A stretch of DNA of 35,160 nt. It comes from an uncultured Candidatus Saccharibacteria bacterium. GTDB taxonomy: Bacteria > Patescibacteriota > Minisyncoccia > Phycocordibacterales > PALSA-1337. The notes below the pieces were generated by a model. That model was not told where the DNA came from, did not search any database, and worked only from the letters and a program-made list of their open reading frames with translations. Location of the stretch: the NCBI GenBank assembly GCA_964593965.1, contig CAZQKU010000001.1:1-35160 (forward strand), given 5' to 3'. Below are positions 1-35,160 of this stretch, in pieces; within the stretch, counting starts at the first letter, position 1; each line of letters begins with the position of its first letter. The translations under genes were made by a program, and so were the position numbers.

Positions 1-74
1 TCCGTGCTCGTGCAGTAGTTTCGTAACACTTGAACCTTGGGTCTTGTACCCTTGCGCTCTCGTATTCTTTGCAT

Positions 75-108
75 CGCCGCCCAGCTCGACTGGGCGGCGA
101 ATTTTGTT
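75..108 (+). terminator. Rho-independent terminator of an upstream, off-window gene
   Basis: A perfect 9-bp GC-rich stem (CGCCGCCCA 75-83 / TGGGCGGCG 91-99) with a 7-nt loop, followed by AATTTTGTT. Confidence 0.5.
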
Positions 109-112
109 GCAT

Positions 113-146
113 TGAAACATTTTTCACTTTCCGCTGTACTAAAAAG
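113..146 (+). promoter_or_regulatory. ECF-type promoter P1 upstream of the sigma gene (TGAAAC-N17-GTACTAAAAAG)
   Basis: TGAAAC at 113-118, a 17-nt spacer, then GTACTAAAAAG at 136-146. The same layout recurs at 1814-1846. It resembles GAAC-type ECF promoters. Confidence 0.4.
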
Positions 147-168
147 ACAGAAGCTATATAATTGAAAA

Positions 169-801
169 ATGCCCGAAATAGACATTACTGACGAGCAAGC
201 GGCTTTGCTTGTGCAAAACGGGGATAAGGATAAATTCGGCCTTTTGATGGATCGGTACAAGGCTCGGCTTTTTCGGTATGGGCGCAAGTTCCTGGCCAAT
301 GAGGACAACATTGACGACGTCGTCCAGGACGTGTTCATCAAGGCCTACCAGAACATCCGCAGTTTCGATGTGTCGCAGAAGTTCTCGCCGTGGATATATC
401 GCATCGCTCACAACACGTACATCAACGCCATCAAGAAAATTTCCCGCGGGCCGATATATACTTTTGATTTTGACACTATCGTTTCGCACCCGGTCTATGA
501 GGATCCGCTCATCAAGGAAACCGAAGAAGTGGAGATGAAAAAAATGGTGGAAAAAGGTCTCGGCACCCTGTCGCCGAATTATCGGGAAATCGTCATTCTC
601 TACTACACCGAAGAATTGAGCTATAAAGAAATCGCCGACATTTTACGCATCCCCATAGGCACGGTCGGCATCAGGCTTAAACGGGCGAAGGAGGCGTTGA
701 AGAAAGGTTTCCTAGAAGAGTCGGCACGAAAGGAAGAAGAAAGAGAAAGCACAAGGGAAATAGAAAAGGTCGGCAGGGAAAGCGGGGAAAGAAAAAAATA
801 A
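169..801 (+). CDS. ECF-family (group 4) RNA polymerase sigma-70 factor
   Basis: 210-aa ORF. Region 2 reads DDVVQDVFIKAYQNIRSFD..FSPWIYRIAHNTYINAIKK. The region 4 HTH reads LSYKEIADILRIPIGTVGIRLKRAKEALKK. TATAAT at 157-162 lies 6 nt before the ATG. Confidence 0.9.
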   Translation: MPEIDITDEQAALLVQNGDKDKFGLLMDRYKARLFRYGRKFLANEDNIDDVVQDVFIKAYQNIRSFDVSQKFSPWIYRIAHNTYINAIKKISRGPIYTFDFDTIVSHPVYEDPLIKETEEVEMKKMVEKGLGTLSPNYREIVILYYTEELSYKEIADILRIPIGTVGIRLKRAKEALKKGFLEESARKEEERESTREIEKVGRESGERKK

Positions 802-806
802 AAAAC

Positions 807-1700
807 ATGAACAACAATAAAACACAACAGAATACTATAGAAAAAAATGTTCTCGAAAAGATACAATCGGGTGAAGTAAAAATGCGCTCGAAGACCTATT
901 TCGTACTCAAAGTAGCTCTGCTTGTCATCGTGGCTTTACTTGTTCTTGTTACGTCGGCTCTGCTTGTCAGCTTCATGATCTTTTCTCTACGGGTATCAGG
1001 ACGACTATTTCTTTTGGGTTTCGGTGAACGCGGTCTCATGGCTTTCTTTGTCACTTTTCCATGGTTTATTCTTATCGCTGATATTCTTTTTGTCATCCTC
1101 TTTGAACGTCTACTCAATCATTTCAAATTCGCCTACCGGACGCCGCTTGTCTATACGATCGGTGCGAGCGCGCTTATTATCATTTTGGCCGGCTTTGGCC
1201 TCGATCGGATCTCTTTCCACGAAACGCTTTTTCAGGAAGCGGCTGAACATCACCTCGGTCCGGTCGGTGGTCTCTATACGGATATCCGATTGCCACCGCG
1301 GCAGGAAGGGGTTTTCCGCGGTATTGTCACGAGTGTGGCCACAAATATTTCTGCTATGCCGCCGGGGTGGCCAGCCTACAATATGGGTACTTCCAGTATG
1401 GTCAGTACCAACTCTGCTGGCCCATTCATCAACGCTTTCACCATGCGTCGCTATGATGAAGATGTGGATACTGATTCTGCTACCGATACGGCCATGACAT
1501 GGTACGTCATTCTGCCGACGGGCGTATCGGTCGCTGGTTTCGTCAAGCCGGGTGATGTTGTTCTCGTAGCTGGGGATGTATTGGCGGCGAGTGGAACGGC
1601 AAGTGGAACAGTTGGTGGCAACAGTAATGGCACGAGTACTGGTAGCGGCACTATTCGCGCGTACGGCATCAGGGAAATATCAGCGGGAGATGAGCAATAA
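807..1700 (+). CDS. Polytopic membrane protein, putative cognate anti-sigma factor
   Basis: 297-aa ORF starting 6 nt after the sigma stop codon. It has several hydrophobic helices (e.g. YFVLKVALLVIVALLVLVTSALLVSFMIF) and a Ser/Thr/Gly-rich C-terminal tail. The anti-sigma role is inferred from position only; no ZAS motif was seen. Confidence 0.6.
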   Translation: MNNNKTQQNTIEKNVLEKIQSGEVKMRSKTYFVLKVALLVIVALLVLVTSALLVSFMIFSLRVSGRLFLLGFGERGLMAFFVTFPWFILIADILFVILFERLLNHFKFAYRTPLVYTIGASALIIILAGFGLDRISFHETLFQEAAEHHLGPVGGLYTDIRLPPRQEGVFRGIVTSVATNISAMPPGWPAYNMGTSSMVSTNSAGPFINAFTMRRYDEDVDTDSATDTAMTWYVILPTGVSVAGFVKPGDVVLVAGDVLAASGTASGTVGGNSNGTSTGSGTIRAYGIREISAGDEQ

Positions 1701-1813
1701 TGAGCAATAAATATCTTTTTTCATTCTCATGTAGTCAATGATTCGAAGAGTGTTCTTCAATCAAGTTCAAGTTACGAAGTAAGCTCCAACAAAATCTGCG
1801 ATAGTGAAAACAG

Positions 1814-1846
1814 TGAAATAAACTTTTTAGCGTGTGGTACTAAAAG
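1814..1846 (+). promoter_or_regulatory. ECF-type promoter P2 upstream of the flavin operon (TGAAAT-N17-GTACTAAAAG)
   Basis: TGAAAT at 1814-1819, a 17-nt spacer, then GTACTAAAAG at 1837-1846. It shares the pentamer, the spacer length and a 9-mer with P1 at 113-146. Confidence 0.45.
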
Positions 1847-1893
1847 CGTCGATTGGTTGCGGATAATTATAAAAAAAGACTATACTATGATGC

Positions 1894-2319
1894 ATGATTA
1901 AAAAATTGTTCTTGCCGTGTGTGGTGATTGTCGGCTTTATTGGTTTTGTTATCTACGGGCGGATGAAGGCGGCGCCGAGTACGGCGATAGTTCCACGTAT
2001 TTCGGTTTCTCCTACACTAGCTACGACAACCACTGGCCAATATAAAGACGGTACCTATACCGGCAGTGTGGCCGATGCGTATTATGGCAATGTTCAGGTG
2101 CAGGCGATAGTACAGAATGGCAACATCGCCGATGTTCAGTTTCTTCAATACCCGAGTGACAACGGCAATAGTGCGAATATCAGCCAGCGTTCTATGCCGC
2201 TTCTCAAAGCCGAAGCCATCAGTGCCCAAAGCGCCACTGTTGATATCATCTCCGGCGCTACCCAGACAAGTCAGGCTTTTCAACAGTCACTGACGGCGGC
2301 ATTGAATCAGGCTTCTTAG
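1894..2319 (+). CDS. FMN-binding domain protein, membrane anchored (predicted ApbE substrate)
   Basis: 141 aa. An N-terminal hydrophobic anchor (LFLPCVVIVGFIGFVIY) is followed by an FMN_bind-type domain carrying the flavinylation motif DIISGATQTS. TATACT at 1881-1886 lies 7 nt before the ATG. Confidence 0.85.
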   Translation: MIKKLFLPCVVIVGFIGFVIYGRMKAAPSTAIVPRISVSPTLATTTTGQYKDGTYTGSVADAYYGNVQVQAIVQNGNIADVQFLQYPSDNGNSANISQRSMPLLKAEAISAQSATVDIISGATQTSQAFQQSLTAALNQAS

Positions 2320-2363
2320 ATTTTAGACTAAAGACTAATGTCGCGGCAGAATAAAAAATAAAG

Positions 2364-3224
2364 ATGCGTGAAACAAAAATCATCATGGGTATGCCGGTGA
2401 CGGTGGAGATTGTTGAGAACGCCGACACTGCCGGCGTTCTTGTTGATTTTTCGAGCCTCATGCGCGAAGTCTTCGACTACTTTACCTATGTTGATGAAAA
2501 GTTCAGCACATATAAAAGTACCAGCGAAATCAGTGCTATCAATGCCGGCAAATTGGTGCTGGCTGATTACAGCGACGACATGAAAGAAATTTTTATGCTG
2601 GCGGAAAAGACAAAAAGAGAGACGGATGGATATTTTGATATTGTCAATCAGGATGGAAAATACGATCCGTCGGGTATCGTCAAAGGTTGGGCGATTTGGA
2701 ATGCGGGAAAAATTCTCCGGCGGCGCGGGGTGGAAAACTTTCTTGTTGATGCCGGTGGCGATGTACAAACAGCCGGTTTGAAAAGTGGCGATAAAAATAG
2801 CTCTGGCAAAAATAGTATAGGCGAAAAATGGAGCATCGGCATCGCCGATCCGTTTGCTAAAAATTATGGTGGTACAGTTATGACGGGTGCGCCGAGCAAA
2901 GTAGTCAACGTGATCCGTGTTAGTGGGGAAGGTGTAGCCACATCGGGAACGGCCATTCGTGGTCAGCACATTTATAATCCACATAAACGTACGTTCGACC
3001 AGAAAGATAGCCACGGCGAGACAGGTGACGGTATTTATGACATTGTCAGTCTGACCGTTATCGGTTCCAATATATATGAAGCTGATCGTTTTGCTACAGC
3101 CGCTTTTGCCATGGGGAGGCGTGGTATCGAGTTCATCGAAAATGTAGAAGGTCTCGAGGGTTACATGATTGATAAAGATGGCATGGCTATCATGACCAGC
3201 GGTTTTAAGAAATATGTTGTGTAG
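2364..3224 (+). CDS. apbE: FAD:protein FMN transferase (ApbE family)
   Basis: 286 aa with ApbE-like blocks: FSTYKSTSEISAIN, DPSGIVKGWA, LVDAGGDVQ, VATSGTA and ADRFATAAFAMG. No N-terminal signal peptide or lipobox is visible. Confidence 0.88.
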   Translation: MRETKIIMGMPVTVEIVENADTAGVLVDFSSLMREVFDYFTYVDEKFSTYKSTSEISAINAGKLVLADYSDDMKEIFMLAEKTKRETDGYFDIVNQDGKYDPSGIVKGWAIWNAGKILRRRGVENFLVDAGGDVQTAGLKSGDKNSSGKNSIGEKWSIGIADPFAKNYGGTVMTGAPSKVVNVIRVSGEGVATSGTAIRGQHIYNPHKRTFDQKDSHGETGDGIYDIVSLTVIGSNIYEADRFATAAFAMGRRGIEFIENVEGLEGYMIDKDGMAIMTSGFKKYVV

Positions 3225-3279
3225 AAGTGTTGTATAATTTGGTACATCTTATATTTTTGCCCATTCACTCATTTCCTCT

Positions 3280-5013
3280 ATGTCCTTCATCGACACAATC
3301 CTCAATAAGATCACCATGTACCGTTTGGCGTTGTACTATTTGATATTTCTCGTTCTGGCCGCCGCAGTGCTCGGTATGTTCGGGCATGTGTCATACGGAC
3401 CGGTGGCTATTCTTTTTTCGGCATTCTATATCACCCTCGTCTGCCTCGTGGTTAATGCCGTCTTCGCCTATTTCTTCGAGGCACCGGCCAATCCCGAATC
3501 GGTCTACATCACCGCTCTCATTCTTACCCTCATCATCGCGCCGATCCATTCGGCTACTGACATCCTATTTTTCGCTGTAGCAACGTGGGCTTCGATCTGG
3601 GCAATGGCTTCGAAGTACATTCTCGCCATCGGCAAAAAGCATGTCTTCAATCCCGCCGCTATCGCTGTGGTCATCACCGCTTTTTCGGTCGGTTTGTCGG
3701 CGAATTGGTGGGTGGGCACGGTCTGGATGTTGCCGTTCGTCGCGGTTGGTGGCTTGCTCGTGGTGCGGAAACTTCAACGTTTCAAAATGATGGGGAGTTT
3801 CGTGGCGGCCGCCCTCGTCGTCGTGATCATTCATCATCCGGCGGTGGTGACGATATGGAAAGCTCTCGCCGAGACGCCACTTATTTTCTTCGCTTGTATC
3901 ATGCTGACGGAGCCATTGACCGCGCCTTCGACGCAGAAAATACGTATCGTCTACGGTGTTTTGGTCGGCTTGCTTTTTGCGCCATTTGTGCATATCGGTT
4001 CCATATATTCGACGCCAGAGCTGGCGCTCGTTGTCGGCAACGTTTTTGCTTTTATGGTCGTAAGTCCGAAGAAAAAGTTCGTTTTGAAACTGCGCGAGAA
4101 AAAGCAAGTGGCGGCGGGGACGTTCGAGTTTTGGTTCGAGGAAGCGGGAAAAGGCGGCGCGGGGAAAGATGGAACTCGCGGCAAACTTACCAATTTTACA
4201 TTCCGACCGGGTCAATATCTCGAGTGGACGCTTGAGCCGAAATTGGGTCTCCCGGAAAAATCGGACGGTTCATCGACGGCTATTTCATTTTCATCATTTA
4301 TCGCCGGTTTCCGCCGCATCTTTTTTAATATTTTTTCAGCGGACAATCGCGGTATTCGTCACTATTTTACTATTGCTTCATCGCCAGGAGAAGCGGCAGA
4401 AAAGGGCATTGCCATCGGAGTCAAATTTTATGGACATGTTGCGGGCGGTAGCGGACAGTCGAGTACTTTTAAAAAAGTTCTCATGGCTATGAAGCCCGGC
4501 GATACGATCGTGGCGTCGGGCATGGCGGGGGATTTTTTTCTGCCGCCGAAAGTTGTCACATCGATCAAGGGAAAAGATGTACCGACGAGCGATCAGCGCA
4601 TCGTCATGATGGCCGGTGGTATTGGTATTACGCCGTTTCGCAGTATGATTGCCGATTTGCTTGACAGGAATGAGCAGAGACCCATCCGTATTATTTATTC
4701 CAATAAGACTGCCGCCGACATCGCCTACAAAGACATCTTCGACGAGGCGAAGAAACGCCTCGGCGTGAAGACTGTCTATACCCTCACCGATATCAACACG
4801 GATACCAACCCGAATGCCATTCCTGCCGGCTGGCGCGGGCGGCGCGGTTTTGTGGACGCAAAAATGATCGAGGAAGAAATACCCAGCTATATGAACTGCC
4901 TATTCTATCTCTCCGGCCCGCGGGCTATGGTGACAGCGTACGAAAATATTCTCTTTGACATGGGAGTGCCGGGATCGCAGATCAAGAAGGACTTTTTCCC
5001 GGGGTTTGTATAG
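3280..5013 (+). CDS. Fusion protein: RnfD/NqrB-like polytopic membrane domain plus ferredoxin-NADP reductase-like FAD/NAD(P)-binding module
   Basis: 577 aa. The N-terminal ~250 aa are multi-TM and carry FFACIMLTEPLTAPS (compare FMxTDPVTxP of RnfD/NqrB). The C-terminal part has RHYFTIASSP (the RxYS FAD motif), MMAGGIGITPFRSM (the GGxGxxP NAD(P) motif) and YLSGPRAMV. Confidence 0.85.
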   Translation: MSFIDTILNKITMYRLALYYLIFLVLAAAVLGMFGHVSYGPVAILFSAFYITLVCLVVNAVFAYFFEAPANPESVYITALILTLIIAPIHSATDILFFAVATWASIWAMASKYILAIGKKHVFNPAAIAVVITAFSVGLSANWWVGTVWMLPFVAVGGLLVVRKLQRFKMMGSFVAAALVVVIIHHPAVVTIWKALAETPLIFFACIMLTEPLTAPSTQKIRIVYGVLVGLLFAPFVHIGSIYSTPELALVVGNVFAFMVVSPKKKFVLKLREKKQVAAGTFEFWFEEAGKGGAGKDGTRGKLTNFTFRPGQYLEWTLEPKLGLPEKSDGSSTAISFSSFIAGFRRIFFNIFSADNRGIRHYFTIASSPGEAAEKGIAIGVKFYGHVAGGSGQSSTFKKVLMAMKPGDTIVASGMAGDFFLPPKVVTSIKGKDVPTSDQRIVMMAGGIGITPFRSMIADLLDRNEQRPIRIIYSNKTAADIAYKDIFDEAKKRLGVKTVYTLTDINTDTNPNAIPAGWRGRRGFVDAKMIEEEIPSYMNCLFYLSGPRAMVTAYENILFDMGVPGSQIKKDFFPGFV

Positions 5014-5047
5014 GTTTATTATGTTTAATTAAGGAGGATGGCCTGTG

Positions 5048-5066
5048 TTGTGCCCGGGGTGGGACT
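5048..5066 (-). repeat. Orphan copy of the tRNA-Leu(UAA) 3' end (att-like direct repeat)
   Basis: Identical to 12454-12472 (16 nt of the tRNA 3' end plus 3 nt downstream). The sequence diverges immediately beyond it, so no complete tRNA is present here. Confidence 0.6.
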
Positions 5067-5195
5067 TGGTCACGGATAATTTTCTCGCCGTCGCTCGAAA
5101 ATTTCCGCGACCCCGCCTCGCGGTCTCGTCTGTTGACTCGACAACGCTCCGGCTTTCTCGTTCCACACGCGAAGCGCGAGGGCGCTTCGCTCCCA

Positions 5196-5430
5196 GCACA
5201 AACTCACTTTGTTCGTTTGTGCCGATTCCTGAACGAAGTTCGAACCTTTTTCGCCGCGAATCCGGAACAATGAGGTGTCGCTTCGCGACGCTTCCTTAGT
5301 GTGGGGTCGTCCCATTGCGCCTTCGCTCCGCTCGGCGCTGGGAGAAGGGCGGACGGCAGCCGGGGGTGTGGGGGAAGGTCGCCGTCCGCCCTTCCTCTTC
5401 GTTTTCGCGCGCCGCCCTGCAGGTTTTTTC
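5196..5430 (+). repeat. GC-rich hairpin-dense repeat, copy A (inverted relative to copy B)
   Basis: The reverse complement of 10523-10758 aligns over ~215 nt with a handful of substitutions and two 1-nt indels. It contains a perfect 14-bp stem (5344-5357 / 5381-5394). GC-rich structured sequence continues outward across 5067-5195 and as a 9-bp hairpin at 5462-5488. Confidence 0.8.
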
Positions 5431-5553
5431 GGGCGGGGGCGGAACCAATTCAGAAATCCTCGTGGCTCATTTCCACCATATGAGCCACAATAATATTTAG
5501 CGCATGAATTGATACTTTGCATCGCGCGGAGAACCCACGCGAGCGATATGTCC

Positions 5554-6144
5554 TTACTCCACCAATTTCACTAGGTAACGCGTTGTAATCGCGCTTGAGA
5601 TATGCAGAAGTTTTTGGACGTCTTCGTTGGCAAAGATTTTATTTTTTTGTGCGAACAGAATGATCTTGTCGAGCTTTTTCTGCTTGTTGGACTGAATCTT
5701 AGCTTGAGCTTTGATGAGCAAGGCGTGAATGAATCCGGCTTGATATTGTTGCGCCGACGATTGCGCCTGTGGCACTGGCGAAGTCAGTGGCGTCGGCGCG
5801 GACGGCGCAGACTGTGGTTCAGATTGATTTGGAACCGGTTGAACTTCTTCAGAAGCTGGCGGATTATTGTTTACAGGAGTTGGCTGGTCTTCAACCGGCG
5901 TTTCTGGCTCATTTGGAGCAGAAATTGGCTCATCTGGCACCTCGCTTTTTGGCTGATTTACCCCTTGATTTTGATCTTCGACGGAAGTGTTAATAGAAAC
6001 GCTTTTAGGCGATTCTGGGGCCTCTGTGGGCAAATCGGTAGGCGTAGAGCCATCTGACTGGCTAGAAACGTCAGAAATCGGTACTTCATGAGTTTGAGCT
6101 TCTTCTGGAGGCGTAGCTATGTCTTGTGATTGATCATCATCCAT
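5554..6144 (-). CDS. Hypothetical protein: acidic/Pro-rich disordered N-terminus with a C-terminal winged-helix-like domain
   Basis: 196-aa ORF. The low-complexity N-terminal ~130 aa are rich in P/E/Q/S. The C-terminus reads KIILFAQKNKIFANEDVQKLLHISSAITTRYLVKLVE and looks HTH-like. It lies 25 nt downstream of the giant gene on the same strand. Confidence 0.6.
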   Translation of the reverse strand: MDDDQSQDIATPPEEAQTHEVPISDVSSQSDGSTPTDLPTEAPESPKSVSINTSVEDQNQGVNQPKSEVPDEPISAPNEPETPVEDQPTPVNNNPPASEEVQPVPNQSEPQSAPSAPTPLTSPVPQAQSSAQQYQAGFIHALLIKAQAKIQSNKQKKLDKIILFAQKNKIFANEDVQKLLHISSAITTRYLVKLVE

Positions 6145-6168
6145 GAGGAGGAATATTTTACCAGATTT

Positions 6169-9100
6169 TCATTTCATCAGCGCGTTGACCTCATTCATCG
6201 TTGCTACTCCAAAGAATCCAGTCGGGACCGTCAATCCTTGCGGCTCGAGTATCTCTTTCTTGTACGCTTGCTGGAACTTCATTAAAGCGGCTTTCGTTGC
6301 AAGACCGAAATATGTCGTCTCGTGTCCGGGAGAGCCTGCTCCATTCTTGGCGACGATGAAACCTTGAGAATTGAGAAATATCTGCAACTTCTTAACATCG
6401 CTACTGGTCACACCAGATTTTAATGTCCGTAAAAACGACGATCCGGAATTCGACGACGGCGTTTTTACAGAAATAACATTTTGCGTCGGAACATTTTGTG
6501 CTGGAATCGTTATTCCGTATTGATTAGCAACTTGCTGTGCCTGCGTGTAGAAGCCCATCGCCAGAAGATTATTGACTTGGCTTGAGGCACTGCCACCGCT
6601 AGAGCTGTAGCTGGTAGTAACAGCGGGTGGTAGGACTGCGTTTTTGACTGTTACTGTTATTAATGACGATGTAGCGTAATTCCCCGCGTTATCTCGTGCC
6701 ACGGCAACAATGGTATGCAATCCGTCAGAAACTGCTGTTGAATCCCATGTTGTCGTATATGGAGCGACCGTGATTTCTGATCCGATGTTGGTGGTACTAT
6801 CCAACTTGAATTGCACGCCTGCGACAGCTACATCATCGGAAGCTGTCGCGGACAAAGAGACCGCCGAACCGGCAACGGTAGAACCGCCTGAAGGTGATGT
6901 GAGAGCAACCGTCGGAGGTGTGGTATCAGTGGTCGTAAATGGCAGGATTGAGCCCGTGCTCGTTCCGGCCGAGTTCACCGCATATGCGCGGAAGTAGTAG
7001 GTGGTATTGGGTGTGAGGCCTGTAAAACTCTGACTGAATGTCGTTATACCAGTCTGACCGTTCAGGGTTGTAGTCGCAATGACCGTGGCGAGAGTCGGTG
7101 ATGTGCCGTATGCAAATCCAGATTGCGTAGCATCGGCTCCGCCAGTCGAAGTAATCGAAGCGTTCAGAGTTGCAGTCGAAGTCGAGATCGGCGAAGCGGC
7201 GACAGTTGAAATCGACGGTGCCACTATCGGGTCGCCATACATACCGAAGTCAGAAAAGTTAGAAGTACTGCAAGTTACCGTTTTGGCTCCTGTATTCACC
7301 GAGCAACCAGTGAGCGCGGTCCATGAACTGCCATCATATCTGTAGATCTTCAATGAAGACTCCAGAATGCCTGTAATATCACCAGAGACATAGCTCATCG
7401 TCACGGTCAGTGCTTGGCTGAATGTTGGTAGAGTCGTAGTGGCATCGGTCAAAGCTTTCAAATTGAAAATCTTATTGCCCACGAGCGACTTACTTGTCGG
7501 CGCGCCGGCTGAAGCAATGAAAGCTGTCGGGTCAAGACTTTTGATCTGGAAATTGGCGAAAGTGGATGTGCTGGTGAAAGATGTTGGAACAGTTATAGAT
7601 AGAGTATCCAGATTTAATGGTCCACCGGAAGCCGTAGTGAGCATGCTGGATGTCGAAGTAGATACAGCCGCATTGCCGGTACAACCGGTGGTAATGAAAG
7701 TTGAATCAGTAGAGCTGGCCGTACCATTTTTGAGATATACAAGATCGTTTGTGATGCTTAGGCGATTACTACGGACACGATAGTGGTACAAGACACAAGA
7801 TTGCAAGCCAGACACAGTAATCGAGTGACCGGTAATTTTTCGAGTGGTGGAAGAATTATCCTGTTCAGCGGTAGAGGTGGAATAATTGGAGGTGAGATCA
7901 AAATCGACGATGCTGGAAGACGAGGCATTCGATGTCCAACCGATGATGGCAGAAGATGCCGTCGTAGAAGTAGAAATATTACTTATTAAGGTGAGGGGAT
8001 GAATTAAAGCGTCAATTGCAGGCCATATACGATTTGCAATTACCGTTTCTCCAACAGTGTTCTGGTGCGTACCATCAGGATTATAGTAAGTGGTATTAGA
8101 GTTCTGTCCCGCTTGCCCCATAACAGGGTCATTGCCCATGTCTACTAACGCTTGGGCATATGTAGTATAGTTAGCGCGTAACGAAGCATTTGTAGCTTGC
8201 CTAACAACTTCGCTTGGATTCTCGGTATTGGGCAATACGGTAACGGCTATATTCTCCCAACCTACAGCTTGTCGAGCACTATAATAAGTGGGCAAATTAG
8301 TATATGCTGGTTCATTTGTTCCCTCCCATCCAACAAGTATGTTATTGACTAATGTTGAGTCAAAAAGCGGATCAACTTTGGTTGGCGCGTCGACTATCAA
8401 TTGGCTTGTCGTTTTACCAGAGACCGCCTGATTTACATATGGCACCTTAACAGTTTCTAAGCCATCTATGATGTCAGAGAAAGGAATAGCTCCTAACGCG
8501 CCGCCGGCAGAGATGCTATTACCATCGTATACTACTCTGTTCGTAAGTGGTAATGGCCACGTCCATGGAATATTGAACCTTGAAGCAAGATATGCATTTA
8601 CATTGTTAATCTCATTGAAAGAAAGAGCTCTATTATATATATAAACGGCTTGTATATAACCATTAAATAAAAAACTGCCATCTCCTCCTATATTCCAAAC
8701 AGATGTTGTGTCAAAGTTTGGGAGACCCGCACCCTCAGTTGCAAAAGTATTAAATGCAGATGGAGATCCATCAGAAGGAAGATAGCCATTCAGATAAATT
8801 AACTGGGTGCCGCTTGTACTGATGTTTGGATCGGGAGTGAATGAATCCTCATAAACATTTCCGTGTAATAAACTATTTGTGGTCGAAGAAAAATTGTAAT
8901 TGCCGTCGCCATAATTTTTGACCTGTGAACTACTTGTAACAAGCCACCATGCTCGATTTGAAGAAGATCCCTTATGCAACAAATTAGCATATGTAACACC
9001 AGATGAAGTTTGTTTATACACAATAAAGACGGTTGATGAACCAGTGTTGCCAAAATTAAGAACACTGGGATTACCTAAAGTTAGAAGCGTATTGGCACTA

Positions 9101-9384
9101 GCTCCAAATTGTACGCCAGAATATCCGCCGTCTTTATTTAAAGTTAATAACGGCTGGTTAGTAGCATTCGTATTCGTCGCATCATAACCATTCCCCGACT
9201 TATCAGCCCACAAAGCGATCTTATCGCTCTCTAATGTCGCAGGCTGTGTCTTGGCAGTATCCTTGTAGAAAGAATTTGGTTGAGAGGCATCCAACCATAG
9301 TTGAAGACCCGGTATATCGGTTGGAGCGGAAATAGCAAACGCTTTTTGAGCTGACGATCCGAAAAATATAGCAAAAACCGCCAA
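6169..9384 (-). CDS. Giant secreted surface protein: LamG-like, SGNH/GDSL hydrolase, FN3-like repeats, Ig-like domain and a C-terminal peptidoglycan-binding domain
   Basis: 1071 aa. LamG-like segment: LQLWLDAS...NGYIQAVYIYNRALSFNEINNV. SGNH blocks: VVYDGNSISAGG and DGTHQNTVG. FN3 segment: GFAYGTSP...TGLTPNTTYYFRAYAVNSAG. Ig-like segment: TPPTVALTSP...ASDDVAVAGVQFKLD. PG_binding_1-like segment: VKKLQIFLNSQGF...YFGLATKAALMKFQ. The only in-frame start is TTG at 9384, which truncates an in-frame signal-peptide n-region. See the (CT)n finding for the alternative ATG at 9457. Confidence 0.85.
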   Translation of the reverse strand: MAVFAIFFGSSAQKAFAISAPTDIPGLQLWLDASQPNSFYKDTAKTQPATLESDKIALWADKSGNGYDATNTNATNQPLLTLNKDGGYSGVQFGASANTLLTLGNPSVLNFGNTGSSTVFIVYKQTSSGVTYANLLHKGSSSNRAWWLVTSSSQVKNYGDGNYNFSSTTNSLLHGNVYEDSFTPDPNISTSGTQLIYLNGYLPSDGSPSAFNTFATEGAGLPNFDTTSVWNIGGDGSFLFNGYIQAVYIYNRALSFNEINNVNAYLASRFNIPWTWPLPLTNRVVYDGNSISAGGALGAIPFSDIIDGLETVKVPYVNQAVSGKTTSQLIVDAPTKVDPLFDSTLVNNILVGWEGTNEPAYTNLPTYYSARQAVGWENIAVTVLPNTENPSEVVRQATNASLRANYTTYAQALVDMGNDPVMGQAGQNSNTTYYNPDGTHQNTVGETVIANRIWPAIDALIHPLTLISNISTSTTASSAIIGWTSNASSSSIVDFDLTSNYSTSTAEQDNSSTTRKITGHSITVSGLQSCVLYHYRVRSNRLSITNDLVYLKNGTASSTDSTFITTGCTGNAAVSTSTSSMLTTASGGPLNLDTLSITVPTSFTSTSTFANFQIKSLDPTAFIASAGAPTSKSLVGNKIFNLKALTDATTTLPTFSQALTVTMSYVSGDITGILESSLKIYRYDGSSWTALTGCSVNTGAKTVTCSTSNFSDFGMYGDPIVAPSISTVAASPISTSTATLNASITSTGGADATQSGFAYGTSPTLATVIATTTLNGQTGITTFSQSFTGLTPNTTYYFRAYAVNSAGTSTGSILPFTTTDTTPPTVALTSPSGGSTVAGSAVSLSATASDDVAVAGVQFKLDSTTNIGSEITVAPYTTTWDSTAVSDGLHTIVAVARDNAGNYATSSLITVTVKNAVLPPAVTTSYSSSGGSASSQVNNLLAMGFYTQAQQVANQYGITIPAQNVPTQNVISVKTPSSNSGSSFLRTLKSGVTSSDVKKLQIFLNSQGFIVAKNGAGSPGHETTYFGLATKAALMKFQQAYKKEILEPQGLTVPTGFFGVATMNEVNALMK

Positions 9385-9431
9385 AATGACGATGACACAT
9401 TTTGCCTTCCAATTTTTAGAGAGAGCTTCTA

Positions 9432-9446
9432 CTCTCTCTCTCTCTC
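9432..9446. repeat. (CT)7.5 dinucleotide microsatellite in the 5' region of the giant surface-protein gene
   Basis: CTCTCTCTCTCTCTC is read directly at 9432-9446. It lies between an out-of-frame ATG (9457-9455, minus strand) and the open frame of the 1071-aa ORF. Confidence 0.9.
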
Positions 9447-9603
9447 GTTAATCGCATAATTAGTTTTTAATACGGCCACGGTTAATAATTTAGTGGACTT
9501 TTAATGACTGCTCCAAATCGTACTTATATACTCTTGTGAGATTGTGCTAATTATAAACCATCTATGCATTTTATGGAAATCAAAGTATATGCACCGTTTT
9601 TGC

Positions 9604-9633
9604 TTGACTTGCAGTAACCTTTAGGTATATACT
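9604..9633 (+). promoter_or_regulatory. Sigma-70-like promoter with no ORF downstream
   Basis: TTGACT at 9604-9609, then either N16 to TATATA (9626-9631) or N18 to TATACT (9628-9633). About 50 nt further on come two hairpins and a T-run (9648-9689). Confidence 0.4.
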
Positions 9634-9665
9634 CTTACTATCGGATCGGGGTGTCCCCGGTCGGT

Positions 9666-9689
9666 AAAAGGTCCCGCAAGGGACTTTTT
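9666..9689 (-). terminator. Bidirectional hairpin terminator downstream of the DUF3800 gene
   Basis: AAAAGGTCCC-GCAA-GGGACTTTTT sits directly after the stop codon at 9694-9696. A/T runs on both sides allow it to function on either strand. Confidence 0.55.
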
Positions 9690-9693
9690 ACGT

Positions 9694-10476
9694 TTATGGA
9701 AAGACTTTCAATCCGTAGCCGTCCACTTTTCCGTTGCTTCCTTTTCTCAATTTACTCTCTATTATCTGGAACGGTATGTAAGGTTCTTCCGAATTCAAAA
9801 CATGCCGAGCGATCGGATACGCGCACAGGTCGGCGATTTGCAGACCTATATCGTTATCTTTTTTCAATTTCATATTGAATTCGATGATGCGCTGCTTGAA
9901 GCGATCGCTACCGACATGGTATGTCCCCTTATCGATCACGCTGTTGTAGTGCGCGAGCAATTGAGTGTCTTCTTTCTTGCCTCTTTTTTCTATGTTGATC
10001 GACACGGTCGAAGCCGAGGTCTTTTCATCAGTGCAGAAGACCAATCGTTCGAGAATATATGAAAGACAGATCGTGTAAGGATTCTGAGCGATCTTTCCGT
10101 ATTTCTCGATATGCTTCTTCTTGTCGATCGCGACGGCTATGACCGTAAACCGTGCATCTTTTATTATCGCGTTGAGCTTTTCATAAAATTTTTTCTTCAG
10201 GTCGAGGTCGAATAGTATCTGGAATGCGCCGTCACATTTCCTGATATCTCTAGAATGCAGGATGACTTCGGTAGTCTTGAAAAACTCCATCTTGAGATCA
10301 TTGATCCTGCTGACCATGTCGTTATACTCAGTATCCTCAAAAAGACAGCCTGCAAGCAGAAATATCGGAAAGTTTTCATCGACAAAACCCAGACCGTGAT
10401 CACCGGTTTCATCAAGAAAGAAATTATACTTTTTCGGTTGAGTGGGCATACGATGCGTGGTTATTCTTTCTGTCAT
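9694..10476 (-). CDS. DUF3800 domain protein
   Basis: 260 aa. The N-terminal YNFFLDETGDHG motif is characteristic of DUF3800. TATGAT lies 5 nt upstream of the ATG. Confidence 0.75.
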   Translation of the reverse strand: MTERITTHRMPTQPKKYNFFLDETGDHGLGFVDENFPIFLLAGCLFEDTEYNDMVSRINDLKMEFFKTTEVILHSRDIRKCDGAFQILFDLDLKKKFYEKLNAIIKDARFTVIAVAIDKKKHIEKYGKIAQNPYTICLSYILERLVFCTDEKTSASTVSINIEKRGKKEDTQLLAHYNSVIDKGTYHVGSDRFKQRIIEFNMKLKKDNDIGLQIADLCAYPIARHVLNSEEPYIPFQIIESKLRKGSNGKVDGYGLKVFP

Positions 10477-10522
10477 ATTTTATCATAAAATTTCAAAAAG
10501 AAATCTCTCCTCTTATTATCCT

Positions 10523-10758
10523 GAAAAAACCTGCAGGGCGTCGCGCGAAAACGAAGAGGAAGGGCGGACGGCGACCTCCCCCACACCCCCGGCCGCCGTC
10601 CGCCCTTCACGACGCGCCGAGCGGAGCGAAGGCGCAATGGGACGACCCCACACAAGGAAGCGTCGCGAAGCGACACCTCATTGTTCCAGATTCGCGGCGA
10701 AAAAGGTTCGAACTTCGTTCAGGAATCGGCACAAACTCACTTCGTTCGTTTTTTGTGC
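10523..10758 (-). repeat. GC-rich hairpin-dense repeat, copy B
   Basis: Inverted copy of 5196-5430. The same 14-bp stem is present (10559-10572 / 10595-10608). The differences between copies fall mostly in loops and spacers. Confidence 0.8.
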
Positions 10759-10845
10759 GCCTTGTGGGACGATATTGGAACGGAAATAACCAAATAAAAA
10801 GTACAACCTTCCAGATATTGAGGGGGTTGATCTTCCTTTTATCCG

Positions 10846-11022
10846 TTAATTGCTAGCCTCTTTTTTCATGGTAACAACCAAATCCTTGACCATTCCGTTA
10901 ATTTTTCCGAGATACATTTCCATCTCCTGCATAATCTTAAGCTTTTCAGCTGGTGAAGTACTTGCTTTCTTCAATTTCTCAATACTCTCTTTTATTTGTT
11001 CTTTTGGTATTTTATTTATCAT
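10846..11022 (-). CDS. Small 58-aa helical protein (below the ORF-track cutoff)
   Basis: Manual translation: MINKIPKEQIKESIEKLKKASTSPAEKLKIMQEMEMYLGKINGMVKDLVVTMKKEASN. It starts 20 nt downstream of the 124-aa gene on the same strand. No SD sequence is present. Confidence 0.35.
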   Translation of the reverse strand: MINKIPKEQIKESIEKLKKASTSPAEKLKIMQEMEMYLGKINGMVKDLVVTMKKEASN

Positions 11023-11041
11023 ATTTTTATAATTTATTTAA

Positions 11042-11416
11042 TTACCCAAGAATATCAATTCTATCTGCCACAAAAGCCGCAACTTTTGCAAGAGAAGTAA
11101 CGGCCGTCATTCCGATGGTAACGACGAGTGCTTCTTTGGTATTTATCCCCTCCATATATGCATCTGCCGCGACGAGACCACCCATAAGAGCGGGGAACGA
11201 CCAAAGAATTGCATCCTCAGTAATAAACGTTTTTACACCTTCGATCCCCTTTTTTACCGCCGCACTCCATCCATTCTTTGGCTCTTTAGTAGCCAATTGA
11301 TCAAATTGTTCAAGATTCGTTTGTAACTCAGCCGCAGTAGTATCAAGTTTTTCTTGTTGAGCACCAATCTCTCCCTCAATTCCTGAATTTTCAGGGTTAG
11401 ATTCTATATTAGACAT
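11042..11416 (-). CDS. Hypothetical protein (124 aa) with a hydrophobic C-terminal half
   Basis: ORF with a coiled/acidic N-terminus and the hydrophobic segments ILWSFPALMGGLVAADAY and LVVTIGMTAVTSLAKVAAFV. TAATAT lies 7 nt before the ATG. Confidence 0.6.
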   Translation of the reverse strand: MSNIESNPENSGIEGEIGAQQEKLDTTAAELQTNLEQFDQLATKEPKNGWSAAVKKGIEGVKTFITEDAILWSFPALMGGLVAADAYMEGINTKEALVVTIGMTAVTSLAKVAAFVADRIDILG

Positions 11417-11499
11417 ATTTTTTATATTACATTAATAATAAAACGTAGACACATATTATTATAACGTTTTTTCGTTAAGTAGCTATGTTTTTAGTACCC

Positions 11500-11528
11500 T
11501 TGACATAATAACCTATTTGGTATACACT
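11500..11528 (+). promoter_or_regulatory. Sigma-70-like promoter for the 129-aa membrane protein gene
   Basis: TTGACA at 11500-11505, then N15 to TGgTATACA (extended -10, 11518-11526). The downstream leader ends in a GGAGG SD at 11593-11597. Confidence 0.5.
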
Positions 11529-11603
11529 TATGGCAGATAAGGTCTGGTTTTACGTAGCCTTAGTTCCTGAACAATCAAACATTCAACAATTGGAGGAATT
11601 CAT

Positions 11604-11993
11604 ATGTTTATCAAACGCCTTGTAAATTCCGTAATCACAATTCCTGTTCTGTTCGTCATCTCCGCAGTCTTGATCGTCGCTTCTGCTTACCTCGGACACT
11701 ACCTTGACTATTTCGAAGCGACGCACCAGCCGATAGGTGTCGGAGCGGTTGCGTTTCTCATGGGAGCCGCGATGCTGGACTGTCTGATGTTTCTCGGGGC
11801 TGTCTTCATCAGTACGGGTGCTGTCGCCGTTCTCATCACAGGCCACGGCCTATTGTGGCGGCGAGTGGACGAGCACGACTTTCTGCAAAATCCCGACGGA
11901 TCGGTTTTCCGAAGATTCGAGAAGGCAGACCTCATTTGGAGATGGAGTCCAATCTTCAACGGGCGGAAATTGATGGGATACAGCGATTTTTGA
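11604..11993 (+). CDS. Small membrane protein (129 aa)
   Basis: Two or three hydrophobic helices (ITIPVLFVISAVLIVASAYL, GVGAVAFLMGAAMLDCLMFLGAVFI). A GGAGG SD sits 6-7 nt before the ATG, which is one of the few SD-led genes in this window. Confidence 0.65.
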   Translation: MFIKRLVNSVITIPVLFVISAVLIVASAYLGHYLDYFEATHQPIGVGAVAFLMGAAMLDCLMFLGAVFISTGAVAVLITGHGLLWRRVDEHDFLQNPDGSVFRRFEKADLIWRWSPIFNGRKLMGYSDF

Positions 11994-12011
11994 TGAGGAT
12001 TGCGATAGACG

Positions 12012-12050
12012 AAATCCACTTTCAGCGATGAGGGTGGATTTTTATTTTTT
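12012..12050 (+). terminator. Rho-independent terminator
   Basis: AAATCCAC (12012-12019) pairs with GTGGATTT (12034-12041) and is followed by TTTATTTTTT. Confidence 0.45.
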
Positions 12051-12456
12051 AAACATGGACGTACTGTTCGATACAGAGTTAATTTGCTTCTAAAATAGAG
12101 TGTCTTTGACTAAGCCGTACTGCTGCTCTATAGCAGGGTTATAAAAATTGCTTCTAATTTCTTCTAACAAAGATAGTCAGAAATTGGCTTCATAGTAAGT
12201 ACTTCGAGATTCACCAACAGGATGTAAGAGCTTCATATCAACCGTTGTTACTTTCGAACAGATTAAAAAAGTCTTTCTAGACGGCAGTACAGCCTCCGCA
12301 CGGTATCTCATCGTCGATGATGAATAAAAGCGCAGAATGTTGGAAAAGATACTTTCGAACGCTTCCATTACCAACAAAAATATAGCTCAACACAGCTTTA
12401 AAAGTCCATATTCAATGCTCGCGAAAGTGTCGAAAAATGCTGATTTTTCTACTTTG

Positions 12457-12541
12457 TGCCCGGGGTGGGACTCGAACCCACATGATCTTTCGATCGACAA
12501 ATTTTAAGTCTGTTGCGTCTAGCCGATTTCGCCACCCGGGC
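12457..12541 (-). tRNA. tRNA-Leu (anticodon UAA), class II with a long variable arm
   Basis: Folded by hand. Acceptor stem GCCCGGG/CCCGGGC plus discriminator A. Anticodon loop CTTAAAA. Variable arm GATC-GAAA-GATC. T arm GTGGG-TTCGAGT-CCCAC. No encoded CCA. Confidence 0.9.
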
Positions 12542-12585
12542 GTTTCTTTATTTTTTACATCATTGAGCTGTCCGAATTTTTCGGG

Positions 12586-12659
12586 AGGCGTAGGCCGGGA
12601 TCGAACCGGCGTATAACAGTTTTGCAGACTGTCGCGTTTACCAACTTCGCCACTACGCC
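12586..12659 (-). tRNA. tRNA-Cys (anticodon GCA)
   Basis: Folded by hand. Acceptor stem GGCGTAG/CTACGCC. Anticodon stem-loop ACAGT-CTGCAAA-ACTGT. T arm GCCGG-TTCGATC-CCGGC. Confidence 0.9.
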
Positions 12660-12702
12660 ATTGGGGCATCGCATTGCGGCTATATACCGCACTGTCACTA
12701 TT

Positions 12703-13047
12703 CTAGCTGTTCTTTGAGATTTCGTCTATGTTCTGGCGGTTTTTCTCGCCGGCATCCAGAGTAAAATCAAAGAAGGGAATACGGTGCATGCGACGGCACT
12801 TCTGTGTGAAAAATTCTCGAAATTCGGCGCGCTTGCGTTTTAAGAAGTCGTGTGCAGTCTTTTCTTTATCTTGAGGCAAAACGGTAAAATAAATGTCGGC
12901 ACGAGCACCACGGTCGCCGATCTCCACTCTGGTGACGGTAATGAGCGACAGGCCGTTCGACTCAAGCTGAATGAATTCGCCGGCTGTTTCCCGGATGAGA
13001 TCCTTCAGTCTGCCGTCTTTTATTTCTGGATTGATTATGTCAGGCAT
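12703..13047 (-). CDS. rbfA: Ribosome-binding factor A
   Basis: 114 aa. RLKDLIRETAGEFIQLESNGLSLITVTRVEIGDRGARADIYFTVLP matches the RbfA KH-like core. It lies immediately downstream of infB, which is the conserved gene order. Confidence 0.85.
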   Translation of the reverse strand: MPDIINPEIKDGRLKDLIRETAGEFIQLESNGLSLITVTRVEIGDRGARADIYFTVLPQDKEKTAHDFLKRKRAEFREFFTQKCRRMHRIPFFDFTLDAGEKNRQNIDEISKNS

Positions 13048-13080
13048 TTTTTGGTGATTTTATTTTTTTTACGCTATGTC

Positions 13081-14625
13081 TTATGCGACTTTTTCCACGA
13101 TTTTAAAACCCTCAATTTTATCGCCGACGGCGATTTCTATTTTTGATTCAATAAGAGTGCCGAAATCATACCCTTCACGCACGCTCGATGCTTTGACTTT
13201 CTGCTGTTGCAATTCGCGGATCTTGCCGCGGCCGATGTCGGTATCGCGTCGCAGAATTTTTACTTCGGAACCGACGGTTATCTCGCCCTCCTGGACTTTG
13301 CCGCCGATGATTTGTTTGTCTTTATTCTTGCTGAAAATGGCCAGAATTTTTGCTTTACCAGTGGACTGCTCTTCGTATTCTTTCGGCACTTTTTCGGCGA
13401 CGGCGGCCTTGACGAATTTTATCAGATCATAAATGACACTGAATTCTTTGAGATTGACGGTAGTGGTCGGCCGTTCGAGGATGCTTTTGGCTTTTACATC
13501 CGGCTTGGCGTTGAAGGCCACAATGACGATGGAAGGATTGCTCTGGGCGGTCTTGACATCGCTTTCGGAGACGACACCGATACCTTCGATGATGATGCGG
13601 ATGGCCACTTTGTCGTTCTTAATTTTTGCCAGCTCATGCGTGATGCCGTCAAGACTGCCGACGGTATCGGCTTTGACGATGAGAGGAAGGATGATGGCGT
13701 CGGCCGCATCGCTATTTAATTTTATTTTTTGCAATCGCGGATCAGGTCTCCATTCGTCGGCCATTTTTTCTGCCACTTTTTTATCCGTAACAATAGCGAA
13801 AGGCGAACCGACCGGTGGTAATTTGTTCCAACCGACGACGGAGACCGGACTGGAAAAGGTAGCGTAGGTGAGCGACGTGCCGGTAAAATCTTCAAGAATG
13901 CGTACTGGAGCGAAGCTGTCTTCGGCCACGACATACATGCCCGTTTCGATATGACCGTCTTGTATCACCAACGTCGCACTGATGCCTTTTTTATTATCAA
14001 GATGGGCTTCGACGATGGCACCCGTGCCCAACTTTTTACTATCGGCTTTGAGATCCGCCACTTCGGCGGTGAGCATAATAAGATCAAGAAGTTCGGGTAC
14101 GCCGACACCGGTCACAGCGGAAATCGGCACAAAAGAGACATCACCGCCGTAACCTTCAAGATATATTTCATTTTCAGCCAGATTAATTTTCGTCCGTTCA
14201 ATGTTTGCTGACGGCTTATCTATTTTATTGATGGCCACGATGTAGGGGATTTTTTCGTCTTTAATGCAGGCGAGCGCCTCCAAAGTCTGCGGCTTGACGC
14301 CGTCTTCAGCCGAGACAACAAGAATGGCAATGTCGGCCACGTGCGCTCCGCGCTCGCGAATGTCACAGAAAGCTTCATGCCCCGGGGTGTCAATGAAGGT
14401 TATTTTTTTCGGTGCACTTCCCGCAGTAGTGTGTTCGACTTCGTAAGCTCCGAGATGTTGGGTGATGCCGCCGGCTTCGCCCGCCACGACATTGGTCTTG
14501 CGAATATAATCGAGCAAAGTTGACTTGCCATGGTCAATATGCCCCATGACCACGACGACGGGTGGACGTATAGAGAGAGTCGCAACGGGCGATTTTTTGA
14601 TTGTTTTTTTATTTTCAGTGGCCAT
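13081..14625 (-). CDS. infB: Translation initiation factor IF-2 (short form lacking the long N-terminal region)
   Basis: 514 aa. GTPase motifs [13 protein letters not shown] and NKID are present, followed by the C-terminal IF-2 domains. Confidence 0.95.
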
Positions 14626-14892
14626 AGATATGGGTAAATATGAGAAAGCCCAGCATATCAGAAAAAACGAAGGTTGGCAAACGACGACGTACCGTACGTA
14701 GCGTTTTTATTTTGCTTCGCTGGAGCATATTGATTTTGCGCACTTTTTCTACATGAGAATGAAAGCAAAAATTCATTAAAAATATGGCTAACTTTCGTCG
14801 GTCGAAACCTATCTATTCTCATTTAGAAAAAGTGCAGAGAATCAACTTAATTAGGTCTGACATTTTCTTGCTTTCTTGCCGAAATTTGTTGG

Positions 14893-14920
14893 TAATAAAA
14901 AGAAAAACCCCGCGAGGGGT
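14893..14920 (-). terminator. Short hairpin terminator (ACCCC-loop-GGGGT) with a long T-run on the minus strand
   Basis: The minus strand reads ACCCCTCGCGGGGTTTTTCTTTTTATTA. It sits just downstream of two short overlapping minus-strand ORFs (14948-15122). Confidence 0.4.
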
Positions 14921-15281
14921 ATTTCTTGTTGCACATTCTACACACACCTACGCCTCTGTCGGTGGTGTTGGTGGAGGCGTCTGCGGCTGTGGAGGAGGAA
15001 CGGGTTTTGCTTGCTTTGCCATACCTGTAAAGGCGGGTGGATTAGCTCCCGCAATGCAAAAGTATATACCCGTATATAGTTGCGGCAACAGATGTCAGCG
15101 TTAGCTCACTGACTTGACTCATCGTCAAAAGATACACCGGAATAATGAAGCCCAGACAAACTCTTTTGGTGTGGTGTAATACGTCAGATTATTACGCCAT
15201 ACTTGTCTCTCAATACAAAATAGTGTAACGTATTTTGTAGATAAGAAACTAAACCAAATTAACGCTTGCCGAAAGGATAGT

Positions 15282-15614
15282 ATGAAAAATTATTTCGTCC
15301 TGGCAGTCATGCTATTTCTGATGATTGTGCTTCATCTATGGAAATATATTAATGACTGGTTAGCTCTTTTCCATGCTCGTACTGATCTTCTGCGGAAAAA
15401 GTGGAAAACAGCCAGAAAAGAACGATTGTTGTGGAGAGATGAACACTGGCTTAATTTTAATTTCGATGACCCGGAGTATCAAAGACTTTGGGAAATTGAA
15501 ATCGGTGCCGAAGACCTGTACCTCATACGAATAAACAGCGTATGTCACGGTGCAAGCGTCAGTTGGCAGGACTATACGCATGAGCGAGAAGAATCAGAAC
15601 ATCAGGAATGGTAA
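15282..15614 (+). CDS. Hypothetical protein (110 aa) with an N-terminal TM helix
   Basis: The ORF has an AAGGA SD-like motif 5 nt upstream and an N-terminal YFVLAVMLFLMIVLHLW helix. No family was recognised. Confidence 0.55.
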   Translation: MKNYFVLAVMLFLMIVLHLWKYINDWLALFHARTDLLRKKWKTARKERLLWRDEHWLNFNFDDPEYQRLWEIEIGAEDLYLIRINSVCHGASVSWQDYTHEREESEHQEW

Positions 15615-15623
15615 GAAAAGTCA

Positions 15624-15657
15624 CGGCTCTTATGCATACGCACGAGGGCCGTTTTTT
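15624..15657 (+). terminator. Possible terminator between convergent genes
   Basis: An imperfect stem, CGGCTC ... GAGGGCCG, followed by TTTTTT at 15652-15657. Confidence 0.35.
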
Positions 15658-15661
15658 CTAT

Positions 15662-16963
15662 TTATTTATTTTGATTAGTGCAGTGTTCAATAACAACATT
15701 CCACAATGCTCCTGCTGTATCACGCGGTTTGCCATTGAGAGGAAATAAGTGCACGTCAATAAAAGGTAAACTGTTGCATTCGATGATGCCGAAATGACGC
15801 TGGTCGGAACGAGACTGATCAGAATGCAGTCGGCTCGACAGCGGTTGAGTGATGTCGCTGACAATAAAATCCGCACCGACAAGCTGATCATCAAGAATAA
15901 CAGCGATTTTCTCGAGCAGGGTAATGATATCCGGATGAGCACTATCAGTAACGTCAGTCGAGCCGCCACCTGCGCCGATGGAAGTTTTTTTGGACAACAT
16001 GATGATTTCACCTTTCTTGAGAATGGTATCGAGGTCGAAAATCATATCAAAGTTTCCTTCTCTTAAGTCGGCGATTTCTTTTTCGATTTTTATTTTTCCA
16101 TACACCGGCCCTTGCCGCTCCGGCCGCCGGTTCTCCATTTCTATGAGTTCACCCAGGCTGTGCATACCATCACCCGTCACCTGCGGCGGATCTTTGCGAC
16201 GGATACCGATGACGTTACCACCGATAACGGTGCCGCGATAGACATGACCGACAAGCTCCTCTTCGACGATGACCCACGGCGAAAGCTTTTTAGCTTTGAT
16301 GAAAGCTTGGCGAAGTTCGGTCTCATTGGTGATGCCTGTGGTGGTGTGGCGGCTTCGTGAGCCAGTCGAAGGTTTGACGATGACGCTCGTGTGAGAAATA
16401 TCCGAAACGACATCGTCAGACTTTTGTGAATGTTTCAACTGTCCGAAAATCTCTACAGCTCTCTTCCATGTGAATGCTGTGCCTCCACAGGCGACAGGGA
16501 TGCCGGCTTCAGCTAGTTTTTTCTTTAAAATAGGTTTATTGTCCACCCATGCAAGGGAAACAGGTAGACCTTTTTCACCCGATAATGTGAACGCGGGACG
16601 GGGCAGACCATCAAAGACGATGGCTCTTGGTTTTTTTCTGGTCCCGACGATGATTTCCGCCACAAATATTTCCCGACTGATACCGAATGGTCGAAATTCC
16701 CACATCTCAATACCACGTCGCTTGGCTTCAAGCCAGACGCAGAGGGCGCGGCCACTCGTCAGAGCGTCAGGCTCATGGATGATGGTGCCGAGGCACATGG
16801 TCGCTAGGCCTTTTAAAAATGTCGGATGAAAAGAAAACTGAAAAGAAATCGGCAGGCTTATTTTTTCAATCGCCGCATTCATCTTTTCAACGAAATGGTT
16901 GACCGGAGTATGACCGCAGTCGGGACAGAGCGCTTTGACAGGAGGTTGGGCTGAAACTGACAT
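15662..16963 (-). CDS. ATP-grasp ligase resembling the N-terminal ATP-grasp module of cyanophycin synthetase
   Basis: 433 aa. Matching blocks: VIVKPSTGSRSRHTTTGI, VIVEEELVGHVYRGTVIGGNVIGIRRKDPPQVTGDGMHSLGELIEMENRRPERQG, SIGAGGGSTDVTDSAHPD and GIIECNSLPFIDVHLFP. An N-terminal CPDCGH Zn-ribbon-like motif is present. No Mur-ligase half is present. Confidence 0.75.
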   Translation of the reverse strand: MSVSAQPPVKALCPDCGHTPVNHFVEKMNAAIEKISLPISFQFSFHPTFLKGLATMCLGTIIHEPDALTSGRALCVWLEAKRRGIEMWEFRPFGISREIFVAEIIVGTRKKPRAIVFDGLPRPAFTLSGEKGLPVSLAWVDNKPILKKKLAEAGIPVACGGTAFTWKRAVEIFGQLKHSQKSDDVVSDISHTSVIVKPSTGSRSRHTTTGITNETELRQAFIKAKKLSPWVIVEEELVGHVYRGTVIGGNVIGIRRKDPPQVTGDGMHSLGELIEMENRRPERQGPVYGKIKIEKEIADLREGNFDMIFDLDTILKKGEIIMLSKKTSIGAGGGSTDVTDSAHPDIITLLEKIAVILDDQLVGADFIVSDITQPLSSRLHSDQSRSDQRHFGIIECNSLPFIDVHLFPLNGKPRDTAGALWNVVIEHCTNQNK

Positions 16964-16964
16964 G

Positions 16965-17465
16965 TTATTTTTTTTCGATGATCGAAAAATTTCTCAACAA
17001 TCTTTCCGCTTCTTTGGTCGCCGCGATTTCTTCTTCAGAAAGCTCGTACGTCGAAGCGCCGGCTTTGACTGGTTTGGAAAAGATGCTGACATGATCGCGC
17101 GAGTAGAGGCTGGAGATGACCACCCCGTCGCCGTCTTCGTTCAGGAAGGCCGTGGCGAAACTTTGATTGCCACCGCTTCCGGTGCCTTTGAATGGATTGA
17201 AGCGGACGGTATGCACCGACTGGACACTTCGTTTCAAACGATTTTCCACCCCGAGAAGATATTTTTCCAATTCGGTACGGAACGTTTCCAGCTCGTGTAT
17301 CGATCCGTTGATGTTGACAATAGAAGTGTCAAGACCGATAGCTTTCGAGTCCGAGAGGAAACGGTTGAGCTTGCGATAGAGATATATGATGAAACCGGCC
17401 ATGACGAGGATGATACTGCCGAGGATGGCGAGAGCGATGATCATAATAGTGGAGATATTGAGCAT
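16965..17465 (-). CDS. DUF4446 family protein
   Basis: 166 aa. An N-terminal TM helix is followed by VRFNPFKGTGSGGNQSFATAFLNEDGDGVVISSLYSRDHVSIFSKPV, which is typical of DUF4446. Its stop codon is 1 nt from the start of the ATP-grasp gene. Confidence 0.75.
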   Translation of the reverse strand: MLNISTIMIIALAILGSIILVMAGFIIYLYRKLNRFLSDSKAIGLDTSIVNINGSIHELETFRTELEKYLLGVENRLKRSVQSVHTVRFNPFKGTGSGGNQSFATAFLNEDGDGVVISSLYSRDHVSIFSKPVKAGASTYELSEEEIAATKEAERLLRNFSIIEKK

Positions 17466-17527
17466 GTTTTGATGTGATGTATAAAATAATTGCCTAAAAG
17501 TAAGCTGAAGTATATAGTATTTATATT

Positions 17528-18901
17528 ATGAAATCAAAGCGGCTCGAGAAGAAAGTGACAATAGAAGCACGGCGAAAAGTTTATCTCGACTATGCAAGTT
17601 TGACACCGACTGACACGAGGGTGATGAAGGAAGTCGAGCGCGTCTCGACGATTGAGTATGCCAATCCTTCGTCTATCCATACGGCTGGTGTCGCCGCCAA
17701 GAAAATCCTCGAACAATCGCGGACAACCGTGGCCGATTTTCTCCATGCTCATACTGATGAAATATTTTTTACCGCAAGCGGCACTGAAGCGAACAATATC
17801 GCTATTCGAGGGGTGGTAGAAGCGGCAAAAATCGAAGCACTGCGAGAGTCGGCCGTCCGGCCGCACGGCCACATACATATAGTCGTCAGTGAGATAGAGC
17901 ATACGTCGGTTCTTGAGACAGTGAAAGCTTTGGCCGCGGCAAATCTTGGTAAGGAAATCAAAATGGAAATCGAGATTGATTTTATCCCTATTTGTTCTGA
18001 TGGCAGAATTGATCTTGATGCTCTGAAGAAACTGCTTCGGCCGGAAACGATTCTCGTCTCCATCATGTTGGTAAACAATGATATCGGCACGATTCAGCCG
18101 ATTCGTCAGGCGGCGAAGATTGTCAGAGATTTTAGCAAAGCGACGCGGGAAATGGGGCAAAAAATGAAGAGGCCGATTCTTTTCCATACTGATGCCTGTC
18201 AAGCTCCTCTGTATCTTGATATTAACGTTGAGACGCTTGGTGTTGACCTCTTGACTCTCGATTCGAATAAGGTTTATGGTCCGCGCGGCGTCGGTGTGTT
18301 GTATAAAAAGCGATCAGTGAAAATCGGCGATCATGCGGATCATGCCGATATTGTACCGATCATGACAGGTGGCGGGCACGAAAGCGGTGTGCGGCCGGGT
18401 ACGGAAAATATTCCGGCAATTGCCGGTTTTGCAAAAGCGCTTGAGATTGCGGCGGCCGAACGTGTCAGCGAAACGAAACGTCTTTTGACGTTGCGGAATT
18501 ATTTTGTTGAAGAATTGAAAAGGCTAGTACCGGGCATAATCTTGAACGGTTCCTATGTAGAGAGCGAACGTCTCGTCAACAACATTAATGTCACTTTTCC
18601 AAGAAAACAAAAAAATGGCATCGACCCAGACCGTGACCTCGATTTTGATCATGAATTTTTTCTCCTCGAGCTCGATGTCCGCGGTATAGCCTTGTCAACA
18701 AAAAGTGCCTGTTTGCGTGATGAAGATGAGTCGTATGTAGTGCGAGCACTTCGTAATGCACGTGATAGGGAGGTTGATGGGGGGAGTTCCGGTAGGGAAC
18801 AATCTTCCGCTCAAGCTATTCGTTTTTCTCTTGGCCGCAAAACCGCAAAAAAAGACATTGATTATACTTTGGGAATGATTGATGAAATATTGATGAAATA
18901 A
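17528..18901 (+). CDS. Cysteine desulfurase (class V aminotransferase, NifS/IscS-like)
   Basis: 457 aa. Motifs seen: YLDYASLTP, FTASGTEANNIAIRG, SEIEHTSV, HTDACQA, LTLDSNKVYGPRGVGVLY (the PLP lysine) and LSTKSAC (the catalytic Cys region). Confidence 0.85.
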   Translation: MKSKRLEKKVTIEARRKVYLDYASLTPTDTRVMKEVERVSTIEYANPSSIHTAGVAAKKILEQSRTTVADFLHAHTDEIFFTASGTEANNIAIRGVVEAAKIEALRESAVRPHGHIHIVVSEIEHTSVLETVKALAAANLGKEIKMEIEIDFIPICSDGRIDLDALKKLLRPETILVSIMLVNNDIGTIQPIRQAAKIVRDFSKATREMGQKMKRPILFHTDACQAPLYLDINVETLGVDLLTLDSNKVYGPRGVGVLYKKRSVKIGDHADHADIVPIMTGGGHESGVRPGTENIPAIAGFAKALEIAAAERVSETKRLLTLRNYFVEELKRLVPGIILNGSYVESERLVNNINVTFPRKQKNGIDPDRDLDFDHEFFLLELDVRGIALSTKSACLRDEDESYVVRALRNARDREVDGGSSGREQSSAQAIRFSLGRKTAKKDIDYTLGMIDEILMK

Positions 18902-19095
18902 TGTGTGTCGGTATGTAGTAGGTATCAGCTTTCCCCATGAGATAATGGACTTTATATACAGTTTATTCAGTTGTTATCCACAATTATAAATACATAATTA
19001 TTTCAATAGTGTTATCATTTGACGACATTTGGTGGTAATGCATATTCTTTCTGAAGTAATGACTCCCTAGAATATAGAAAATAGATAATTTAAAA

Positions 19096-19776
19096 ATGAT
19101 GACAATGCAAACAAAAGAAAACAGTACTTTTCTCCGCGGCGTTACCCTGACTCTCGGTACGATCGGTGCAGTGGTGGTGTTTGTCGCATTGCTCTATGCT
19201 ACGATTCCCAATGTTCGGTATGTCCAAGCGGCAACCGCAAGTTCAAGTGTGGTTGTCACCTTGAATGTCACTGCCGGCATTTCCATAACTGCTCCAGGAA
19301 ATGTCACCATGAGTACGCCGATCACTATATCCCAAGCTAGTTCCATTGGTACCACGACATGGACAGTTATCACAAACGATTCGAACGGTTATACTCTTGC
19401 CGTCAATGCTACATCTTCGCCCGCTATGCAATATGGCGCGACAAGCACCATAGCTGACTATCAAACTGGTGCTCCCAATACCTGGGCTGTGGCCGCCTCC
19501 GCCGCCAATTTCGGATATTCGGCTTTTGGTTCTGATGTAGCTTCGACAACATGGGGTACCGATACACTCTGTGGCACTAGCCTCGGTACACCCTCGATGA
19601 ATTTGAAGTACAAAGGTTTTACCACTTCTCCATTTACCATCGCTTCCCGTACGTCTACCACCACTCCTACTGGAATCAGCACTACTGTGTGCTATGCCGC
19701 TCAGCAGGGCACGAGCTTCTTTATTCCTTCAGGGACGTACATTGCTACAATAGTGGCCACAGCTACCAGTCTGTAA
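19096..19776 (+). CDS. Secreted beta-rich protein, WxL-domain-like (divergent; lacks the Trp residues)
   Basis: 226 aa with a signal anchor. TTWTVITNDSNGYTLAVNATSSPAM resembles the V.V.D.RG..GW.L motif of WxL proteins. The C-terminal PSGTYIATIVATATSL resembles the G.Y.A.LTWTL motif. It is a paralogue of the product of 20822-21562. Confidence 0.7.
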   Translation: MMTMQTKENSTFLRGVTLTLGTIGAVVVFVALLYATIPNVRYVQAATASSSVVVTLNVTAGISITAPGNVTMSTPITISQASSIGTTTWTVITNDSNGYTLAVNATSSPAMQYGATSTIADYQTGAPNTWAVAASAANFGYSAFGSDVASTTWGTDTLCGTSLGTPSMNLKYKGFTTSPFTIASRTSTTTPTGISTTVCYAAQQGTSFFIPSGTYIATIVATATSL

Positions 19777-19785
19777 TATATAATC

Positions 19786-20808
19786 ATGAAAAACAAAAAA
19801 AGTATCATTATTTACTTGATGATCCTTGGTGGTACTGTACTTTCTATACCTGTGTATCATGTGTTTGCTCAGACCGTTTCATCGTCGACTGTGACAGTAT
19901 CTACCACACCGTCAAGTCGACCACAAATCACCACTATTTCGGTAGATGTTAAAAATGATTTTATCGTCGAGCCCGGTAAAATAGAGGTTGATGTCAATCC
20001 TGGTGATGTCATAAACAAAGACATCTCCATCACAAGCAGGATAAGTAAATCAACAAAGTTTCTTATTACCACCGAAGACTTCCAGGGATCACAGAGCGAA
20101 GATCAGCCGGTTGTCCTTCTTGGCGACAAATCAAGCCCGTGGTCTTTTAAGGATAATTTAGTGCCTGCAGTGACGAACTTCACCTTGAATCTTGGTGACC
20201 GTATTGATTTACCTGTTACCATCAATGTACCAAAGAATGCCTCTCCCGGAGGTTATCTTGCCGCCGTCATCGTATCGAATGAACCGCAGGTCAATACTGA
20301 TACCAGTTCTGGAGCGACGGGTGCGCGTATCATATCTCGTGTTGCCGTACTCTTTTTTATTCGCGTGTCCGGTCAAGCGTCATCGAGCGGCTATACCGAG
20401 GATTTTCGCATTGCCAACCAACAAGCTATTTATTCACAGACGCCGGATACGTTCAAAATACTTTTCAATGATACAGGAAACATGTATCTCGTTCCGTATG
20501 GAAATATAAACATTACCAACATGGCAGGAAGCAATGTTGGCACCATTCCCGTGAATGCTTTCTTTGCTCTGCCGGATTCTTTGCGATATCTGGATGTCGC
20601 GTGGAATGATAATGGAGCTTTCCGGATCGGCAGATATACCGCAACACTGGAACTCAATCGAGGCTATGGTGGTATCGTCGATACGAAAGTCATTACATTC
20701 TGGATACTTCCATGGAAAATTGTCGGCCCGATACTGGCGGGTATTATTATTCTGGTAGTCCTTGTTTACTTCATATTCTCCAGATTTGAATTCAGACGCA
20801 GAAAATAA
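19786..20808 (+). CDS. DUF916/DUF3324-like (CscA-like) cell-surface protein with a C-terminal TM anchor
   Basis: 340 aa. After a signal peptide come two beta-sandwich-like halves: FIVEPGKIEVDVNPGDVINKDISITS...PGGYLAAVIV and FKILFNDTGNMYLVPYGNINITN...RIGRYTATLEL. A C-terminal TM segment (ILAGIIILVVLVYFIF) follows. The family call rests on architecture and motif resemblance. Confidence 0.75.
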   Translation: MKNKKSIIIYLMILGGTVLSIPVYHVFAQTVSSSTVTVSTTPSSRPQITTISVDVKNDFIVEPGKIEVDVNPGDVINKDISITSRISKSTKFLITTEDFQGSQSEDQPVVLLGDKSSPWSFKDNLVPAVTNFTLNLGDRIDLPVTINVPKNASPGGYLAAVIVSNEPQVNTDTSSGATGARIISRVAVLFFIRVSGQASSSGYTEDFRIANQQAIYSQTPDTFKILFNDTGNMYLVPYGNINITNMAGSNVGTIPVNAFFALPDSLRYLDVAWNDNGAFRIGRYTATLELNRGYGGIVDTKVITFWILPWKIVGPILAGIIILVVLVYFIFSRFEFRRRK

Positions 20809-20821
20809 AGCTAAAAAATAT

Positions 20822-21562
20822 ATGCGCAAAGGGATATTGCTAATTATAAGCATATTGTATATTGTGCCGCTTGCTTCGAGGGCGGCGATGTCGAGTACGG
20901 ATTACAAAATAGGCATTGATTCCGTCAATATGGGAGGGGATTATTCGACGAGTACGTCATATTCTATACAGGATACCGCCGGTGACGTCGCCACGGGTAA
21001 TTCCACCAGTACCAATTACGCTATGAATGCCGGCTACCAGCAAATGTACACGTCGTACATCTCCATAAGTTCATTTTCGACGAACACACTGCCGTCTATG
21101 AGTGGTTTTACCGGCGGTATCGCTACAGGTACCATATCAACCTTGGTCGTGACGGACAATCCGGCAGGTTATTCACTCTCCGTTCAGGCCTCGTCCTCTC
21201 CGGCCCTGACCGATCTGAATGGAGCATCCTTCGCTGACTATGATCCTTCAGGTGGAGCGCCGGATTTTTCTTTTACCATACCAACATCGGCATCGGCTTT
21301 CGGTTTTTCCGTTGTCAGTCCCGATGTTGTCAGCCGATATGACAATAACAATTCTGCATGTAATACCGGTTCAATCAATACCGCCTTTACCTGTTGGGAC
21401 GGTTTCTCCACATCACAAAAAATAATTGCTCAATCATCCTTTTCAAACCAGCCGAATGGTGCCACGACTACCCTCGATTTGGAAGCGGAAATCGGCTCCA
21501 CTCAACTCCAAGACAGTGGAGCATATTCGGCTTCACTCATCTTGACGGCTGTTACGTTATAG
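20822..21562 (+). CDS. Secreted WxL-domain-like protein, second paralogue
   Basis: I chose the ATG at 20822 (MRKGILLIISILYIVPLASRAA signal peptide) rather than the ORF-track start at 20762, which overlaps the upstream gene. TLVVTDNPAGYSLSVQASSSPAL and the C-terminal GAYSASLILTAVTL parallel the 226-aa protein. Confidence 0.7.
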   Translation: MRKGILLIISILYIVPLASRAAMSSTDYKIGIDSVNMGGDYSTSTSYSIQDTAGDVATGNSTSTNYAMNAGYQQMYTSYISISSFSTNTLPSMSGFTGGIATGTISTLVVTDNPAGYSLSVQASSSPALTDLNGASFADYDPSGGAPDFSFTIPTSASAFGFSVVSPDVVSRYDNNNSACNTGSINTAFTCWDGFSTSQKIIAQSSFSNQPNGATTTLDLEAEIGSTQLQDSGAYSASLILTAVTL

Positions 21563-21584
21563 ATAAGTACTCTATAATAGTGGT

Positions 21585-23459
21585 ATGAAAAAGAGAGGTA
21601 TTAATAAGATCTTTATGTGCGGATGTATCTTTTCAGCCGCACTGTTTTTTTCTTATTTCTTATCTTATGTCCTGCCGGACTGTTATCTTACGTATGCCGA
21701 TACACCAGGTAACGCCTCTGTCGTACAACTGATAGTAGTGAGCTCTCAAGCGGTTACTACTGCGGCGCCTGCCGGTGGTGTATATAATGCCGCAGTCGCT
21801 GTTTCATTGACCTGCGTCGATACGGGCGGTGTTGGTTGTGGATCTACATATTACACTACCGACGGCAGTACCCCGACAGCTTCTTCCAGTATATATTTGG
21901 GTCCGATCACCATCTCTGCCAATACCACATTGCGATATTTTTCAACGAATGTAGATGGAGTTTATGGTCTGGTTGGTTCTCAAATATATATCGTTGATAC
22001 TATTCCTCCTGTAACGACGGCACATCCGCCGGGAGGAATCTATAGCACTGCACAATCAGTGACACTCTCATGTACCGACGACAATTCTGGTTGCGATGAG
22101 ACATATTACACCACAGACGGGACTATCCCGACTGCCAGTTCCACCCAATATTCGGTGACAAATCCGATTTTTATCACGTCGATGACCGTTCTCAGATTCT
22201 TCTCCACAGATATTGCAGGGAACAGTGAATCACCTCAGATACAAACATATGTCATCAGTGCATCGACATCTTCACCCCCCGCCGCTCCAAGCACTTCATC
22301 CTCCGGAGGGGGATTTTATCCCGGTAATCAGACATTTATACTCGAGAATCTTGCTGTTCAAACGGCATCGACAAGCATAGTTGTTACGTGGTACACACAT
22401 GAACCGTCTGTCTCTGTTATGTCATGGAATGTGGATGGAATCCTCGGTTCCTCCGGATCTGTGTCGGAGATAAGTTATATCGAGAAACATGTCATATCCG
22501 TCAATAATTTGCAACCGGACGAAGAATATGATGTGACTCTCGAGGCTGTATCGGTGGGTGGATCAGTACTGCATGATTCGTTTTTTGTCCGCACATTACC
22601 GGTATCTTACCCCCCGCCTAATATCACCGATTTTTCTGGGACGTCCTCATTCGGAGGAAATGTCATTCTGACATGGAAAAATCCGTCCATTGCTGATCTC
22701 GATTCTATACTGATTACTCGCGGCACTCGTTTCTTCCCGAGAGACCCAACGGAGGGATATATCGTGTATCAAGGAAAAGGGGAGACGGTGCTTGATCTCA
22801 ATACCACACCGGACAATGAATATTATTACAGTGCTTTCACGGAAAATAGCTCAAAAATATTTTCTTCGGGAGTCGGTATACAATTTTTCCTCGGTCTTTC
22901 AACGTCTTCGATACCAGAGAGTGGAACGTCGCTTTTCGGTGGTACAGTTTCATCTCTTCCTATATCGAGTATCAACGGAATTATTTTTCTTAACAACAAC
23001 ATCGTTCTCACACCGGTGATAACGGAATCTTCGTCGAGCCCATTCATTACTGTGGGTATCAATCCCGATCTGTCACTCTCCGTCATTATTCCCGCATCTA
23101 TCATCCCGCACGATACTGAAGAAATCATCATGAAAGTCTCCGATAAGAACAGCAATGGAGGTAATTTATTTTTCCTCTTTACGAAGATGGATGATGGCTC
23201 ATATCAAACGACGGTACCTGCATATTTCGATTATGAAAGTGCCACGAGTCCATTCATTCTCAGTTTCCTCAGTGTGGGATATGAGGTCAGAGTACATGGA
23301 GTATTTAGTATAGGCACGACAAATACATCACCCCAATCGGCCACGACAACCCACGGAAACGATAATTATTTTCTATTGTATCTCATGATAATTCTTCTGC
23401 TTATCTTATTGATATTCTTTATGACCTTTAAGATATATTCCTCGAAAAAGAATAAGTAA
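21585..23459 (+). CDS. Large TM-anchored surface protein with two chitobiase/hexosaminidase-C-type (Fn3-associated) repeats and FN3-like domains
   Basis: 624 aa. Two repeats are seen: YYTTDGSTPTASSSIYLGPITISANTTLRYFSTN and YYTTDGTIPTASSTQYSVTNPIFITSMTVLRFFSTDIAGN. FN3-like segments follow. A C-terminal TM helix reads LLYLMIILLLILLIFFMTF. TATAAT at 21573-21578 lies 6 nt before the ATG. Confidence 0.8.
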   Translation: MKKRGINKIFMCGCIFSAALFFSYFLSYVLPDCYLTYADTPGNASVVQLIVVSSQAVTTAAPAGGVYNAAVAVSLTCVDTGGVGCGSTYYTTDGSTPTASSSIYLGPITISANTTLRYFSTNVDGVYGLVGSQIYIVDTIPPVTTAHPPGGIYSTAQSVTLSCTDDNSGCDETYYTTDGTIPTASSTQYSVTNPIFITSMTVLRFFSTDIAGNSESPQIQTYVISASTSSPPAAPSTSSSGGGFYPGNQTFILENLAVQTASTSIVVTWYTHEPSVSVMSWNVDGILGSSGSVSEISYIEKHVISVNNLQPDEEYDVTLEAVSVGGSVLHDSFFVRTLPVSYPPPNITDFSGTSSFGGNVILTWKNPSIADLDSILITRGTRFFPRDPTEGYIVYQGKGETVLDLNTTPDNEYYYSAFTENSSKIFSSGVGIQFFLGLSTSSIPESGTSLFGGTVSSLPISSINGIIFLNNNIVLTPVITESSSSPFITVGINPDLSLSVIIPASIIPHDTEEIIMKVSDKNSNGGNLFFLFTKMDDGSYQTTVPAYFDYESATSPFILSFLSVGYEVRVHGVFSIGTTNTSPQSATTTHGNDNYFLLYLMIILLLILLIFFMTFKIYSSKKNK

Positions 23460-23488
23460 AAATAAATAGAAATTCTAAGAAGACAGCC

Positions 23489-23531
23489 TGTGGATAACAT
23501 CTGGATAACCTATGGATAACGTCTTAATAAC
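23489..23531. promoter_or_regulatory. Four 11-bp-phased TGGATAAC (DnaA-box-like) iterons
   Basis: TGTGGATAA at 23489, TCTGGATAA at 23500, TATGGATAA at 23511 and TCTTAATAA at 23522. The first is a perfect reverse-complement DnaA box (TTATCCACA). Confidence 0.45.
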
Positions 23532-23644
23532 CCATCAAAAAAGGTGTAGAACCTGTTTATAATCGGTATCAAGAAATCGTCTTTTTTTGCTAAAAAAGTT
23601 ATACACAGCAACGTTTTTTTACTAAAGACGGGGTCTTTTTTACT

Positions 23645-23653
23645 TGGTATAAT
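23645..23653 (+). promoter_or_regulatory. Extended -10 promoter (TGgTATAAT) for the HTH-TM gene
   Basis: A perfect TGnTATAAT at 23645-23653, about 70 nt upstream of the GTG start. A perfect 9-bp palindrome (23685-23705) lies in the predicted leader. Confidence 0.5.
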
Positions 23654-23723
23654 TAACGGCAGGCCAATTTAACGCCTAAAATAAAATCTCGAGTTACTCG
23701 AGATTCCTAAAATAGCTCTCAAC

Positions 23724-24122
23724 GTGGCCATATTTAAGGATTATATATCATTGAAGGAAGCAGGACGCATTTCCGGCTATCATCCGGACTATATTGGTGC
23801 GCTTATTCGGTCAAATAAGGTAAAAGGCAAGAAAATAGGTAAGACATGGATGGTCAGTGAAAGTGACGTCAGAACTCATTTTTCCCGAAAGCATTATGCG
23901 CCGATTTCCAGAGGATTTTCCTCCAAAAAGAAACTCTTTTTAGTTCTTTTTATCGTCGTCATGGTAATTGTTATAACTGTCATCGGCATATTTTCATCGT
24001 ATGGCTTTTCTATAAATCCTTCCGATACGGGAATTTCCGCAAAGGCTTCTCCTCAACAGTCTTTGACAGAAACGGTCGAACCACAAAGTACGGATGCGGA
24101 GGTCATGCAAGCCAGTCAATAA
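23724..24122 (+). CDS. Small HTH (MerR/excisionase-like) protein with a single TM helix
   Basis: 132 aa with a GTG start. The HTH reads ISLKEAGRISGYHPDYIGALIRSNKVKGKKIGKTWMVSESDV and the TM helix reads LFLVLFIVVMVIVITVIGIF. Its stop codon is 3 nt before the start of the giant gene. Confidence 0.7.
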   Translation: MAIFKDYISLKEAGRISGYHPDYIGALIRSNKVKGKKIGKTWMVSESDVRTHFSRKHYAPISRGFSSKKKLFLVLFIVVMVIVITVIGIFSSYGFSINPSDTGISAKASPQQSLTETVEPQSTDAEVMQASQ

Positions 24123-24125
24123 CTC

Positions 24126-27100
24126 ATGAAGAATATATATCAAATTCTTCTCATACTCTTCGTCATCACGCTCTCCACCGTTTTTTGTGCCGAAATTTCC
24201 ACCGCTTCCGCGTCGACCAATTTCAATCAAGAAATAAATTATCAAGGACGACTGACGACGCCTCTCGGTGTGGCTGTGGCAAACGGCAGTTATGATGTTC
24301 GTTTCAAGCTCTACACCGTTCCCACCGGCGGTACGCCGATCTGGTCGGAAACGGATTGTTATGCGGCAGTCGGCAGTACGACCAATTGTAATGGTACTGG
24401 TCCCGATAATCGCGCTAGCATGAACAGTGGACTGTTCAGCATTATGCTCGGAAATACGACGCCGTTTACCGGAGTTAATTTCAATCAGACTCTGTATCTG
24501 TCGGTTGAGATCGGCGGAATATCAAGCACGTCTCCGTCATGGGATGGTGAAATGAGTCCGCGCAAACCTCTCGGCGTGGTCCCGGCGGCAATGACTGCCG
24601 CCAGTCTAAATGGTATAAGTGATACTCAATTTTTTCGGAATGATATCACCAACAGCACGTCCTCAAGTAGCGCCTTTTTGAACGTTACCCAGACGGGTAC
24701 GGGCCCCGTCGCTACATTTACAGGTGCGACCACAACGGATATATTTTCCATCTTGTCTAGCGGTAATGTCGGCATCGGCACTACTACTCCCGGTTCAGCT
24801 CTTACTGTCGTCGGTGATACCTTCATCACTGGTAATGCCACCGCTACCAACCTTACTGCCACCGGGACGTTAAACATTTCCGGCTCTACTACCCTCGCCT
24901 CATCATTGAACGGCCTCCTTTTTTCTACCAACGGTCTCGTCTCATCTCTGGCCACTTCATCTATCGCCGTACTAAACGGTCTTACCACTGCCACGAGCCT
25001 TTCTTCCGTCGGTATCCTTACCTCTGGCTCTATCGCCTCTGGCTTCGGTAACATCAACATCGGTACCAATATCTTCACCGGTAATGGATCAGGCTTGACC
25101 AATATCTCCACTTCATCGCTTGTCGGAGTGCTTGCCGTGGCAAACGGCGGTACGGGTCTCTCATCCGTTTCCGCATCGTCATTTTTCTTGACCGATTCTT
25201 CCGGCAATCCGTACACCGGTACGACAACACCAGCCTTCACTCTCGGTGGTACCGTGATGGGGAACAATCAGAATATCACCGGTCTCAGCCTCCTCTCTTC
25301 CACCGGTGGAACATTTACGAATACCACTGCAACCAATGCCACGACAACCAAGTTTGCTGTTATTGGTACCGGAACATCAACCTTCAGTGGCGGTATCATC
25401 GCTACCTGCTTTGCTACGACGACGGGTGGGCAATGTATTACGGGTGGTAGCAGTGGTGGTGTCTCACTTTCCACCACCAACACATGGACCGCTCTCCAAA
25501 CCTTCGGTAACAACATTTCTTTTGGTGGAGCAAGCACATCCATCGCAAGTCTCATATCAGATCAATTCTTGAAGTATAACGGTACAAACTGGATCAATGC
25601 CGCCATTGCTACCTCTGATGTCTCCGGTCTCGGTTCTCTAGCTACCTTAAGCACTGTCAACAATGCTAACTGGTCGGGTACGCCGCTTGCCGTAGGGAAT
25701 GGAGGTACAGGACTCACTTCCGCTTCCACCTCCTCTTTCTTTCTGACCAATGCTTCCGGCAATCCGTACACCGGTACGACAACACCAGCCTTCACTCTCG
25801 GTGGTACCGTGATGGGGAACAATCAGAATATCACCGGTCTCAGCCTCCTCTCTTCCACCGGTGGAACATTTACCAATGCCACAGCCACAAACATTGTTGC
25901 AACAAACGCTTCAACGACGAATGCTACGACGACCAATCTCGCTGTTACCGGCACTGGCACTACAACATTCGGCGGCGGTATCATCGCCACCTGCTTTGCT
26001 ACGACGACGGGGGGAAAGTGCATTACTAGCAGTAGCGGAACCAGTGGCGGAAACGGTACAGTCACCAGTGTCGGCATAACCGTACCAACAGGATTATCAG
26101 TATCGGGTGTACCGATAACAACAGCAGGAACAGCAACGATTACCCTCGCCGGTGGATATGTTATACCCCTGATCGCCTCTACCACTCAATGGGCTTCAGC
26201 ATACGCTTCCACATCAGCACTCAATGCCACAGGTCCTATAACATATAACAAATCAACAGGGACGATTGCATGTGCATCATGCATCACATCAAATCTCATA
26301 TCTTCCGTCTCAAACAGCGACGGTACACTGACTGTCAGTCCAACTACAGGTGCAGTAGTTGCCTCTCTCAATCTCGGCAATGCCAATACGTGGACAGGCA
26401 CGCAACAGTTCAATGGGGGAATAAATTATCCAAATGGAAATACGATGGTGGATTCGTCGAGCAATCTTAATTACCCAGATGGGTCTGGTATGACCGATGG
26501 AACCGGTTTGTATTATGACGATAATTCATCGTATGGATCAAATGAAGGTCTTACTGACAATAGTGGTGATTTGTATTTGAGCGAAATGGGGGGCAGTTTG
26601 ATTGATACGCAGGGTGATTCAGGTGCAAATAATCAATGTTTGAAAGCAATAAATGGCGGAACATGGGGAACTTGTGCGGCTCCGTCATCCGAGAAGTATA
26701 AGAACAACATTCAAAATCTTTCCGCCACGAGTTCTCTCAATATAGTGATGGCTCTGCAACCCGTGTCATTTTATTACAAAAATGACATAAACGGCATCGA
26801 CAACAAGACTGGAGGATACCAGCCGCTTGACCCAACCGAGCAAGGTCAGGAAGTCGGTCTTATCGCCGAGCAGGTCTTGGGAGTAGATCCCGATCTTGTC
26901 AATTTCACGACTTCCACGACTACATTCGAGGGTATAACATATCCGCCCGGCACTCCTGATTCCGTCAGGTATGGAAATGCCGTGGCACAGCTCATTGGCG
27001 CGATTCAAGCTCAACAAAGCCAGATCGATATTGCAACTTCAAGTATTTCTACTCTGGCTTCTACATCCGTCAATCAGAATATATCTCTCTCGTCATTATC

Positions 27101-27899
27101 GGCCCAATTCAGTGCACTTTCCTCGGCGATGGCTTCGACGACTCTGACTCTATCGGTATTGACTTCCACTATCGCTTCCATCGCTTCTACTACTTCTACA
27201 TCTACTATTGTCGCTACTCTTTCTTCATCAACATCATTTATTCAGACGATTGCCAATGCCGTCATCGCTATCCTTCAATCGTCCGGTCACGTCATCCAGT
27301 CGGCGGGGAACTGGACGGTCGGTCAGATCAGCGGAACTTTGGCAATGTTCAATCGAGTACAGACACAAACAGCCGCAGTGACAAATGGTATCGAAATGAC
27401 AGATTTTTCCACAGGCCAGATATGGTGTTTGCGGATAAGCAATGGAAACTGGGACAAGACAAATGGTCAATGTTCGGTACAAACAAGCATAACCACTTCG
27501 ACGACTACCGTTATCACCACAGAAGATATAACCAATTCCAGCTTGAATAGTCCGATTGTTTCCGTACCCGTTATTTCATCCGGTTCAAGCACCAATTCAT
27601 CTGCCGATGCAGTCATATCAGCGTCAACTACCGTTGATACTACTGATACTACATCAATAATTTCTGCAACGACAACTGCAGTAGGCACAGTAGGTACAAC
27701 CACCGATTCACAGACGACTTCCACTCCACCTCCAACCCCTGCTTCTACTACACCGACAAGTATAACGGGTGATGATATCACGGCTCCAGCAAGCGTCACT
27801 GATACTGCAAGTACGAGTGTTAATACTCTTATTGATGTATCTGCCACGGATGCCACTACTGTTGTCACTCCGGCTGTTACGTCTGATCCGGGACAATAA
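24126..27899 (+). CDS. Giant tail-fibre-like surface protein with an internal peptidase S74 (intramolecular chaperone) domain
   Basis: 1257 aa. A signal peptide is followed by INYQGRLT...GSYDVRFKLY...IWSE and by Gly/Thr/Ser-rich beta-repeat modules. The S74-like block SSEKYKNNIQNL...LQPVSFYYKND...EVGLIAEQVLGVDPDLV lies at roughly nt 26685-27010. About 300 further aa follow it, including a Ser/Thr-rich tail. Confidence 0.85.
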   Translation: MKNIYQILLILFVITLSTVFCAEISTASASTNFNQEINYQGRLTTPLGVAVANGSYDVRFKLYTVPTGGTPIWSETDCYAAVGSTTNCNGTGPDNRASMNSGLFSIMLGNTTPFTGVNFNQTLYLSVEIGGISSTSPSWDGEMSPRKPLGVVPAAMTAASLNGISDTQFFRNDITNSTSSSSAFLNVTQTGTGPVATFTGATTTDIFSILSSGNVGIGTTTPGSALTVVGDTFITGNATATNLTATGTLNISGSTTLASSLNGLLFSTNGLVSSLATSSIAVLNGLTTATSLSSVGILTSGSIASGFGNINIGTNIFTGNGSGLTNISTSSLVGVLAVANGGTGLSSVSASSFFLTDSSGNPYTGTTTPAFTLGGTVMGNNQNITGLSLLSSTGGTFTNTTATNATTTKFAVIGTGTSTFSGGIIATCFATTTGGQCITGGSSGGVSLSTTNTWTALQTFGNNISFGGASTSIASLISDQFLKYNGTNWINAAIATSDVSGLGSLATLSTVNNANWSGTPLAVGNGGTGLTSASTSSFFLTNASGNPYTGTTTPAFTLGGTVMGNNQNITGLSLLSSTGGTFTNATATNIVATNASTTNATTTNLAVTGTGTTTFGGGIIATCFATTTGGKCITSSSGTSGGNGTVTSVGITVPTGLSVSGVPITTAGTATITLAGGYVIPLIASTTQWASAYASTSALNATGPITYNKSTGTIACASCITSNLISSVSNSDGTLTVSPTTGAVVASLNLGNANTWTGTQQFNGGINYPNGNTMVDSSSNLNYPDGSGMTDGTGLYYDDNSSYGSNEGLTDNSGDLYLSEMGGSLIDTQGDSGANNQCLKAINGGTWGTCAAPSSEKYKNNIQNLSATSSLNIVMALQPVSFYYKNDINGIDNKTGGYQPLDPTEQGQEVGLIAEQVLGVDPDLVNFTTSTTTFEGITYPPGTPDSVRYGNAVAQLIGAIQAQQSQIDIATSSISTLASTSVNQNISLSSLSAQFSALSSAMASTTLTLSVLTSTIASIASTTSTSTIVATLSSSTSFIQTIANAVIAILQSSGHVIQSAGNWTVGQISGTLAMFNRVQTQTAAVTNGIEMTDFSTGQIWCLRISNGNWDKTNGQCSVQTSITTSTTTVITTEDITNSSLNSPIVSVPVISSGSSTNSSADAVISASTTVDTTDTTSIISATTTAVGTVGTTTDSQTTSTPPPTPASTTPTSITGDDITAPASVTDTASTSVNTLIDVSATDATTVVTPAVTSDPGQ
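25198..25873 (+). repeat. In-gene 555-bp-period direct duplication with a 121-nt perfect core
   Basis: 25198-25318 is identical to 25753-25873. The flanking ~150 nt on each side are similar but diverged. At protein level GNPYTGTTTPAFTLGGTVMGNNQNITGLSLLSSTGGTFTN occurs twice. Confidence 0.9.
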
Positions 27900-27929
27900 T
27901 CGAATAATCGGTAGATGTCTTTTAAATGA

Positions 27930-27959
27930 TTGACGGAATCATGTCAAAGCGCATATAAT
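27930..27959 (+). promoter_or_regulatory. Sigma-70-like promoter
   Basis: TTGACG at 27930-27935, N18, then TATAAT at 27954-27959. This is 24 nt upstream of the ATG at 27983. Confidence 0.5.
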
Positions 27960-27982
27960 GGCGATATAAAGTCTCACTAATT

Positions 27983-28909
27983 ATGGAACATCTCACCAAA
28001 CAACAAATTGTCCTCCTCACTCTCTTCACCACCTTCGTCACCTCTATTGCCACCGGTATTGTGACGGTTTCACTTATGGATCAGGCACCGCCAGCGGCTA
28101 CGGGCACTATCGAGCGAGTCATTGAACAGACTGTCAATCAGGTCGCCTCAGGAGTTACCGGTGGGGAAAATTCGGCCTCTGCTTCGGCCAGTGCTTCGGC
28201 CGCTTCCGCTTTCGGCGCGGGTTCTGCCGCCCTTGGCTTGTCGCAGAATCCTCTTGAAGCCGTTGAGAATGCCACAGCCATCGCTGGGAGGAGTCTCGTC
28301 CGCATCAAACTATTGTCCGACGTCAATGCCGGTTTCGGTGCCAGCGACAATTCCAAAATTACCGGTCTTGGCGTCATTGTTTCGAAAGGCGGTCTTATTA
28401 TTACGGATAAGAGTACTATCGTTGTCCAAGGCAATTATGTCGCTATTCTGCCCGATGGCCACAGTCTACCCGTTGCCGTCCTCCAGTCGCAGAACGATGG
28501 CGATATCGTTTTCTTGTTGGCAGAAGTGCCGACTGCGGCTTCGAGCACGACGGCCGAGACTGGTGCATCGAACATCAGCTCCGCCACGACTGAAACATTC
28601 ACTCCTATTACGTTCGCTCCGACCACCGGCACCAATGCTCCCGCTCTTGGCGAAGCGGTCATCACTCTTTCCGGTATTGACAGCACTGTCGTCAATCAAG
28701 GAATTATAAAAAAGATAAATACCGATGCCAGCTCCTCACCGACGTCATACGTCACGAACATTGATCCGTTGCAGACGCTTATCGGCAGTCCGCTTTTCGA
28801 CTTGTCGGGAAATATTATCGGCTTGCAGACGTTCTCTCTTATGGGAAATGTTTTTTATCCGGTTGGACTTGTAAAGGCGGTTATTCCGGCGTTGAATGGG
28901 GGGAAATAG
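27983..28909 (+). CDS. Membrane-anchored trypsin-fold (HtrA/S1C-like) protein, probably non-catalytic
   Basis: 308 aa with an N-terminal TM helix. GLGVIVSKGGLIITDKSTIV aligns to the GSGfii..G.ilTNaHVv block but lacks the His. DGDIVFLL aligns to the Asp block. LIGSPLFDLSGNIIGL aligns to a shortened GNSGGPL block. Confidence 0.6.
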   Translation: MEHLTKQQIVLLTLFTTFVTSIATGIVTVSLMDQAPPAATGTIERVIEQTVNQVASGVTGGENSASASASASAASAFGAGSAALGLSQNPLEAVENATAIAGRSLVRIKLLSDVNAGFGASDNSKITGLGVIVSKGGLIITDKSTIVVQGNYVAILPDGHSLPVAVLQSQNDGDIVFLLAEVPTAASSTTAETGASNISSATTETFTPITFAPTTGTNAPALGEAVITLSGIDSTVVNQGIIKKINTDASSSPTSYVTNIDPLQTLIGSPLFDLSGNIIGLQTFSLMGNVFYPVGLVKAVIPALNGGK

Positions 28910-28910
28910 G

Positions 28911-29984
28911 CTACGAAATCACATGCGTAATCAAAGCAACCATGGTGTTTTTGTCTTTTGGGTCGCTTTCGGCAACGAGAAGTGCTAGGGCAACAAGCAT
29001 GTTATCGTCTATTTTCTTTTCACCCGAACCACCGGTGCCGACGCGATAGAGCATATTATTTCTGTCGAGAAAATAAATAAAGACAAACGAACCAATGCGC
29101 TTGTTGCCGTCGGAAAACGGATGATCCTTGATGATAAAGTAGAGAAGATGGGCGGCTTTTTCTTCGAGGCTGACATAAAGCTCCTTGTGATCGAAGGTCT
29201 GGTAAACCGTCCGAAGAATACCCTTGAACGACTCATCGCGTTCGCGGCCAAAAAGATCCGACGCTTCGTCTTTGTCGAGAAGCGATCTCGCAAGCTCGTC
29301 TACAGCCGGTCTAACAAAATCGTAGTCGAAGCGGCGCAGTTCTTTCGGCGATTCTTTTGGTTTGTCTTTCGTTTTCAGCCAAGTTTTCTTATTCGTTTTT
29401 GGCAACTTCGGCAAAAGTCTGCCTTCGTCGTATTCCAAAAGCATTCGCCATGAATTGCTATAACCGTTCACGACAGAAAGAAGTCCGTCCACTTCATTCC
29501 TGACAAGAAGCTCGCGCGTCCGCACCGTGCGTTGAATGAATCGCACTTTTTGTTCCAAATCGTCTATGAGTTCCGCGGGTAAGCGCTGTACCCGATTGGC
29601 ATTGACCGCCACACCCTTGAGAATATAGTCCCGCAATACCGTCGTCGCCCAGATACGAAACTGTGTGGCTTTCTTGGAATTGACGCGGTAGCCGACAGCA
29701 ATGATGGCGTCGAGGTTGTAATACTCGATCATGCGGCGCACGGCTCTGTTGCGCTCCATTTGAACTGTTTCCATTTTGGAAACAGTTGAATTATGGACAA
29801 GCTCTCCAGAATAAAATATATTTTTAAGATGTTTTGACACTGCGGCTTTTTTGACATCGAACAAAACGGCGATTTGATTTAGGGATGCCCAAATCGTTTC
29901 CTTCTGGACATCAGCCATGAGTTCCACGTTGCCTTTCGGGTCGGTATAGATAACAATATTTTGCTTTTTATTTTCTTCAGCCAT
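28911..29984 (-). CDS. RhuM-family N-terminal domain fused to a Doc-type Fic domain
   Basis: 357 aa. The N-terminal TIWASLNQIAVLFDVKKAAVSKHLKNIF...AIIAVGYRVNSKKATQFRIWATTVLRDYILKG is RhuM-like. The Fic motif HPFSDGNKRIG (nt 29097-29123) matches the Doc variant HxFx[DN][AG]NKR. TATACT lies 7 nt before the ATG. Confidence 0.8.
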   Translation of the reverse strand: MAEENKKQNIVIYTDPKGNVELMADVQKETIWASLNQIAVLFDVKKAAVSKHLKNIFYSGELVHNSTVSKMETVQMERNRAVRRMIEYYNLDAIIAVGYRVNSKKATQFRIWATTVLRDYILKGVAVNANRVQRLPAELIDDLEQKVRFIQRTVRTRELLVRNEVDGLLSVVNGYSNSWRMLLEYDEGRLLPKLPKTNKKTWLKTKDKPKESPKELRRFDYDFVRPAVDELARSLLDKDEASDLFGRERDESFKGILRTVYQTFDHKELYVSLEEKAAHLLYFIIKDHPFSDGNKRIGSFVFIYFLDRNNMLYRVGTGGSGEKKIDDNMLVALALLVAESDPKDKNTMVALITHVIS

Positions 29985-30131
29985 GCGAGTAAGTATAGCG
30001 ACCTCGACATGGCGAGTGCAAGCCCAAAAATCACAAAAACTTTATCAAAATTTTATTCCGTGGGGATAACTCGGGGATACGCCCCGATAACTTGTCCCCT
30101 CATCCTCATTTTAATCACGTTGTGAATCGTT

Positions 30132-30142
30132 GGGGGGGGGGG
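30132..30142. repeat. Poly-G homopolymer (G11) in a divergent intergenic region
   Basis: Eleven consecutive G residues are read directly. The tract is immediately followed by TGcTATCAT (an extended -10-like element, 30143-30151). Confidence 0.9.
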
Positions 30143-30220
30143 TGCTATCATAGAGGTCAGTGAGACATTCGTATTTTTGGTTTTTTTAGTTCCATTATTT
30201 ATTATTTTAATTAATTATTT

Positions 30221-31132
30221 ATGATGAAAAATATTATCGCTTATTTTACGGCAGTAATGGCTCTTGTATCGCTCGCCATTCCATTGATGGCACCGGTAGC
30301 AGTAAATGCACAGACAGCATCGTCTGGCTTTTGCTACACCTTCAGCCAAAATCTTGGTGAAGGTCGCCCATTAAGTTCACAAGATGCGTCTGCATTGACC
30401 CAAGCTCTCACGAATGCCGGTGTATGGAGCGGAGGTGCTATCACGACATACAACGATGCAGTCGCTTCTGCTGTCTCCGGTTTCCAAGAAAAATATACTT
30501 CGCAAATTCTTGCACCGTATGGTCTATCGTACGGCACAGGTTTCATCGGTGCTTCAACACGATCAGAATTAAATAGTCTCTACGGATGTTCTACTCCTAC
30601 GCAACCAGTACAATCCACACAATGTCCAGCTGGATATACGTGTACGCCAATCAATCAGAATCCTGTCTTTTCATGTCCAAGCGGATATACATGTACACCG
30701 ATAACGACGGCACCGACACAGCCGACAATCACTAATATAAGTAATCCTGTAACTGTACAGGTAGGAACTTTAAGCACCACGTCAACTACAAATTCGACGG
30801 TAATACAGACCACAATACAGTCACTGCCAGTTGCACCACAAATACTTTATCCGGTCGGTGGAGAGATATTGTCTTCGGGTGTACCTACTTCGATATCATG
30901 GAATCCTATCAATTACAGTGATTCATTTGATGTTTCAATTAAAGGAGTTTATACGGGTAATGTTTATTCAATTGTGCAAAATGTTCCAGCACAAGCAACT
31001 GACAAACAGTCAATTAAATGGACTCCCAATCTTACCAATTACCAGAAAGAACCAAGTGGTTTCGTGATACAAGTGTGTGTTTCAGGTACAAATATATGTG
31101 CACAAAGCGCAAATAGTTTTACCATACAATAA
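30221..31132 (+). CDS. Secreted protein with an N-terminal peptidoglycan-binding-like domain and Cys-containing repeats
   Basis: 303 aa with a signal peptide (AYFTAVMALVSLAIPLMAPVAVNA). The PG_binding_1-like block ASALTQALTNAGVW...AVSGFQEKY...GFIGASTRSELNSLY resembles the C-terminus of the 1071-aa protein. CPAGYTCTP and CPSGYTCTP form a repeat. Confidence 0.75.
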   Translation: MMKNIIAYFTAVMALVSLAIPLMAPVAVNAQTASSGFCYTFSQNLGEGRPLSSQDASALTQALTNAGVWSGGAITTYNDAVASAVSGFQEKYTSQILAPYGLSYGTGFIGASTRSELNSLYGCSTPTQPVQSTQCPAGYTCTPINQNPVFSCPSGYTCTPITTAPTQPTITNISNPVTVQVGTLSTTSTTNSTVIQTTIQSLPVAPQILYPVGGEILSSGVPTSISWNPINYSDSFDVSIKGVYTGNVYSIVQNVPAQATDKQSIKWTPNLTNYQKEPSGFVIQVCVSGTNICAQSANSFTIQ

Positions 31133-31216
31133 AGAGTAGTCATTAAAGTAATCCTAGAGATTTTATCTTGATAAATAATGAATAATCCGCCTACCACTTC
31201 CAAGTGTCAGACAGAG

Positions 31217-31245
31217 CTCCGTCACAAAAATGGCGGAGTTTTTTT
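31217..31245 (+). terminator. Rho-independent terminator
   Basis: CTCCGTCA-CAAAAA-TGGCGGAG forms an 8-bp stem (one G:U pair) and is followed by TTTTTTT. Confidence 0.6.
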
Positions 31246-31389
31246 GTAAGATGATAAAAGAAATAAATTTTTGATGAATTTGTATTAAAATCGTCTTTAT
31301 TTCGTCATACGTCGCGTGTATATGACGATATATTTTACGGTACAGACAGCGCGATAGTTATTTTTTAATTGTTATGTTATAATACTGCC

Positions 31390-34218
31390 ATGCCCCCATT
31401 TAAAAACTTCACCACCAAAGCCAAAGAAGCTATCCGACGCGCTCACGAGCTTGCTATCGAGCGCGGTCAGAATCATGTCAATCCCGTCCATCTGCTCTGT
31501 TCGCTCATCCTTCAGGAGGAGAGCATGGTCACCTCTATTCTTGACAAGCTTGAGATAGATACGATGATGTTGACCGACATTATTCTCGAGCAAATCGAGG
31601 CGCCTGAAGCGTCGAATGTTCTGTCGCCGTCGTATCAGATATATTTGACGCCGGATCTCGCCACCATTCTCGAAAATGCCGGCAAAGAAGCCATGGCTTT
31701 AAAAGATGAATTTATTTCTACCGAGCATCTTTTTGTCGGCGTCTTTGACGTGCCCGGCGCGGCGCGTGACATTCTTGCCCGGTTTAAAATCGAGAAAGCA
31801 GCCGTGCTCAATGTCATCGTCGAGCTGCGCAAATCGCCGCCATCTGACGCCGACAAGCCGAAGCGTTTCCGTACCTTGGCCAAATACACCCGTTCACTGA
31901 CGAAGCTCGCCAAAGAAAACAAACTCGACCCGGTCATCGGCCGCGACACCGAGATTCTCCGTGTCATCCAAATTCTTTCCCGCCGAACGAAAAACAATCC
32001 CATTCTTATCGGCGAAGCCGGCGTCGGCAAGACCGCCATCGTTGAAGGGCTTGCCAACAGGATGGCTCAAGGTGACGTGCCAGAGTCGCTCAAAGACAAA
32101 GAGCTTGTCTCGCTCGACCTCGGTTCGCTTATCGCCGGTACGAAATATCGCGGCGAATTTGAAGAACGCTTGAAAAATATTTTAAAAGAAATTGAACAGG
32201 CTGAGGGGAAGATCATTCTGTTCGTGGATGAGATACATACTATCGTCGGCGCAGGTGCCTCCGAGGGATCCATGGATGCTTCGAACATGCTCAAACCAGC
32301 TCTTTCTCGCGGTGAACTCAGGGCCATCGGTGCCACCACCATGCGTGAGTACCAGAAATACATAGAAAAGGATCCCGCTTTGACCCGTCGCTTCCAGCCG
32401 GTCTATGTCAGCGAGCCTTCGATCGAGGATGCTATCGCCATATTGCGCGGCCTTAAAGAAAAGTACGAGCTCTATCACGGCGTCCATATCACCGATGATG
32501 CTATCGTGGCGGCGGTCAATCTTTCCGCCCGCTACATCACCGAGCGATTCCTGCCCGACAAGACCGTGGATCTCATTGACGAAGCCGCTTCCGCTTTGAA
32601 AATTTCCCTGGAGAACATGCCGCCCCAGCTCGAAGAAACTCGTCGCAAAATCATGCGGCTTGAGATCGAGCGCGAAGCTCTGAAAAAGGACGCGGGCAAA
32701 AGTGATGATAAAGAAGGAACAAAAGAGACAAAAGAAAGTACAAAAGAAGCCAAATCCCGCACCGCCAAAATCGAGAAAGAAATCGCCGACTTGAAAGAAG
32801 GCACCTCCGAGCTTGAGCTCAAATGGAAAAATGAGAAGGATACCATCACCGACATTAAGCGTATCAAAAAAGAGCTCGAGACCCTGCGTATCGAGGCCGA
32901 GCGTGCTGAAGCCACCGCCGACCTCGCCAAAGCGGCCGAAATTCGCTATGGCAAAATTCCCGCTCTCGAGAAAGACCTCGACGGGAAGTCCAAGCGTCTG
33001 AAAAAGCTCCAGTCTTCGCGCCGCATTCTCAAAGAAGAAATTGTTGAGCAAGATATTGCTGACGTTGTTTCCCGTTGGACAGGTATTCCTGTCTCGCGCA
33101 TGCTCGAAGCAGAAGCGACGAAACTCACTCGTATGGAAGACGAGCTTAAGAGACGCATCGTCGGTCAAAATGAAGCAGTCAAGAAAATCGCCGACACGGT
33201 CAAACGTGCTCGCGCCGGCATTGCCGATCCGAACCGGCCGATTGGTTCTTTCATTTTCCTCGGCCCAACTGGCGTCGGCAAGACCGAGCTGACGAAAGCT
33301 CTCGCTGAATTTCTTTTTAACGACGAAAAATCCCTCATCCGCGTGGATATGTCGGAATTTATGGAGCGGCACAGCGTGTCGAAGCTTATCGGCGCGCCGC
33401 CCGGTTATGTCGGCTATGACGAAGGCGGCGGTTTGACCGAGCTTGTGCGTCATCGGCCTTATGCAGTGATTCTCTTTGATGAAATCGAGAAAGCCCATCC
33501 CGAAGTTTTCAACATCCTGCTCCAAGTTCTCGACAACGGCCGCCTCACCGACAGCAAAGGCCGCACCGTCAATTTCAAAAACACCGTCATCATCATGACT
33601 TCGAATATCGGCGCCCAGTACATCGAAAAAATGGAGAAAATCGGCTTCGCTAAAGAAAGCGATGCACAAACCGCCCAGATTGCAAACTATGAAGAAACCA
33701 AAAGTCGTGTCATGACGTCGCTCAAAGATTATTTCCGGCCGGAGTTCCTGAACCGCGTTGACGACATCATCATCTTCGATATTTTGAACAAAGAATCCAT
33801 CGCCAAAATCGTGGCCATTCAAGTGGACGCCGTTATCGAGCGTCTGCGCGCCAAAGATATTCATCTTATTGTCCAGCCTGAAGTCCTGGCTTACCTCGCC
33901 GAGCAAGGTTACAATCCGCACTATGGCGCCCGACCGCTCAAGCGTCTCATTCAGAATAAAATCCTTACACCGGTGGCGGGGCTTATGATTTCTCAGGGGG
34001 TAATAAAAGGCGGCACTATTACTGTCGGCTTGAAGGATTTGAAGCCGCTCTCGGGAGCGACAACGACGGCGGGGACAGCCGCAGGGAAAAACGGTAAGAA
34101 TCTATCCGGATCAACCGAGCGCGATTTCACTTTCGACGTCAAGAAAAAGAAAAAAGCCGATTCTGCTGTCGGTAAAGAGAGTCCGATCATTATCCGTACC
34201 GTCGATCTCCAGAATTAA
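31390..34218 (+). CDS. clpB: ATP-dependent chaperone/disaggregase ClpB
   Basis: I chose the ATG at 31390 (TATAAT at 31378-31383 lies 6 nt upstream) rather than the TTG at 31369. Seen: the Clp_N domain, NBD1 ([16 protein letters not shown]), a long coiled-coil M-domain, NBD2 ([19 protein letters not shown]) and a ~75-aa Gly/Thr/Lys-rich C-terminal extension. Confidence 0.95.
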
Positions 34219-34295
34219 GTATCGATTGTTTTAGGTACACACATTTGACTGACCAAGGTGATTGTGTGGTTTTTTCTTTTTGGTATACTTATTCC

Positions 34296-35160
34296 ATGTC
34301 AAATCAAACACACGTATCGCTCAATGAAAGTATTACTAAAACGAAAATAATAGAATCAAAACCGACTTTTTTTAATCTGGCAAATGCCGCCGATCAGGAA
34401 AAATTGGACAAACTTTTCGCTGATGGTGCTGTCCAGCATGTCGTTGACGATTATGAAGAACAACATCTCGAACTTTTCGGAGTGAAGAATCCGACGCTTG
34501 TCTATACGCCCGATTTCAAGGCGAAGTTCGCGACGTATTACGCGGATCTGAAGCAGAAGATGGCTGGTGCACAGCAGGCCGCGGCTGGTGCGGCGGACGC
34601 GGCGGACGAAAAAGATCCGCTGTGGCTCCACGGTAATTGGGTCTTTTTTCCATGGTGTTCGAAACTCGTGCATATTTTACCGGAAGACGATTTCCAGCTT
34701 GTTCGCACCGCGAGAAATAAAAATCTGATCAACGCCGCCGAACAGGATAAATTCTACAATTCCACCGTCGGCATCGCCGGACTTTCGGTCGGCTCGTCCG
34801 TCGCCTATGCACTCGTCCTTCAAGGCGGAGCCAAGCATCTCAAACTCGCCGACATGGACAAGCTCGCTCTCTCGAATACGAACCGCATCCTCTCCGGCGT
34901 GGACAATCTCGGCGTACTCAAGGTTGAGATGGCCGCGCGGCGCATTTACGAAATAAATCCGTATGCCGAGGTTGAGCTTTTTCCTGAAGGTCTCCAGTCG
35001 GGAAACATTGATCGATTTTTCGACGGTCTCGACATCGTCATTGATGAAATAGACAATCTGGCGGTGAAATACCTCATTCGCGAACAGGCTCAAAAGCACA
35101 AGCTTGCCGTGGTCATGGCCGCCGACAATGGTGACAATGCCGTGGTGGACATTGACCGCT
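34296..35160 (+). CDS. ThiF/E1-like adenylyltransferase (Rv1355c-like N-terminal region), 3'-truncated by the window edge
   Basis: Not in the ORF track because it runs off the window. Manual translation: MSNQTHVSLNES...PLWLHGNWVFFPWCSKLVHILPEDDFQLVRTARNKNLINAAEQDKFYNSTVGIAGLSVGSSVAYALVLQGGAKHLKLADMDKLALSNTNR...DIVIDEIDNLAVKYLIRE. The Rossmann GxGxxG motif and the DxD..L..SNxNR motif are present. TGgTATACT lies 6 nt before the ATG. Confidence 0.8.
   Translation, partial: MSNQTHVSLNESITKTKIIESKPTFFNLANAADQEKLDKLFADGAVQHVVDDYEEQHLELFGVKNPTLVYTPDFKAKFATYYADLKQKMAGAQQAAAGAADAADEKDPLWLHGNWVFFPWCSKLVHILPEDDFQLVRTARNKNLINAAEQDKFYNSTVGIAGLSVGSSVAYALVLQGGAKHLKLADMDKLALSNTNRILSGVDNLGVLKVEMAARRIYEINPYAEVELFPEGLQSGNIDRFFDGLDIVIDEIDNLAVKYLIREQAQKHKLAVVMAADNGDNAVVDIDR

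What the first reader, a model, noticed from the sequence alone, without database searches (positions are those of the whole stretch)
113..1846. Same ECF-type promoter motif precedes the sigma gene and the flavin-redox operon
TGAAAC (113-118), N17, GTACTAAAAAG (136-146) lies upstream of the ECF sigma gene. TGAAAT (1814-1819), N17, GTACTAAAAG (1837-1846) lies about 45 nt upstream of the FMN-binding/ApbE/RnfD-FNR genes. The two sites share the -35-like pentamer, an identical spacer length and the 9-mer GTACTAAAA. The layout resembles ECF promoters such as B. subtilis SigW (TGAAAC-N16-CGTA), and ECF sigma factors are usually autoregulated. Each site also has a second, housekeeping-type TATAAT/TATACT box right at its ATG, so the dual-promoter layout is parallel. 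This links a signal-responsive sigma/anti-sigma pair directly to a flavinylated electron-transfer module. A weaker third copy on the minus strand (GTACTAAAAA at 11488-11497, with CCAAAT as its -35) precedes the 124-aa gene.
Basis: partly seen in the sequence, partly recalled or inferred. Interest (0 to 1): 0.62.

Follow-up and report, generated by a model that had tools for sequence, protein, structure and literature searches.

The report
Self-regulating ECF sigma promoter pair
Two copies of a conserved ECF-sigma promoter (TGAAAY-N17-GTAnTA) sit before a SigW-like sigma gene and before the adjacent flavin electron-transfer operon in a tiny Patescibacteria genome; this is an ordinary kind of autoregulated stress circuit, newly defined for this poorly understood bacterial group.

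Summary
TGAAAC-N17-GTACTA (113-141) and TGAAAT-N17-GTACTA (1814-1842) are the only two full matches in the 791-kb draft genome.

A weight matrix built only from relatives ranks them first and second of all positions in the genome. The same bipartite motif lies upstream of the orthologous sigma gene in 21/35 Parcubacteria loci and in 17/25 independent ones. It is absent from 55 unrelated ECF loci.

A second copy precedes the FMN_bind/ApbE/RnfD-FNR operon in most relatives that keep this synteny. In one close relative it moved with that operon when another gene was inserted.

Two wetland metatranscriptomes show FMN_bind RNA. One RNA piece reaches 1873, which is upstream of the TATACT box.

The TATAAT/TATACT boxes next to the ATGs are real. 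They reflect a genome-wide leaderless-mRNA layout.

Best reading: a SigW-like ECF sigma autoregulates its own operon and drives the neighbouring flavin module. clpB may be a further target.

Three points fail or stay open:
- The "anti-sigma" label rests on gene position only.
- No transcription start has been mapped.

This is a new member of a known kind, of moderate interest.

The parts
74..100 (+). Intrinsic terminator-like hairpin (11 pairs, 9 GC) with a T tract. It shields the sigma operon from upstream transcription.
113..141 (+). P1, the ECF-type promoter of the sigma operon. The -35 is TGAAAC (113-118), the spacer is 17 nt, and the -10 is GTACTA (136-141). The predicted start is near 147-150.
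   Evidence: 24.6 bits, best site in the genome; conserved in relatives
157..162 (+). TATAAT box 6 nt before the sigma ATG (position -12). This is a housekeeping-type -10 for a leaderless mRNA.
   Evidence: genome-wide peak at -12
169..801 (+). ECF (group 4) sigma factor of 210 aa. It has sigma-2 and sigma-4 domains only. Its closest named family is SigW.
807..1700 (+). Conserved partner membrane protein of 297 aa and the presumed anti-sigma factor. It has an N-terminal cytoplasmic helix, three transmembrane helices and a C-terminal beta-barrel (OB/DUF5666-like) domain.
   Evidence: adjacent to the sigma gene in all 35 loci of set 1 and 23 of 25 of set 2; no family hit; model; hhalign to DUF5666-type proteins
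1814..1842 (+). P2, the ECF-type promoter of the flavin operon. The -35 is TGAAAT (1814-1819), the spacer is 17 nt, and the -10 is GTACTA (1837-1842). The predicted start is near 1848-1851.
   Evidence: 22.8 bits, second-best site in the genome; conserved before FMN_bind in relatives; RNA reaches 1873
1854..1863 (+). TGGTTGCGGA block in the predicted P2 leader. It is conserved in close relatives, where a hairpin of variable sequence precedes it. Its function is unknown.
1881..1886 (+). TATACT box 7 nt before the FMN_bind ATG (position -13). This is a housekeeping-type -10 for a leaderless mRNA.
1894..2319 (+). Membrane-anchored FMN_bind protein. It is the gene best represented in the two metatranscriptomes.
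2364..3224 (+). ApbE flavin transferase.
3280..5013 (+). Fusion of an RnfD/NqrB-like membrane domain with an NqrF-like NAD-binding domain. This is the signature protein of the 'NQR/RNF-like' flavinylation system.
   Evidence: definition in PMC8238504
31259..31287 (+). Candidate third promoter, AGAAAT-N17-GTATTA, in the intergenic region upstream of clpB. It is the third-best matrix hit in the genome (20.6 bits).
   Evidence: conserved only in G002 and G073 among 30 relatives
31390..34218 (+). ClpB chaperone gene, a possible extra regulon member. It has its own TATAAT at -12.
11489..11520 (-). It is rejected as a site.
   Evidence: matrix score -2.3

Best explanation
P1 (113-141) and P2 (1814-1842) are promoters read by the ECF sigma factor encoded at 169-801.

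Inferred mechanism:
- A weak housekeeping promoter has its -10 box six nt before the ATG. It gives a leaderless mRNA and a basal amount of sigma and of its membrane partner.
- The partner probably holds the sigma inactive at the membrane.
- An extracytoplasmic signal, sensed through the partner's outer beta-barrel domain, releases the sigma.
- Free sigma then directs RNA polymerase to P1, giving positive feedback on its own operon.
- It also directs polymerase to P2, giving a leadered mRNA for the FMN_bind/ApbE/RnfD-FNR module. That module moves electrons from NAD(P)H to an extracytoplasmic flavoprotein.
- In this lineage clpB (promoter candidate at 31259-31287) may be a third target.

Shown here:
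- The motif is unique in the genome and conserved in relatives.
- It is tied to this sigma orthologue group.
- The sigma locus and the flavin module are syntenic across many families.
- RNA extends upstream of the TATACT box.

Inferred, not shown:
- Recognition of the sites by this sigma.
- The anti-sigma role of the partner.
- The nature of the signal.
For: 1. Uniqueness. The only two genome-wide matches are these sites. They are the top two hits of a matrix trained without the window.

2. Conservation.
- Sites matching at least 11 of 12 core positions occur upstream of the sigma gene in 21/35 orthologous loci. Density is 3.3 per kb there against 0.07-0.12 per kb elsewhere.
- Positions that were not used to select sites are also conserved: A after the -35 in 41/46 sites and T before GTA in 37/46.

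3. Independent set.
- 17/25 further Parcubacteria loci have the upstream site and 13/25 have the second site.
- None of 55 non-CPR ECF loci has it (Fisher p = 1e-11). The two sets share no sequence at 95% identity or more.

4. Footprint in close relatives. The hexamers are kept while the spacers have diverged in L220 and L222.

5. Link to the flavin operon.
- The RnfD-FNR gene lies next to the sigma locus in 11 of the 17 sigma-bearing genomes that have it.
- A site follows the partner gene in 8 of those 11 loci, as it does in the window.
- In L220 a DUF2339 gene is inserted after the partner gene, and P2 stays directly before FMN_bind.
- One unlinked operon (G377) also has a 12/12 core match.

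6. Sigma identity. The protein passes TIGR02937 (ECF) at 99 bits against a cut-off of 43. Its best named hit is SigW. SigW promoters are TGAAAC/CGTA (PMC5758882).

7. RNA.
- Metatranscriptome X4 holds pieces at 238-388 and at 1873-2359. X6 holds one at 2120-2275.
- Only 4 other pieces map to the remaining 30 kb of the window.
- The piece that starts at 1873 lies upstream of the TATACT box (1881). At least some FMN_bind mRNA is therefore leadered, as expected from P2.
Against: - No transcription start has been mapped. The RNA evidence consists of a few read-length contigs and would also fit read-through from P1.
- About a third of orthologous loci lack a high-scoring upstream site. Two syntenic loci (G182, G460) lack the second site.
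- The genome has five sigma-70-family genes, including a second small one on contig C22, so the assignment to this sigma is by association.
- The partner protein matches no known anti-sigma family.
- In most relatives the -35 is TGAAAT rather than the AAC-containing form typical of ECF promoters.
Confidence: 0.8

Rival explanations
1. The bipartite motif is functional but is read by another factor. Candidates are the second small sigma on contig C22 or a dimeric DNA-binding regulator that happens to be linked to this locus.
For: The genome holds five sigma-70-family genes. The C22 sigma has TGAAAT-N17-GTTATG upstream of it. No binding experiment exists.
Against: The motif follows this sigma orthologue in 38 of 60 loci and is absent from 55 other ECF loci. 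The two half-sites are not symmetrical. The fixed 17±1 nt spacing and the sequences match a SigW-type promoter.
Confidence: 0.08
2. P2 is real but minor. The flavin operon is expressed mainly from its leaderless housekeeping promoter (TATACT 1881-1886) or by read-through from P1. Under this reading the ECF link has little physiological weight.
For: TATACT sits at the genome-wide leaderless position. No terminator separates the partner gene from FMN_bind. Unlinked flavin operons in G452, G435 and G320 lack the motif.
Against: An RNA piece starts at 1873, upstream of TATACT, and no RNA was seen over 389-1872. P2 is conserved before FMN_bind and moved with it in L220.
Confidence: 0.1
3. The similarity of the two sites is chance, or a leftover of a local duplication, and has no function.
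For: The 9-mer GTACTAAAA is not enriched genome-wide.
Against: The hexamers are conserved while the spacers diverge across dozens of genomes from many families. Shuffles expect 0.18 matches and 4 are found.
Confidence: 0.02

Closest known systems
Bacillus subtilis SigW (ECF30-type) and its autoregulated sigW-rsiW promoter
   Same: The sigma has only sigma-2 and sigma-4 domains, and its best family hit is SigW. The promoter, TGAAAY-N16-TGTAnTA, closely resembles TGAAAC-N16-CGTA (PMC5758882), including the A/T-rich start of the spacer. The sigma gene sits directly before a membrane partner gene and is preceded by its own promoter.
   Different: The score is below the SigW equivalog cut-off (124 against 209 bits). 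In most relatives the -35 ends in T rather than C. The first base of the -10 is T rather than C. The partner has no zinc-binding anti-sigma domain; it has three transmembrane helices and an OB-like outer domain. The regulon is tiny, with 2-4 sites.
NQR/RNF-like flavinylation system (Meheust et al. 2021, eLife, PMC8238504)
   Same: The cluster holds an FMN_bind protein, ApbE and a protein with an N-terminal NqrB/RnfD domain and a C-terminal NqrF-type NAD-binding domain. This is exactly the paper's definition. The paper reports such clusters mainly in Actinobacteria and CPR.
   Different: That paper does not mention sigma factors: 'sigma' occurs 0 times in its text. The ECF-promoter link shown here is an addition.
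Dual-promoter ECF operons such as B. subtilis sigM and sigX (a housekeeping promoter plus an autoregulatory one; from general knowledge, not checked here)
   Same: A basal housekeeping-type promoter lies close to the gene, with an ECF promoter upstream of it.
   Different: Here the basal promoter would give a leaderless mRNA, which is the genome's general habit.

Membership tests
ECF (group 4) sigma-70 factors | Only sigma-2 and sigma-4 domains are present; the protein is about 200 aa | tested here: met
   Pfam finds Sigma70_r2 and Sigma70_r4_2 only, in a 210-aa protein
ECF (group 4) sigma-70 factors | Passes the curated ECF superfamily model TIGR02937 | tested here: met
   99.4 bits against a cut-off of 42.9
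ECF (group 4) sigma-70 factors | Cognate anti-sigma factor encoded next to the sigma gene | tested here: inconclusive
   The partner gene is adjacent in all 35 loci of set 1 and 23 of 25 of set 2. It has no known anti-sigma domain and no structural match.
ECF (group 4) sigma-70 factors | Conserved bipartite promoter upstream of its own gene (autoregulation) | tested here: met
   Met by sequence: 21/35 and 17/25 orthologous loci against 0/55 controls. Transcription itself was not tested.
ECF (group 4) sigma-70 factors | The sigma directs transcription from the motif | not testable with these tools
   Needs in vitro transcription or reporter assays
SigW orthologues (NF007223 / TIGR02948) | Score above the equivalog cut-off | tested here: not met
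   124 against 209 bits, and 120 against 243 bits
SigW orthologues (NF007223 / TIGR02948) | RsiW-type zinc-binding anti-sigma partner | tested here: not met
   No zf-HC2 or other anti-sigma family hit in the partner
NQR/RNF-like flavinylation system (PMC8238504) | One protein with N-terminal PF03116 and C-terminal PF00175, in a cluster with flavinylation genes | tested here: met
   The protein at 3280-5013 has both domains. FMN_bind and ApbE lie directly upstream. The definition was read.
Leaderless housekeeping promoters | A -10 box whose 3' end lies about 6-7 nt before the start codon, as a genome-wide habit | tested here: met
   TATAAT-like hexamers peak at -12: 60 of 680 crude ORFs against about 10-25 at neighbouring positions. 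Shine-Dalgarno-like words are rare, at 47/680. The sigma gene is at -12, FMN_bind at -13 and clpB at -12.

The most novel reading that the evidence does not exclude
Parcubacteria may carry a compact, order-wide ECF circuit.

Its proposed parts:
- a SigW-like sigma;
- a previously unclassified three-helix membrane partner, whose outer OB/DUF5666-like domain is related to the secreted proteins the circuit induces;
- a promoter 'slot' next to the locus that holds interchangeable extracytoplasmic cargo.

The cargo is often the NAD(P)H-driven flavin electron-export module. If so, these ultra-small, probably host-attached cells switch on extracellular redox chemistry in response to a surface signal. 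The induced secreted proteins could feed back on the sensor.
Probability: 0.25. Interest if true: 0.6.

Novelty: new member of a known kind. Interest (0 to 1): 0.45.

Why it matters
I found nothing on gene regulation by ECF sigma factors in Patescibacteria/CPR in the paper library searched here.

This result gives three things:
- a concrete sigma-promoter pair (TGAAAT-N17-GTAnTA) conserved across many families of an order;
- a regulon small enough to list;
- a regulatory link to the NQR/RNF-like flavinylated electron-transfer module, whose function is still unknown.

The link predicts that the module is an inducible response to an extracytoplasmic cue and not a housekeeping function. The sigma, its partner and the promoters are short and self-contained. 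They can therefore be tested in E. coli or B. subtilis without growing the organism.

Tried and rejected
- The 9-mer GTACTAAAA as the functional unit: it is not enriched, and its A tail is conserved only in the closest relatives.
- A standard sigma-70 promoter reading of the motif: the spacing would be about 19 nt. A simple sigma-70 scan finds nothing at either site.
- A known RNA element, such as an FMN riboswitch, in the leaders: Rfam finds none in 1-2400.
- A known anti-sigma fold for the partner: Foldseek against the PDB gives only weak OB-fold hits, E ≥ 0.03.
- clpB as a general target: the site is present in only 2 of 30 relatives besides the window.
- TTGCGG (1857-1862) as a conserved -35 for the TATACT box: the spacing is not kept in G002.
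- The ECF classification paper (PMC7826278) has no mention of CPR groups and no supplement is held. Assignment to a numbered ECF group was therefore not possible.
Full report
**1. The observation**

The window reads as the finder said.
- TGAAAC lies at 113-118, then 17 nt, then GTACTAAAAAG at 136-146. This is 23 nt before the ATG of a 210-aa sigma gene (169-801).
- TGAAAT lies at 1814-1819, then 17 nt, then GTACTAAAAG at 1837-1846. This is 48 nt before the ATG of an FMN_bind gene (1894-2319).
- ApbE (2364-3224) and an RnfD-like/NAD-binding fusion (3280-5013) follow the FMN_bind gene (Pfam).

The whole genome held for this window is a draft of 791 kb in 105 contigs with 46% G+C. The full pattern TGAAAY-N17-GTACTAAAA occurs twice on both strands, and both occurrences are these sites. 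Allowing two mismatches, the window has 4 matches against 0.18 expected from shuffles. The 9-mer GTACTAAAA alone is not enriched: 6 copies are found and about 9 are expected. The signal therefore lies in the bipartite arrangement and not in the 9-mer.

**2. Conservation upstream of the sigma gene**

Orthologues of the sigma gene (E < 1e-42) occur in 53 of 401 sampled genomes of the same order, spread over many families. They also occur in same-genus and same-family genomes. Record titles of relatives place the group in Patescibacteria/Parcubacteria.

In all 35 loci examined, the sigma gene is followed by a homologue of the 297-aa membrane protein at 807-1700.

I scored the core pattern TGAAAY-N16-18-GTA[A/C]TA:
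- 21 of 35 loci have at least 11 of 12 matches within 175 nt upstream of the sigma gene.
- The density is 3.3 per kb there. It is 0.12 per kb on the same strand elsewhere and 0.07 per kb on the other strand.
- Positions that played no part in selecting sites are also conserved. A follows the -35 in 41 of 46 sites, and T precedes GTA in 37 of 46.
- The consensus is TGAAATAaa-N13-(g/t)T-GTAnTA.

A weight matrix made from these relatives only, and scanned over both strands of the window's own genome, puts the two sites of the finding first and second (24.6 and 22.8 bits). Only 5 positions in the genome score 18 or more.

**3. Independent check and negative control**

A separate scan of one genome per species gave 25 more Parcubacteria loci. 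None overlaps the first set at 95% identity or more.
- 17 of the 25 have a site of at least 14 bits within 200 nt upstream of the sigma gene.
- 13 of the 25 have a second site just after the partner gene.
- The 55 non-CPR ECF loci returned by the same scan (320 kb) have no upstream site, and no site at all on the sigma strand. Fisher p = 1e-11.

The motif is therefore specific to this orthologue group.

Two much closer relatives came from metagenome contigs (partner protein 73-76% identical). In these, both hexamers of P1 and P2 are kept while the 17-nt spacers have diverged. This is a classical footprint.

**4. The link to the flavin operon**

The three-gene module fits the published definition of the 'NQR/RNF-like' flavinylation system. 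That system needs a protein with an N-terminal NqrB/RnfD domain and a C-terminal NqrF-type NAD-binding domain, in a cluster with flavinylation genes. It is reported mainly from Actinobacteria and CPR (PMC8238504).
- Of 57 genomes with the sigma orthologue, 17 have the RnfD-FNR fusion.
- In 11 of those 17 it lies on the same contig next to the sigma locus. In 10 of the 11 the order is the same as in the window.
- A site follows the partner gene in G297, G340, G343, G302, G464 and G219. With an 18-nt spacer it does so in G506 and, weakly, in G498. Except in G498, the FMN_bind/ApbE genes follow it directly.
- No such site was found in G182 or G460.

The most telling case is relative L220. A DUF2339 gene is inserted between the partner gene and the flavin operon, and P2 (TGAAAT-N17-GTACTAAAAG) stays immediately before FMN_bind. 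One flavin operon that is unlinked from the sigma locus (G377) also has a 12/12 core match upstream. Three others do not.

Three same-genus genomes lack the flavin module entirely. Two of them (G002, G003) still keep the second promoter after the partner gene, now in front of other genes.

Across all loci with a second site, the first downstream gene is:
- FMN_bind, or ApbE in one case, in 8 of 29;
- in most of the others, a small secreted protein. These are helix-hairpin-repeat, DUF2680-like or DUF5666 proteins (family hits).

In many relatives a further copy of the motif precedes a DUF5666 secreted protein gene just upstream of the sigma gene.

The regulon is therefore small, extracytoplasmic in character and variable. 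The flavin module is a frequent member and the member present in this genome.

**5. What kind of sigma and promoter**

The protein has sigma-2 and sigma-4 domains only. It passes the ECF superfamily model (99 bits against a cut-off of 43). Its best named matches are the SigW models, but below their cut-offs.

B. subtilis SigW promoters have -35 TGAAAC and -10 CGTA (PMC5758882). The motif here reads TGAAAY-N16-TGTAnTA. The finder's analogy is apt in that respect. It works like a SigW-type promoter, but the sigma is not a SigW orthologue.

The genome has five sigma-70-family genes, one of them a second small sigma on contig C22. The assignment of the motif to the adjacent sigma therefore rests on the strong co-occurrence described above.

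**6. The boxes at the start codons**

TATAAT (157-162) and TATACT (1881-1886) lie 6 and 7 nt before their ATGs. Across the genome, TATAAT-like hexamers show a sharp peak starting at -12 from the start codon: 60 of 680 crude ORFs, against about 10-25 at neighbouring positions. Shine-Dalgarno-like words are rare, at 47 of 680.

This is the signature of leaderless mRNAs made from housekeeping promoters. The dual layout is real. A basal leaderless promoter lies at the gene, and an ECF promoter further upstream would give a short leader. A basal promoter is what an autoregulated sigma needs in order to start the loop.

**7. RNA evidence**

Two wetland metatranscriptomes contain exact matches.
- Run X4 has pieces at 238-388 (sigma) and at 1873-2024, 2035-2185 and 2194-2359 (FMN_bind).
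- Run X6 has one piece, at 2120-2275.
- Over the other 30 kb of the window, X4 has four pieces and X6 has none.

FMN_bind is thus the best-represented gene of the window in both runs. The piece that begins at 1873 lies upstream of the TATACT box. At least some FMN_bind RNA is therefore leadered, as P2 predicts (start expected near 1849).

These are read-length contigs and not mapped 5' ends. Read-through from P1 cannot be excluded, although nothing was seen over 389-1872. A strong terminator at 74-100 shields P1 from upstream, and no terminator separates the partner gene from P2.

**8. The partner protein**

It has no hit in Pfam or NCBIfam, and its homologues are all labelled hypothetical. 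An AlphaFold model (mean pLDDT 74) shows:
- a short N-terminal helix (residues 5-20);
- three long membrane helices;
- a C-terminal five-strand beta domain.

Foldseek against the PDB finds only weak OB-fold similarities. A profile comparison links the C-terminal domain to the DUF5666-type repeats of the secreted proteins that carry the same promoter in relatives (probability 70%, E = 4e-5). Calling this protein an anti-sigma factor is a reasonable inference from position, but it is untested.

**9. Other candidate sites**
- The third-best matrix hit in the genome (20.6 bits) is AGAAAT-N17-GTATTA at 31259-31287. It lies in the intergenic region before clpB (31390-34218).
- A matching site precedes clpB in G002 (14.8 bits) and G073 (26.2 bits), but not in 28 other relatives. 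It is at most a lineage-limited addition.
- The fourth hit (C46:6846, minus strand, 18.7 bits) precedes a 30-aa cysteine-rich ORF.
- The finder's third copy (11489-11520, minus strand) lacks the near-invariant TG of the -35 and the T before GTA. It scores -2.3 and is not supported.

**10. Verdict**

In kind, this is an ordinary autoregulated ECF circuit. Three things are new:
- the promoter definition for a widespread Parcubacteria sigma group;
- its uncharacterised partner protein;
- its link to the NQR/RNF-like flavin module.

No paper in the held library describes this. Direct proof of sigma-dependent transcription is still missing.

Noticed in passing
whole genome G000 (e.g. window 157-162, 1881-1886, 31378-31383): TATAAT-like boxes peak sharply at -12 from start codons (60 of 680 crude ORFs), and Shine-Dalgarno-like words are rare (47 of 680). 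The genome appears to use leaderless mRNAs widely.
   Followed up: partly
window 1854-1863; also G002 (L021:2718), G003 (L023:2950), L220 about 7530, L222 about 5975; G000 C10:7162 (-): The 10-mer TGGTTGCGGA lies in the predicted P2 leader in the window and in close relatives. In the relatives a hairpin whose stem sequence differs between genomes precedes it; that hairpin is missing in the window. A second exact copy lies upstream of a LexA-like gene on contig C10. The function is unknown and there is no Rfam hit.
   Followed up: partly
window 31259-31328: A candidate ECF-type site (AGAAAT-N17-GTATTA) lies before clpB. It is followed by an inverted repeat, TCGTCATA-N11-TATGACGA (about 31302-31328), which could be an operator.
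   Followed up: partly
G000 contig C46, about 6846-6680 (-): The fourth-best motif hit (TGAAAT-N17-GTAATA) precedes a 30-aa cysteine-rich ORF (MADPKICSECKHEHKEPNGTCSCGCEVSKK).
   Followed up: no
G000 contig C22:271-793 (-): A second small ECF-like sigma gene (about 172 aa) has TGAAAT-N17-GTTATG about 95 nt upstream. This is the same -35 with a different -10.
   Followed up: no
window 807-1700, C-terminal third; relatives' genes upstream of sigma (e.g. L028:700-1404): The outer domain of the partner protein appears related to the DUF5666 repeats of secreted proteins that carry the same promoter in relatives (hhalign probability 70%, E = 4e-5). This suggests possible feedback between product and sensor.
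   Followed up: partly
window 1873-2359: FMN_bind is the best-represented gene of the 35-kb window in two independent wetland metatranscriptomes. No RNA pieces were found over ApbE or RnfD-FNR.
   Followed up: partly
L220:5664-7433: In a close relative a DUF2339 membrane protein gene is inserted between the partner gene and the P2-FMN_bind unit. Three same-genus genomes (G001-G003) have lost the flavin module altogether.
   Followed up: partly

What the first reader, a model, noticed from the sequence alone, without database searches (positions are those of the whole stretch)
1894..5013. Three-gene flavinylation/electron-transfer module with an unusual RnfD-like/FNR fusion and a signal-less ApbE
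The module encodes three proteins. The first is a membrane-anchored FMN_bind protein with the canonical ApbE acceptor motif (DIISGATQTS). The second is an ApbE flavin transferase. The third is a 577-aa protein joining an RnfD/NqrB-like polytopic domain (MLTEPLTAPS) to a ferredoxin-NADP reductase-like module, with a Gly/Lys-rich insert (EEAGKGGAGKDGTRGK...) inside the FAD-binding half. Together they would move electrons from NAD(P)H across the membrane to a covalently flavinylated protein. That makes a minimal analogue of Rnf/Nqr or of flavin-based extracellular electron transfer, in an organism that otherwise looks metabolically reduced. There is a puzzle: this ApbE has no visible signal peptide or lipobox, whereas flavinylation of extracytoplasmic FMN_bind domains normally needs an exported ApbE. 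Either the FMN_bind domain faces the cytoplasm, or ApbE is exported unconventionally. The HSAT sequence (aa ~89-92) in the membrane domain could be a second flavinylation site.
Basis: partly seen in the sequence, partly recalled or inferred. Interest (0 to 1): 0.6.

Follow-up and report, generated by a model that had tools for sequence, protein, structure and literature searches.

The report
Known Nqr/Rnf-like flavin electron-export operon
These three genes are a Patescibacteria copy of the published but biochemically untested "NQR/RNF-like" system, thought to pass electrons from NAD(P)H inside the cell to a protein outside that carries a covalently attached flavin. The one real puzzle is that the flavin-attaching enzyme has no export signal, and that turns out to be true of the whole family, not just this genome.

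Summary
All three ORFs sit at the stated coordinates:
- A membrane-anchored FMN_bind protein with the acceptor motif DIISGAT (T123).
- An ApbE flavin transferase.
- A 577-aa fusion of a 10-helix RnfD/NqrB-fold domain to a complete FNR-type NAD(P)H/FAD module.

The fusion is not unusual. It is the defining protein of the "NQR/RNF-like" flavinylation system (Méheust 2021; Huang 2024). It occurs in thousands of database proteins, in about 12 % of sampled Patescibacteria, and in Chloroflexota, Actinomycetota, Alphaproteobacteria and Spirochaetota.

The gene order FMN_bind → ApbE → fusion is conserved in about 65 of 80 related loci. The Gly/Lys-rich insert is one of six loop expansions specific to this lineage and is predicted to be disordered. 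"HSAT" is not a flavinylation site: the Thr is present in only 17 of 118 relatives, and no acceptor motif occurs anywhere in the fusion family.

ApbE truly lacks a signal peptide, because a TAA lies three codons upstream of its ATG. It is leaderless in essentially all related loci, including those where the FMN_bind partner is a lipoprotein. It is the only ApbE in this genome. The papers read here do not discuss this conflict between a cytoplasmic enzyme and an exported substrate.

Verdict: a new member of a known kind, of modest interest.

The parts
169..801 (+). ECF-type sigma-70 factor. It is the likely regulator of the module (context, inferred).
   Evidence: Pfam Sigma70_r2 and Sigma70_r4_2, and NCBIfam sigma70-ECF at 99 bits. 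An ECF sigma factor lies near the operon in 5 loci, including the window.
807..1700 (+). 297-aa multi-pass membrane protein directly after the sigma gene. It is a candidate anti-sigma factor (inference only).
   Evidence: It starts 6 nt after the sigma gene's stop. It has no Pfam or NCBIfam hit. Loci L023 and L024 show the same sigma plus membrane-protein layout upstream of FMN_bind.
1894..2319 (+). NqrC/RnfG-like FMN_bind subunit. It has an N-terminal anchor (MIKK plus TM, residues 5-22) and the acceptor Thr123 in DIISGAT (nt 2260-2262), 18 residues from the C-terminus.
   Evidence: Pfam PF04205 at 3e-9. Best PDB match is 8p2a_A, an FMN-binding domain, at 4e-13 with DAVSGAT aligned to DIISGAT. 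It is the only FMN_bind in the genome. The family anchors have an N-in charge bias.
2364..3224 (+). Leaderless ApbE (FAD:protein FMN transferase) with four loop inserts specific to this lineage.
   Evidence: Pfam PF02424 at 3e-33. It matches PDB ApbE/Ftp structures such as 4xgw and 2o18. A TAA at 2352-2354 excludes an upstream start. The motifs DPSGIVKGW, DAGGD, GVATSG, RGQHIYNP and EADRFATAAFAMG are conserved across phyla. It is the only ApbE in the genome.
3280..4068 (+). RnfD/NqrB-fold membrane domain of the fusion (residues 1-263). It has 10 TM segments and an N-in/C-in topology.
   Evidence: Pfam PF03116 at 5e-9. A family profile matches A. vinelandii RnfD 8ahx_D at E 1e-3. The AF2 model has pLDDT 80.7, and the top 15 Foldseek hits are all RnfD (TMq 0.69-0.70) or NqrB. 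K/R residues fall 18 inside and 1 outside.
3547..3558 (+). HSAT (residues 90-93), in the predicted outward loop between TM3 and TM4. It is not a flavinylation site.
   Evidence: T93 is Thr in 17 of 118 relatives, and the motif lacks the Gly of [ST]GA[ST].
3697..3705 (+). S140-A141-N142, followed by the invariant W143-W144. This short loop replaces the long RnfD/NqrB loop that carries the flavinylated Thr.
   Evidence: Family counts are S140 in 105/118 and A141 in 117/118. Position 142 is S in 86, T in 10 and N in 19 relatives; the window has N. The placement follows from motif order (FNPA helix, then this loop, then the GG..RK helix) and from the profile alignment to RnfD. This mapping is an inference and was not checked by residue-level superposition.
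4069..5013 (+). FNR-type module (FAD-binding barrel plus NAD(P)H-binding domain), predicted cytoplasmic. Motifs: R360-x-Y362-x-T364, G446-G-I-G-x-T-P452, S545-G546-P547 and a C-terminal DFFPGF.
   Evidence: Pfam PF00175 at 2e-18. The family profile matches b5 reductase, NqrF and flavohemoglobin at 3e-18 to 1e-14. Foldseek on the full model (pLDDT 88) gives NqrF, flavohemoglobin and b5R at E about 1e-14. Invariant columns are listed.
4141..4188 (+). Gly/Lys-rich insert (about residues 288-303, EAGKGGAGKDGTRGKL) in a loop of the FAD-binding barrel. It is specific to this lineage and predicted to be disordered.
   Evidence: It is absent from the ~509-aa family consensus and present, with variable sequence, only in the closest relatives P0002-P0005. 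pLDDT is about 55, and below 50 at residues 292-294.
4243..4338 (+). Second and largest insert (about residues 322-353), with a predicted hydrophobic or amphipathic helix at 337-353 (FSSFIAGFRRIFFNIFS).
   Evidence: Alignment A1. AF2 predicts helix H337-353 with pLDDT 54-75.

Best explanation
The three genes encode a member of the published "NQR/RNF-like" flavinylation-associated transmembrane electron-transfer system.

Proposed path: NAD(P)H reduces FAD in the cytoplasmic FNR-type module of the 577-aa protein. Electrons then cross the membrane through the fused 10-helix RnfD/NqrB-fold domain. That domain has lost its own covalent-flavin threonine and probably uses non-covalent flavin. The electrons reach FMN bound covalently to Thr123 of the small N-in/C-out anchored FMN_bind subunit on the outer face, and from there an unidentified extracytoplasmic acceptor.

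The adjacent ApbE is the enzyme that attaches the FMN, using FAD as donor. It is leaderless, so it most likely acts from the cytoplasmic side, on the acceptor motif 18 residues from the substrate's C-terminus, before or during export.

The upstream ECF sigma factor and membrane protein probably control expression in response to envelope stress.

What is shown here: gene content, domain folds, topology predictions, family-wide conservation of the operon and of the leaderless ApbE. What is inferred: direction of electron flow, the non-covalent flavin, the timing and side of flavinylation, the acceptor and the regulation.
For: Identity and context:
- Domain hits above Pfam cutoffs.
- RnfD/NqrB fold of the membrane half and FNR fold of the C-terminal half.
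- The gene order FMN_bind, ApbE, fusion recurs in about 65 of 80 related loci across five phyla.
- The cluster meets the published definition (PF03116 N-terminal domain, PF00175 C-terminal domain, within a flavinylation cluster) and the published model.

Topology:
- The 10-TM N-in/C-in topology puts 18 of 19 loop K/R residues inside and places the FNR module in the cytoplasm.
- FMN_bind anchors have the form 'MKK + TM'. N-flank K/R exceeds C-flank K/R in 32 cases, equals it in 16 and is lower in 6.
- Orthologues in Microbacteriaceae carry a lipobox.

Flavinylation:
- The acceptor motif is conserved, 17-21 residues from the C-terminus in 68 of 68 partners.
- The ApbE sequence motifs are strongly conserved.
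- The genome has one ApbE and one FMN_bind.
- The fusion family has no acceptor motif of its own.
- ApbE can modify 7-residue tags, which shows that a folded substrate is not needed (PMC12052999).
Against: - No biochemical data exist for any member of this family. The direction of electron flow and the acceptor are unknown.
- A leaderless ApbE next to an outward-facing substrate is a real inconsistency with the canonical model. In Salmonella, a cytosolic ApbE does not complement an ApbE knockout (PMC12052999).
- The window's own FMN_bind anchor has 2 K/R before the TM and 3 after it, so its topology is ambiguous when taken alone.
- No FAD synthetase was found in the ~83 %-complete genome, so the source of FAD is unclear.
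- 10 of 40 near-complete Patescibacteria genomes with the fusion have no ApbE at all. Covalent flavin may therefore not be obligatory.
Confidence: 0.75

Rival explanations
1. The FMN_bind domain faces the cytoplasm (N-out/C-in anchor). It is flavinylated there by the cytoplasmic ApbE, as happens with the soluble fumarate reductase of Klebsiella pneumoniae. On this reading the module is a membrane-bound intracellular NAD(P)H oxidoreductase and does not export electrons.
For: - ApbE is leaderless here and throughout the family.
- The window's anchor has more K/R after the TM (3) than before it (2).
- Cytosolic ApbE enzymes with cytosolic substrates are known (PMC12052999).
Against: - At family level the charge bias is N-in (32 against 6).
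- Microbacteriaceae orthologues are lipoproteins with a ...LAGC lipobox, yet they also sit next to a leaderless ApbE.
- The loop that replaces the RnfD/NqrB flavin site is predicted to face outward.
- The published AlphaFold-multimer model docks the FMN_bind flavin at that site.
- A membrane-spanning RnfD-fold domain would have no purpose if both flavins were cytoplasmic.
Confidence: 0.12
2. ApbE reaches the outer face by a route that needs no signal peptide, for example by piggy-backing on the complex, by non-classical secretion or by cell lysis. It then flavinylates FMN_bind extracytoplasmically in the canonical way.
For: The canonical requirement that ApbE be periplasmic (PMC12052999), together with the exported substrate.
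Against: - No hydrophobic or amphipathic N-terminus is seen in any of about 65 orthologues.
- The open frame begins only 8-20 codons before the conserved MGMP core in about 35 loci.
- This route would also need FAD outside the cell, and no conserved flavin exporter is found in the neighbourhood.
Confidence: 0.08
3. The leaderless ApbE homologue is not the transferase for FMN_bind. It acts in the cytoplasm as an FAD pyrophosphatase or flavin-trafficking protein, like the Treponema Ftp activity (PMC4436053, title and abstract only), and supplies FMN or loads the non-covalent flavin of the fusion protein.
For: - Its location is cytoplasmic.
- No RibF/FAD synthetase was detected in this genome.
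- 10 of 40 genomes have the fusion without any ApbE.
Against: - ApbE is tightly and often overlappingly linked to an FMN_bind gene that keeps a perfect acceptor motif in 68 of 68 cases.
- The same operon occurs in flavin-prototrophic, large-genome bacteria such as Mesorhizobium and Ktedonobacteria.
- The transferase-type sequence motifs are conserved.
Confidence: 0.05

Closest known systems
NQR/RNF-like flavinylation-associated system (Méheust et al. 2021, eLife, PMC8238504; Huang et al. 2024, bioRxiv 10.1101/2024.03.13.584918, Ktedonobacter racemifer model)
   Same: [quoted passage not shown]
- Loss of the NqrB/RnfD flavinylation Thr.
- Reported mainly in the candidate phyla radiation (CPR) and Actinobacteria.
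- Ktedonobacteria relatives (L013, L025) share 43-45 % identity and the same operon.
   Different: - This copy has six loop inserts in the FNR half and four in ApbE, all specific to its lineage.
- Its FMN_bind subunit is unusually short (141 aa).
- An ECF sigma gene pair lies upstream.
- The papers do not mention that the cluster's ApbE is leaderless. [quoted passage not shown]
Na+-NQR (NqrA-F) and Rnf (RnfABCDEG) complexes
   Same: - The RnfD/NqrB fold (TM-score 0.69-0.70 to RnfD, about 0.55 to NqrB).
- An NqrF-like FAD/NADH module.
- An NqrC/RnfG-like covalent-FMN subunit matured by ApbE.
   Different: - The genome has no RnfA/E or NqrD/E family gene, and no RnfB/C or NqrA.
- The membrane domain is about 260 aa, against about 350-410 aa.
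- The flavinylated loop is reduced to about 10 residues with no acceptor Thr.
- The NAD(P)H module is fused directly to the RnfD-like domain, so one-way electron flow without the semicircular path is expected.
- Nothing here bears on ion pumping.
Cytoplasmic ApbE of Klebsiella pneumoniae (flavinylates a soluble NADH:fumarate reductase), as summarised in PMC12052999
   Same: An ApbE without a signal peptide that works in the cytoplasm.
   Different: There the substrate is a soluble cytoplasmic enzyme. Here the only FMN_bind substrate is membrane-anchored with a predicted outward-facing domain, and is a lipoprotein in some orthologues.
Flavin-based extracellular electron transfer of Listeria (Ndh2, EetA/B, PplA, FmnB)
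   Same: Electrons are exported from NADH to a covalently flavinylated surface protein matured by an ApbE-family enzyme.
   Different: - The membrane components are different (Ndh2, a quinone and EetA/B, against a single RnfD-like::FNR fusion).
- Per PMC9973259 (abstract), FmnB acts outside the cytosol and relies on an ECF transporter for flavin trafficking. From my own knowledge, FmnB is an exported lipoprotein.
- No such exporter is conserved next to this operon.

Membership tests
NQR/RNF-like flavinylation system (Méheust 2021 definition) | [quoted passage not shown] | tested here: met
   PF03116 scores 36.3 bits (cutoff 27.7) at residues 145-259. PF00175 scores 67.7 bits at residues 443-554.
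NQR/RNF-like flavinylation system (Méheust 2021 definition) | [quoted passage not shown] | tested here: met
   FMN_bind and ApbE lie immediately upstream on the same strand. The same order is seen in about 65 of 80 related loci.
NQR/RNF-like flavinylation system (Méheust 2021 definition) | [quoted passage not shown] | tested here: inconclusive
   SignalP is not available here. ApbE has no leader. FMN_bind has an uncleaved-looking MIKK plus TM anchor that a signal-peptide predictor may or may not call.
NQR/RNF-like flavinylation system (Huang 2024 description) | The NqrB/RnfD flavinylation threonine is not conserved in the membrane subunit | tested here: met
   No [ST]G[AS][ST] motif occurs at any conserved column in 118 sequences, and none occurs in the window protein. 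The loop is reduced to S-A-N-W-W.
NQR/RNF-like flavinylation system | RnfD/NqrB three-dimensional fold of the membrane domain | tested here: met
   The AF2 model has pLDDT 80.7. The top 15 Foldseek PDB hits are all RnfD or NqrB chains (E 6e-5 to 1e-3, TMq 0.53-0.70).
NQR/RNF-like flavinylation system | Covalent FMN on the FMN_bind subunit and NAD(P)H-driven transmembrane electron transfer | not testable with these tools
   This needs biochemistry. Only the acceptor motif DIISGAT (T123) and the NAD(P)H/FAD motifs are shown.
Canonical Rnf / Na+-NQR complex | Presence of RnfA/RnfE or NqrD/NqrE (PF02508) core subunits in the genome | tested here: not met
   PF02508 has no match in the genome, which is 83 % complete. 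Only one PF03116 match exceeds the cutoff.
Canonical Rnf / Na+-NQR complex | Covalently flavinylated Thr in the RnfD/NqrB subunit | tested here: not met
   consistent.
ApbE (FAD:protein FMN transferase), canonical exported form | ApbE-family domain with conserved core motifs | tested here: met
   PF02424 at 3e-33, matches to PDB ApbE structures, and conserved motifs.
ApbE (FAD:protein FMN transferase), canonical exported form | N-terminal signal peptide or lipobox directing export | tested here: not met
   An in-frame TAA lies three codons upstream of the ATG. The N-terminus MRETKIIMGMP runs straight into the conserved core. The same holds in about 65 orthologues.
FNR-like (ferredoxin-NADP reductase superfamily) module | Two-domain FAD-binding barrel plus NAD(P)-binding Rossmann-type fold, with RxY[ST] and GGxGxxP motifs | tested here: met
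   The family profile matches PDB entries across both domains. Foldseek gives TMt 0.72-0.85 to NqrF, flavohemoglobin and b5R domains. R360, Y362, T364 and G446-P452 are invariant.

The most novel reading that the evidence does not exclude
Across the whole NQR/RNF-like family, the only available ApbE is cytoplasmic while its substrate domain is exported.

If both predictions hold, FMN is attached inside the cell to the acceptor motif, which always lies 17-21 residues from the C-terminus. The attachment would occur on the still-unfolded tail before or during Sec translocation. This "flavinylate first, export afterwards" route would spare these small cells an FAD exporter.

It would also mean that published surveys, which required signal peptides, have underestimated extracytoplasmic flavinylation in the candidate phyla radiation.
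Probability: 0.3. Interest if true: 0.65.

Novelty: new member of a known kind. Interest (0 to 1): 0.3.

Why it matters
For this genome, the module is the only flavinylation system. It has one ApbE, one FMN_bind protein and no Rnf/Nqr core. It is one of the few recognisable membrane redox devices in a ~0.8-Mb Patescibacteria genome. It could therefore be a route for re-oxidising NAD(P)H or for reducing something at the cell surface, such as iron, oxidised envelope components, or host- or environment-derived acceptors.

More generally, the family is widespread but has never been tested biochemically. The consistent pairing of a leaderless ApbE with an exported substrate has three possible meanings:
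- The topology assumed in the literature is wrong.
- There is an undescribed order of events in flavoprotein maturation.
- ApbE is exported by an unknown route.

Each of these can be tested in E. coli with three small genes.

Tried and rejected
- A single-sequence phmmer search of the fusion against the PDB found only FNR-type hits. The RnfD match appeared only with a profile of the membrane domain. By fold it appeared only after that domain was modelled alone, because in the full-length model the FNR hits filled the top 50.
- An upstream alternative start for ApbE is rejected because of the in-frame TAA.
- HSAT as a flavinylation site is rejected.
- S140-A141-X142 as a remnant covalent site: 96 of 118 relatives have Ser or Thr at position 142, but the window and its clade have Asn and the motif lacks Gly. 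It is not a conserved acceptor. I leave it as an observation.
- Twin-arginine (Tat) export of a pre-folded flavinylated FMN_bind is rejected. No RR motif occurs in the window anchor or in the actinobacterial lipoprotein leaders.
- I looked for a conserved terminal reductase or acceptor gene next to the operon. None is found. Only regulators, MacB-type ABC/HlyD modules and occasional VIT1, Nramp, MsrAB or P-type ATPase genes recur.
- Rfam found nothing in the GC-rich ORF-free stretch after the fusion gene.
- The promoter and terminator scans were not informative, with counts close to those of shuffled sequence.
- A literature search for ApbE together with Patescibacteria returned no papers.


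Full report
**What is there**

Three co-directional ORFs occupy 1894-2319 (141 aa), 2364-3224 (286 aa) and 3280-5013 (577 aa). Pfam assigns them as follows:
- FMN_bind (PF04205, 3e-9).
- ApbE (PF02424, 3e-33).
- For the 577-aa protein, NQR2_RnfD_RnfE (PF03116, 36.3 bits against a cutoff of 27.7, residues 145-259) and NAD_binding_1 (PF00175, 2e-18, residues 443-554).

NCBIfam gives only sub-threshold similarities to NqrF, flavohemoprotein and RnfD models.

The starts are secure:
- The FMN_bind ATG is the first codon after a stop.
- ApbE has an in-frame TAA (2352-2354) three codons before its ATG.
- The first 12 residues of the fusion (MSFIDTILNKIT) are conserved in homologues.

The FMN_bind protein carries the acceptor motif DIISGAT. 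The acceptor is T123 (nt 2260-2262), 18 residues from the C-terminus. Its closest solved relative is a crystallised covalent-FMN domain (8p2a_A, 4e-13), in which DAVSGAT aligns to DIISGAT.

**The fusion protein**

A 20-sequence family profile matches FNR-type two-domain reductases over both the FAD barrel and the NAD domain. Examples are cytochrome b5 reductase 2eix at 3e-18, and NqrF and flavohemoglobin at about 1e-15. The FAD-binding half is therefore real, although Pfam FAD_binding_6 misses it in the single sequence.

A profile of the membrane half matches A. vinelandii RnfD (8ahx_D residues 222-328, E 1e-3).

An AlphaFold2 model of the whole protein, built on 118 sequences, is confident (pLDDT 88, pTM 0.86). 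Its C-terminal half superposes on NqrF, flavohemoglobin and b5R domains.

A separate model of residues 1-268 (pLDDT 80.7) retrieves RnfD (TMq 0.69-0.70) and NqrB (about 0.55) as all of its top 15 PDB hits. Urea transporters rank next, far weaker at E above 0.3.

Hydropathy gives ten membrane segments. With N-in/C-in orientation, 18 of 19 loop Lys/Arg residues are cytoplasmic, and the FNR module is cytoplasmic.

**Not an unusual fusion**

The protein has more than 6,000 database relatives. They are typically about 509 aa long, and many are annotated as coming from Parcubacteria-type bacteria. At least 373 GTDB species representatives encode one. They span Patescibacteria, Chloroflexota (Ktedonobacteria), Alphaproteobacteria (Mesorhizobium, Kaistia), Spirochaetota and Microbacteriaceae.

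In an even sample of the window's phylum, 52 of 401 genomes have a hit, and about 46 of those are the full fusion.

In about 65 of 80 fetched loci the gene order is FMN_bind, ApbE, fusion, as in the window.

This is exactly the "NQR/RNF-like system" defined by Méheust et al. 2021 (PMC8238504 sections 13 and 23). Huang et al. 2024 modelled it for Ktedonobacter racemifer and reported that the NqrB/RnfD flavinylation Thr is not conserved in this subunit.

The window's genome has no RnfA/E or NqrD/E family gene and only this one RnfD-like protein. It is therefore not a canonical Rnf or Nqr.

**The inserts**

Relative to the 509-aa consensus, the window protein has six loop insertions, all in the FNR half:
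- Residues ~288-303, the Gly/Lys-rich stretch.
- Residues ~322-353.
- Residues 370-372.
- Residues 385-391.
- Residues 423-434.
- Residues ~505-510.

They are shared, with variable length and sequence, only with the closest relatives at 67-87 % identity.

The Gly/Lys stretch is predicted to be disordered (pLDDT about 55). The second insert contains a hydrophobic helix at 337-353 of moderate confidence.

The window's ApbE likewise has four inserts that orthologues lack. Loop expansion is therefore a lineage habit, not a feature of the mechanism.

**HSAT and a second flavin site**

HSAT lies at residues 90-93, in a predicted outward loop. Thr93 is Thr in only 17 of 118 relatives.

No [ST]G[AS][ST] motif occurs at any conserved column of the family, and none occurs in the window protein.

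The long loop that carries the flavinylated Thr in RnfD/NqrB is reduced to about ten residues. The family pattern there is G-x-S-A-[S/T/N]-W-W, and the window has Asn at the variable position.

The second-site idea is not supported, in agreement.

**The leaderless ApbE**

I used a test that does not depend on the choice of start codon: the distance from the preceding in-frame stop to the conserved MGMP core.
- In about 35 loci the frame opens only 8-20 codons upstream.
- Where the frame is longer, the conserved start M-[KR]-x-T-[RK]-x-[IL]-MGMP is still present.
- No hydrophobic segment or lipobox precedes it.

The divergent Saccharimonadia and Microbacteriaceae subgroup (core FEAIGT.W) is also leaderless.

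The partner looks exported:
- Its N-terminus is typically "MKK + 17-18 hydrophobic residues", with more Lys/Arg before the helix than after it (32 against 6, with 16 ties).
- In Microbacteriaceae it has a lipobox (…LAGC…).

The window's own anchor is ambiguous, with 2 K/R before the helix and 3 after it.

The window genome has a single ApbE and a single FMN_bind.

Among 40 near-complete Patescibacteria genomes with the fusion:
- 30 have ApbE, usually as one gene beside the fusion with an open frame of 243-279 codons.
- Two have a second ApbE copy.
- Ten have none.

The ApbE core motifs are strongly conserved across phyla, which argues for a working enzyme.

Neither flavinylation paper nor the 2025 ApbE review discusses this conflict. 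[quoted passage not shown] That probably explains their count of 127 clusters and contributes to their statement that the candidate phyla radiation is under-represented.

**How it most likely works**

Shown here: the parts, the folds, the predicted topology and the conservation.

Inferred:
- NAD(P)H reduces FAD in the cytoplasmic FNR module.
- Electrons cross through the RnfD-fold domain, probably via non-covalent flavin as in NqrB/RnfD.
- They reach the covalent FMN on T123 of the outward-facing FMN_bind subunit, which Huang's model docks at the vacated flavin site.
- From there they pass to an unknown acceptor.

For maturation, the simplest reading consistent with all the data is that ApbE acts from the cytoplasmic side. 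Two observations support this. The acceptor always lies 17-21 residues from the C-terminus (68 of 68). ApbE can modify tags of only seven residues (PMC12052999). Modification of the unfolded tail before or during export is therefore chemically plausible. This step is speculative.

Three rivals are kept open at lower odds: an inward-facing FMN_bind domain, unconventional export of ApbE, and a non-transferase role for ApbE.

**Context**

An ECF sigma factor (169-801) and a membrane protein with no family assignment (807-1700) lie directly upstream. The same arrangement occurs in a few other loci.

Across the family, the recurring neighbours are as follows:
- OmpR-type two-component systems (16-20 loci).
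- MacB-like ABC transporters with HlyD adaptors (10-19 loci).
- A CopA-like P-type ATPase (5 loci).
- VIT1 (4 loci).
- Nramp (3 loci).
- MsrA plus MsrB (3 loci).

This points loosely to envelope-stress or metal-related roles. It identifies no dedicated acceptor.

No FAD synthetase was detected in the 83 %-complete genome.

**Earlier notes and verdict**

Earlier notes from this scan on other genomes reached the same reading. I treat them as leads that agree with my results, not as support.

The finding is a real, correctly parsed locus that belongs to an already described but experimentally untested family. Its lineage-specific inserts are cosmetic, and the HSAT idea fails. The signal-less ApbE is a genuine, family-wide open question and the only element of wider interest.

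Noticed in passing
window 2364-3224: The window's ApbE carries four loop inserts that orthologues lack (for example AGLKSGDKNSS, YGGTVMTGAPS and TFDQKDSHGETG). This parallels the six inserts in the fusion protein, so loop expansion with low-complexity sequence seems to be a habit of this lineage.
   Followed up: partly
window 5045-5520: A GC-rich stretch directly after the fusion gene has no convincing ORF and no Rfam match. Earlier notes from this scan describe it as one of two inverted GC-rich end-modules of a decayed island at 5067-10758.
   Followed up: no
window 169-1700: An ECF sigma factor and a 297-aa multi-pass membrane protein with no family hit lie directly upstream of the operon. 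A sigma plus membrane-protein pair also precedes the operon in L023 and L024. This may be dedicated envelope-stress regulation.
   Followed up: partly
whole genome (G000): No FAD synthetase/RibF (PF06574) was found above the cutoff in the 791-kb, 83 %-complete assembly, although ApbE needs FAD as donor. The flavin is presumably imported, or the gene lies in the missing part of the genome.
   Followed up: partly
Patescibacteria genomes G363, G120, G131, G155, G200, G236, G279, G319, G326, G358: Ten of 40 near-complete genomes carry the RnfD-like::FNR fusion but have no detectable ApbE. Some versions of the system may therefore work without covalent flavin.
   Followed up: no
loci L072, L074, L077, L080 (Microbacteriaceae) and L042, L046, L050, L054, L061, L076: A divergent subgroup uses a Ser-type acceptor motif (V[SA]GSSLT) in the FMN_bind partner and an ApbE with a different N-terminal core (FEAIGT.W). 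The actinobacterial partners are lipoproteins.
   Followed up: partly
loci L034, L035, L045, L048 (VIT1); L023, L055, L058 (Nramp); L002, L017, L056 (MsrA+MsrB): Metal transporters or methionine-sulfoxide reductases occasionally lie next to the operon. These are hints towards iron or manganese handling or oxidative-damage repair as physiological contexts.
   Followed up: partly
window 3280-3315: The database gene call for this protein (P0001, 565 aa) starts at Met13. The 12 upstream residues are conserved in homologues, so the 577-aa form is the better call.
   Followed up: yes

What the first reader, a model, noticed from the sequence alone, without database searches (positions are those of the whole stretch)
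5048..12472. 19-nt direct repeat of the tRNA-Leu 3' end delimits a 7.4-kb integrase-less island
TTGTGCCCGGGGTGGGACT occurs exactly twice, at 5048-5066 and 12454-12472. The right copy is the last 16 nt of the intact tRNA-Leu(UAA) (T-stem 3' strand, acceptor 3' strand and discriminator) plus 3 nt downstream. The left copy is an orphan fragment with no remainder of a tRNA. For a window this size, the chance expectation for any exact 19-mer pair is roughly N^2/4^19, well below 0.01. The coincidence with a tRNA 3' end gives the classic attL/attR geometry of integrase-mediated insertion. The enclosed DNA holds only accessory-type genes: a wHTH protein, a giant surface protein, DUF3800, small membrane proteins and AT-rich non-coding stretches. 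It sits between a redox operon and a tRNA-rbfA-infB housekeeping block. No integrase, excisionase or relaxase ORF is visible. The element is therefore either decayed, mobilised in trans, or of a type not yet described for this lineage.
Basis: partly seen in the sequence, partly recalled or inferred. Interest (0 to 1): 0.7.

Follow-up and report, generated by a model that had tools for sequence, protein, structure and literature searches.

The report
tRNA-Leu tail repeat: trailer unit, not att scar
The 19-base repeat is real, but its left copy is the built-in end of a conserved, tRNA-derived "trailer" element found behind tRNA genes in related bacteria, so it does not by itself prove that the 7.4 kb of accessory genes between the copies arrived as one integrase-driven island.

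Summary
TTGTGCCCGGGGTGGGACT occurs exactly twice, at 5048-5066 and 12454-12472. The right copy is the 3' end of tRNA-Leu(UAA), which lies on the minus strand. No integrase is present.

The attL/attR reading is only partly supported. The left copy is not a bare orphan. It is the 3' tail of a ~175-nt structured unit (5048-5222, minus strand).

- A relative (L025) has the homologous unit, tail included, directly behind an identical tRNA-Leu, with no island.
- A distant Patescibacteria genome (L030) has tandem arrays of such units behind three different tRNAs. In 7 of its 9 copies the tail matches the preceding tRNA.
- A covariance model built only from L030 finds both L025's unit and the window's unit.

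The 7.2 kb between the tRNA and its unit is lineage-specific accessory DNA with host-like composition. It has at least two parts. One is a 5.5-kb segment bounded by direct copies of a 27-30-nt hairpin and by inverted copies of "X", a 215-nt element. X proves to be a highly conserved upstream element of DUF3800 genes.

The closest analogues are the E. coli tyrT/rtT repeats and decayed att-flanked islands (CIMEs). I rate this moderately interesting, as a new variant of a known kind.

The parts
12456..12541 (-). tRNA-Leu(UAA). Its last 16 nt plus 3 downstream nt form the right 19-mer (12454-12472).
   Evidence: ARAGORN; Rfam tRNA, 55.2 bits; sequence.
12584..12659 (-). tRNA-Cys(GCA). It belongs to the conserved infB-rbfA-tRNA-Cys-tRNA-Leu block.
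   Evidence: The same order is seen in 15+ relatives.
5048..5066 (-). Left 19-mer. It is the 3' 'tail' of trailer unit A.
5048..5222 (-). Trailer unit A (tRNA-derived structured unit). Read on the minus strand it has four parts. A leader hairpin spans 5222-5196 (GCAC-AAA-CGAACAAAGTGAG-TTT-GTGC). GGAG plus hairpin P1 spans 5189-5170 (8 bp). An anti-T segment spans 5169-5157. The tail spans 5066-5048.
   Evidence: Homologous to L025 2947-3102. P1 covaries across 9 units. It is the best hit in the whole window for a model built only from L030 units (5215-5122, E = 2.7e-4).
5196..5222 (.). Left copy of the hairpin, on the + strand GCACAAACTCACTTTGTTCGTTTGTGC. It is a direct repeat of 10729-10758.
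10729..10758 (.). Right copy of the hairpin, on the + strand GCACAAACTCACTTCGTTCGTTTTTTGTGC.
10755..10771 (-). Possible degenerate tail (tail'), CGTCCCACAAGGCGCAC. It matches the tRNA tail at 12 of 17 positions and lies immediately before the right hairpin, as a tail does in L025.
   Evidence: Sequence. Weak on its own.
5218..5439 (+). X_left, a solo copy of the conserved DUF3800-associated upstream element X. It lies head-to-head with unit A and has no DUF3800 gene behind it.
   Evidence: It is 95.5% identical to L049 501-721. The three X copies (X_left, X_right and L049's X) are equidistant from one another.
10520..10733 (-). X_right, element X immediately upstream of the DUF3800 gene.
   Evidence: It is colinear with L049's X-DUF3800 cassette.
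9694..10476 (-). DUF3800 gene (260 aa; called as 251 aa in other assemblies).
   Evidence: Pfam PF12686, E = 3e-15. Homologs of 73-88% identity occur across Patescibacteria in unrelated contexts.
9600..9693 (-). Conserved non-coding element just 3' of the DUF3800 gene. Its core (9643-9689) forms two hairpins and is nearly invariant in six loci.
   Evidence: No Rfam match.
6169..9384 (-). 1071-aa surface protein (Big_7, fn3, Pur_ac_phosph_N, C-terminal PG_binding_1).
   Evidence: No homolog in any held relative locus.
5554..6144 (-). 196-aa protein with a low-complexity N-terminal half. It has no family match, so the 'wHTH' label is unverified.
10772..12453 (.). tRNA-proximal segment, AT-rich. 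It holds small ORFs at 10846-11022(-), 11042-11416(-) and 11604-11993(+) and a 460-nt non-coding stretch. Its proteins are ORFans.
   Evidence: The 124-aa protein has no homolog other than itself among 5.8 billion proteins. A terminator-like site lies at 12011-12042.
3280..5013 (+). Left flank: NQR2_RnfD-NAD_binding_1 fusion oxidoreductase. Its stop codon lies 34 nt from the left 19-mer.
   Evidence: Relatives have unrelated genes downstream.
12703..14625 (-). Right flank: rbfA (12703-13047) and infB (13081-14625).
   Evidence: Synteny with relatives runs up to the tRNA-Leu 3' end.

Best explanation
The left 19-mer is the inherited 3' tail of a tRNA-derived 'trailer unit' (window 5048-5222, minus strand, same orientation as tRNA-Leu). 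Units of this family lie behind tRNA genes in several Patescibacteria. Each unit has four parts. First comes a hairpin whose stem begins with the preceding ...GCAC(A) and whose 13-nt loop is CGAACGAAGUGAG. Next is GGAG plus a covarying hairpin (P1). Third is a segment complementary to the T-loop and T-stem 3' strand of a tRNA, usually the neighbouring one. Last is a copy of the final 17-22 nt of that tRNA. The 19-nt repeat therefore belongs to the tRNA-plus-trailer architecture. It most likely arose by duplication of, and unequal recombination in, the tRNA 3' region, as in the E. coli tyrT/rtT repeats. It predates the DNA now lying between the copies (inferred).

That 7.2 kb is lineage-specific accessory DNA that accumulated inside the trailer in at least two pieces. 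One piece is an ORFan small-protein segment (12453-10772) ending at a degenerate tail. The other is a 5.5-kb segment (5223-10728) that splits the unit's hairpin, so that a hairpin copy sits at each end. This segment carries a DUF3800 cassette (X, the gene and a 3' element), a giant surface protein, a 196-aa protein and a second, inverted solo X.

Shown: the homology, position, covariation and cargo-free existence of the unit; the composite anatomy; and the absence of a recombinase. Inferred: the order of events, and that insertion happened by recombination at the hairpin or tail sequences through an enzyme not encoded here.
For: - L025 has a tRNA-Leu identical to the window's, followed within ~135 nt by a second copy of the tail. 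The DNA between is 79% identical to window 5154-5223 on the minus strand, with fully compensatory changes in P1.
- L030 (infB only 53% identical) has 2-3 tandem units behind tRNA-Leu(UAA), tRNA-Lys(CUU) and tRNA-Leu(UAG). Seven of the nine tails match the tRNA in front, and the unit bodies are homologous.
- P1 has 10 pairs, and 7 of them show changes on both sides with the pair kept.
- The anti-T segments pair best with the cognate tRNA: -21.0, -19.5 and -24.4 kcal/mol on the diagonal, against -10 to -14 off it.
- A covariance model built only from L030 units finds L025's unit at full length (E = 2.9e-11). With filters off, its best hit in the whole window is 5215-5122 on the minus strand (E = 2.7e-4).
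- The loop motif CGAACGAAGTGAG follows tRNA tails in the window (twice), L025 and L030. It also occurs in a unit flanked by duplicated tRNA-Leu 5' ends in L037.
- No integrase was found. Composition is host-like.
- The interior is composite. Hairpin copies lie at 5196-5222 and 10729-10758. X is a DUF3800-linked element also present in L049 and, in degenerate form, in L051. The two window copies are no closer to each other than to L049's copy.
- The junctions are assembled identically in independent assemblies.
Against: - The two closest relatives by infB (L032/L035, 88-92% identical) have a single tail copy, no unit A and no second copy within 9 kb. An empty attB would look like this.
- The repeat starts in the T-loop and ends 3 nt past the discriminator. 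This is the identity block expected for a tyrosine integrase crossing over in the T-loop (from memory of Williams 2002).
- The 7 nt after the left tail (AACACAG) resemble the start of the trailer after tRNA-Leu in L032 (AACGCAG). This fits retention of the original host flank at an attR.
- The window unit's own anti-T segment is degenerate and is not specific for its tail.
- Two L030 units are chimeric, with a UAG-type anti-T and a Lys tail.
- The units themselves could be decayed att-flanked mini-elements.
- Units were found in only 4 of about 20 tRNA-Leu loci examined.
Confidence: 0.55

Rival explanations
1. This is a classical tRNA-integrated island that has lost its integrase, or is mobilised in trans (a CIME-type element). 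A tyrosine integrase recombined an attP carrying the tRNA-Leu 3' end with the tRNA. Unit A would then be the conserved attR-proximal arm of the element family. L025's 135-nt unit and the L030 arrays would be deletion remnants or mini-elements left at the same kind of site.
For: The repeat is exact, 19 nt long, and spans the T-loop to the 3' end plus 3 nt. The enclosed DNA is absent from all relatives and breaks synteny exactly at the tRNA end. L032/L035 look like an empty site with a single copy. The 7 nt after the left tail resemble L032's trailer start. Decay to att-flanked elements without integrase, and tandem accretion, are documented for other bacteria (PMC5704250).
Against: No integrase or remnant was found. 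Composition is host-like. No relative has the FNR gene next to tRNA-Leu. P1 keeps its pairing through compensatory changes, which points to a single-stranded (RNA or ssDNA) structure and not to dsDNA arm sites. In L030, homologous units with three different cognate tails and anti-T segments sit behind three tRNAs in 2-3 tandem copies. That would need three attP variants of one mini-element. The interior is composite, and its X repeats reflect conservation, not element ends.
Confidence: 0.27
2. The 5.5-kb core (5223-10728) is a non-autonomous transposon. It would have ~210-nt terminal inverted repeats (X) and would have inserted into the hairpin loop with a 13-nt target duplication (CTCACTTYGTTCG). 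The outer 19-mer pair would be unrelated to its mobility.
For: The inverted repeats are ~95% identical. Both junctions carry the same-orientation hairpin/loop sequence.
Against: No transposase is present. In L049 and L051, X occurs as a single copy upstream of DUF3800, not as a transposon end. The two window copies are as far from each other as from L049's copy, so their similarity reflects purifying selection. No X copy was found in the viral or genome collections by exact 21-mers.
Confidence: 0.08
3. The repeat is an artefact, either a chimeric assembly joining two loci at a shared tRNA-like 19-mer or a chance repeat.
For: Logan contigs from SRR6946416 break at window 5094, 5382 and 11901.
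Against: A JGI contig spans the entire region. Two ENA contigs from another sample cover 1-8722 and 8772-16249 at 99.99-100% identity. Every junction is therefore assembled independently. None of 100 shuffles gave even one match to the 19-mer.
Confidence: 0.02

Closest known systems
E. coli tyrT operon 178-bp repeats / rtT RNA (Rfam RtT)
   Same: Repeated units lie directly downstream of a tRNA gene and in the same orientation. Each unit ends in a copy of the tRNA's 3'-terminal ~19 nt. The units are tandem (as in L030). They need no recombinase and are thought to be released by processing of the tRNA transcript. The existence and operon context of rtT are given in bioRxiv 10.1101/2024.07.17.603846. 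The 19-nt detail is from memory of Rossi et al. 1981.
   Different: There is no sequence or Rfam similarity. The Patescibacteria units carry a conserved hairpin loop, a covarying P1 and an anti-T segment. They occur behind several different tRNAs with matching tails. In the window, the unit is separated from its tRNA by 7.2 kb of cargo.
tRNA-integrated genomic islands and their integrase-less derivatives (CIMEs)
   Same: There is a direct repeat of the tRNA 3' end at both borders. The genes between are accessory and lineage-specific. No integrase or transfer genes are present (definition in PMC5704250).
   Different: The distal repeat is embedded in a conserved structured unit that exists without cargo. 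Composition is host-like. No matching empty site with the same flanks was found. No integrase-bearing relative was found.
DUF3800-associated RNA motifs (DUF3800-I to -XI, Weinberg et al. 2017, PMC5737381)
   Same: Conserved, apparently structured non-coding elements lie next to DUF3800 genes, some on the upstream side and some on the downstream side. Their function is unknown. X and the 3' element fit that description.
   Different: Neither X nor the 3' element matches any Rfam 15 family at E<=5. X shares the GAG-hairpin-GTGTGGG core and the TTGTGCC start with the tRNA-Leu trailer units, and it sits behind a tRNA or a tRNA tail in two contexts. That link has not been described, to my knowledge.
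MITE-like or TIR-bounded non-autonomous transposons
   Same: Long inverted repeats are flanked by a short direct duplication.
   Different: There is no transposase and no other copies used as ends. The 'TIR' is a gene-linked conserved element.

Membership tests
tRNA-integrated genomic island (tyrosine-integrase att-flanked element) | Direct repeat identical to the 3' part of the target tRNA at both borders | tested here: met
   Exact 19-mer at 5048-5066 and 12454-12472.
tRNA-integrated genomic island (tyrosine-integrase att-flanked element) | Integrase gene (or recognisable remnant) inside, usually next to the tRNA | tested here: not met
   Pfam, PHROGs and PADLOC on all ORFs. Six-frame Pfam scan of 11990-12460.
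tRNA-integrated genomic island (tyrosine-integrase att-flanked element) | Empty site in relatives: one repeat copy with the same two flanks joined | tested here: inconclusive
   L032/L035 have a single copy, but with different downstream genes. Relatives of the FNR gene have no tRNA downstream. L025 lacks the cargo but keeps both repeat copies.
tRNA-integrated genomic island (tyrosine-integrase att-flanked element) | Composition distinct from the host | tested here: not met
   Tetranucleotide distance is within the range of the flanks (22% of null windows >= observed). GC is 0.450 against 0.469 for the flanks.
tRNA-integrated genomic island (tyrosine-integrase att-flanked element) | Excision or circular junctions in read data | not testable with these tools
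   No read-level data were available.
tRNA-trailer repeats of the tyrT/rtT type | Unit ends in a copy of the 3'-terminal ~17-22 nt of the upstream tRNA and has the same orientation | tested here: met
   Window unit A, L025, and 7 of 9 L030 units.
tRNA-trailer repeats of the tyrT/rtT type | Unit lies immediately downstream of the tRNA, often in tandem | tested here: inconclusive
   Met in L025 (single unit) and L030 (tandem arrays). In the window, the unit lies 7.2 kb away from its tRNA.
tRNA-trailer repeats of the tyrT/rtT type | Sequence or structure match to Rfam RtT | tested here: not met
   No Rfam hit other than tRNAs, at gathering score or at E<=5.
tRNA-trailer repeats of the tyrT/rtT type | Transcribed with the tRNA and released by processing | not testable with these tools
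   No transcript data were available.
DUF3800-associated RNA motif | Conserved non-coding element consistently adjacent to DUF3800 genes | tested here: met
   X lies upstream in the window and L049, and in degenerate form in L051. The 3' element is present in 6 of 6 loci.
DUF3800-associated RNA motif | Match to a described motif (DUF3800-I to -XI) in Rfam | tested here: not met
   No Rfam 15 match at E<=5 or E<=1.
Functional second tRNA gene at the left repeat | Cloverleaf detected by ARAGORN or the Rfam tRNA model | tested here: not met
   The T-loop and T-stem 5' strand are absent upstream of the left tail.
TIR transposon | Transposase, and the same ends at other insertion sites | tested here: not met
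   No transposase. X elsewhere is a single gene-linked copy. No exact 21-mer hits in viral or genome collections.

The most novel reading that the evidence does not exclude
The tail-bearing units may be a previously undescribed class of tRNA-templated elements. Their anti-acceptor and anti-T segments would act as guides to tRNA 3' ends, and the conserved hairpin (loop CGAACGAAGUGAG) would be a recombination or processing site. Under this reading, DUF3800 RNase-H-like proteins, with their X and 3' RNAs (X shares the unit core), would be the trans-acting partners. Together they would form an integrase-free route by which accessory DNA is seeded behind tRNA genes in Patescibacteria. This would also give the long-unexplained DUF3800 RNA motifs a function.
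Probability: 0.1. Interest if true: 0.8.

Novelty: new variant of a known kind. Interest (0 to 1): 0.5.

Why it matters
A direct repeat of a tRNA 3' end is routinely taken as proof of integrase-mediated insertion, and island-finding tools use it as a boundary. In this Patescibacteria lineage such repeats are produced by a conserved tRNA-trailer architecture and exist without any cargo. Island calls based only on the repeat would therefore be wrong or mis-bounded.

The unit family itself has no Rfam counterpart. It has a conserved loop, a covarying hairpin, an anti-T segment that matches the neighbouring tRNA in most copies, and a tRNA tail. It may bear on tRNA 3' processing in organisms with reduced RNA-processing repertoires.

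The resemblance between the units and the highly conserved element upstream of DUF3800 genes gives a concrete, testable lead for the DUF3800-associated RNAs, whose function has been open since 2017.

Tried and rejected
1. Second tRNA at the left repeat. ARAGORN and Rfam (E<=5) find none.
2. Hidden or decayed integrase. Pfam, PHROGs and PADLOC on all ORFs and six-frame Pfam of 11990-12460 gave nothing. I judged it unnecessary, because the other gaps are filled by X, unit A and the DUF3800 3' element.
3. Phage or plasmid origin. blastn of 5040-5560 against the phage and plasmid collections found no match. PHROGs gave only weak endolysin/holin-like hits, from the PG-binding domain and a small membrane protein.
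4. X as a multicopy element. Exact 21-mers found nothing in the viral or genome collections.
5. X tied to every DUF3800 gene. It is absent in L039-L048 and present only in L049 and, degenerate, in L051-53.
6. Foreign composition. Not seen, except for the GC-rich non-coding stretch 5067-5553.
7. More units in held loci. Model R1 found only its training sequences plus a weak L037 hit.
8. Homologs of the cargo proteins in relatives' loci. None were found. The 124-aa protein is an ORFan.
9. RNAalifold on the nine units recovered P1 but not the long-range tail/anti-T helix, because of alignment register. I therefore tested that pairing unit by unit with duplex energies.
10. Literature. No paper describing such units in Patescibacteria turned up. 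One search failed on term length.
Full report
**1. Observation**

TTGTGCCCGGGGTGGGACT occurs exactly twice on the + strand, at 5048-5066 and 12454-12472. There is no further match with up to three mismatches, and none in 100 dinucleotide shuffles. tRNA-Leu(UAA) lies on the minus strand at 12456/7-12541, and tRNA-Cys(GCA) at 12584-12659.

Read in the tRNA's sense, the repeat is AGT (end of the T-loop), CCCAC (T-stem 3' strand), CCCGGGC (acceptor 3' strand), A (discriminator) and CAA. The tRNA 3' end points into the enclosed DNA.

No tRNA is detectable at the left copy. The enclosed genes are mostly as described: a 1071-aa Big_7/fn3/PG_binding protein, DUF3800 and small proteins. The flanks are an FMN_bind/ApbE/RnfD-NAD_binding operon and tRNA-Cys, rbfA and infB. 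The 'wHTH' label was not confirmed.

The organism is a Patescibacteria (Paceibacteria/Taylorbacteria-like) bacterium. The whole arrangement is reproduced in independent assemblies from other samples.

**2. No recombinase, host-like composition**

No integrase, resolvase or transposase domain appears in any ORF (Pfam, PHROGs, PADLOC). None appears in six frames of the only large unassigned gap next to the tRNA.

The 7.4 kb is not compositionally distinct. Its tetranucleotide distance is 0.180 against 0.140 +/- 0.036 for flank windows of equal size, and 22% of those are at least as deviant. Only the GC-rich non-coding stretch 5067-5553 is an outlier.

**3. Relatives**

Three relatives of the FNR-fusion gene (78-85% identical) lose all similarity at its stop codon. 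They have unrelated genes and no tRNA fragment downstream.

Relatives found through infB keep infB-rbfA-tRNA-Cys-tRNA-Leu. All lose similarity to the window within 1-3 nt of the tRNA-Leu 3' end. Several have tRNA-Lys(CUU) next, which the window lacks. The enclosed DNA is thus lineage-specific accessory DNA, and in that sense the 'island' is real. No relative shows the FNR gene joined to tRNA-Leu.

**4. The left copy is part of a conserved unit**

L025 is a relative with 83% infB identity and a tRNA-Leu identical to the window's. It has a second copy of the tail only ~135 nt after the tRNA. The DNA between is homologous to window 5154-5223 on the minus strand (79% identity). That is the GC-rich DNA just inside the left 19-mer.

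Aligned, both show the same four parts:

- A hairpin whose stem starts with the preceding GCAC(A) and whose loop is CGAAC(A/G)AAGTGAG.
- GGAG plus a hairpin, P1, with fully compensatory differences (CGAAGCGC/GCGCTTCG versus TCAGTCGC/GCGACTGA).
- GTGTGG(A/G)ACGAG, complementary to the T-stem 3' strand.
- The tail.

In the window, this unit A occupies 5222 to 5048 on the minus strand, in the same orientation as the tRNA.

**5. A family of such units**

L030 (the same sequence as MAG contig L014; infB 53% identical) carries 2-3 tandem units of 120-170 nt behind each of three tRNAs: tRNA-Leu(UAA), tRNA-Lys(CUU) and tRNA-Leu(UAG). The bodies are homologous. In seven of the nine copies the tail is that of the tRNA in front. 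The other two are near-identical chimeras with a UAG-type anti-T and a Lys tail.

- P1 is supported by covariation: 10 pairs, 7 of them with changes on both sides.
- The segment after P1 is complementary to the T-loop plus T-stem 3' strand of the cognate tRNA. Duplex energies are -21.0, -19.5 and -24.4 kcal/mol on the diagonal, against -10 to -14 off it.
- The 13-nt loop motif follows tRNA tails in the window (twice), L025 and L030. In L037 it sits in a unit flanked by a duplicated tRNA-Leu 5' end.
- A covariance model built only from L030 units finds L025's unit at full length (E = 2.9e-11). With filters off, its best hit in the whole window is 5215-5122 on the minus strand (E = 2.7e-4). This test is independent of the window sequence.
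- None of these elements matches Rfam.
- Among 53 tRNAs in the held loci, extra tail copies occur only in the window, L025 and L030. Their spacing is 107-287 nt everywhere except the window, where it is 7392 nt, and one distant Lys tail 2 kb away in L030.

**6. Anatomy of the interior**

Read in the tRNA's direction, the region contains, in order:

- tRNA-Leu.
- A 1.7-kb AT-rich segment with ORFan small proteins. The 124-aa protein has no homolog among 5.8 billion proteins.
- A degenerate tail-like 17-mer (10771-10755).
- A hairpin (10758-10729).
- X_right (10733-10520).
- DUF3800, its conserved 3' element, the giant protein and the 196-aa protein.
- X_left in inverted orientation (5439-5218).
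- A hairpin (5222-5196).
- Unit A and its tail.

On the + strand, both junctions of the 5.5-kb core carry the hairpin in the same orientation: GCACAAACTCACTT(T/C)GTTCGTTT(TTT)GTGC. The core thus looks like an insertion that split one hairpin, or like recombination between two hairpin sites.

X is not a transposon end. L049, from another genome, has X, DUF3800 and the 3' element colinear with window 10733-9399 (83% identity). L051 has a degenerate X between a tRNA (tRNA-Ser by my reading of its sequence) and DUF3800. X_left, X_right and L049's X are equidistant from one another: 9, 8 and 4 discriminating sites. The 95% inverted repeat therefore reflects strong conservation, not a recent duplication.

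X shares the TTGTGCC start and the GAG-hairpin-GTGTGGG core with the trailer units.

DUF3800 homologs of 73-88% identity occur across Patescibacteria classes in unrelated contexts, including defence-like neighbourhoods. DUF3800 is described as RNase-H-like and linked to mobile elements and defence (PMC13594972). It is also known to be accompanied by eleven unrelated RNA motifs of unknown function (PMC5737381).

**7. Interpretation**

My best-supported reading (confidence 0.55) is that the 19-nt repeat is a property of the tRNA-plus-trailer architecture. In this it is analogous to the E. coli tyrT/rtT repeats (the 19-nt detail is from memory). The accessory DNA accumulated inside the trailer in at least two steps, by recombination at the hairpin or tail sequences, through an enzyme not encoded here. 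The order of events and the enzyme are inferences.

The main rival (0.27) is a decayed or trans-mobilised integrase island (a CIME; PMC5704250) in which unit A is the attR-proximal arm. Three observations favour it:

- L032/L035 have a single-copy site.
- The extent of the repeat matches a T-loop crossover core.
- The 7 nt after the left tail resemble L032's trailer start.

Four observations count against it:

- No integrase is present.
- P1 covaries in a way that implies a single-stranded structure.
- Homologous units with cognate tails sit behind three different tRNAs.
- The interior is composite.

A TIR-transposon reading of the core (0.08) and an assembly artefact (0.02) are unlikely.

**8. 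Limits**

Units were seen in four genomes. No read or transcript data were available. The window's own anti-T segment is degenerate. The function of the units is unknown.

Noticed in passing
L030 12300-14860 (= L014; Ga0180732_1000093 / JAHIHZ010000028.1): All three tRNAs of a cluster (Leu-UAA, Lys-CUU, Leu-UAG) are followed by 2-3 tandem 120-170-nt units ending in a tRNA tail. A third unit after Leu-UAG ends in a Lys tail and is followed by the same AT-rich repeat region as the Lys array. This suggests recombination between the arrays.
   Followed up: partly
L030 13612-14289: A free-standing 225-aa ORF lies between the tRNA-Lys array and tRNA-Leu(UAG). By eye it has two LAGLIDADG-like motifs (..TTDGNL.., ..IDGDGNI..). 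It was not scanned against Pfam.
   Followed up: no
window 9600-9693 (minus strand; core 9643-9689): A ~50-nt two-hairpin element lies immediately 3' of the DUF3800 stop codon (AAAAAGTCCCTTGCGGGACC..CCGACCGGGGACACCCCGATCC). It is nearly invariant in six loci whose DUF3800 proteins are only 75-88% identical. It has no Rfam match.
   Followed up: partly
window 5218-5439 and 10520-10733; L049 501-721: Element X upstream of DUF3800 is 93-95% identical between different genomes, while the adjacent coding region is ~83% identical. It is GC-rich, holds a long perfect hairpin (GAAGGGCGGACGGC...GCCGTCCGCCCTTC), and has no Rfam match.
   Followed up: partly
L037 1140-1350; L010 ~12480-12560; L026 ~8030-8100: Duplicated 5' 'heads' of tRNA genes lie just upstream of the intact genes (tRNA-Leu in L037, tRNA-Lys in L010 and L026). 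In L037 the duplicated heads flank a unit that contains the CGAACGAAGTGAG motif. tRNA fragments on both sides of tRNA genes seem common in this lineage.
   Followed up: no
window 23489-23519 (and 18974-18982): Three DnaA-box-like 9-mers (TTATCCACA, TTATCCAGA, TTATCCATA) at 11-nt spacing sit on the minus strand in an intergenic region. One more exact box lies at 18974. The window holds 17 matches with <=1 mismatch, against 8.3 +/- 2.8 expected.
   Followed up: no
window 1-109 versus JGI contig upstream (L001 6306-6414): The first 109 nt of the window are repeated at 96% identity about 416 bp further upstream on the longer JGI contig. A strain variant (ENA k141_622606) differs upstream of the sigma-70 gene.
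   Followed up: no
window 25130-26036: Internal direct repeats (207 nt at 88% identity and 120 nt at 78%, with a 555-585-nt period) lie inside the 1257-aa ORF 24126-27899. This is a repeat-domain surface protein.
   Followed up: no
window 11042-11416 (minus strand): The 124-aa protein of the tRNA-proximal segment has no homolog other than itself in the 5.8-billion-protein collection.
   Followed up: yes

What the first reader, a model, noticed from the sequence alone, without database searches (positions are those of the whole stretch)
5067..10758. Two ~235-bp GC-rich, hairpin-packed inverted repeats flank a 5.1-kb three-gene cassette
Segment 5196-5430 is the reverse complement of 10523-10758, with a few substitutions and two 1-nt indels over ~215 nt. 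Both copies are far more GC-rich than their surroundings and are stacked with stems. One is a perfect 14-bp stem, GAAGGGCGGACGGC/GCCGTCCGCCCTTC, whose 22-23-nt G-rich loop carries the inter-copy differences. Others include GTCGC-TTC-GCGAC and GCGCC...GGCGC. Copy A continues outward as further GC-rich hairpins (a 9-bp stem at 5169-5190; CGCGA...TCGCG) and runs directly into the orphan tRNA-Leu fragment. The ORFs that cross the repeats are Arg/Pro/Gly junk, and they change frame between the two copies, so the repeats are non-coding. One asymmetry stands out. The outermost hairpin (GCACAAAC...GTTTGTGC at 5196-5222 and 10729-10758) has its loop in the same + strand orientation in both copies, while everything inside is inverted. 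That is the pattern expected if the segment between the stems had been flipped. Three explanations are possible: (a) a new structured ncRNA family present in two copies, (b) long terminal inverted repeats of a non-autonomous element, or (c) recombination substrates that invert the cassette carrying the giant surface-protein gene.
Basis: seen in the sequence. Interest (0 to 1): 0.78.

Follow-up and report, generated by a model that had tools for sequence, protein, structure and literature searches.

The report
Conserved end-modules of a decayed integrative island
The two GC-rich inverted repeats are real and belong to a conserved, previously undescribed non-coding module that marks the ends of gene-carrying islands in tiny Patescibacteria (Candidatus Taylorbacteria); complete relatives pair this module with a large serine recombinase and insert at the tips of tRNA genes, and the copy in this window is a broken-down member.

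Summary
Window 5215-5433 is about 96% reverse-complementary to 10520-10736, and independent assemblies give the same sequence. It is not a private repeat. About 40 related copies occur in Taylorbacteria/Parcubacteria contigs.

One copy always lies just downstream of, and convergent with, a homologue of the 196-aa winged-helix gene (window 5497-6144). A second, inverted copy often lies 4-13 kb away across highly variable cargo.

In every copy, homology starts at a 5-8 nt core (TGTGCC, TGCGG or TGCTG). In complete relatives this core joins the module to the 3' end of a large serine recombinase gene, or joins that 3' end to the last bases of tRNA-Arg, tRNA-Gln or tRNA-Ser.

So the repeat is best read as the element-side attachment arm of a recombinase-driven, tRNA-targeting island family. 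The window's member is decayed:
- it has no recombinase;
- its winged-helix gene carries a nonsense mutation;
- copy B is shortened;
- a 19-nt duplicate of the tRNA-Leu end lies beside copy A.

The hairpins are conserved with some compensatory changes and near-invariant G-rich loops, but neither strand is clearly favoured, so an RNA role is neither shown nor excluded. No inversion of the cassette was seen in this strain. The recombinase segment is inverted between two near-identical relatives.

The parts
5048..5066 (-). Orphan 3' end of tRNA-Leu. It is a 19-nt exact direct repeat of 12454-12472 and is the putative far boundary of a 7.4-kb island.
   Evidence: Direct repeat D4; sequence. Synteny with relatives carrying 85% and 78% identical orthologues of the upstream gene ends at about 5013-5020.
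5068..5195 (.). GC-rich, hairpin-containing stretch found only in this strain. Unexplained. It is not homologous to the outer (recombinase-end) module of relatives.
   Evidence: BLAST of 5067-5440 finds this part only in re-assemblies of the same strain. Local alignments to 8 outer modules are not above shuffles.
5196..5222 (.). Small hairpin. Its 3' arm GTTTGTGC(C) (5215-5223) is the recombination core at which family homology begins. Its 5' arm is the inverse of that core. The loop is direct with respect to the hairpin at copy B.
5215..5445 (+). Copy A, the p196-proximal module. In order: core TTTGTGCC; block 1 with the palindrome GTTCGAAC (5238-5245); a variable insert (5266-5312); block 2 with the GCGCC/GGCGC stem; the 14-bp hairpin (5344-5394) with its G-rich loop; and a terminal C-rich/G-rich helix.
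5462..5488 (.). Hairpin GTGGCTCAT-loop-ATGAGCCAC between p196 and copy A. It is conserved next to p196-proximal copies and is probably the p196 terminator. Its loop occurs in both orientations across the family.
5497..6144 (-). p196, the family's constant partner gene. It has a disordered N-terminal half, a long helix and a winged helix-turn-helix. In this window an in-frame TAA (5554-5556) replaces a conserved Gln codon and removes the 19-aa wing.
6169..9384 (-). Cargo: a 1071-aa surface-type protein (Big_7, fn3-like and PG_binding_1 domains).
   Evidence: It is not conserved in other family members. An analogous 2327-aa protein with a C-terminal PG_binding_1 domain is cargo in L058.
9694..10476 (-). 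Cargo: a DUF3800 protein. Its start codon lies 44 nt from the inner end of copy B.
   Evidence: A homologue is cargo in L017 only.
10520..10736 (-). Copy B, the p196-distal inverted module. It has the same core, block 1 and block 2. It lacks the last ~12 nt of the family consensus and has no recombinase-end module.
10729..10758 (.). Small hairpin at copy B (GCACAAAC-TCACTTCGTTC-GTTTTTTGTGC).
10846..12377 (.). Four small ORFs of unknown function (58, 124, 129 and 66 aa). They occupy the position where complete relatives carry the large serine recombinase.
   Evidence: There is no recombinase remnant by tblastn.
12454..12541 (-). Intact tRNA-Leu(taa). Its 3' end plus 3 nt (…GGGCA|CAA; + strand TTGTGCC, 12454-12460) matches the core at the start of both repeat copies. 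tRNA-Cys follows at 12584-12659.

Best explanation
The two repeats are two copies of the element-side attachment arm of a family of site-specific integrative islands of Candidatus Taylorbacteria. I call this arm P'. It runs about 220 nt: a short recombination core, then block 1 with a GTTCGAAC palindrome, then block 2 with GC-rich hairpins that have near-invariant G-rich loops.

In complete members a large serine recombinase gene (LSR) ends in an 'outer module' (P). P is joined through the core either to P' (an intact attP-like region) or to the last bases of a tRNA gene (an integrated junction). A P' without P sits at the other end of the island, just downstream of, and convergent with, the winged-helix gene p196. 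When the attP-like region is also present and inverted, the cargo plus p196 is bracketed by inverted P' arms. That is the architecture seen in the window.

The window's island lies at about 5067-12453, between tRNA-Leu and a 19-nt duplicate of its 3' end. It is a decayed member with no recombinase, no P, a nonsense mutation in p196 and a shortened copy B. It is therefore probably immobile.

Shown:
- family membership;
- the constant p196 linkage;
- variable cargo;
- the exact core boundary and its match to tRNA ends;
- the linkage to the recombinase;
- one natural inversion between inverted module copies.

Inferred:
- that the recombinase cuts at the core;
- that the roughly 170 nt beyond a normal 50-bp serine-integrase site (the conserved hairpins) act in control. 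They could be a binding platform for p196, or a structured 3' region of the recombinase transcript that integration disconnects, as with lambda sib.
For: Family: the hairpin pattern recovers 17 metagenome contigs and 13 loci from 8 Patescibacteria/Parcubacteria MAGs with the same loop. BLAST and nhmmer extend homology over block 1 and block 2.

p196 linkage: a p196 homologue lies next to a copy in 16 pattern-found loci. It also does so at all 7 places (L055-L062; 6 different p196 proteins) that were found by protein alone, always convergent.

Inverted pairs with the same inward-facing geometry occur in L012, L017, L021, L024, L034, L048/49, L055 and L058.

Cargo differs between loci. It includes a SMODS-like NTase, a methyltransferase, ABC transporters, AbiV, a reverse transcriptase, Schlafen/AlbA_2, AAA_21, RhuM, R-M genes, LexA-like genes and giant surface proteins.

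Recombinase: the ORFs next to the P-bearing copies have Resolvase, Recombinase and Zn_ribbon_recom domains, and one matches PHROG integrase at E=8e-76. Their 3' ends lie inside P.

Core: all copies begin homology at TGTGCC, TGCGG or TGCTG. The end of P (…TTTTTCGCGAA-TTTG) is fused through the matching core to rc-tRNA-Arg (L014), rc-tRNA-Gln (L035) and rc-tRNA-Ser (L054). P-less copies have unrelated flanks up to that base.

Window: the end of tRNA-Leu matches the window's core. There is a 19-nt tRNA-end direct repeat, and synteny with relatives breaks at the island edge.

Decay.

Inversion: L058 1-1151 is the exact reverse complement of L059 1-1151, and the next 19 kb are identical.

Hairpins: 87.7% of cells are paired against 42-48% for slid controls. 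Eleven pairs show double changes against 6.5 +/- 1.6 in shuffles. The same G-loop hairpin motif occurs in both P and P' on the same strand.

p196 is a confidently modelled winged helix of ArsR/MarR type.
Against: - No excised circle, empty site or recombination product was observed for any member. The two relatives examined differ from the window downstream of the 577-aa gene but do not show a clean empty tRNA-Leu site.
- In the window the sequence next to the intact tRNA-Leu is not the P end. The tRNA fragment is separated from copy A by 150 nt of unexplained GC-rich DNA and a hairpin.
- A 19-nt duplication is longer than the 5-8-nt cores seen at the recombinase junctions, so this particular island may have arrived or been rearranged by another route.
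- Serine integrases normally need only about 40-50 bp sites (PMC12286644 abstract), so the 220-nt conserved arm is not explained by recombination alone.
- Why an intact attP-like copy persists inside integrated elements in inverted orientation is not explained.
- The pattern-found loci are biased towards near-identical hairpins. In protein-found loci the module is only about 67-83% identical.
Confidence: 0.6

Rival explanations
1. The module is a gene for, or the 3' UTR of, a structured non-coding RNA functionally tied to p196. It could be an sRNA with C-rich loops if read on the p196 strand, or G-rich, Shine-Dalgarno-like loops if read on the other strand. On this view its position at island ends is secondary. 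This is not mutually exclusive with the attachment-arm reading.
For: - The module is GC-rich in a 46% GC genome.
- Stems are kept through compensatory changes while the loop GGGG(G)TGTGGGG stays near-invariant.
- The p196-sense strand of copy A folds better than shuffles (z = -3.6, 0 of 200), against z = -1.5 on the other strand.
- Linkage to p196 is constant and convergent.
Against: - There is no Rfam family, even at E<=10.
- The RNAalifold covariation term is +0.4/+0.5, meaning none, on both strands.
- Three of the hand-drawn helices never vary.
- G.U-compatible cells number 39 against 26 on the two strands, so no strand is favoured.
- There is no consensus promoter or terminator inside either copy.
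- The 5' boundary coincides to the base with a recombination core.
Confidence: 0.2
2. The repeats are recombination substrates of a functional inversion switch that flips the cassette. The flip might change which genes are read from an inward-facing promoter in the module, giving phase variation of the surface protein.
For: - Inverted geometry around the cassette recurs in about 10 loci.
- In most pairs the first cargo gene starts 25-85 nt from the inner end of the distal copy and is co-oriented with it.
- A serine recombinase is adjacent in complete members.
- A real inversion between inverted module copies exists between L058 and L059.
- The flipped loops of small hairpins show local inversion activity.
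Against: - All independent contigs of the window strain show one orientation with unmixed copy-specific differences.
- The window has no recombinase.
- Six loci (L047, L052, L056, L060, L061, L062) have only the proximal copy within the 6-10 kb of interior sequence available.
- Cargo is mostly not surface proteins.
- L024 and L034 break the co-orientation rule.
- The observed flip concerns the recombinase segment, not the cargo.
Confidence: 0.1
3. The repeats are terminal inverted repeats of a non-autonomous or composite transposon mobilised in trans by a transposase. The 23-27-nt direct repeat (the small hairpin) would be a target-site duplication.
For: - Long inverted repeats bracket variable cargo.
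- A 23-nt direct repeat flanks them in the window (D3).
- Several short contigs begin and end in the repeat (L012, L034).
Against: - No transposase is found in any locus.
- The sharply conserved end is the inner one, while the outer end is a tRNA-matching core joined to a recombinase gene.
- Other members lack flanking direct repeats or the hairpin.
- Single-copy members are common.
- Contigs that end in the repeat are what assemblers produce at inverted repeats.
Confidence: 0.05

Closest known systems
tRNA-gene (tDNA) genomic islands and tycheposon-like cargo elements of streamlined genomes (Islander, PMC4383910; Prochlorococcus tycheposons, bioRxiv 10.1101/2020.12.28.424599)
   Same: Like these, it is a cargo-carrying, site-specific integrative element next to a tRNA gene. 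It has an intact tRNA at one end and a duplicated 3' fragment at the other. Cargo is highly variable and often defence or nutrient-uptake genes. Degenerate remnants without an integrase accumulate beside the tRNA. The hosts have very small genomes.
   Different: - The integrase in complete relatives is a large serine recombinase. [quoted passage not shown] In tycheposons, 910 of 937 elements use tyrosine recombinases.
- The crossover core covers only the last 3-4 nt of the tRNA plus a few bases downstream.
- There is a 220-375-nt conserved, hairpin-rich arm and a dedicated winged-helix gene.
- The arm is often present twice, in inverted orientation.
Large serine integrase systems (phiC31, Bxb1, SCCmec Ccr, clostridial Tn4451/Tn5397) — recalled from general knowledge, plus the abstract of PMC12286644
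   Same: The recombinase has the Resolvase, Recombinase and zinc-ribbon architecture. The integrase gene lies next to its attachment site. A short core is shared between the element and the target.
   Different: Known systems need only about 40-50 bp sites and no arms. Here about 170 further nucleotides of conserved structured DNA follow the core. The same G-loop hairpin motif sits on both sides of the core. The recombinase body is flanked by inverted duplicates of its own 3' end and is found in both orientations.
Lambda sib retroregulation of int (recalled from textbook knowledge; an analogy only)
   Same: A structured element lies just beyond the attachment core, downstream of the integrase gene and on its sense strand. 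Integration therefore separates it from the gene.
   Different: Nothing here shows transcription, RNase III processing or any effect on recombinase expression. The recombinase family is different. The element is also kept convergent to a second gene (p196).
Yeast 2-micron plasmid and chloroplast-type flip-flop architecture, and hairpin-loop inversions of chloroplast DNA (recalled from general knowledge; an analogy only)
   Same: Unique segments are separated by a pair of large inverted repeats, and one segment is found in both orientations (L058 vs L059). Small hairpins have loops found in both orientations.
   Different: The element is integrated, not a free plasmid. There is no evidence that flipping is recombinase-catalysed or has any role in replication.

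Membership tests
tDNA-type integrative genomic island | An intact tRNA gene at one end and a direct repeat of its 3' end at the other | tested here: met
   tRNA-Leu is at 12456-12541(-). There is a 19-nt exact repeat at 5048-5066 and 12454-12472, in the same orientation.
tDNA-type integrative genomic island | An integrase gene on board | tested here: not met
   The window has no recombinase domain or remnant. Relatives L014, L028, L032, L035, L055 and L058/59 carry a large serine recombinase.
tDNA-type integrative genomic island | Presence/absence polymorphism, with an empty site in relatives | tested here: inconclusive
   Relatives with 85% and 78% identical upstream genes lose synteny exactly at the island edge and lack the repeat. 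Neither shows tRNA-Leu adjacent.
Large serine integrase att site | A short core shared by the element site and the target, with hybrid junctions in the integrated state | tested here: met
   This is met in relatives. P-core-P', P-core-tRNA and flank-core-P' junctions are seen with three core classes matching tRNA-Arg, tRNA-Gln and tRNA-Ser. The window has only flank-core-P' type junctions.
Large serine integrase att site | Recombination catalysed by the cognate integrase | not testable with these tools
   This needs an in vitro or in vivo assay, or reads showing excision.
Transposon with terminal inverted repeats | A transposase, in cis or co-occurring | tested here: not met
   No transposase domain is found in the window cassette or in about 30 cargo proteins of relatives.
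Transposon with terminal inverted repeats | A fixed-length target-site duplication at every insertion | tested here: not met
   Only the window shows the 23-27-nt flanking direct repeat. The flanks of 11 other copies do not.
Invertible DNA segment (invertase or shufflon type) | Both orientations present in a population | tested here: not met
   For the window cassette, the JGI, ENA and Logan contigs all show one orientation. Read-level data were not available. For the recombinase segment of relatives, both orientations are seen.
Known RNA family (Rfam 15) | A covariance-model match | tested here: not met
   At gathering threshold only the two tRNAs match. At E<=10 only generic hairpin noise appears.
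Novel structured ncRNA | Statistically supported covariation on one strand | tested here: inconclusive
   The RNAalifold covariation term is about zero. The manual structure has 11 double-change pairs against 6.5 +/- 1.6, but the sequences are related. There is no strand bias.
Dispersed intergenic repeat (REP/MITE-like) | Many copies per genome in unrelated contexts | tested here: not met
   There are two copies in 35 kb and 1-3 exact-pattern copies per MAG. Context is constant, with p196. Whole genomes could not be scanned with a profile.

The most novel reading that the evidence does not exclude
The module may be a two-part control device for a serine-integrase island, not just a site. The same G-loop hairpin sits on both sides of the crossover core, on the recombinase sense strand. 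The recombinase body is flanked by inverted copies of its own 3' end and flips between two contexts. In one it reads into P-core-P' (the structured arm), and in the other into P-tRNA. On this reading the element is a 2-micron-like flip-flop whose orientation, together with binding of the winged-helix protein p196 to the arm, sets recombinase expression or directionality. It would also be a lineage of serine integrases that specifically targets the extreme 3' ends of tRNA genes in CPR bacteria.
Probability: 0.15. Interest if true: 0.8.

Novelty: new variant of a known kind. Interest (0 to 1): 0.55.

Why it matters
- Mobile elements of Patescibacteria/CPR are poorly characterised. The one study I found reports islands only from generic predictors (PMC12455944).
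- This finding defines a recognisable island family by three signatures: the GC-rich arm, the p196 winged-helix gene, and a large serine recombinase at tRNA ends.
- The family carries defence systems, transporters and giant surface proteins, which is the kind of flexible gene pool that matters for episymbiotic ultra-small bacteria.
- Serine integrases that target tRNA tips through a short, re-programmable core (three core classes for different tRNAs) would be unusual. They could be useful as site-specific integration tools.
- For annotation, it explains why assemblies of these genomes break at this repeat.
- It also flags the window's copy as a fossil, not an active switch.

Tried and rejected
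- Rfam at gathering threshold and at E<=10: nothing.
- BLAST of the repeat against phage and plasmid collections, and a pattern scan of viral contigs: no match.
- Fifteen pattern hits in high-GC organisms (Brevibacterium, Celeribacter, Gemmataceae and others) have unrelated loops. I discarded them as chance hairpins.
- tRNA adjacency as a universal feature: rejected. It is seen only at recombinase-side junctions (L014, L035, L054) and in the window.
- Repeat-crossing ORFs as real genes: rejected. They have no domains and change frame. The long ORFs that run through the outer module in relatives are the recombinase reading on into GC-rich DNA, and in L014 into a tRNA gene.
- DUF3800-associated RNA motifs, recalled from memory as a lead: no Rfam hit, and DUF3800 is cargo in only two loci.
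- Block 1 as a decayed tRNA 3' end or T-arm: considered because of GGTTCGAAC, but it does not parse as a T-arm plus acceptor. Left as a palindrome of unknown role.
- Block 1 as a sigma-70 promoter: spacing is inconsistent across members and the scan finds nothing.
- Window 5068-5195 as a decayed outer module: not supported.
- Search for an empty site using two close relatives of the 577-aa gene: synteny breaks at the right place, but no clean empty site was found.
- PHROGs for the small island ORFs: nothing useful.
Full report
**1. The observation**

The inverted repeat is real. The repeat finder reports three gapless blocks between 5200-5433 and 10520-10751 at 92-95% complementarity. A gapped alignment gives about 216 nt at about 96% identity. 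It contains two 1-nt indels, one 4-5-nt patch and four substitutions.

- The 14-bp stem has a 22-23-nt G-rich loop.
- GC content is raised (0.63 and 0.56 against about 0.46).
- There are further GC-rich hairpins outside copy A.
- The tRNA-Leu fragment is present (5048-5066 is identical to 12454-12472).
- The loop of the small outer hairpin has the same orientation in both copies (direct repeat D3).
- ORFs across the repeats have no domains and change frame.

The window comes from JGI contig Ga0455670_0009578. The same strain was assembled independently from ENA ERZ27250145 and Logan SRR6946416. Those contigs have identical repeat sequences, the same copy-specific differences and the same junctions. 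This rules out an assembly artefact. It also shows only one cassette orientation at contig level.

**2. The repeat is a family**

No Rfam family matches. Nothing matches in phage, plasmid or viral-contig collections.

A relaxed pattern for the big hairpin found 25 metagenome loci and 20 genome loci. Thirty of these carry the same near-invariant loop, GGCCGGGGGTGTGGGGGRAGGTC. They come from Patescibacteria/Parcubacteria MAGs and related metagenome contigs. The other fifteen are unrelated hairpins in high-GC organisms.

BLAST and an nhmmer profile show two conserved blocks, at window ~5216-5265 and ~5313-5445. A variable insert lies between them. The inner end is sharply conserved.

Contigs with two copies always have the window's geometry, with inner ends facing each other and 4.4-13 kb between them. 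Several short contigs begin and end inside the repeat, as expected when assemblers meet inverted repeats.

**3. Constant and variable parts**

The only gene that recurs is a homologue of the 196-aa ORF at 5554-6144, which I call p196. It lies next to one copy with its 3' end facing the copy's inner end.

p196 has at least 270 cluster-level relatives. They are named only as hypothetical proteins of Candidatus Taylorbacteria. I fetched contigs by p196 protein alone, so this sample is unbiased with respect to the DNA pattern. All seven places (L055-L062) have a diverged copy of the module just downstream of p196, at 67-83% identity by BLAST where alignable. Only L055 and L058/L059 have the second, inverted copy within 10 kb.

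The cargo between or beside the copies is heterogeneous. It includes:
- a SMODS-like nucleotidyltransferase;
- methyltransferases;
- amino-acid ABC transporters;
- AbiV/HEPN;
- a reverse transcriptase;
- Schlafen/AlbA_2;
- an AAA_21 ATPase;
- RhuM;
- restriction-modification genes;
- LexA-like and HTH-M78 regulators;
- DUF3800;
- giant surface proteins.

p196 itself is modelled as a disordered N-terminal half, a long helix and a winged helix-turn-helix (pLDDT about 95). Its best structural matches are ArsR/MarR repressors.

The window's p196 carries an in-frame TAA in place of a conserved Gln codon. This removes the 19-residue wing.

**4. Link to a large serine recombinase and to tRNA ends**

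In L014, L028, L032, L035, L055 and L058/59, a gene of about 530-620 codons lies just outside one repeat copy. It has Resolvase, Recombinase and Zn_ribbon_recom domains, and one example matches PHROG 'integrase' at E=8e-76.

Its last ~65-130 codons lie in a further conserved 'outer module', which I call P. P contains a GC-rich hairpin with a G-rich loop that is almost identical to the big hairpin of block 2 in other members.

The copies fall into three kinds:
- P + core + block 1 + block 2, next to the recombinase;
- core + block 1 + block 2 only, next to p196;
- P + core fused directly to the 3' end of a tRNA gene.

The boundary is exact. Every copy begins homology at TGTGCC, TGCGG or TGCTG. 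P ends …TTTTTCGCGAA-TTTG. The tRNA junctions read:
- …CGCGAA-TTTG-TGCC|CCCACC (rc tRNA-Arg, L014);
- …GCGAA-ATTG-CTG|CGGGAC (rc tRNA-Gln, L035);
- …CACGAA-TTTG-CGG|AGGCGG (rc tRNA-Ser, L054).

This set of junctions (P-core-P', P-core-tRNA, flank-core-P') is the signature of site-specific recombination at a short core that covers the last bases of a tRNA gene.

The window's tRNA-Leu ends …GGGCA|CAA. On the + strand this is TTGTGCC, the same core that starts both window copies.

**5. Reading of the window**

In the window frame, the family architecture is:

tRNA fragment | P' arm | p196 and cargo | inverted (P)-core-P' | recombinase with P | intact tRNA.

The window fits this order. It has the tRNA-Leu fragment (5048-5066), copy A, then p196, the 1071-aa protein and DUF3800, then copy B, then tRNA-Leu (12456-12541).

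The window also differs from complete members:
- The recombinase and every P are missing.
- Four small unknown ORFs occupy the recombinase position.
- p196 is truncated.
- Copy B lacks its last ~12 nt.

Relatives with 85% and 78% identical orthologues of the upstream 577-aa gene keep synteny up to its stop codon. They lose it exactly there and carry no module. I did not find a clean empty site.

I conclude that the window holds a decayed, probably immobile member of the family.

**6. How it may work**

Shown: the core boundary, the recombinase and tRNA junctions, the p196 linkage, and variable cargo.

Inferred: the recombinase cuts at the core and inserts the element at tRNA tips. Serine integrases normally need only ~40-50 bp (abstract of PMC12286644). 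The extra ~170 nt of strongly conserved hairpins must therefore do something else.

The evidence for structure is as follows:
- A hand-specified 38-pair structure is paired in 87.7% of cells, against 42-48% for slid controls.
- It has 11 pairs with double changes, against 6.5 +/- 1.6 in shuffles.
- Examples of compensatory stems are GGGCGTGACGGAA/TTCCGTCACGCCC and GGTGCGGAA/TTCCGCACC, around a conserved GGGG(G)TGTGGGG loop.

Stem covariation with a fixed loop points to intrastrand pairing, in RNA, ssDNA or a cruciform, and not to a simple dimer operator.

The evidence against a clear RNA role is this:
- RNAalifold finds no covariation signal.
- Three helices never vary.
- G.U-compatible cells number 39 against 26 on the two strands.
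- No promoter-like or terminator-like site lies inside the copies.

Two mechanisms seem most likely to me. The arm could be a binding platform for p196. Or it could be a structured 3' region of the recombinase transcript that integration disconnects, which is the position lambda sib occupies. Neither is shown.

**7. Inversion**

L058 and L059 come from two samples and are identical over 19 kb. They differ by an exact inversion of the segment carrying recombinase codons 1 to about 456 and its upstream region (L058 1-1151 is the reverse complement of L059 1-1151).

In six genomes the recombinase body is flanked by inverted copies of its own 3' end. P always starts right after …KVGSNP (GTCGGTTCGAACCC). 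The gene therefore stays complete in either orientation. In one orientation it reads into P-tRNA, and in the other into P-core-P'.

Small hairpins also flip. The p196-terminator hairpin has loop TGGTGGA in some members and TCCACCA in others. The window's outer hairpin has its loop flipped between copies A and B.

So inverted module copies are recombinationally active in this family. For the window's cassette there is no evidence of flipping.

**8. Comparison with known systems, and novelty**

The closest concepts are tDNA genomic islands and the tycheposons of Prochlorococcus. Both are cargo elements at tRNA genes in streamlined genomes. Both leave partial tRNAs and degenerate remnants (PMC4383910; bioRxiv 10.1101/2020.12.28.424599).

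This family differs in several ways:
- It uses a serine recombinase, not a tyrosine recombinase. [quoted passage not shown]
- Its core lies at the extreme 3' tip of the tRNA.
- It has a long structured arm, present on both sides of the core.
- It has a dedicated winged-helix gene.
- Its arm is often duplicated in inverted orientation.
- Its recombinase segment flips.

The one paper I found on horizontal transfer in Patescibacteria reports islands only from IslandViewer predictions and does not mention this module (PMC12455944).

I rate it a new variant of a known kind.

**9. Unresolved**

- The GC-rich stretch at 5068-5195 is unique to this strain.
- The origin of the small hairpin at both copies is unclear. 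It could be a loop flip or a 27-nt direct duplication.
- The tRNA-Leu duplication is 19 nt, whereas recombinase junctions elsewhere share only 5-8 nt.
- It is unclear why integrated elements keep an intact attP-like copy in inverted orientation.
- It is unclear whether proximal-only loci (L056, L060-L062) have a recombinase further away.

Noticed in passing
window 5497-5556 (- strand): The p196 reading frame continues after an in-frame TAA (5554-5556) as GHIARVGSPRDAKYQFMR*. This matches the conserved C-terminal wing of the family, so it is a nonsense mutation (CAA to TAA) and not the natural stop.
   Followed up: yes
L058:1-1420 vs L059:1-1420 (JGI 3300021520 vs ENA ERZ27300010): A ~1.7-kb segment holding most of a large serine recombinase gene is exactly inverted between two otherwise identical contigs. 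The right breakpoint lies directly after GGTTCGAACCCA, at the start of the duplicated 3' end of the gene.
   Followed up: partly
window 5462-5488 and homologous positions in L011, L017, L021, L040, L055, L056, L058, L060, L062: A conserved hairpin between the p196 stop and the repeat has the same stem, but its 7-9-nt loop occurs in two reverse-complementary states (TGGTGGA / TCCACCA) across family members.
   Followed up: partly
window 5013-5067; L063:5064-5125; L064:11560-11656: Synteny with two related genomes (FMN_bind - ApbE - RnfD/NAD-binding fusion gene) ends exactly at the stop codon of the 577-aa gene. All three genomes have different DNA downstream, so this is a hot spot of rearrangement.
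   Followed up: partly
window 5068-5195: A GC-rich stretch with its own hairpins (for example a 9-bp stem at 5169-5190) lies between the tRNA-Leu fragment and copy A. It has no detectable relative in any fetched locus.
   Followed up: partly
window 25130-25336 / 25685-25891 and 25332-25451 / 25917-26036: Two direct repeat pairs (207 nt at 88% and 120 nt at 78%, spaced ~555-585 nt) lie inside the 1257-aa ORF at 24126-27899. They are probably tandem domain repeats of a large surface protein.
   Followed up: no
window 16051-16090 and 32767-32806: A 40-nt inverted repeat (88% complementary) links two distant coding regions. It may be a shared protein motif or chance.
   Followed up: no
L058:11144-11200 and L060:11191-11250 (outer flanks of p196-proximal copies): Two different genomes share the same flank (AAGTGTCCACTTTATrGGGTACAGATCA) right up to the core. 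This suggests the same insertion site, or inheritance of one insertion.
   Followed up: no
L054:5460-5645: tRNA-Ser is followed by ~20 nt of reverse-complemented outer-module end, and then a forward partial outer module plus the full repeat. It looks as if the recombinase and most of both outer modules were deleted between the inverted copies, a second recombinase-less member like the window.
   Followed up: partly
window 13081-14625 (- strand): IF-2 is only 514 aa and RbfA follows directly, which is typical of reduced CPR genomes. Together with the Taylorbacteria names of p196 relatives, this places the window in Parcubacteria.
   Followed up: no

Follow-up and report, generated by a model that had tools for sequence, protein, structure and literature searches.

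The gene for a 1071-residue predicted surface protein carries, after a credible start codon and before the main part of its open reading frame (ORF), a perfect (GA)7G tract whose present length puts the two out of frame with each other. The gene lies in the window, by which we mean the whole 35,160-nt stretch of Patescibacteria DNA that was analysed. From start usage and context, signal-peptide features and an alignment to the best homologue, P0001, we conclude that translation of the functional gene probably begins before the tract and that the sequence as read is frameshifted. We propose that this is a slipped-strand simple-sequence contingency locus that has been seen only in its OFF phase, and we put the probability of this reading at roughly one half. 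The features on which the argument turns are as follows.

9550-9579, minus strand: promoter-like site (TTTCCA, 18 nt, TATAAT) with 10 of 12 consensus matches, called on the consensus match only.
9477-9479, minus strand: GTG, a possible second, weaker start, in frame at 6, 9 or 12 units in simulated tract lengths.
9457-9455, minus strand: ATG, the likely true start codon, from the frame read directly, the rebuilt tract lengths and the start context.
9450-9448, minus strand: TAA that shuts the main frame upstream, read directly.
9446-9432, minus strand: (GA)7G tract, the proposed slippage site, a perfect 15 nt that reads (CT)7.5 at 9432-9446 on the plus strand.
9385-9447, minus strand: start-less open stretch of 21 codons, which supplies SKNWKAK of the n-region and CVIVIL, the first half of the h-region.
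9418-9439, minus strand: 9-bp hairpin in which the final four GA units and T are base-paired to GCTCTCTCT (9426-9418) around an AGAA loop.
9429-9431, minus strand: TAG that closes the ATG frame just past the tract at 6 or 9 units, from the sequence and computed frames.
9418-9416, minus strand: TAA that ends the 13-codon ATG frame at 7 units, read directly.
9382-9384, minus strand: TTG, the sole canonical in-frame start as assembled and the one used by the gene callers, from the ORF list and gene calls.
9334-9384, minus strand: remainder of the signal peptide, ending at the predicted cleavage site between AFA and IS, placed by eye with the -3/-1 Ala rule.
6169-9333, minus strand: mature surface protein, from Pfam and homology to P0001.

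When the minus strand is read directly, ATG 9457 is continued by CGATTAAC and lies just upstream of the tract, as the sequence-only reading had noted; on the 3' side, the tract is followed by TAGAAG and then by GCTCTCTCT at 9426-9418. As assembled, the ATG frame encodes MRLTRERESRSSL, and the dead end described earlier is borne out: after 13 codons the frame meets the TAA at 9418-9416. The main frame is open from 9447 and reads RERERVEALSKNWKAKCVIVILAVFAIFFGSSAQKAFA, followed by ISAP. Because the TAA at 9450-9448 closes this frame, it has no start further upstream as assembled, and its first ATG, GTG or TTG is TTG 9384, which gives the 1071-aa ORF at 6169-9384. The claim that this ORF can start only at TTG 9384 therefore holds for canonical start codons, as does the claim that the resulting product, MAVFAIFFGSSAQKAFA, is a signal peptide with no charged n-region. 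The 21 codons immediately upstream, read at 9385-9447, encode the n-region and part of the h-region and contain no start codon, again as had been described.

To follow the frames through changes in tract length, we rebuilt the locus with n = 3-12 GA units. At n = 5, 8 or 11, ATG 9457 is in frame with the large ORF, which agrees with the earlier statement that one unit more or two fewer (+2 nt or -4 nt) restores the frame, and n = 8 gives exactly the N-terminus, with its complete signal peptide, that had been predicted. At n = 6, 9 or 12, GTG 9479 joins the large ORF with no stop between, giving a product that begins MAVLKTNYAINERERVEALSKNWKAK...; removal of a single unit (n = 6) is a dead end for ATG 9457 only, with GTG 9479 then usable. 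At n = 4, 7 or 10, TTG 9384 is the only start. Among the three phases, that of n = 7 is thus the only one that offers no upstream start. When translated in frame, the tract codes for Arg-Glu repeats in the n-region of the signal peptide. The repeat stands between a credible start codon and the ORF body, where unit changes switch the frame, and it is perfect, has a unit length not divisible by three and falls within the range of about 6-7 or more dinucleotide units, all of which are properties of contingency loci.

Start usage and context in the window point to the upstream codons. All 24 trusted genes of the window start at ATG, with an AT-rich stretch before it and no Shine-Dalgarno motif. 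The other two TTG-headed ORFs of the window hold a plausible internal ATG start, and for the ClpB-type gene the JGI call from an internal ATG (942 aa) confirms the internal start. We scored start contexts with a position weight matrix built on the starts of the trusted genes. ATG 9457 scored 5.11, which places it in the top 2.1% of the 1,250 ATGs in the window, and GTG 9479 scored 5.67; TTG 9384 scored -0.92, only within the top 16% on the ATG scale. The motif GGAAGG (9410-9405) was considered as a Shine-Dalgarno site for an in-frame start and rejected, since the one ATG that follows it, at 9400, lies in another frame.

The two possible N-termini also differ as signal peptides. By measures that are crude (net charge, uncharged run and hydropathy, with the -3/-1 Ala rule applied by eye), the in-frame (ON) product carries a net charge of +4 in its n-region, an uncharged run of 17 residues whose mean hydropathy is 2.6, and AFA immediately before the predicted cleavage at I, and therefore shows the n-region, the h-region and the small residues at -3/-1 of a Sec (type I) signal peptide. 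The TTG product has an uncharged run of 12 residues, and the other secreted proteins of the window have runs of 16-24 residues, comparable to that of the ON product. Furthermore, the match to P0001 found by BLASTP starts at IVIL, which is encoded ahead of the TTG, and the h-regions of the ON form and P0001 align, equally spaced from a conserved GLxLWLDAS motif. Gene callers gave the truncated TTG start, with no usable signal peptide, so frameshifts at 5' repeats can hide secreted proteins in the annotation of metagenome-assembled genomes.

Pfam matched Big_7, fn3, Pur_ac_phosph_N and a C-terminal PG_binding_1, and the N-terminal half gave weak Laminin_G_3 and Lipase_GDSL signals. The domain order is concanavalin-A/LamG-like, SGNH/GDSL-like esterase, fibronectin-III/Ig-like, with two fibronectin-III-type regions (Pur_ac_phosph_N and fn3), and C-terminal peptidoglycan-binding. 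P0001, the best homologue (29% identity over 483 residues), has PF13472 and PF01471 and shares the order of signal peptide, LamG-like domain, SGNH esterase and, further on, peptidoglycan-binding domain. These Pfam domains and the architecture of P0001 suggest a secreted, wall-associated lectin/esterase-like protein, and together with the signal peptide they make the earlier label of a giant surface protein a fair one. As expected of the product of a contingency locus, the protein is predicted to be surface-exposed, from its signal peptide, Ig-like, fn3 and PG_binding_1 domains and the position of its gene on an island. The homologues found were LamG/GDSL proteins of uncultured bacteria and phages. 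Protein searches returned no orthologue, P0001 being the best match, and our scans gave one distant match in metagenomes and none in genomes.

The tract is not a chance feature. When the 35-kb window was simulated 1,000 times with a first-order Markov model, the longest dinucleotide run measured 8-10 nt in 93% of the simulations and 13 nt at most, so that a run of 15 nt appeared in none of them, and the longest run in 84 kb of related Patescibacteria loci was 10 nt. (GA)7G is the only dinucleotide run of at least six units in ~52 kb of this genome. We found no further long repeats in another 17 kb of the genome beyond the window, and hence nothing to suggest that such loci are spread across the genome. 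At 7.5 units, the tract is at the low end for fast slippage, which counts against switching.

A second long simple repeat in the ~52 kb is G11 at 30132-30142. It occupies a promoter-like spacer that precedes the gene for another secreted protein, and it is where the JGI assembly broke. At the poly-G locus in another sample (L028), the upstream region is unrelated to that of the window.

The same DNA is present in JGI metagenome 3300041809, ENA assembly ERZ27250145 and Logan assembly SRR6946416. The ENA (MEGAHIT) contig L018 and the Logan contig L022 run through the locus, are 100% identical to the window and both carry (GA)7G. Because they show zero differences from the window over 1.6-7.5 kb, L018, L022 and the window are probably re-assemblies of one read set and provide no independent tract length; their agreement speaks against an assembler artefact and is silent on other populations. 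A variant protein, P0029, encoded on a different JGI contig of 26,883 bp and compared at the protein level only, differs by A215E and is also 1071 aa long, as are all three members of the 90% protein cluster. That P0029 was called at 1071 aa suggests that a second population is likewise called from TTG, as would be expected if it were in the same phase. Past the frameshift, both variants retain a fully intact 3.2-kb ORF. The exact proteins predicted for the ON state (n = 5, 8 and 11) were absent from ~15 billion sequences, and a pattern scan of viral contigs that allowed for a variable tract gave no match.

Comparison of strains and orthologues thus yielded the same (GA)7G in three assemblies, with no tract-length variation among JGI, ENA and Logan, probably one read set, and no orthologue. 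The slipped-strand ON/OFF switch proposed in the sequence-only reading is therefore upheld in part. Its anatomy stands, in the tract itself, its effect on the frames, the start-site quality and the logic of the signal peptide, and so does the support for an upstream start; polymorphism in tract length was not observed. A switch caught in the OFF state fits the layout and we retain it as a proposal; a single length having been seen, it does not amount to a demonstration of classic phase variation.

The genomic setting was compared with that of the closest genome, L003, a Candidatus Taylorbacteria genome whose IF-2 is 73% identical to the short, 514-aa IF-2 of the window; this match places the organism in the Patescibacteria. 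The gene lies within a ~7.4-kb segment that runs from tRNA-Leu(taa) at 12456-12541 to a direct repeat at 5048-5066, which is a 19-nt copy of the 3' end of this tRNA. The closest genome retains IF-2, rbfA, tRNA-Cys and tRNA-Leu but lacks the genes of the segment, and it has no homologue of the 1071-aa gene within 10 kb downstream of IF-2. On the basis of the tRNA-Leu 3'-end copy and the genes missing from the closest genome, the segment bears the footprint of an integrated island, despite the lack of an integrase. Three genes of the island, namely DUF3800, the 1071-aa gene and a 196-aa gene, lie between the arms of a GC-rich 234-bp inverted repeat (5200-5433 and 10520-10751, 92-95% matched). 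An island linked to tRNA-Leu is a typical setting for variable surface genes, and we count it in favour of a switch.

In the mechanism that we propose, translation of this secreted, peptidoglycan-binding lectin/esterase-like surface protein would normally start at ATG 9457, and the (GA)n tract, eleven bases past this codon, would lie inside the stretch that codes for the n-region of the signal peptide. Slipped-strand mispairing at replication would lead to the gain or loss of GA units. At n = 5, 8 or 11, the ATG would be joined to a complete Sec signal peptide of 40-44 residues and the protein would be exported (ON); at n = 6 or 9, only GTG 9479 would be in frame, possibly giving a weak ON state. 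At n = 7, ribosomes that start at the ATG would stop after 13 codons, and the poor TTG start with its truncated signal peptide would be what remains (OFF). We infer both that the tract gains and loses units often enough to be useful and that the cell takes advantage of it. The CTCTCTCT block just downstream pairs with the tract in the 9-bp hairpin, and it is possible that this pairing stabilizes slipped intermediates. The hairpin belongs to the minimum-free-energy fold predicted for the RNA of positions 9370-9475 (106 nt; fold z-score -2.69) and, as DNA, has a free energy of -7.3 kcal/mol (z-score -2.57). The promoter-like site predicts a transcript that would start near 9543, with a leader of ~85 nt. 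No known leader or regulatory RNA was matched in Rfam, at gathering or permissive thresholds, at the locus or the inverted repeat.

It is possible, although we consider it rather unlikely, that the frameshift is the result of a single inactivating slippage, by gain or loss of GA units, in a gene that had earlier started at ATG 9457 and is now a young pseudogene or a dispensable island gene, with no selected reversible switching. The same out-of-frame phase in every available sequence would fit such an event, as would the location on an accessory island absent from the closest genome and the lack of other 5' repeats in 52 kb. However, neither variant has a second lesion in its 1071 codons, and a perfect tract of 15 nt would not be expected had there been neither expansion nor selection. 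In addition, one unit either way restores a start, so reversion should be far commoner than ordinary mutation. We are more doubtful still that the real start is TTG 9384, or a nearby non-canonical codon (ATC 9393 or ATT 9387), with the 13-codon upstream ORF and the hairpin forming a translational regulator in the 5' leader. Such an arrangement would agree with the choice of TTG by the gene callers in all assemblies, with a state common to all populations observed, with the GGAAGG motif at 9410-9405 and with the overlap between the hairpin and the end of the upstream ORF. Yet this genome does not use Shine-Dalgarno motifs and has almost no non-ATG starts, the context of the TTG is unremarkable (-0.92), and its product has no n-region and about half an h-region, whereas the 21 upstream codons supply exactly the missing part and align with the signal peptide of the homologue. 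Nor does the leader match any Rfam family.

A sequencing or assembly error would mean that the true tract has 8 (or 5) units and that the ATG is simply in frame. Repeats are error-prone, the JGI assembly broke at its G11 tract, and a single read set probably underlies all three identical assemblies. Against this, three different assemblers agree and each contig passes straight through the tract, a separate JGI contig with a one-residue difference received the same 1071-aa call, and short-read errors at 15-nt dinucleotide runs are uncommon. We therefore regard assembly error as an unlikely source of n = 7, and an error of either kind as very improbable. Recoding of the message with no change in the DNA, either by a programmed +1 frameshift at CUC-UAA (9421-9416) or by slippage of RNA polymerase on the GA run, is an account to which we give hardly any credence. 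A +1 shift anywhere between 9447 and 9418 would produce a complete signal peptide, and the stop of the ATG frame just past a purine-rich run is loosely prfB-like. A prfB-type programmed frameshift was nevertheless rejected, because the tRNA that decodes CUC would face UCU after a +1 slip at CUC UAA, with a mismatch at the middle position. AGA is not especially rare, at 40 of 312 Arg codons, and to our knowledge transcriptional slippage is documented for long homopolymers and not for GA dinucleotides, which argues against recoding at this tract.

A slipped-strand contingency locus therefore remains our preferred reading, and its implications depend on whether the tract switches. With a frameshift that is simply fixed, the gene would be no more than an ordinary young pseudogene in an accessory island. 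Should the tract switch, changing hosts, phage escape or saving the cost of a 1071-residue protein may be the drivers, and the locus would give an early indication that the surface proteins of ultra-small, uncultured Patescibacteria are varied by the cheap mutational trick of pathogens. Read-level heterogeneity, if shown, would place repeat-driven phase variation in an environmental ultra-small bacterium. As a wider and more tentative suggestion, which we hold with less than even confidence, this Taylorbacteria-like member of the Patescibacteria, presumably cell-attached, may vary its surface through contingency loci, combining a three-phase GA switch (ATG, GTG or no start) for an island-borne, wall-bound lectin-esterase with a G-tract in the promoter spacer of another secreted protein. 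Phase variation driven by repeats, so far known almost exclusively from pathogens adapted to a host, would then extend to the candidate phyla radiation, for which the papers searched contained no report.

In the contingency loci of Haemophilus, Neisseria, Campylobacter and Mycoplasma, a short, perfect repeat whose unit length is not a multiple of three is found at the 5' end of a surface gene within an accessory region. The locus described here resembles this class in having a 5' repeat in a surface gene, and the window also holds G11 in a promoter-like spacer. Those genomes carry many such loci, whereas here there are two long repeats in 52 kb and switching is unproven. Literature searches that combined phase variation with Patescibacteria or Saccharibacteria returned nothing relevant, and the only case of repeat variation in the candidate phyla radiation found in the literature searched is a 9-mer array in Gracilibacteria (PMC6851277). 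This Gracilibacteria (BD1-5) genome encodes a hypervariable, repeat-bearing extracellular protein for which slipped-strand mispairing has been discussed, so that both the type of host and the presence of a repeat-bearing extracellular protein are shared with our locus. The Gracilibacteria repeat, however, consists of 9-mer (PTD) units arrayed in frame, which change the protein sequence, and is not a frameshifting ON/OFF tract at the start (PMC6851277).

In oipA of H. pylori, a CT repeat in the 5' region that codes for the signal peptide turns the gene ON and OFF by slipped-strand mispairing (PMC10564699). Like oipA (hopH), and also sabA and babA, the gene studied here has a CT/GA run a few codons past the start, in the signal-peptide region of a surface protein. 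As in oipA, changes in unit number shift the frame into early stops, and OFF alleles retain an intact downstream ORF (PMC10564699). H. pylori is represented by hundreds of strains with many tract lengths and both states, whereas here we see one length and one state, and the host is an environmental member of the Patescibacteria rather than a pathogen. The H. pylori proteins are Gram-negative outer-membrane proteins, whereas ours is a LamG/SGNH/Ig/PG-binding wall protein with no relation to them in sequence or fold; Pfam gave only Big_7, fn3, Pur_ac_phosph_N and PG_binding_1, and no homology to the Hop family (oipA/sabA) was found. As the proteins are unrelated, we assign the locus to the same class of mechanism as oipA, and not to the same family.

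Besides the ORF of the 1071-aa surface protein, the mechanical ORF list contains two ORFs headed by TTG, at window positions 20762 and 31369. The ORF opening at 20762 most likely begins at an internal ATG (MRKGILL...) about 20 codons in, and the one headed by TTG 31369 most likely begins at the internal ATG at 31390 (MPPFKNF...), where the JGI gene call also places the start. Internal ATG starts in both of these ORFs support the near-exclusive use of ATG in this genome.

The surface-protein gene lies within a segment of approximately 7.4 kb (5067-12453) that is flanked by a 19-nt direct repeat (TTGTGCCCGGGGTGGGACT; 5048-5066 and 12454-12472), which is the 3' end of tRNA-Leu(taa). This segment looks like an integrated island; its genes are absent from L003, the closest genome (Candidatus Taylorbacteria), and no recognisable integrase was found within it. 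The island also contains a 234-bp inverted repeat, with arms at 5200-5433 and 10520-10751 that are 92-95% matched and that enclose a DUF3800 gene, the surface-protein gene and a 196-aa gene. This repeat has a GC content of 61.5%, compared with 46.6% for the window, and contains an internal 18-bp hairpin; the outermost 19 nt are inverted relative to the remainder of the arm. We found no further copies of the repeat, and an Rfam search returned no match. One of the arms is spanned by a 150-aa ORF (5070-5522), whose Arg/Pro-rich translation looks spurious.

The ENA MEGAHIT assembly is interrupted within the surface-protein gene, with one contig ending at window 8772 and the next starting at 8722 (a 49-nt gap, 8723-8771), a break that coverage or strain variation may have caused. 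A Logan contig ends at window 8962. Window 1-109 (109 bp) is duplicated at 96% identity 416 nt upstream in a JGI contig (L025 7640-7748).

Comparison with L003 revealed two blocks of secreted and surface-protein genes, at 19096-27899 and 28911-31132, separating neighbours that are conserved in L003; an aminotransferase, a trypsin-like protease and a ClpB-type ATPase are thereby spread apart. Among the genes in these blocks are:

1257-aa protein with a Peptidase_S74 domain
624-aa CHB_HEX_C/fn3 protein
RhuM/Fic gene

The region is an accessory surface-gene hotspot.

A G11 homopolymer (30132-30142; context 30120-30151) lies 79 nt upstream of the gene for a secreted 303-aa protein (30221-31132), inside the 20-nt spacer between TTGTGA and TGcTATCAT. 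One possible reading of G11 is a second repeat switch, of promoter type; another is simply a run that is difficult to sequence. The JGI assembly is interrupted here, with one contig ending at window 30141 and the next starting at 30158.

In another sample, the 303-aa protein (30259-31132) has a longer, 93%-identical variant (415 aa; JGI 3300017988), and on ENA contig L029 a partial gene call aligns to the 303-aa protein in the same way. The region upstream of the variant is wholly unlike that upstream of the gene in the window (L028 and L029), and the neighbouring ClpB-type gene (31390-34218) is 100% identical in the sample with the longer variant. Here a surface gene has been replaced and varies in length at the strain level.

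What the first reader, a model, noticed from the sequence alone, without database searches (positions are those of the whole stretch)
19096..23459. Csc/WxL-like cell-surface cluster with Trp-less WxL paralogues
Four co-directional, tightly packed genes encode:
- a secreted 226-aa beta-rich protein
- a 340-aa two-domain protein with a C-terminal TM anchor, whose layout and motifs resemble DUF916+DUF3324 (CscA)
- a 246-aa paralogue of the first protein
- a 624-aa TM-anchored protein with two Fn3-associated/chitobiase-C repeats

The two small paralogues share the blocks T.V(I/V)T(N/D)...GY(T/S)L.V.A(T/S)SSPA and a C-terminal G.Y.A.(I/L)..TA..L. These mirror the V.V.D.RG..GW.L and G.Y.A.LTWTL signatures of WxL proteins, but the tryptophans that give the family its name are replaced. 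As far as I know, WxL/Csc clusters are characteristic of low-GC Gram-positive bacteria, where they build non-covalent wall-associated complexes. A remote version in this genome, next to a tail-fibre-like adhesin, could be an attachment apparatus not yet described for this group.
Basis: partly seen in the sequence, partly recalled or inferred. Interest (0 to 1): 0.6.

Follow-up and report, generated by a model that had tools for sequence, protein, structure and literature searches.

The report
Chaperone-built pilus operon in a CPR bacterium
The four genes most likely build a thin, membrane-anchored surface fibre using a membrane-tethered chaperone, and that chaperone links two pilus systems described separately in 2026: the WxL pili of Gram-positive bacteria and the Pam pili of the tiny CPR bacteria.

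Summary
All four ORFs are real, tightly packed and as described. The unit is conserved in order in 61 Paceibacteria-type (Candidatus Taylorbacteria/Nomurabacteria) genomes, usually followed by a tail-fibre-like gene.

**What holds up**
- The 340-aa protein (P2) is a true homologue of the DUF916/DUF3324 "WxLIP" chaperone of Bacillota WxL clusters. The evidence is a PDB profile hit to E. faecium WxLIP (E=1.5e-9), the same protein as top Foldseek hit (E=5e-12), and hhalign 96.7% on ectodomains alone.
- P2 is equally a homologue of the Pam pilus chaperone of CPR bacteria (E=7e-25).

**What does not**
- The two small paralogues (P1, P3) are not detectable WxL domains. None of 68 family members hits Pfam WxL, and the profile score falls to null level once signal peptides are removed.

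**What the small proteins are instead**
- P1 models as a chaperone-usher-type pilin fold.
- P3 carries the N-terminal module of the Pam tip pilin PamT.
- P1 and the 624-aa anchor (P4) share a conserved N-terminal V-x-V-x-L-x-V strand that P3 lacks.

**Best reading:** a donor-strand-exchange pilus with P3 as tip, P1 as shaft, P2 as chaperone and P4 as terminator and membrane anchor.

The chaperone family occurs in about half of sampled Patescibacteria genomes. It is a new variant of a known kind.

The parts
19096..19776 (+). P1: secreted single-domain pilin, proposed major (shaft) subunit
   Evidence: ORF. Family of 145 homologues. AF2 pLDDT 85.4. Top Foldseek hits are chaperone-usher pilins CfaB/PapA/PapE/FimA/CsuA-B, probability up to 0.99 but E~1e-2. 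Paralogue of P3. Directly upstream of the chaperone in 52 of 55 loci.
19231..19278 (+). P1 mature N-terminal extension ATASSSVVVTLNVTAG: proposed donor strand
   Evidence: Family consensus (n=71) is V-x-V-x-L-x-V-x-x-G, with 62, 58, 68, 70 and 69 of 71 conserved. Unstructured and of lower confidence in the monomer model. The signal-peptide cleavage after VQA is read by eye from the alignment.
19786..20808 (+). P2: two-Ig-domain chaperone of the DUF916/DUF3324 (WxLIP, ElrE, PamC/D) family with a C-terminal TM helix (about 20713-20784)
20822..21562 (+). P3: PamT-like subunit (N-terminal module plus pilin domain), proposed tip or initiator
   Evidence: NCBIfam PamT, E=3.7e-9 over model positions 8-127, below the equivalog cut-off. 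hhalign against true PamT gives 98.0%, E=2e-13. It has no V-x-V-x-L-x-V N-terminal strand. Homologues carry an N-terminal Laminin_G_3 lectin-like domain.
20888..21046 (+). P3 N-terminal module of three S-x-N/D-Y repeats ending in GYQQ, shared with PamT
21585..23459 (+). P4: proposed terminator and membrane anchor. In order: signal peptide, donor-like strand, two CHB_HEX_C_1 repeats (about 21768-22244), Pro-rich linker, two fn3-like domains, C-terminal TM (about 23367-23429)
21699..21746 (+). P4 mature N-terminal strand DTPGNASVVQLIVVSS: proposed terminating donor strand
   Evidence: P4-family consensus (n=55) is I/V-x-V/I-x-L-x-V/I-x-G, with L in 54 of 55. This is the same register as P1.
23724..24122 (+). 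Small HTH_17-like protein with a TM helix, a conserved neighbour
   Evidence: Pfam HTH_17, E=2.5e-4, below cut-off. Present downstream in 28 of 42 loci by single-sequence phmmer.
24126..27899 (+). 1257-aa tail-fibre-like protein with an internal Peptidase_S74 domain, a conserved neighbour
   Evidence: Present in 33 of 36 loci with enough flank. It has no P1/P3-type pilin domain.

Best explanation
The unit is an operon for a usher-less, chaperone-guided donor-strand-exchange pilus of a monoderm CPR bacterium (Paceibacteria, near Candidatus Taylorbacteria).

**Proposed mechanism**
1. All four proteins are exported by Sec.
2. P2 stays in the membrane through its C-terminal helix. It holds newly exported pilin domains (P1, P3) by inserting a strand of its first Ig domain into their incomplete Ig fold.
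3. P3 has an acceptor domain but no donor strand. It starts the fibre and ends up at the distal tip, displaying its SxxY module. Some relatives display a lectin-like domain there as well.
4. P1 subunits then add at the base. [quoted passage not shown]
5. P4 has the same kind of donor strand but no pilin domain. It therefore ends growth. Its long Ig/fn3 stalk and C-terminal helix tie the fibre to the cell membrane.

The likely use is contact with host or prey cells, together with the neighbouring tail-fibre-like protein.

**Shown:** homology of P2 to both the WxLIP/ElrE and the Pam chaperones; the pilin-like fold of P1; P3's PamT-type N-terminal module; the conserved strands; the conserved gene order.

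**Inferred:** polymerisation, subunit order, termination by P4, and the adhesive function.
For: **Chaperone (P2)**
- BLASTP to the chaperone of a true pam operon: 27% identity over 262 aa, E=7e-25.
- hhalign of Pam chaperones against the P2 family: 100%, E=7e-69.
- Profile against PDB: EfmWxLIP1, E=1.5e-9.
- Foldseek: top hit 9i25_C WxLIP (E=5e-12), followed by CfaA, CsuC, FimC and Caf1M.
- Ectodomain-only hhalign against Bacillota WxLIP: 96.7%, score 73.8 against a null of 22.4+-4.5, 0 of 40 null runs as high.

**Pilins (P1, P3)**
- P1 model has pLDDT 85.4. Its best PDB matches are almost all chaperone-usher pilins, plus TasA.
- P1 and P3 are paralogues.
- P3 against PamT: 98.0%.
- Lectin-plus-pilin homologues of P3 exist.

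**Donor strands**
- P1 and P4 share the same conserved hydrophobic register. P3 lacks it.

**Context**
- Gene order is conserved: P1 upstream in 52 of 55 loci, P3 downstream in 54 of 55, P4 in 46 of 47, the fibre gene in 33 of 36.
- The genome has a single chaperone and only two pilin genes.

**Published mechanism for both relatives**
- ElrE/ElrD cryo-EM and pull-downs (bioRxiv 10.64898/2026.10.17.759780).
- PamA/B cryo-EM, and the PamC/D, PamT and PamR models (PMC13278184).
Against: - There is no experiment on this family.
- No multimer model could be run, so strand insertion is untested.
- The link between the P1/P3 pilin domain and known pilins is at fold level only (Foldseek E~1e-2, TM 0.3-0.57).
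- By sequence, the pilin domain is not significantly related to WxL and only marginally to the PamT domain (score ~19 against a null of 14+-2.4, 2-3 of 40 null runs as high).
- P4 shows no sequence similarity to the anchor protein of the pam operon examined.
- The conserved N-terminal strand could simply be the first strand of the domain.
- Promoter and terminator scans are uninformative.
Confidence: 0.75

Rival explanations
1. One reading: a Csc/WxL cluster in the older sense. P1 and P3 would be divergent WxL domains that bind peptidoglycan non-covalently. P2 (WxLIP) would stabilise them on the wall as a complex, with no fibre.
For: P2 is a WxLIP homologue. The cluster has one WxLIP plus two small paralogues, the commonest WxL cluster type (PMC10599100). 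The best local profile matches are the GY-x-L-x-V and C-terminal strand motifs.
Against: None of 68 members hits Pfam WxL. Profile-profile scores are at null level without signal peptides. Genuine WxL pilins of other CPR genomes match the WxL profile but not the P1/P3 profiles. For Bacillota the wall-complex model has itself been replaced by a pilus model, with cryo-EM and SDS-stable ladders.
Confidence: 0.1
2. A TasA/CalY/camelysin-like matrix fibre. P1 and P3 would self-assemble by donor-strand complementation without a dedicated chaperone, and P2 and P4 would be unrelated Ig-domain membrane proteins.
For: A TasA fibre (8aur) appears among the structural matches of P1 (rank 10, probability 0.44).
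Against: TasA ranks below nine chaperone-usher pilin hits with higher probability. P2 is homologous to proven or proposed pilus chaperones and is almost invariably adjacent to the pilin genes. No Pfam hit to peptidase M73/TasA appears in 68 members.
Confidence: 0.05
3. Not a filament. P1 and P3 would be monomeric secreted or wall-associated beta-sandwich proteins, for example S-layer-associated or glycan-binding. P2 and P4 would be membrane-anchored scaffolds that hold them, or the neighbouring tail-fibre-like protein, at the surface.
For: There is no direct evidence of polymerisation. Pilin-domain similarity to known pilins is weak. The fibre gene is conserved alongside the unit.
Against: The N-terminal strand is the most conserved stretch of P1, and P4 shares it in the same register. 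This is hard to explain without a common acceptor groove. Both characterised relatives of the chaperone build fibres.
Confidence: 0.1

Closest known systems
Pam pilus of CPR bacteria (Candidatus Mycosynbacter amalyticus; Troman et al. 2026, PMC13278184)
   Same: The same chaperone family with a C-terminal TM helix (E=7e-25; hhalign 100%). A PamT-type N-terminal module in P3. A TM-anchored Ig/fn3 protein with an extra N-terminal strand as the proposed terminator. A tail-fibre-like gene in the neighbourhood. The same phylum.
   Different: This genome has no two-domain PamA/PamB/PamE pilin. The shaft subunit is a single-domain 226-aa protein with an N-terminal, not an internal linker, strand. P3 scores 35 bits against the PamT cut-off of 240. 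P4 has no sequence similarity to the anchor of the pam operon examined. The lineage is Paceibacteria, not the Saccharimonadia and Microgenomatia where Pam was reported.
WxL / Csc / Elr pilus of Bacillota (E. faecalis elrABCDE; Sleutel et al. 2026, bioRxiv 10.64898/2026.10.17.759780; WxLIP of Hassan et al. 2023, PMC10599100)
   Same: A DUF916+DUF3324+TM chaperone. The order small subunit then chaperone. One chaperone plus two small paralogues. An N-terminal alternating hydrophobic strand followed by Gly. A terminator that carries a donor strand.
   Different: The subunits are not Pfam WxL domains. The donor-strand residues differ: V-x-V-x-L-x-V rather than [ST]-x-[GA]-x-[VI]-x-F. The anchor is a TM helix, with no LPxTG/sortase motif. 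There is no large adhesin with a C-terminal WxL domain.
Classical chaperone-usher pili of Gram-negatives (Pap, Fim, CFA/I, Csu, Caf1)
   Same: The fold of the chaperone (CfaA, CsuC, FimC, Caf1M at E 1e-10 to 1e-7) and of the subunit. The tip-shaft-terminator logic.
   Different: There is no usher, no outer membrane and no periplasm. The chaperone is membrane-tethered. No sequence-level relationship was detected.
TasA/CalY fibres of Bacillus
   Same: Beta-sandwich subunits joined by donor strands in a monoderm. A weak structural match.
   Different: TasA needs no PapD-like chaperone. The match is weaker than to chaperone-usher pilins.

Membership tests
WxL/Csc/Elr chaperone-pilin system (Bacillota) | DUF916 (PF06030) + DUF3324 (PF11797) protein with a C-terminal TM helix | tested here: met
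   Met at profile and structure level. hhalign 98.6% over both domains plus TM, and 96.7% on ectodomains only. PDB WxLIP1, E=1.5e-9. Foldseek top hit, E=5e-12. 17 of 32 family members hit PF06030. P2 itself gives no Pfam hit at E<=1.
WxL/Csc/Elr chaperone-pilin system (Bacillota) | WxL-domain (PF13731) subunit within 10 kb of the chaperone | tested here: not met
   None of 68 P1/P3 family members hits at E<=10. No WxL hit in the whole genome. hhalign on mature regions: 19.0 against a null of 17.7+-2.0.
WxL/Csc/Elr chaperone-pilin system (Bacillota) | N-terminal donor strand [S/T]-x-[G/A]-x-[V/I]-x-F on the pilin | tested here: inconclusive
   P1 has a conserved alternating strand V-x-V-x-L-x-V followed by an invariant Gly. 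The residues differ and there is no terminal Phe. Insertion was not modelled.
WxL/Csc/Elr chaperone-pilin system (Bacillota) | LPxTG, sortase-anchored base subunit | tested here: not met
   No LP.[TSA]G motif in P1-P4 or in the fibre protein. P4 ends in a TM helix.
Pam pilus (CPR) | PapD-like chaperone with a C-terminal TM helix (PamC/PamD) | tested here: met
   BLASTP E=7e-25 to the chaperone next to a PamT that scores 295 bits, above the cut-off of 240. hhalign 100%, E=7e-69.
Pam pilus (CPR) | PamT tip pilin (NCBIfam NF058579, cut-off 240 bits) | tested here: inconclusive
   P3 scores 26.9-34.9 bits, over model positions 8-127 only. hhalign to true PamT gives 98.0% for the N-terminal module. 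The pilin domain alone is only marginal.
Pam pilus (CPR) | Two-domain major pilins PamA/PamB (beta-sandwich NTD, linker donor strand, open-barrel CTD) | tested here: not met
   tblastn of PamA-like and PamB/E-like proteins from a true pam operon against the whole genome (82.7% complete) gives no hit at E<=1. P1 is single-domain, and BLASTP to the PamB/E-like protein is at noise level.
Pam pilus (CPR) | TM-anchored FnIII-type terminator with an extra N-terminal strand (PamR) | tested here: inconclusive
   The architecture matches: conserved N-terminal strand, fn3-like domains, C-terminal TM. There is no sequence similarity to the TM-anchored PKD protein of the pam operon examined. The M. amalyticus PamR sequence itself was not available.
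Pam pilus (CPR) | Tail-fibre-like gene conserved in the neighbourhood | tested here: met
   Peptidase_S74 protein directly downstream, in 33 of 36 related loci.
Classical chaperone-usher pilus | Outer-membrane usher and soluble periplasmic PapD_N/PapD_C chaperone | tested here: not met
   No Pfam usher or PapD hit in any locus protein. The chaperone is TM-anchored. Only fold-level similarity was found.

The most novel reading that the evidence does not exclude
The Pam pili of CPR bacteria, the WxL/Elr pili of Bacillota and this Paceibacteria type are branches of one ancient, usher-less pilus system of single-membrane bacteria. That system would be built around one membrane-tethered chaperone family with interchangeable pilin types. 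It would be present in roughly half of all Patescibacteria, which contradicts the 'exclusive to CPR' and 'confined to Bacillota' statements of the two 2026 preprints. This locus would be its most minimal form: one chaperone, one shaft pilin, one tip and one anchor.
Probability: 0.6. Interest if true: 0.7.

Novelty: new variant of a known kind. Interest (0 to 1): 0.6.

Why it matters
CPR bacteria are mostly uncultured epibionts that must attach to host cells, and how they do so is largely unknown. This locus gives a compact four-gene candidate attachment fibre for the large Paceibacteria branch.

The chaperone comparisons also connect two systems published independently in 2026. Each was described as restricted to its own phylum, and neither paper cites the other family.

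Three results would change that picture if they hold:
- The chaperone family is present in 199 of 401 sampled Patescibacteria genomes.
- It is homologous to the Bacillota WxL chaperones.
- Some CPR genomes carry WxL pilin plus WxLIP pairs that pass Pfam's own thresholds.

Together these would redraw the distribution and evolution of donor-strand-exchange pili. They would also offer a small, tractable system for reconstitution: P2 plus P1.

Tried and rejected
1. **Direct Pfam and NCBIfam scans of P1-P3.** No WxL, DUF916 or DUF3324 hit. The only lead was a weak PamT hit.
2. **P1 and P3 family profiles against PDB sequences.** Nothing significant.
3. **hhalign of P1/P3 profiles against Bacillota small WxL proteins.** 3.6% and 14%.
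4. **Enlarged WxL profile including CPR WxL pilins.** A full-length global score looked significant against a block-shuffle null (30.3 against 5.9+-4.6). It collapsed once signal peptides were removed (8.3 against 6.3+-4.1). I reject it as a signal-peptide artefact.
5. **The same control on PamT.** The pilin-domain similarity is only marginal. I therefore rest the PamT link on the N-terminal module alone.
6. **BLASTP of P1 against a PamB/E-like pilin, and of P4 against a pam-operon anchor.** Noise.
7. **A plain hmmsearch with a 7-sequence Bacillota chaperone model.** It does not find P2. Only the reciprocal profile, profile-profile and structure searches do.
8. **Promoter and terminator scans.** No more sites than in shuffles.
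9. **The search for related loci with the diverse alignment A1.** It failed for lack of conserved stretches, so I repeated it with the closer set A8.
10. **One shuffle script timed out** and was rerun in smaller form.
11. **Not used:** the exhaustive representative search, sequencing-run tools and RNA tools. None would have decided the open points.


Full report
**Observation.** The window is a whole 35-kb contig of a 0.79-Mb, 82.7%-complete genome. Their neighbours are chromosomal housekeeping genes: IF-2, RbfA, a cysteine desulfurase and ClpB. P1 (226 aa) and P3 (246 aa) are paralogues over their last ~148 residues (34% identity, E=1e-16), and both quoted motif blocks are present. P4 has two CHB_HEX_C_1 repeats (E=2.5e-33), Fn3_assoc and a weak fn3 hit. 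The next large gene encodes a Peptidase_S74 tail-fibre-like protein. P2 and P4 end in hydrophobic helices with basic tails. P1 and P3 are not literally Trp-less, with 3 and 1 Trp respectively.

**Organism and conservation.** Named homologues come from Patescibacteria MAGs. The closest species-level locus is a Candidatus Taylorbacteria MAG at 70% identity. The others are Nomurabacteria, Paceibacteria and Minisyncoccia. In 61 species-level loci the order is strongly conserved and always co-directional:
- P1 directly upstream of P2 in 52 of 55 loci with enough flank
- P3 directly downstream in 54 of 55
- P4 in 46 of 47
- a small HTH_17/TM protein in 28 of 42
- the tail-fibre-like gene in 33 of 36

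Upstream flanks differ between genomes. Eight loci carry two or three tandem P1 genes. This genome has only one chaperone gene and two pilin genes.

**P2 is a chaperone shared by two published systems.** Direct Pfam and NCBIfam scans of P2 are empty. Family-level and structural evidence is clear, however:
- 17 of 32 family members hit PF06030 (WxLIP_PGBD, the former DUF916).
- The family profile hits E. faecium WxLIP1 in the PDB (9i25, 9i1y) at E=1.5e-9.
- The AF2 model (pLDDT 86.7; two beta-sandwich domains plus a C-terminal helix) has 9i25_C 'WxLIP bound to long WxL' as its best PDB match (E=5e-12). The classical chaperones CfaA, CsuC, FimC and Caf1M follow.
- Against seven DUF916/DUF3324 proteins taken from annotated WxL clusters on Lactobacillales plasmids, hhalign gives 98.6%, E=1.4e-15, over 264 columns.

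Signal peptides and TM helices can inflate such scores, so I repeated the test on ectodomains only. The result was 96.7%, E=3.7e-10, score 73.8 against a block-shuffled null of 22.4+-4.5, with 0 of 40 null runs as high.

P2 also aligns over both domains with the chaperone of a genuine pam operon: 27% identity over 262 aa, E=7e-25. That operon's PamT scores 295 bits against a cut-off of 240. Eight chaperones from true pam operons match the P2 family at 100% (E=7e-69). They match the Bacillota WxLIPs at 98.4% full-length and at 94.3% on ectodomains only (score 57.9 against a null of 22.6+-3.0).

**What these relatives do.**
- Sleutel et al. (bioRxiv 10.64898/2026.10.17.759780) show by cryo-EM and pull-downs that the E. 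faecalis WxL protein ElrD polymerises by donor-strand exchange. ElrE (DUF916/DUF3324, TM-anchored) is its chaperone. An LPxTG protein with a donor strand terminates the fibre. They state that the system is confined to Bacillota.
- Troman et al. (PMC13278184) solved the PamA/PamB filaments of a CPR bacterium. They propose TM-anchored PapD-like chaperones (PamC/D), a single-domain tip (PamT) and a TM-anchored FnIII terminator with an extra N-terminal strand (PamR). They report Pam pilins as CPR-exclusive, with a tail-fibre-like gene central in the neighbourhood.
- Neither paper mentions the other family.

**P1 and P3 are pilin-like but not WxL.**
- None of 68 P1/P3-family members hits Pfam WxL, even at E<=10. 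The genome has no WxL match. The family profiles hit nothing meaningful in the PDB by sequence.
- hhalign against small WxL proteins gives 3.6% and 14%.
- With an enlarged WxL profile, a full-length global score seemed significant. Removing the signal peptides brought it to null level: local 19.0 against 17.7+-2.0, global 8.3 against 6.3+-4.1. WxL membership is therefore tested and not met.
- The P1 model (pLDDT 85.4) finds almost only chaperone-usher pilins among its best PDB matches (CfaB, PapA, PapE, PapG pilin domain, FimA, CsuA/B), plus TasA. Foldseek probabilities reach 0.99, but E-values are ~1e-2 and TM-scores are modest.
- P3 carries an N-terminal module of three S-x-N/D-Y repeats. 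This is the part that matches PamT: NCBIfam E=3.7e-9 and hhalign to nine true PamT proteins at 98.0%, E=2e-13.
- The pilin domain alone is only marginally similar to that of PamT.
- Two P3 homologues have a Laminin_G_3 lectin-like domain in front of this module. That is the lectin-plus-pilin layout of the tip adhesins FimH and PapG (my own knowledge of those proteins).

**Donor strands.** After the predicted signal-peptide cleavage, which I read by eye from the alignments, the P1 family (n=71) begins a-t-A-T-D-s-V-V-V-T-L-n-V-t-s-G. V7, V9, L11, V13 and G16 are conserved in 62, 58, 68, 70 and 69 of 71 sequences. This stretch is the most conserved part of the protein. It is unstructured in the monomer model. 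The P4 family (n=55) begins q-s-D-G-I-n-V-n-L-g-V-g-G-C. Position 5 is I or V in 38 of 55, position 7 is V or I in 50, position 9 is L in 54, and position 11 is V or I in 53. A Cys-rich knot, a Pro-rich linker, fn3-like domains and a TM helix follow. P1 and P4 thus share one hydrophobic register, as expected if both insert into the same acceptor groove. P3 has no such strand. P4 has no pilin domain. This gives the order tip (P3), shaft (P1 repeated), terminator and anchor (P4). It parallels PamT/PamA-B/PamR and ElrA/ElrD/ElrB. This step is an inference, because no multimer model could be run.

**Wider picture.**
- The P2-family profile finds a match in 199 of 401 sampled Patescibacteria genomes (162 of 320 genera), often in several copies.
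- All 8 genomes with a true PamT, and 27 of the 30 with a WxL-model match, are among them (my cross-check of the lists).
- The Pfam WxL model matches 30 of 401 Patescibacteria genomes, 10 of them above its cut-off.
- In those loci, ~200-aa proteins score 26.9-39.6 bits (cut-off 25). They lie next to chaperones scoring 32.9-43.2 bits on WxLIP_PGBD (cut-off 27.3). Those chaperones match the CPR profile better than the Bacillota one (74 against 30 bits), so they are not Bacillota contamination.
- The chaperone family therefore serves at least three pilin types in CPR bacteria: WxL-type, Pam-type and the P1/P3 type.

**Verdict.** The best explanation is a minimal, usher-less, chaperone-guided donor-strand-exchange pilus (confidence 0.75). 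It is a new variant of a known kind. Its main interest is that it bridges the Pam and WxL systems and shows how widespread the shared chaperone is in CPR genomes.

Noticed in passing
L020-L025 (other Patescibacteria genomes G329, G119, G339, G316, G323, G275): Small proteins pass Pfam's WxL gathering threshold. In the loci checked (L020, L022, L025) they lie next to chaperones, and in L020 and L022 the chaperone passes the WxLIP_PGBD threshold. WxL-type pilus clusters therefore exist in CPR bacteria, contrary to the 'confined to Bacillota' statement of the 2026 preprint.
   Followed up: partly
L029-L089, eight of 61 loci: Two or three tandem P1-type genes sit upstream of the chaperone. These may be alternative shaft pilins, as with PamA/PamB.
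   Followed up: no
P0105 and P0111 (homologues of window 20822-21562): P3 homologues carry an N-terminal Laminin_G_3 (concanavalin-like) domain in front of the SxxY module and the pilin domain. Both come from short contigs and may be truncated at the N-terminus.
   Followed up: partly
P0091 (homologue of window 19786-20808): A 557-aa chaperone homologue continues after its TM helix into a second TM segment and a LytR_C (PF13399) domain.
   Followed up: no
window 21768-22244: The two CHB_HEX_C_1 repeats of P4 sit inside the Cys-rich knot that follows the N-terminal strand. They are absent from three aligned P4 homologues, so they are a lineage-specific insertion that lengthens the stalk.
   Followed up: partly
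window 23724-27899: A small HTH_17-like protein with a TM helix ends 3 nt before the start of the 1257-aa Peptidase_S74 protein. The pair follows the pilus genes in most related loci. The fibre protein has no P1/P3-type pilin domain, so how it is held at the surface is unexplained.
   Followed up: partly
L059, L070, L081: Three loci with 42-45% identical chaperones come from MAGs titled Burkholderiales, Bdellovibrionales and Saccharofermentanales. Many others are titled 'uncultured Candidatus Saccharibacteria'. These are probably labelling or binning errors rather than true occurrences outside Paceibacteria.
   Followed up: no
G028:C2:51767-52753 and G385:C2:22139-23071: Two chaperone homologues in other CPR genomes contain a single in-frame stop (TGA, TAA).
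   Followed up: no
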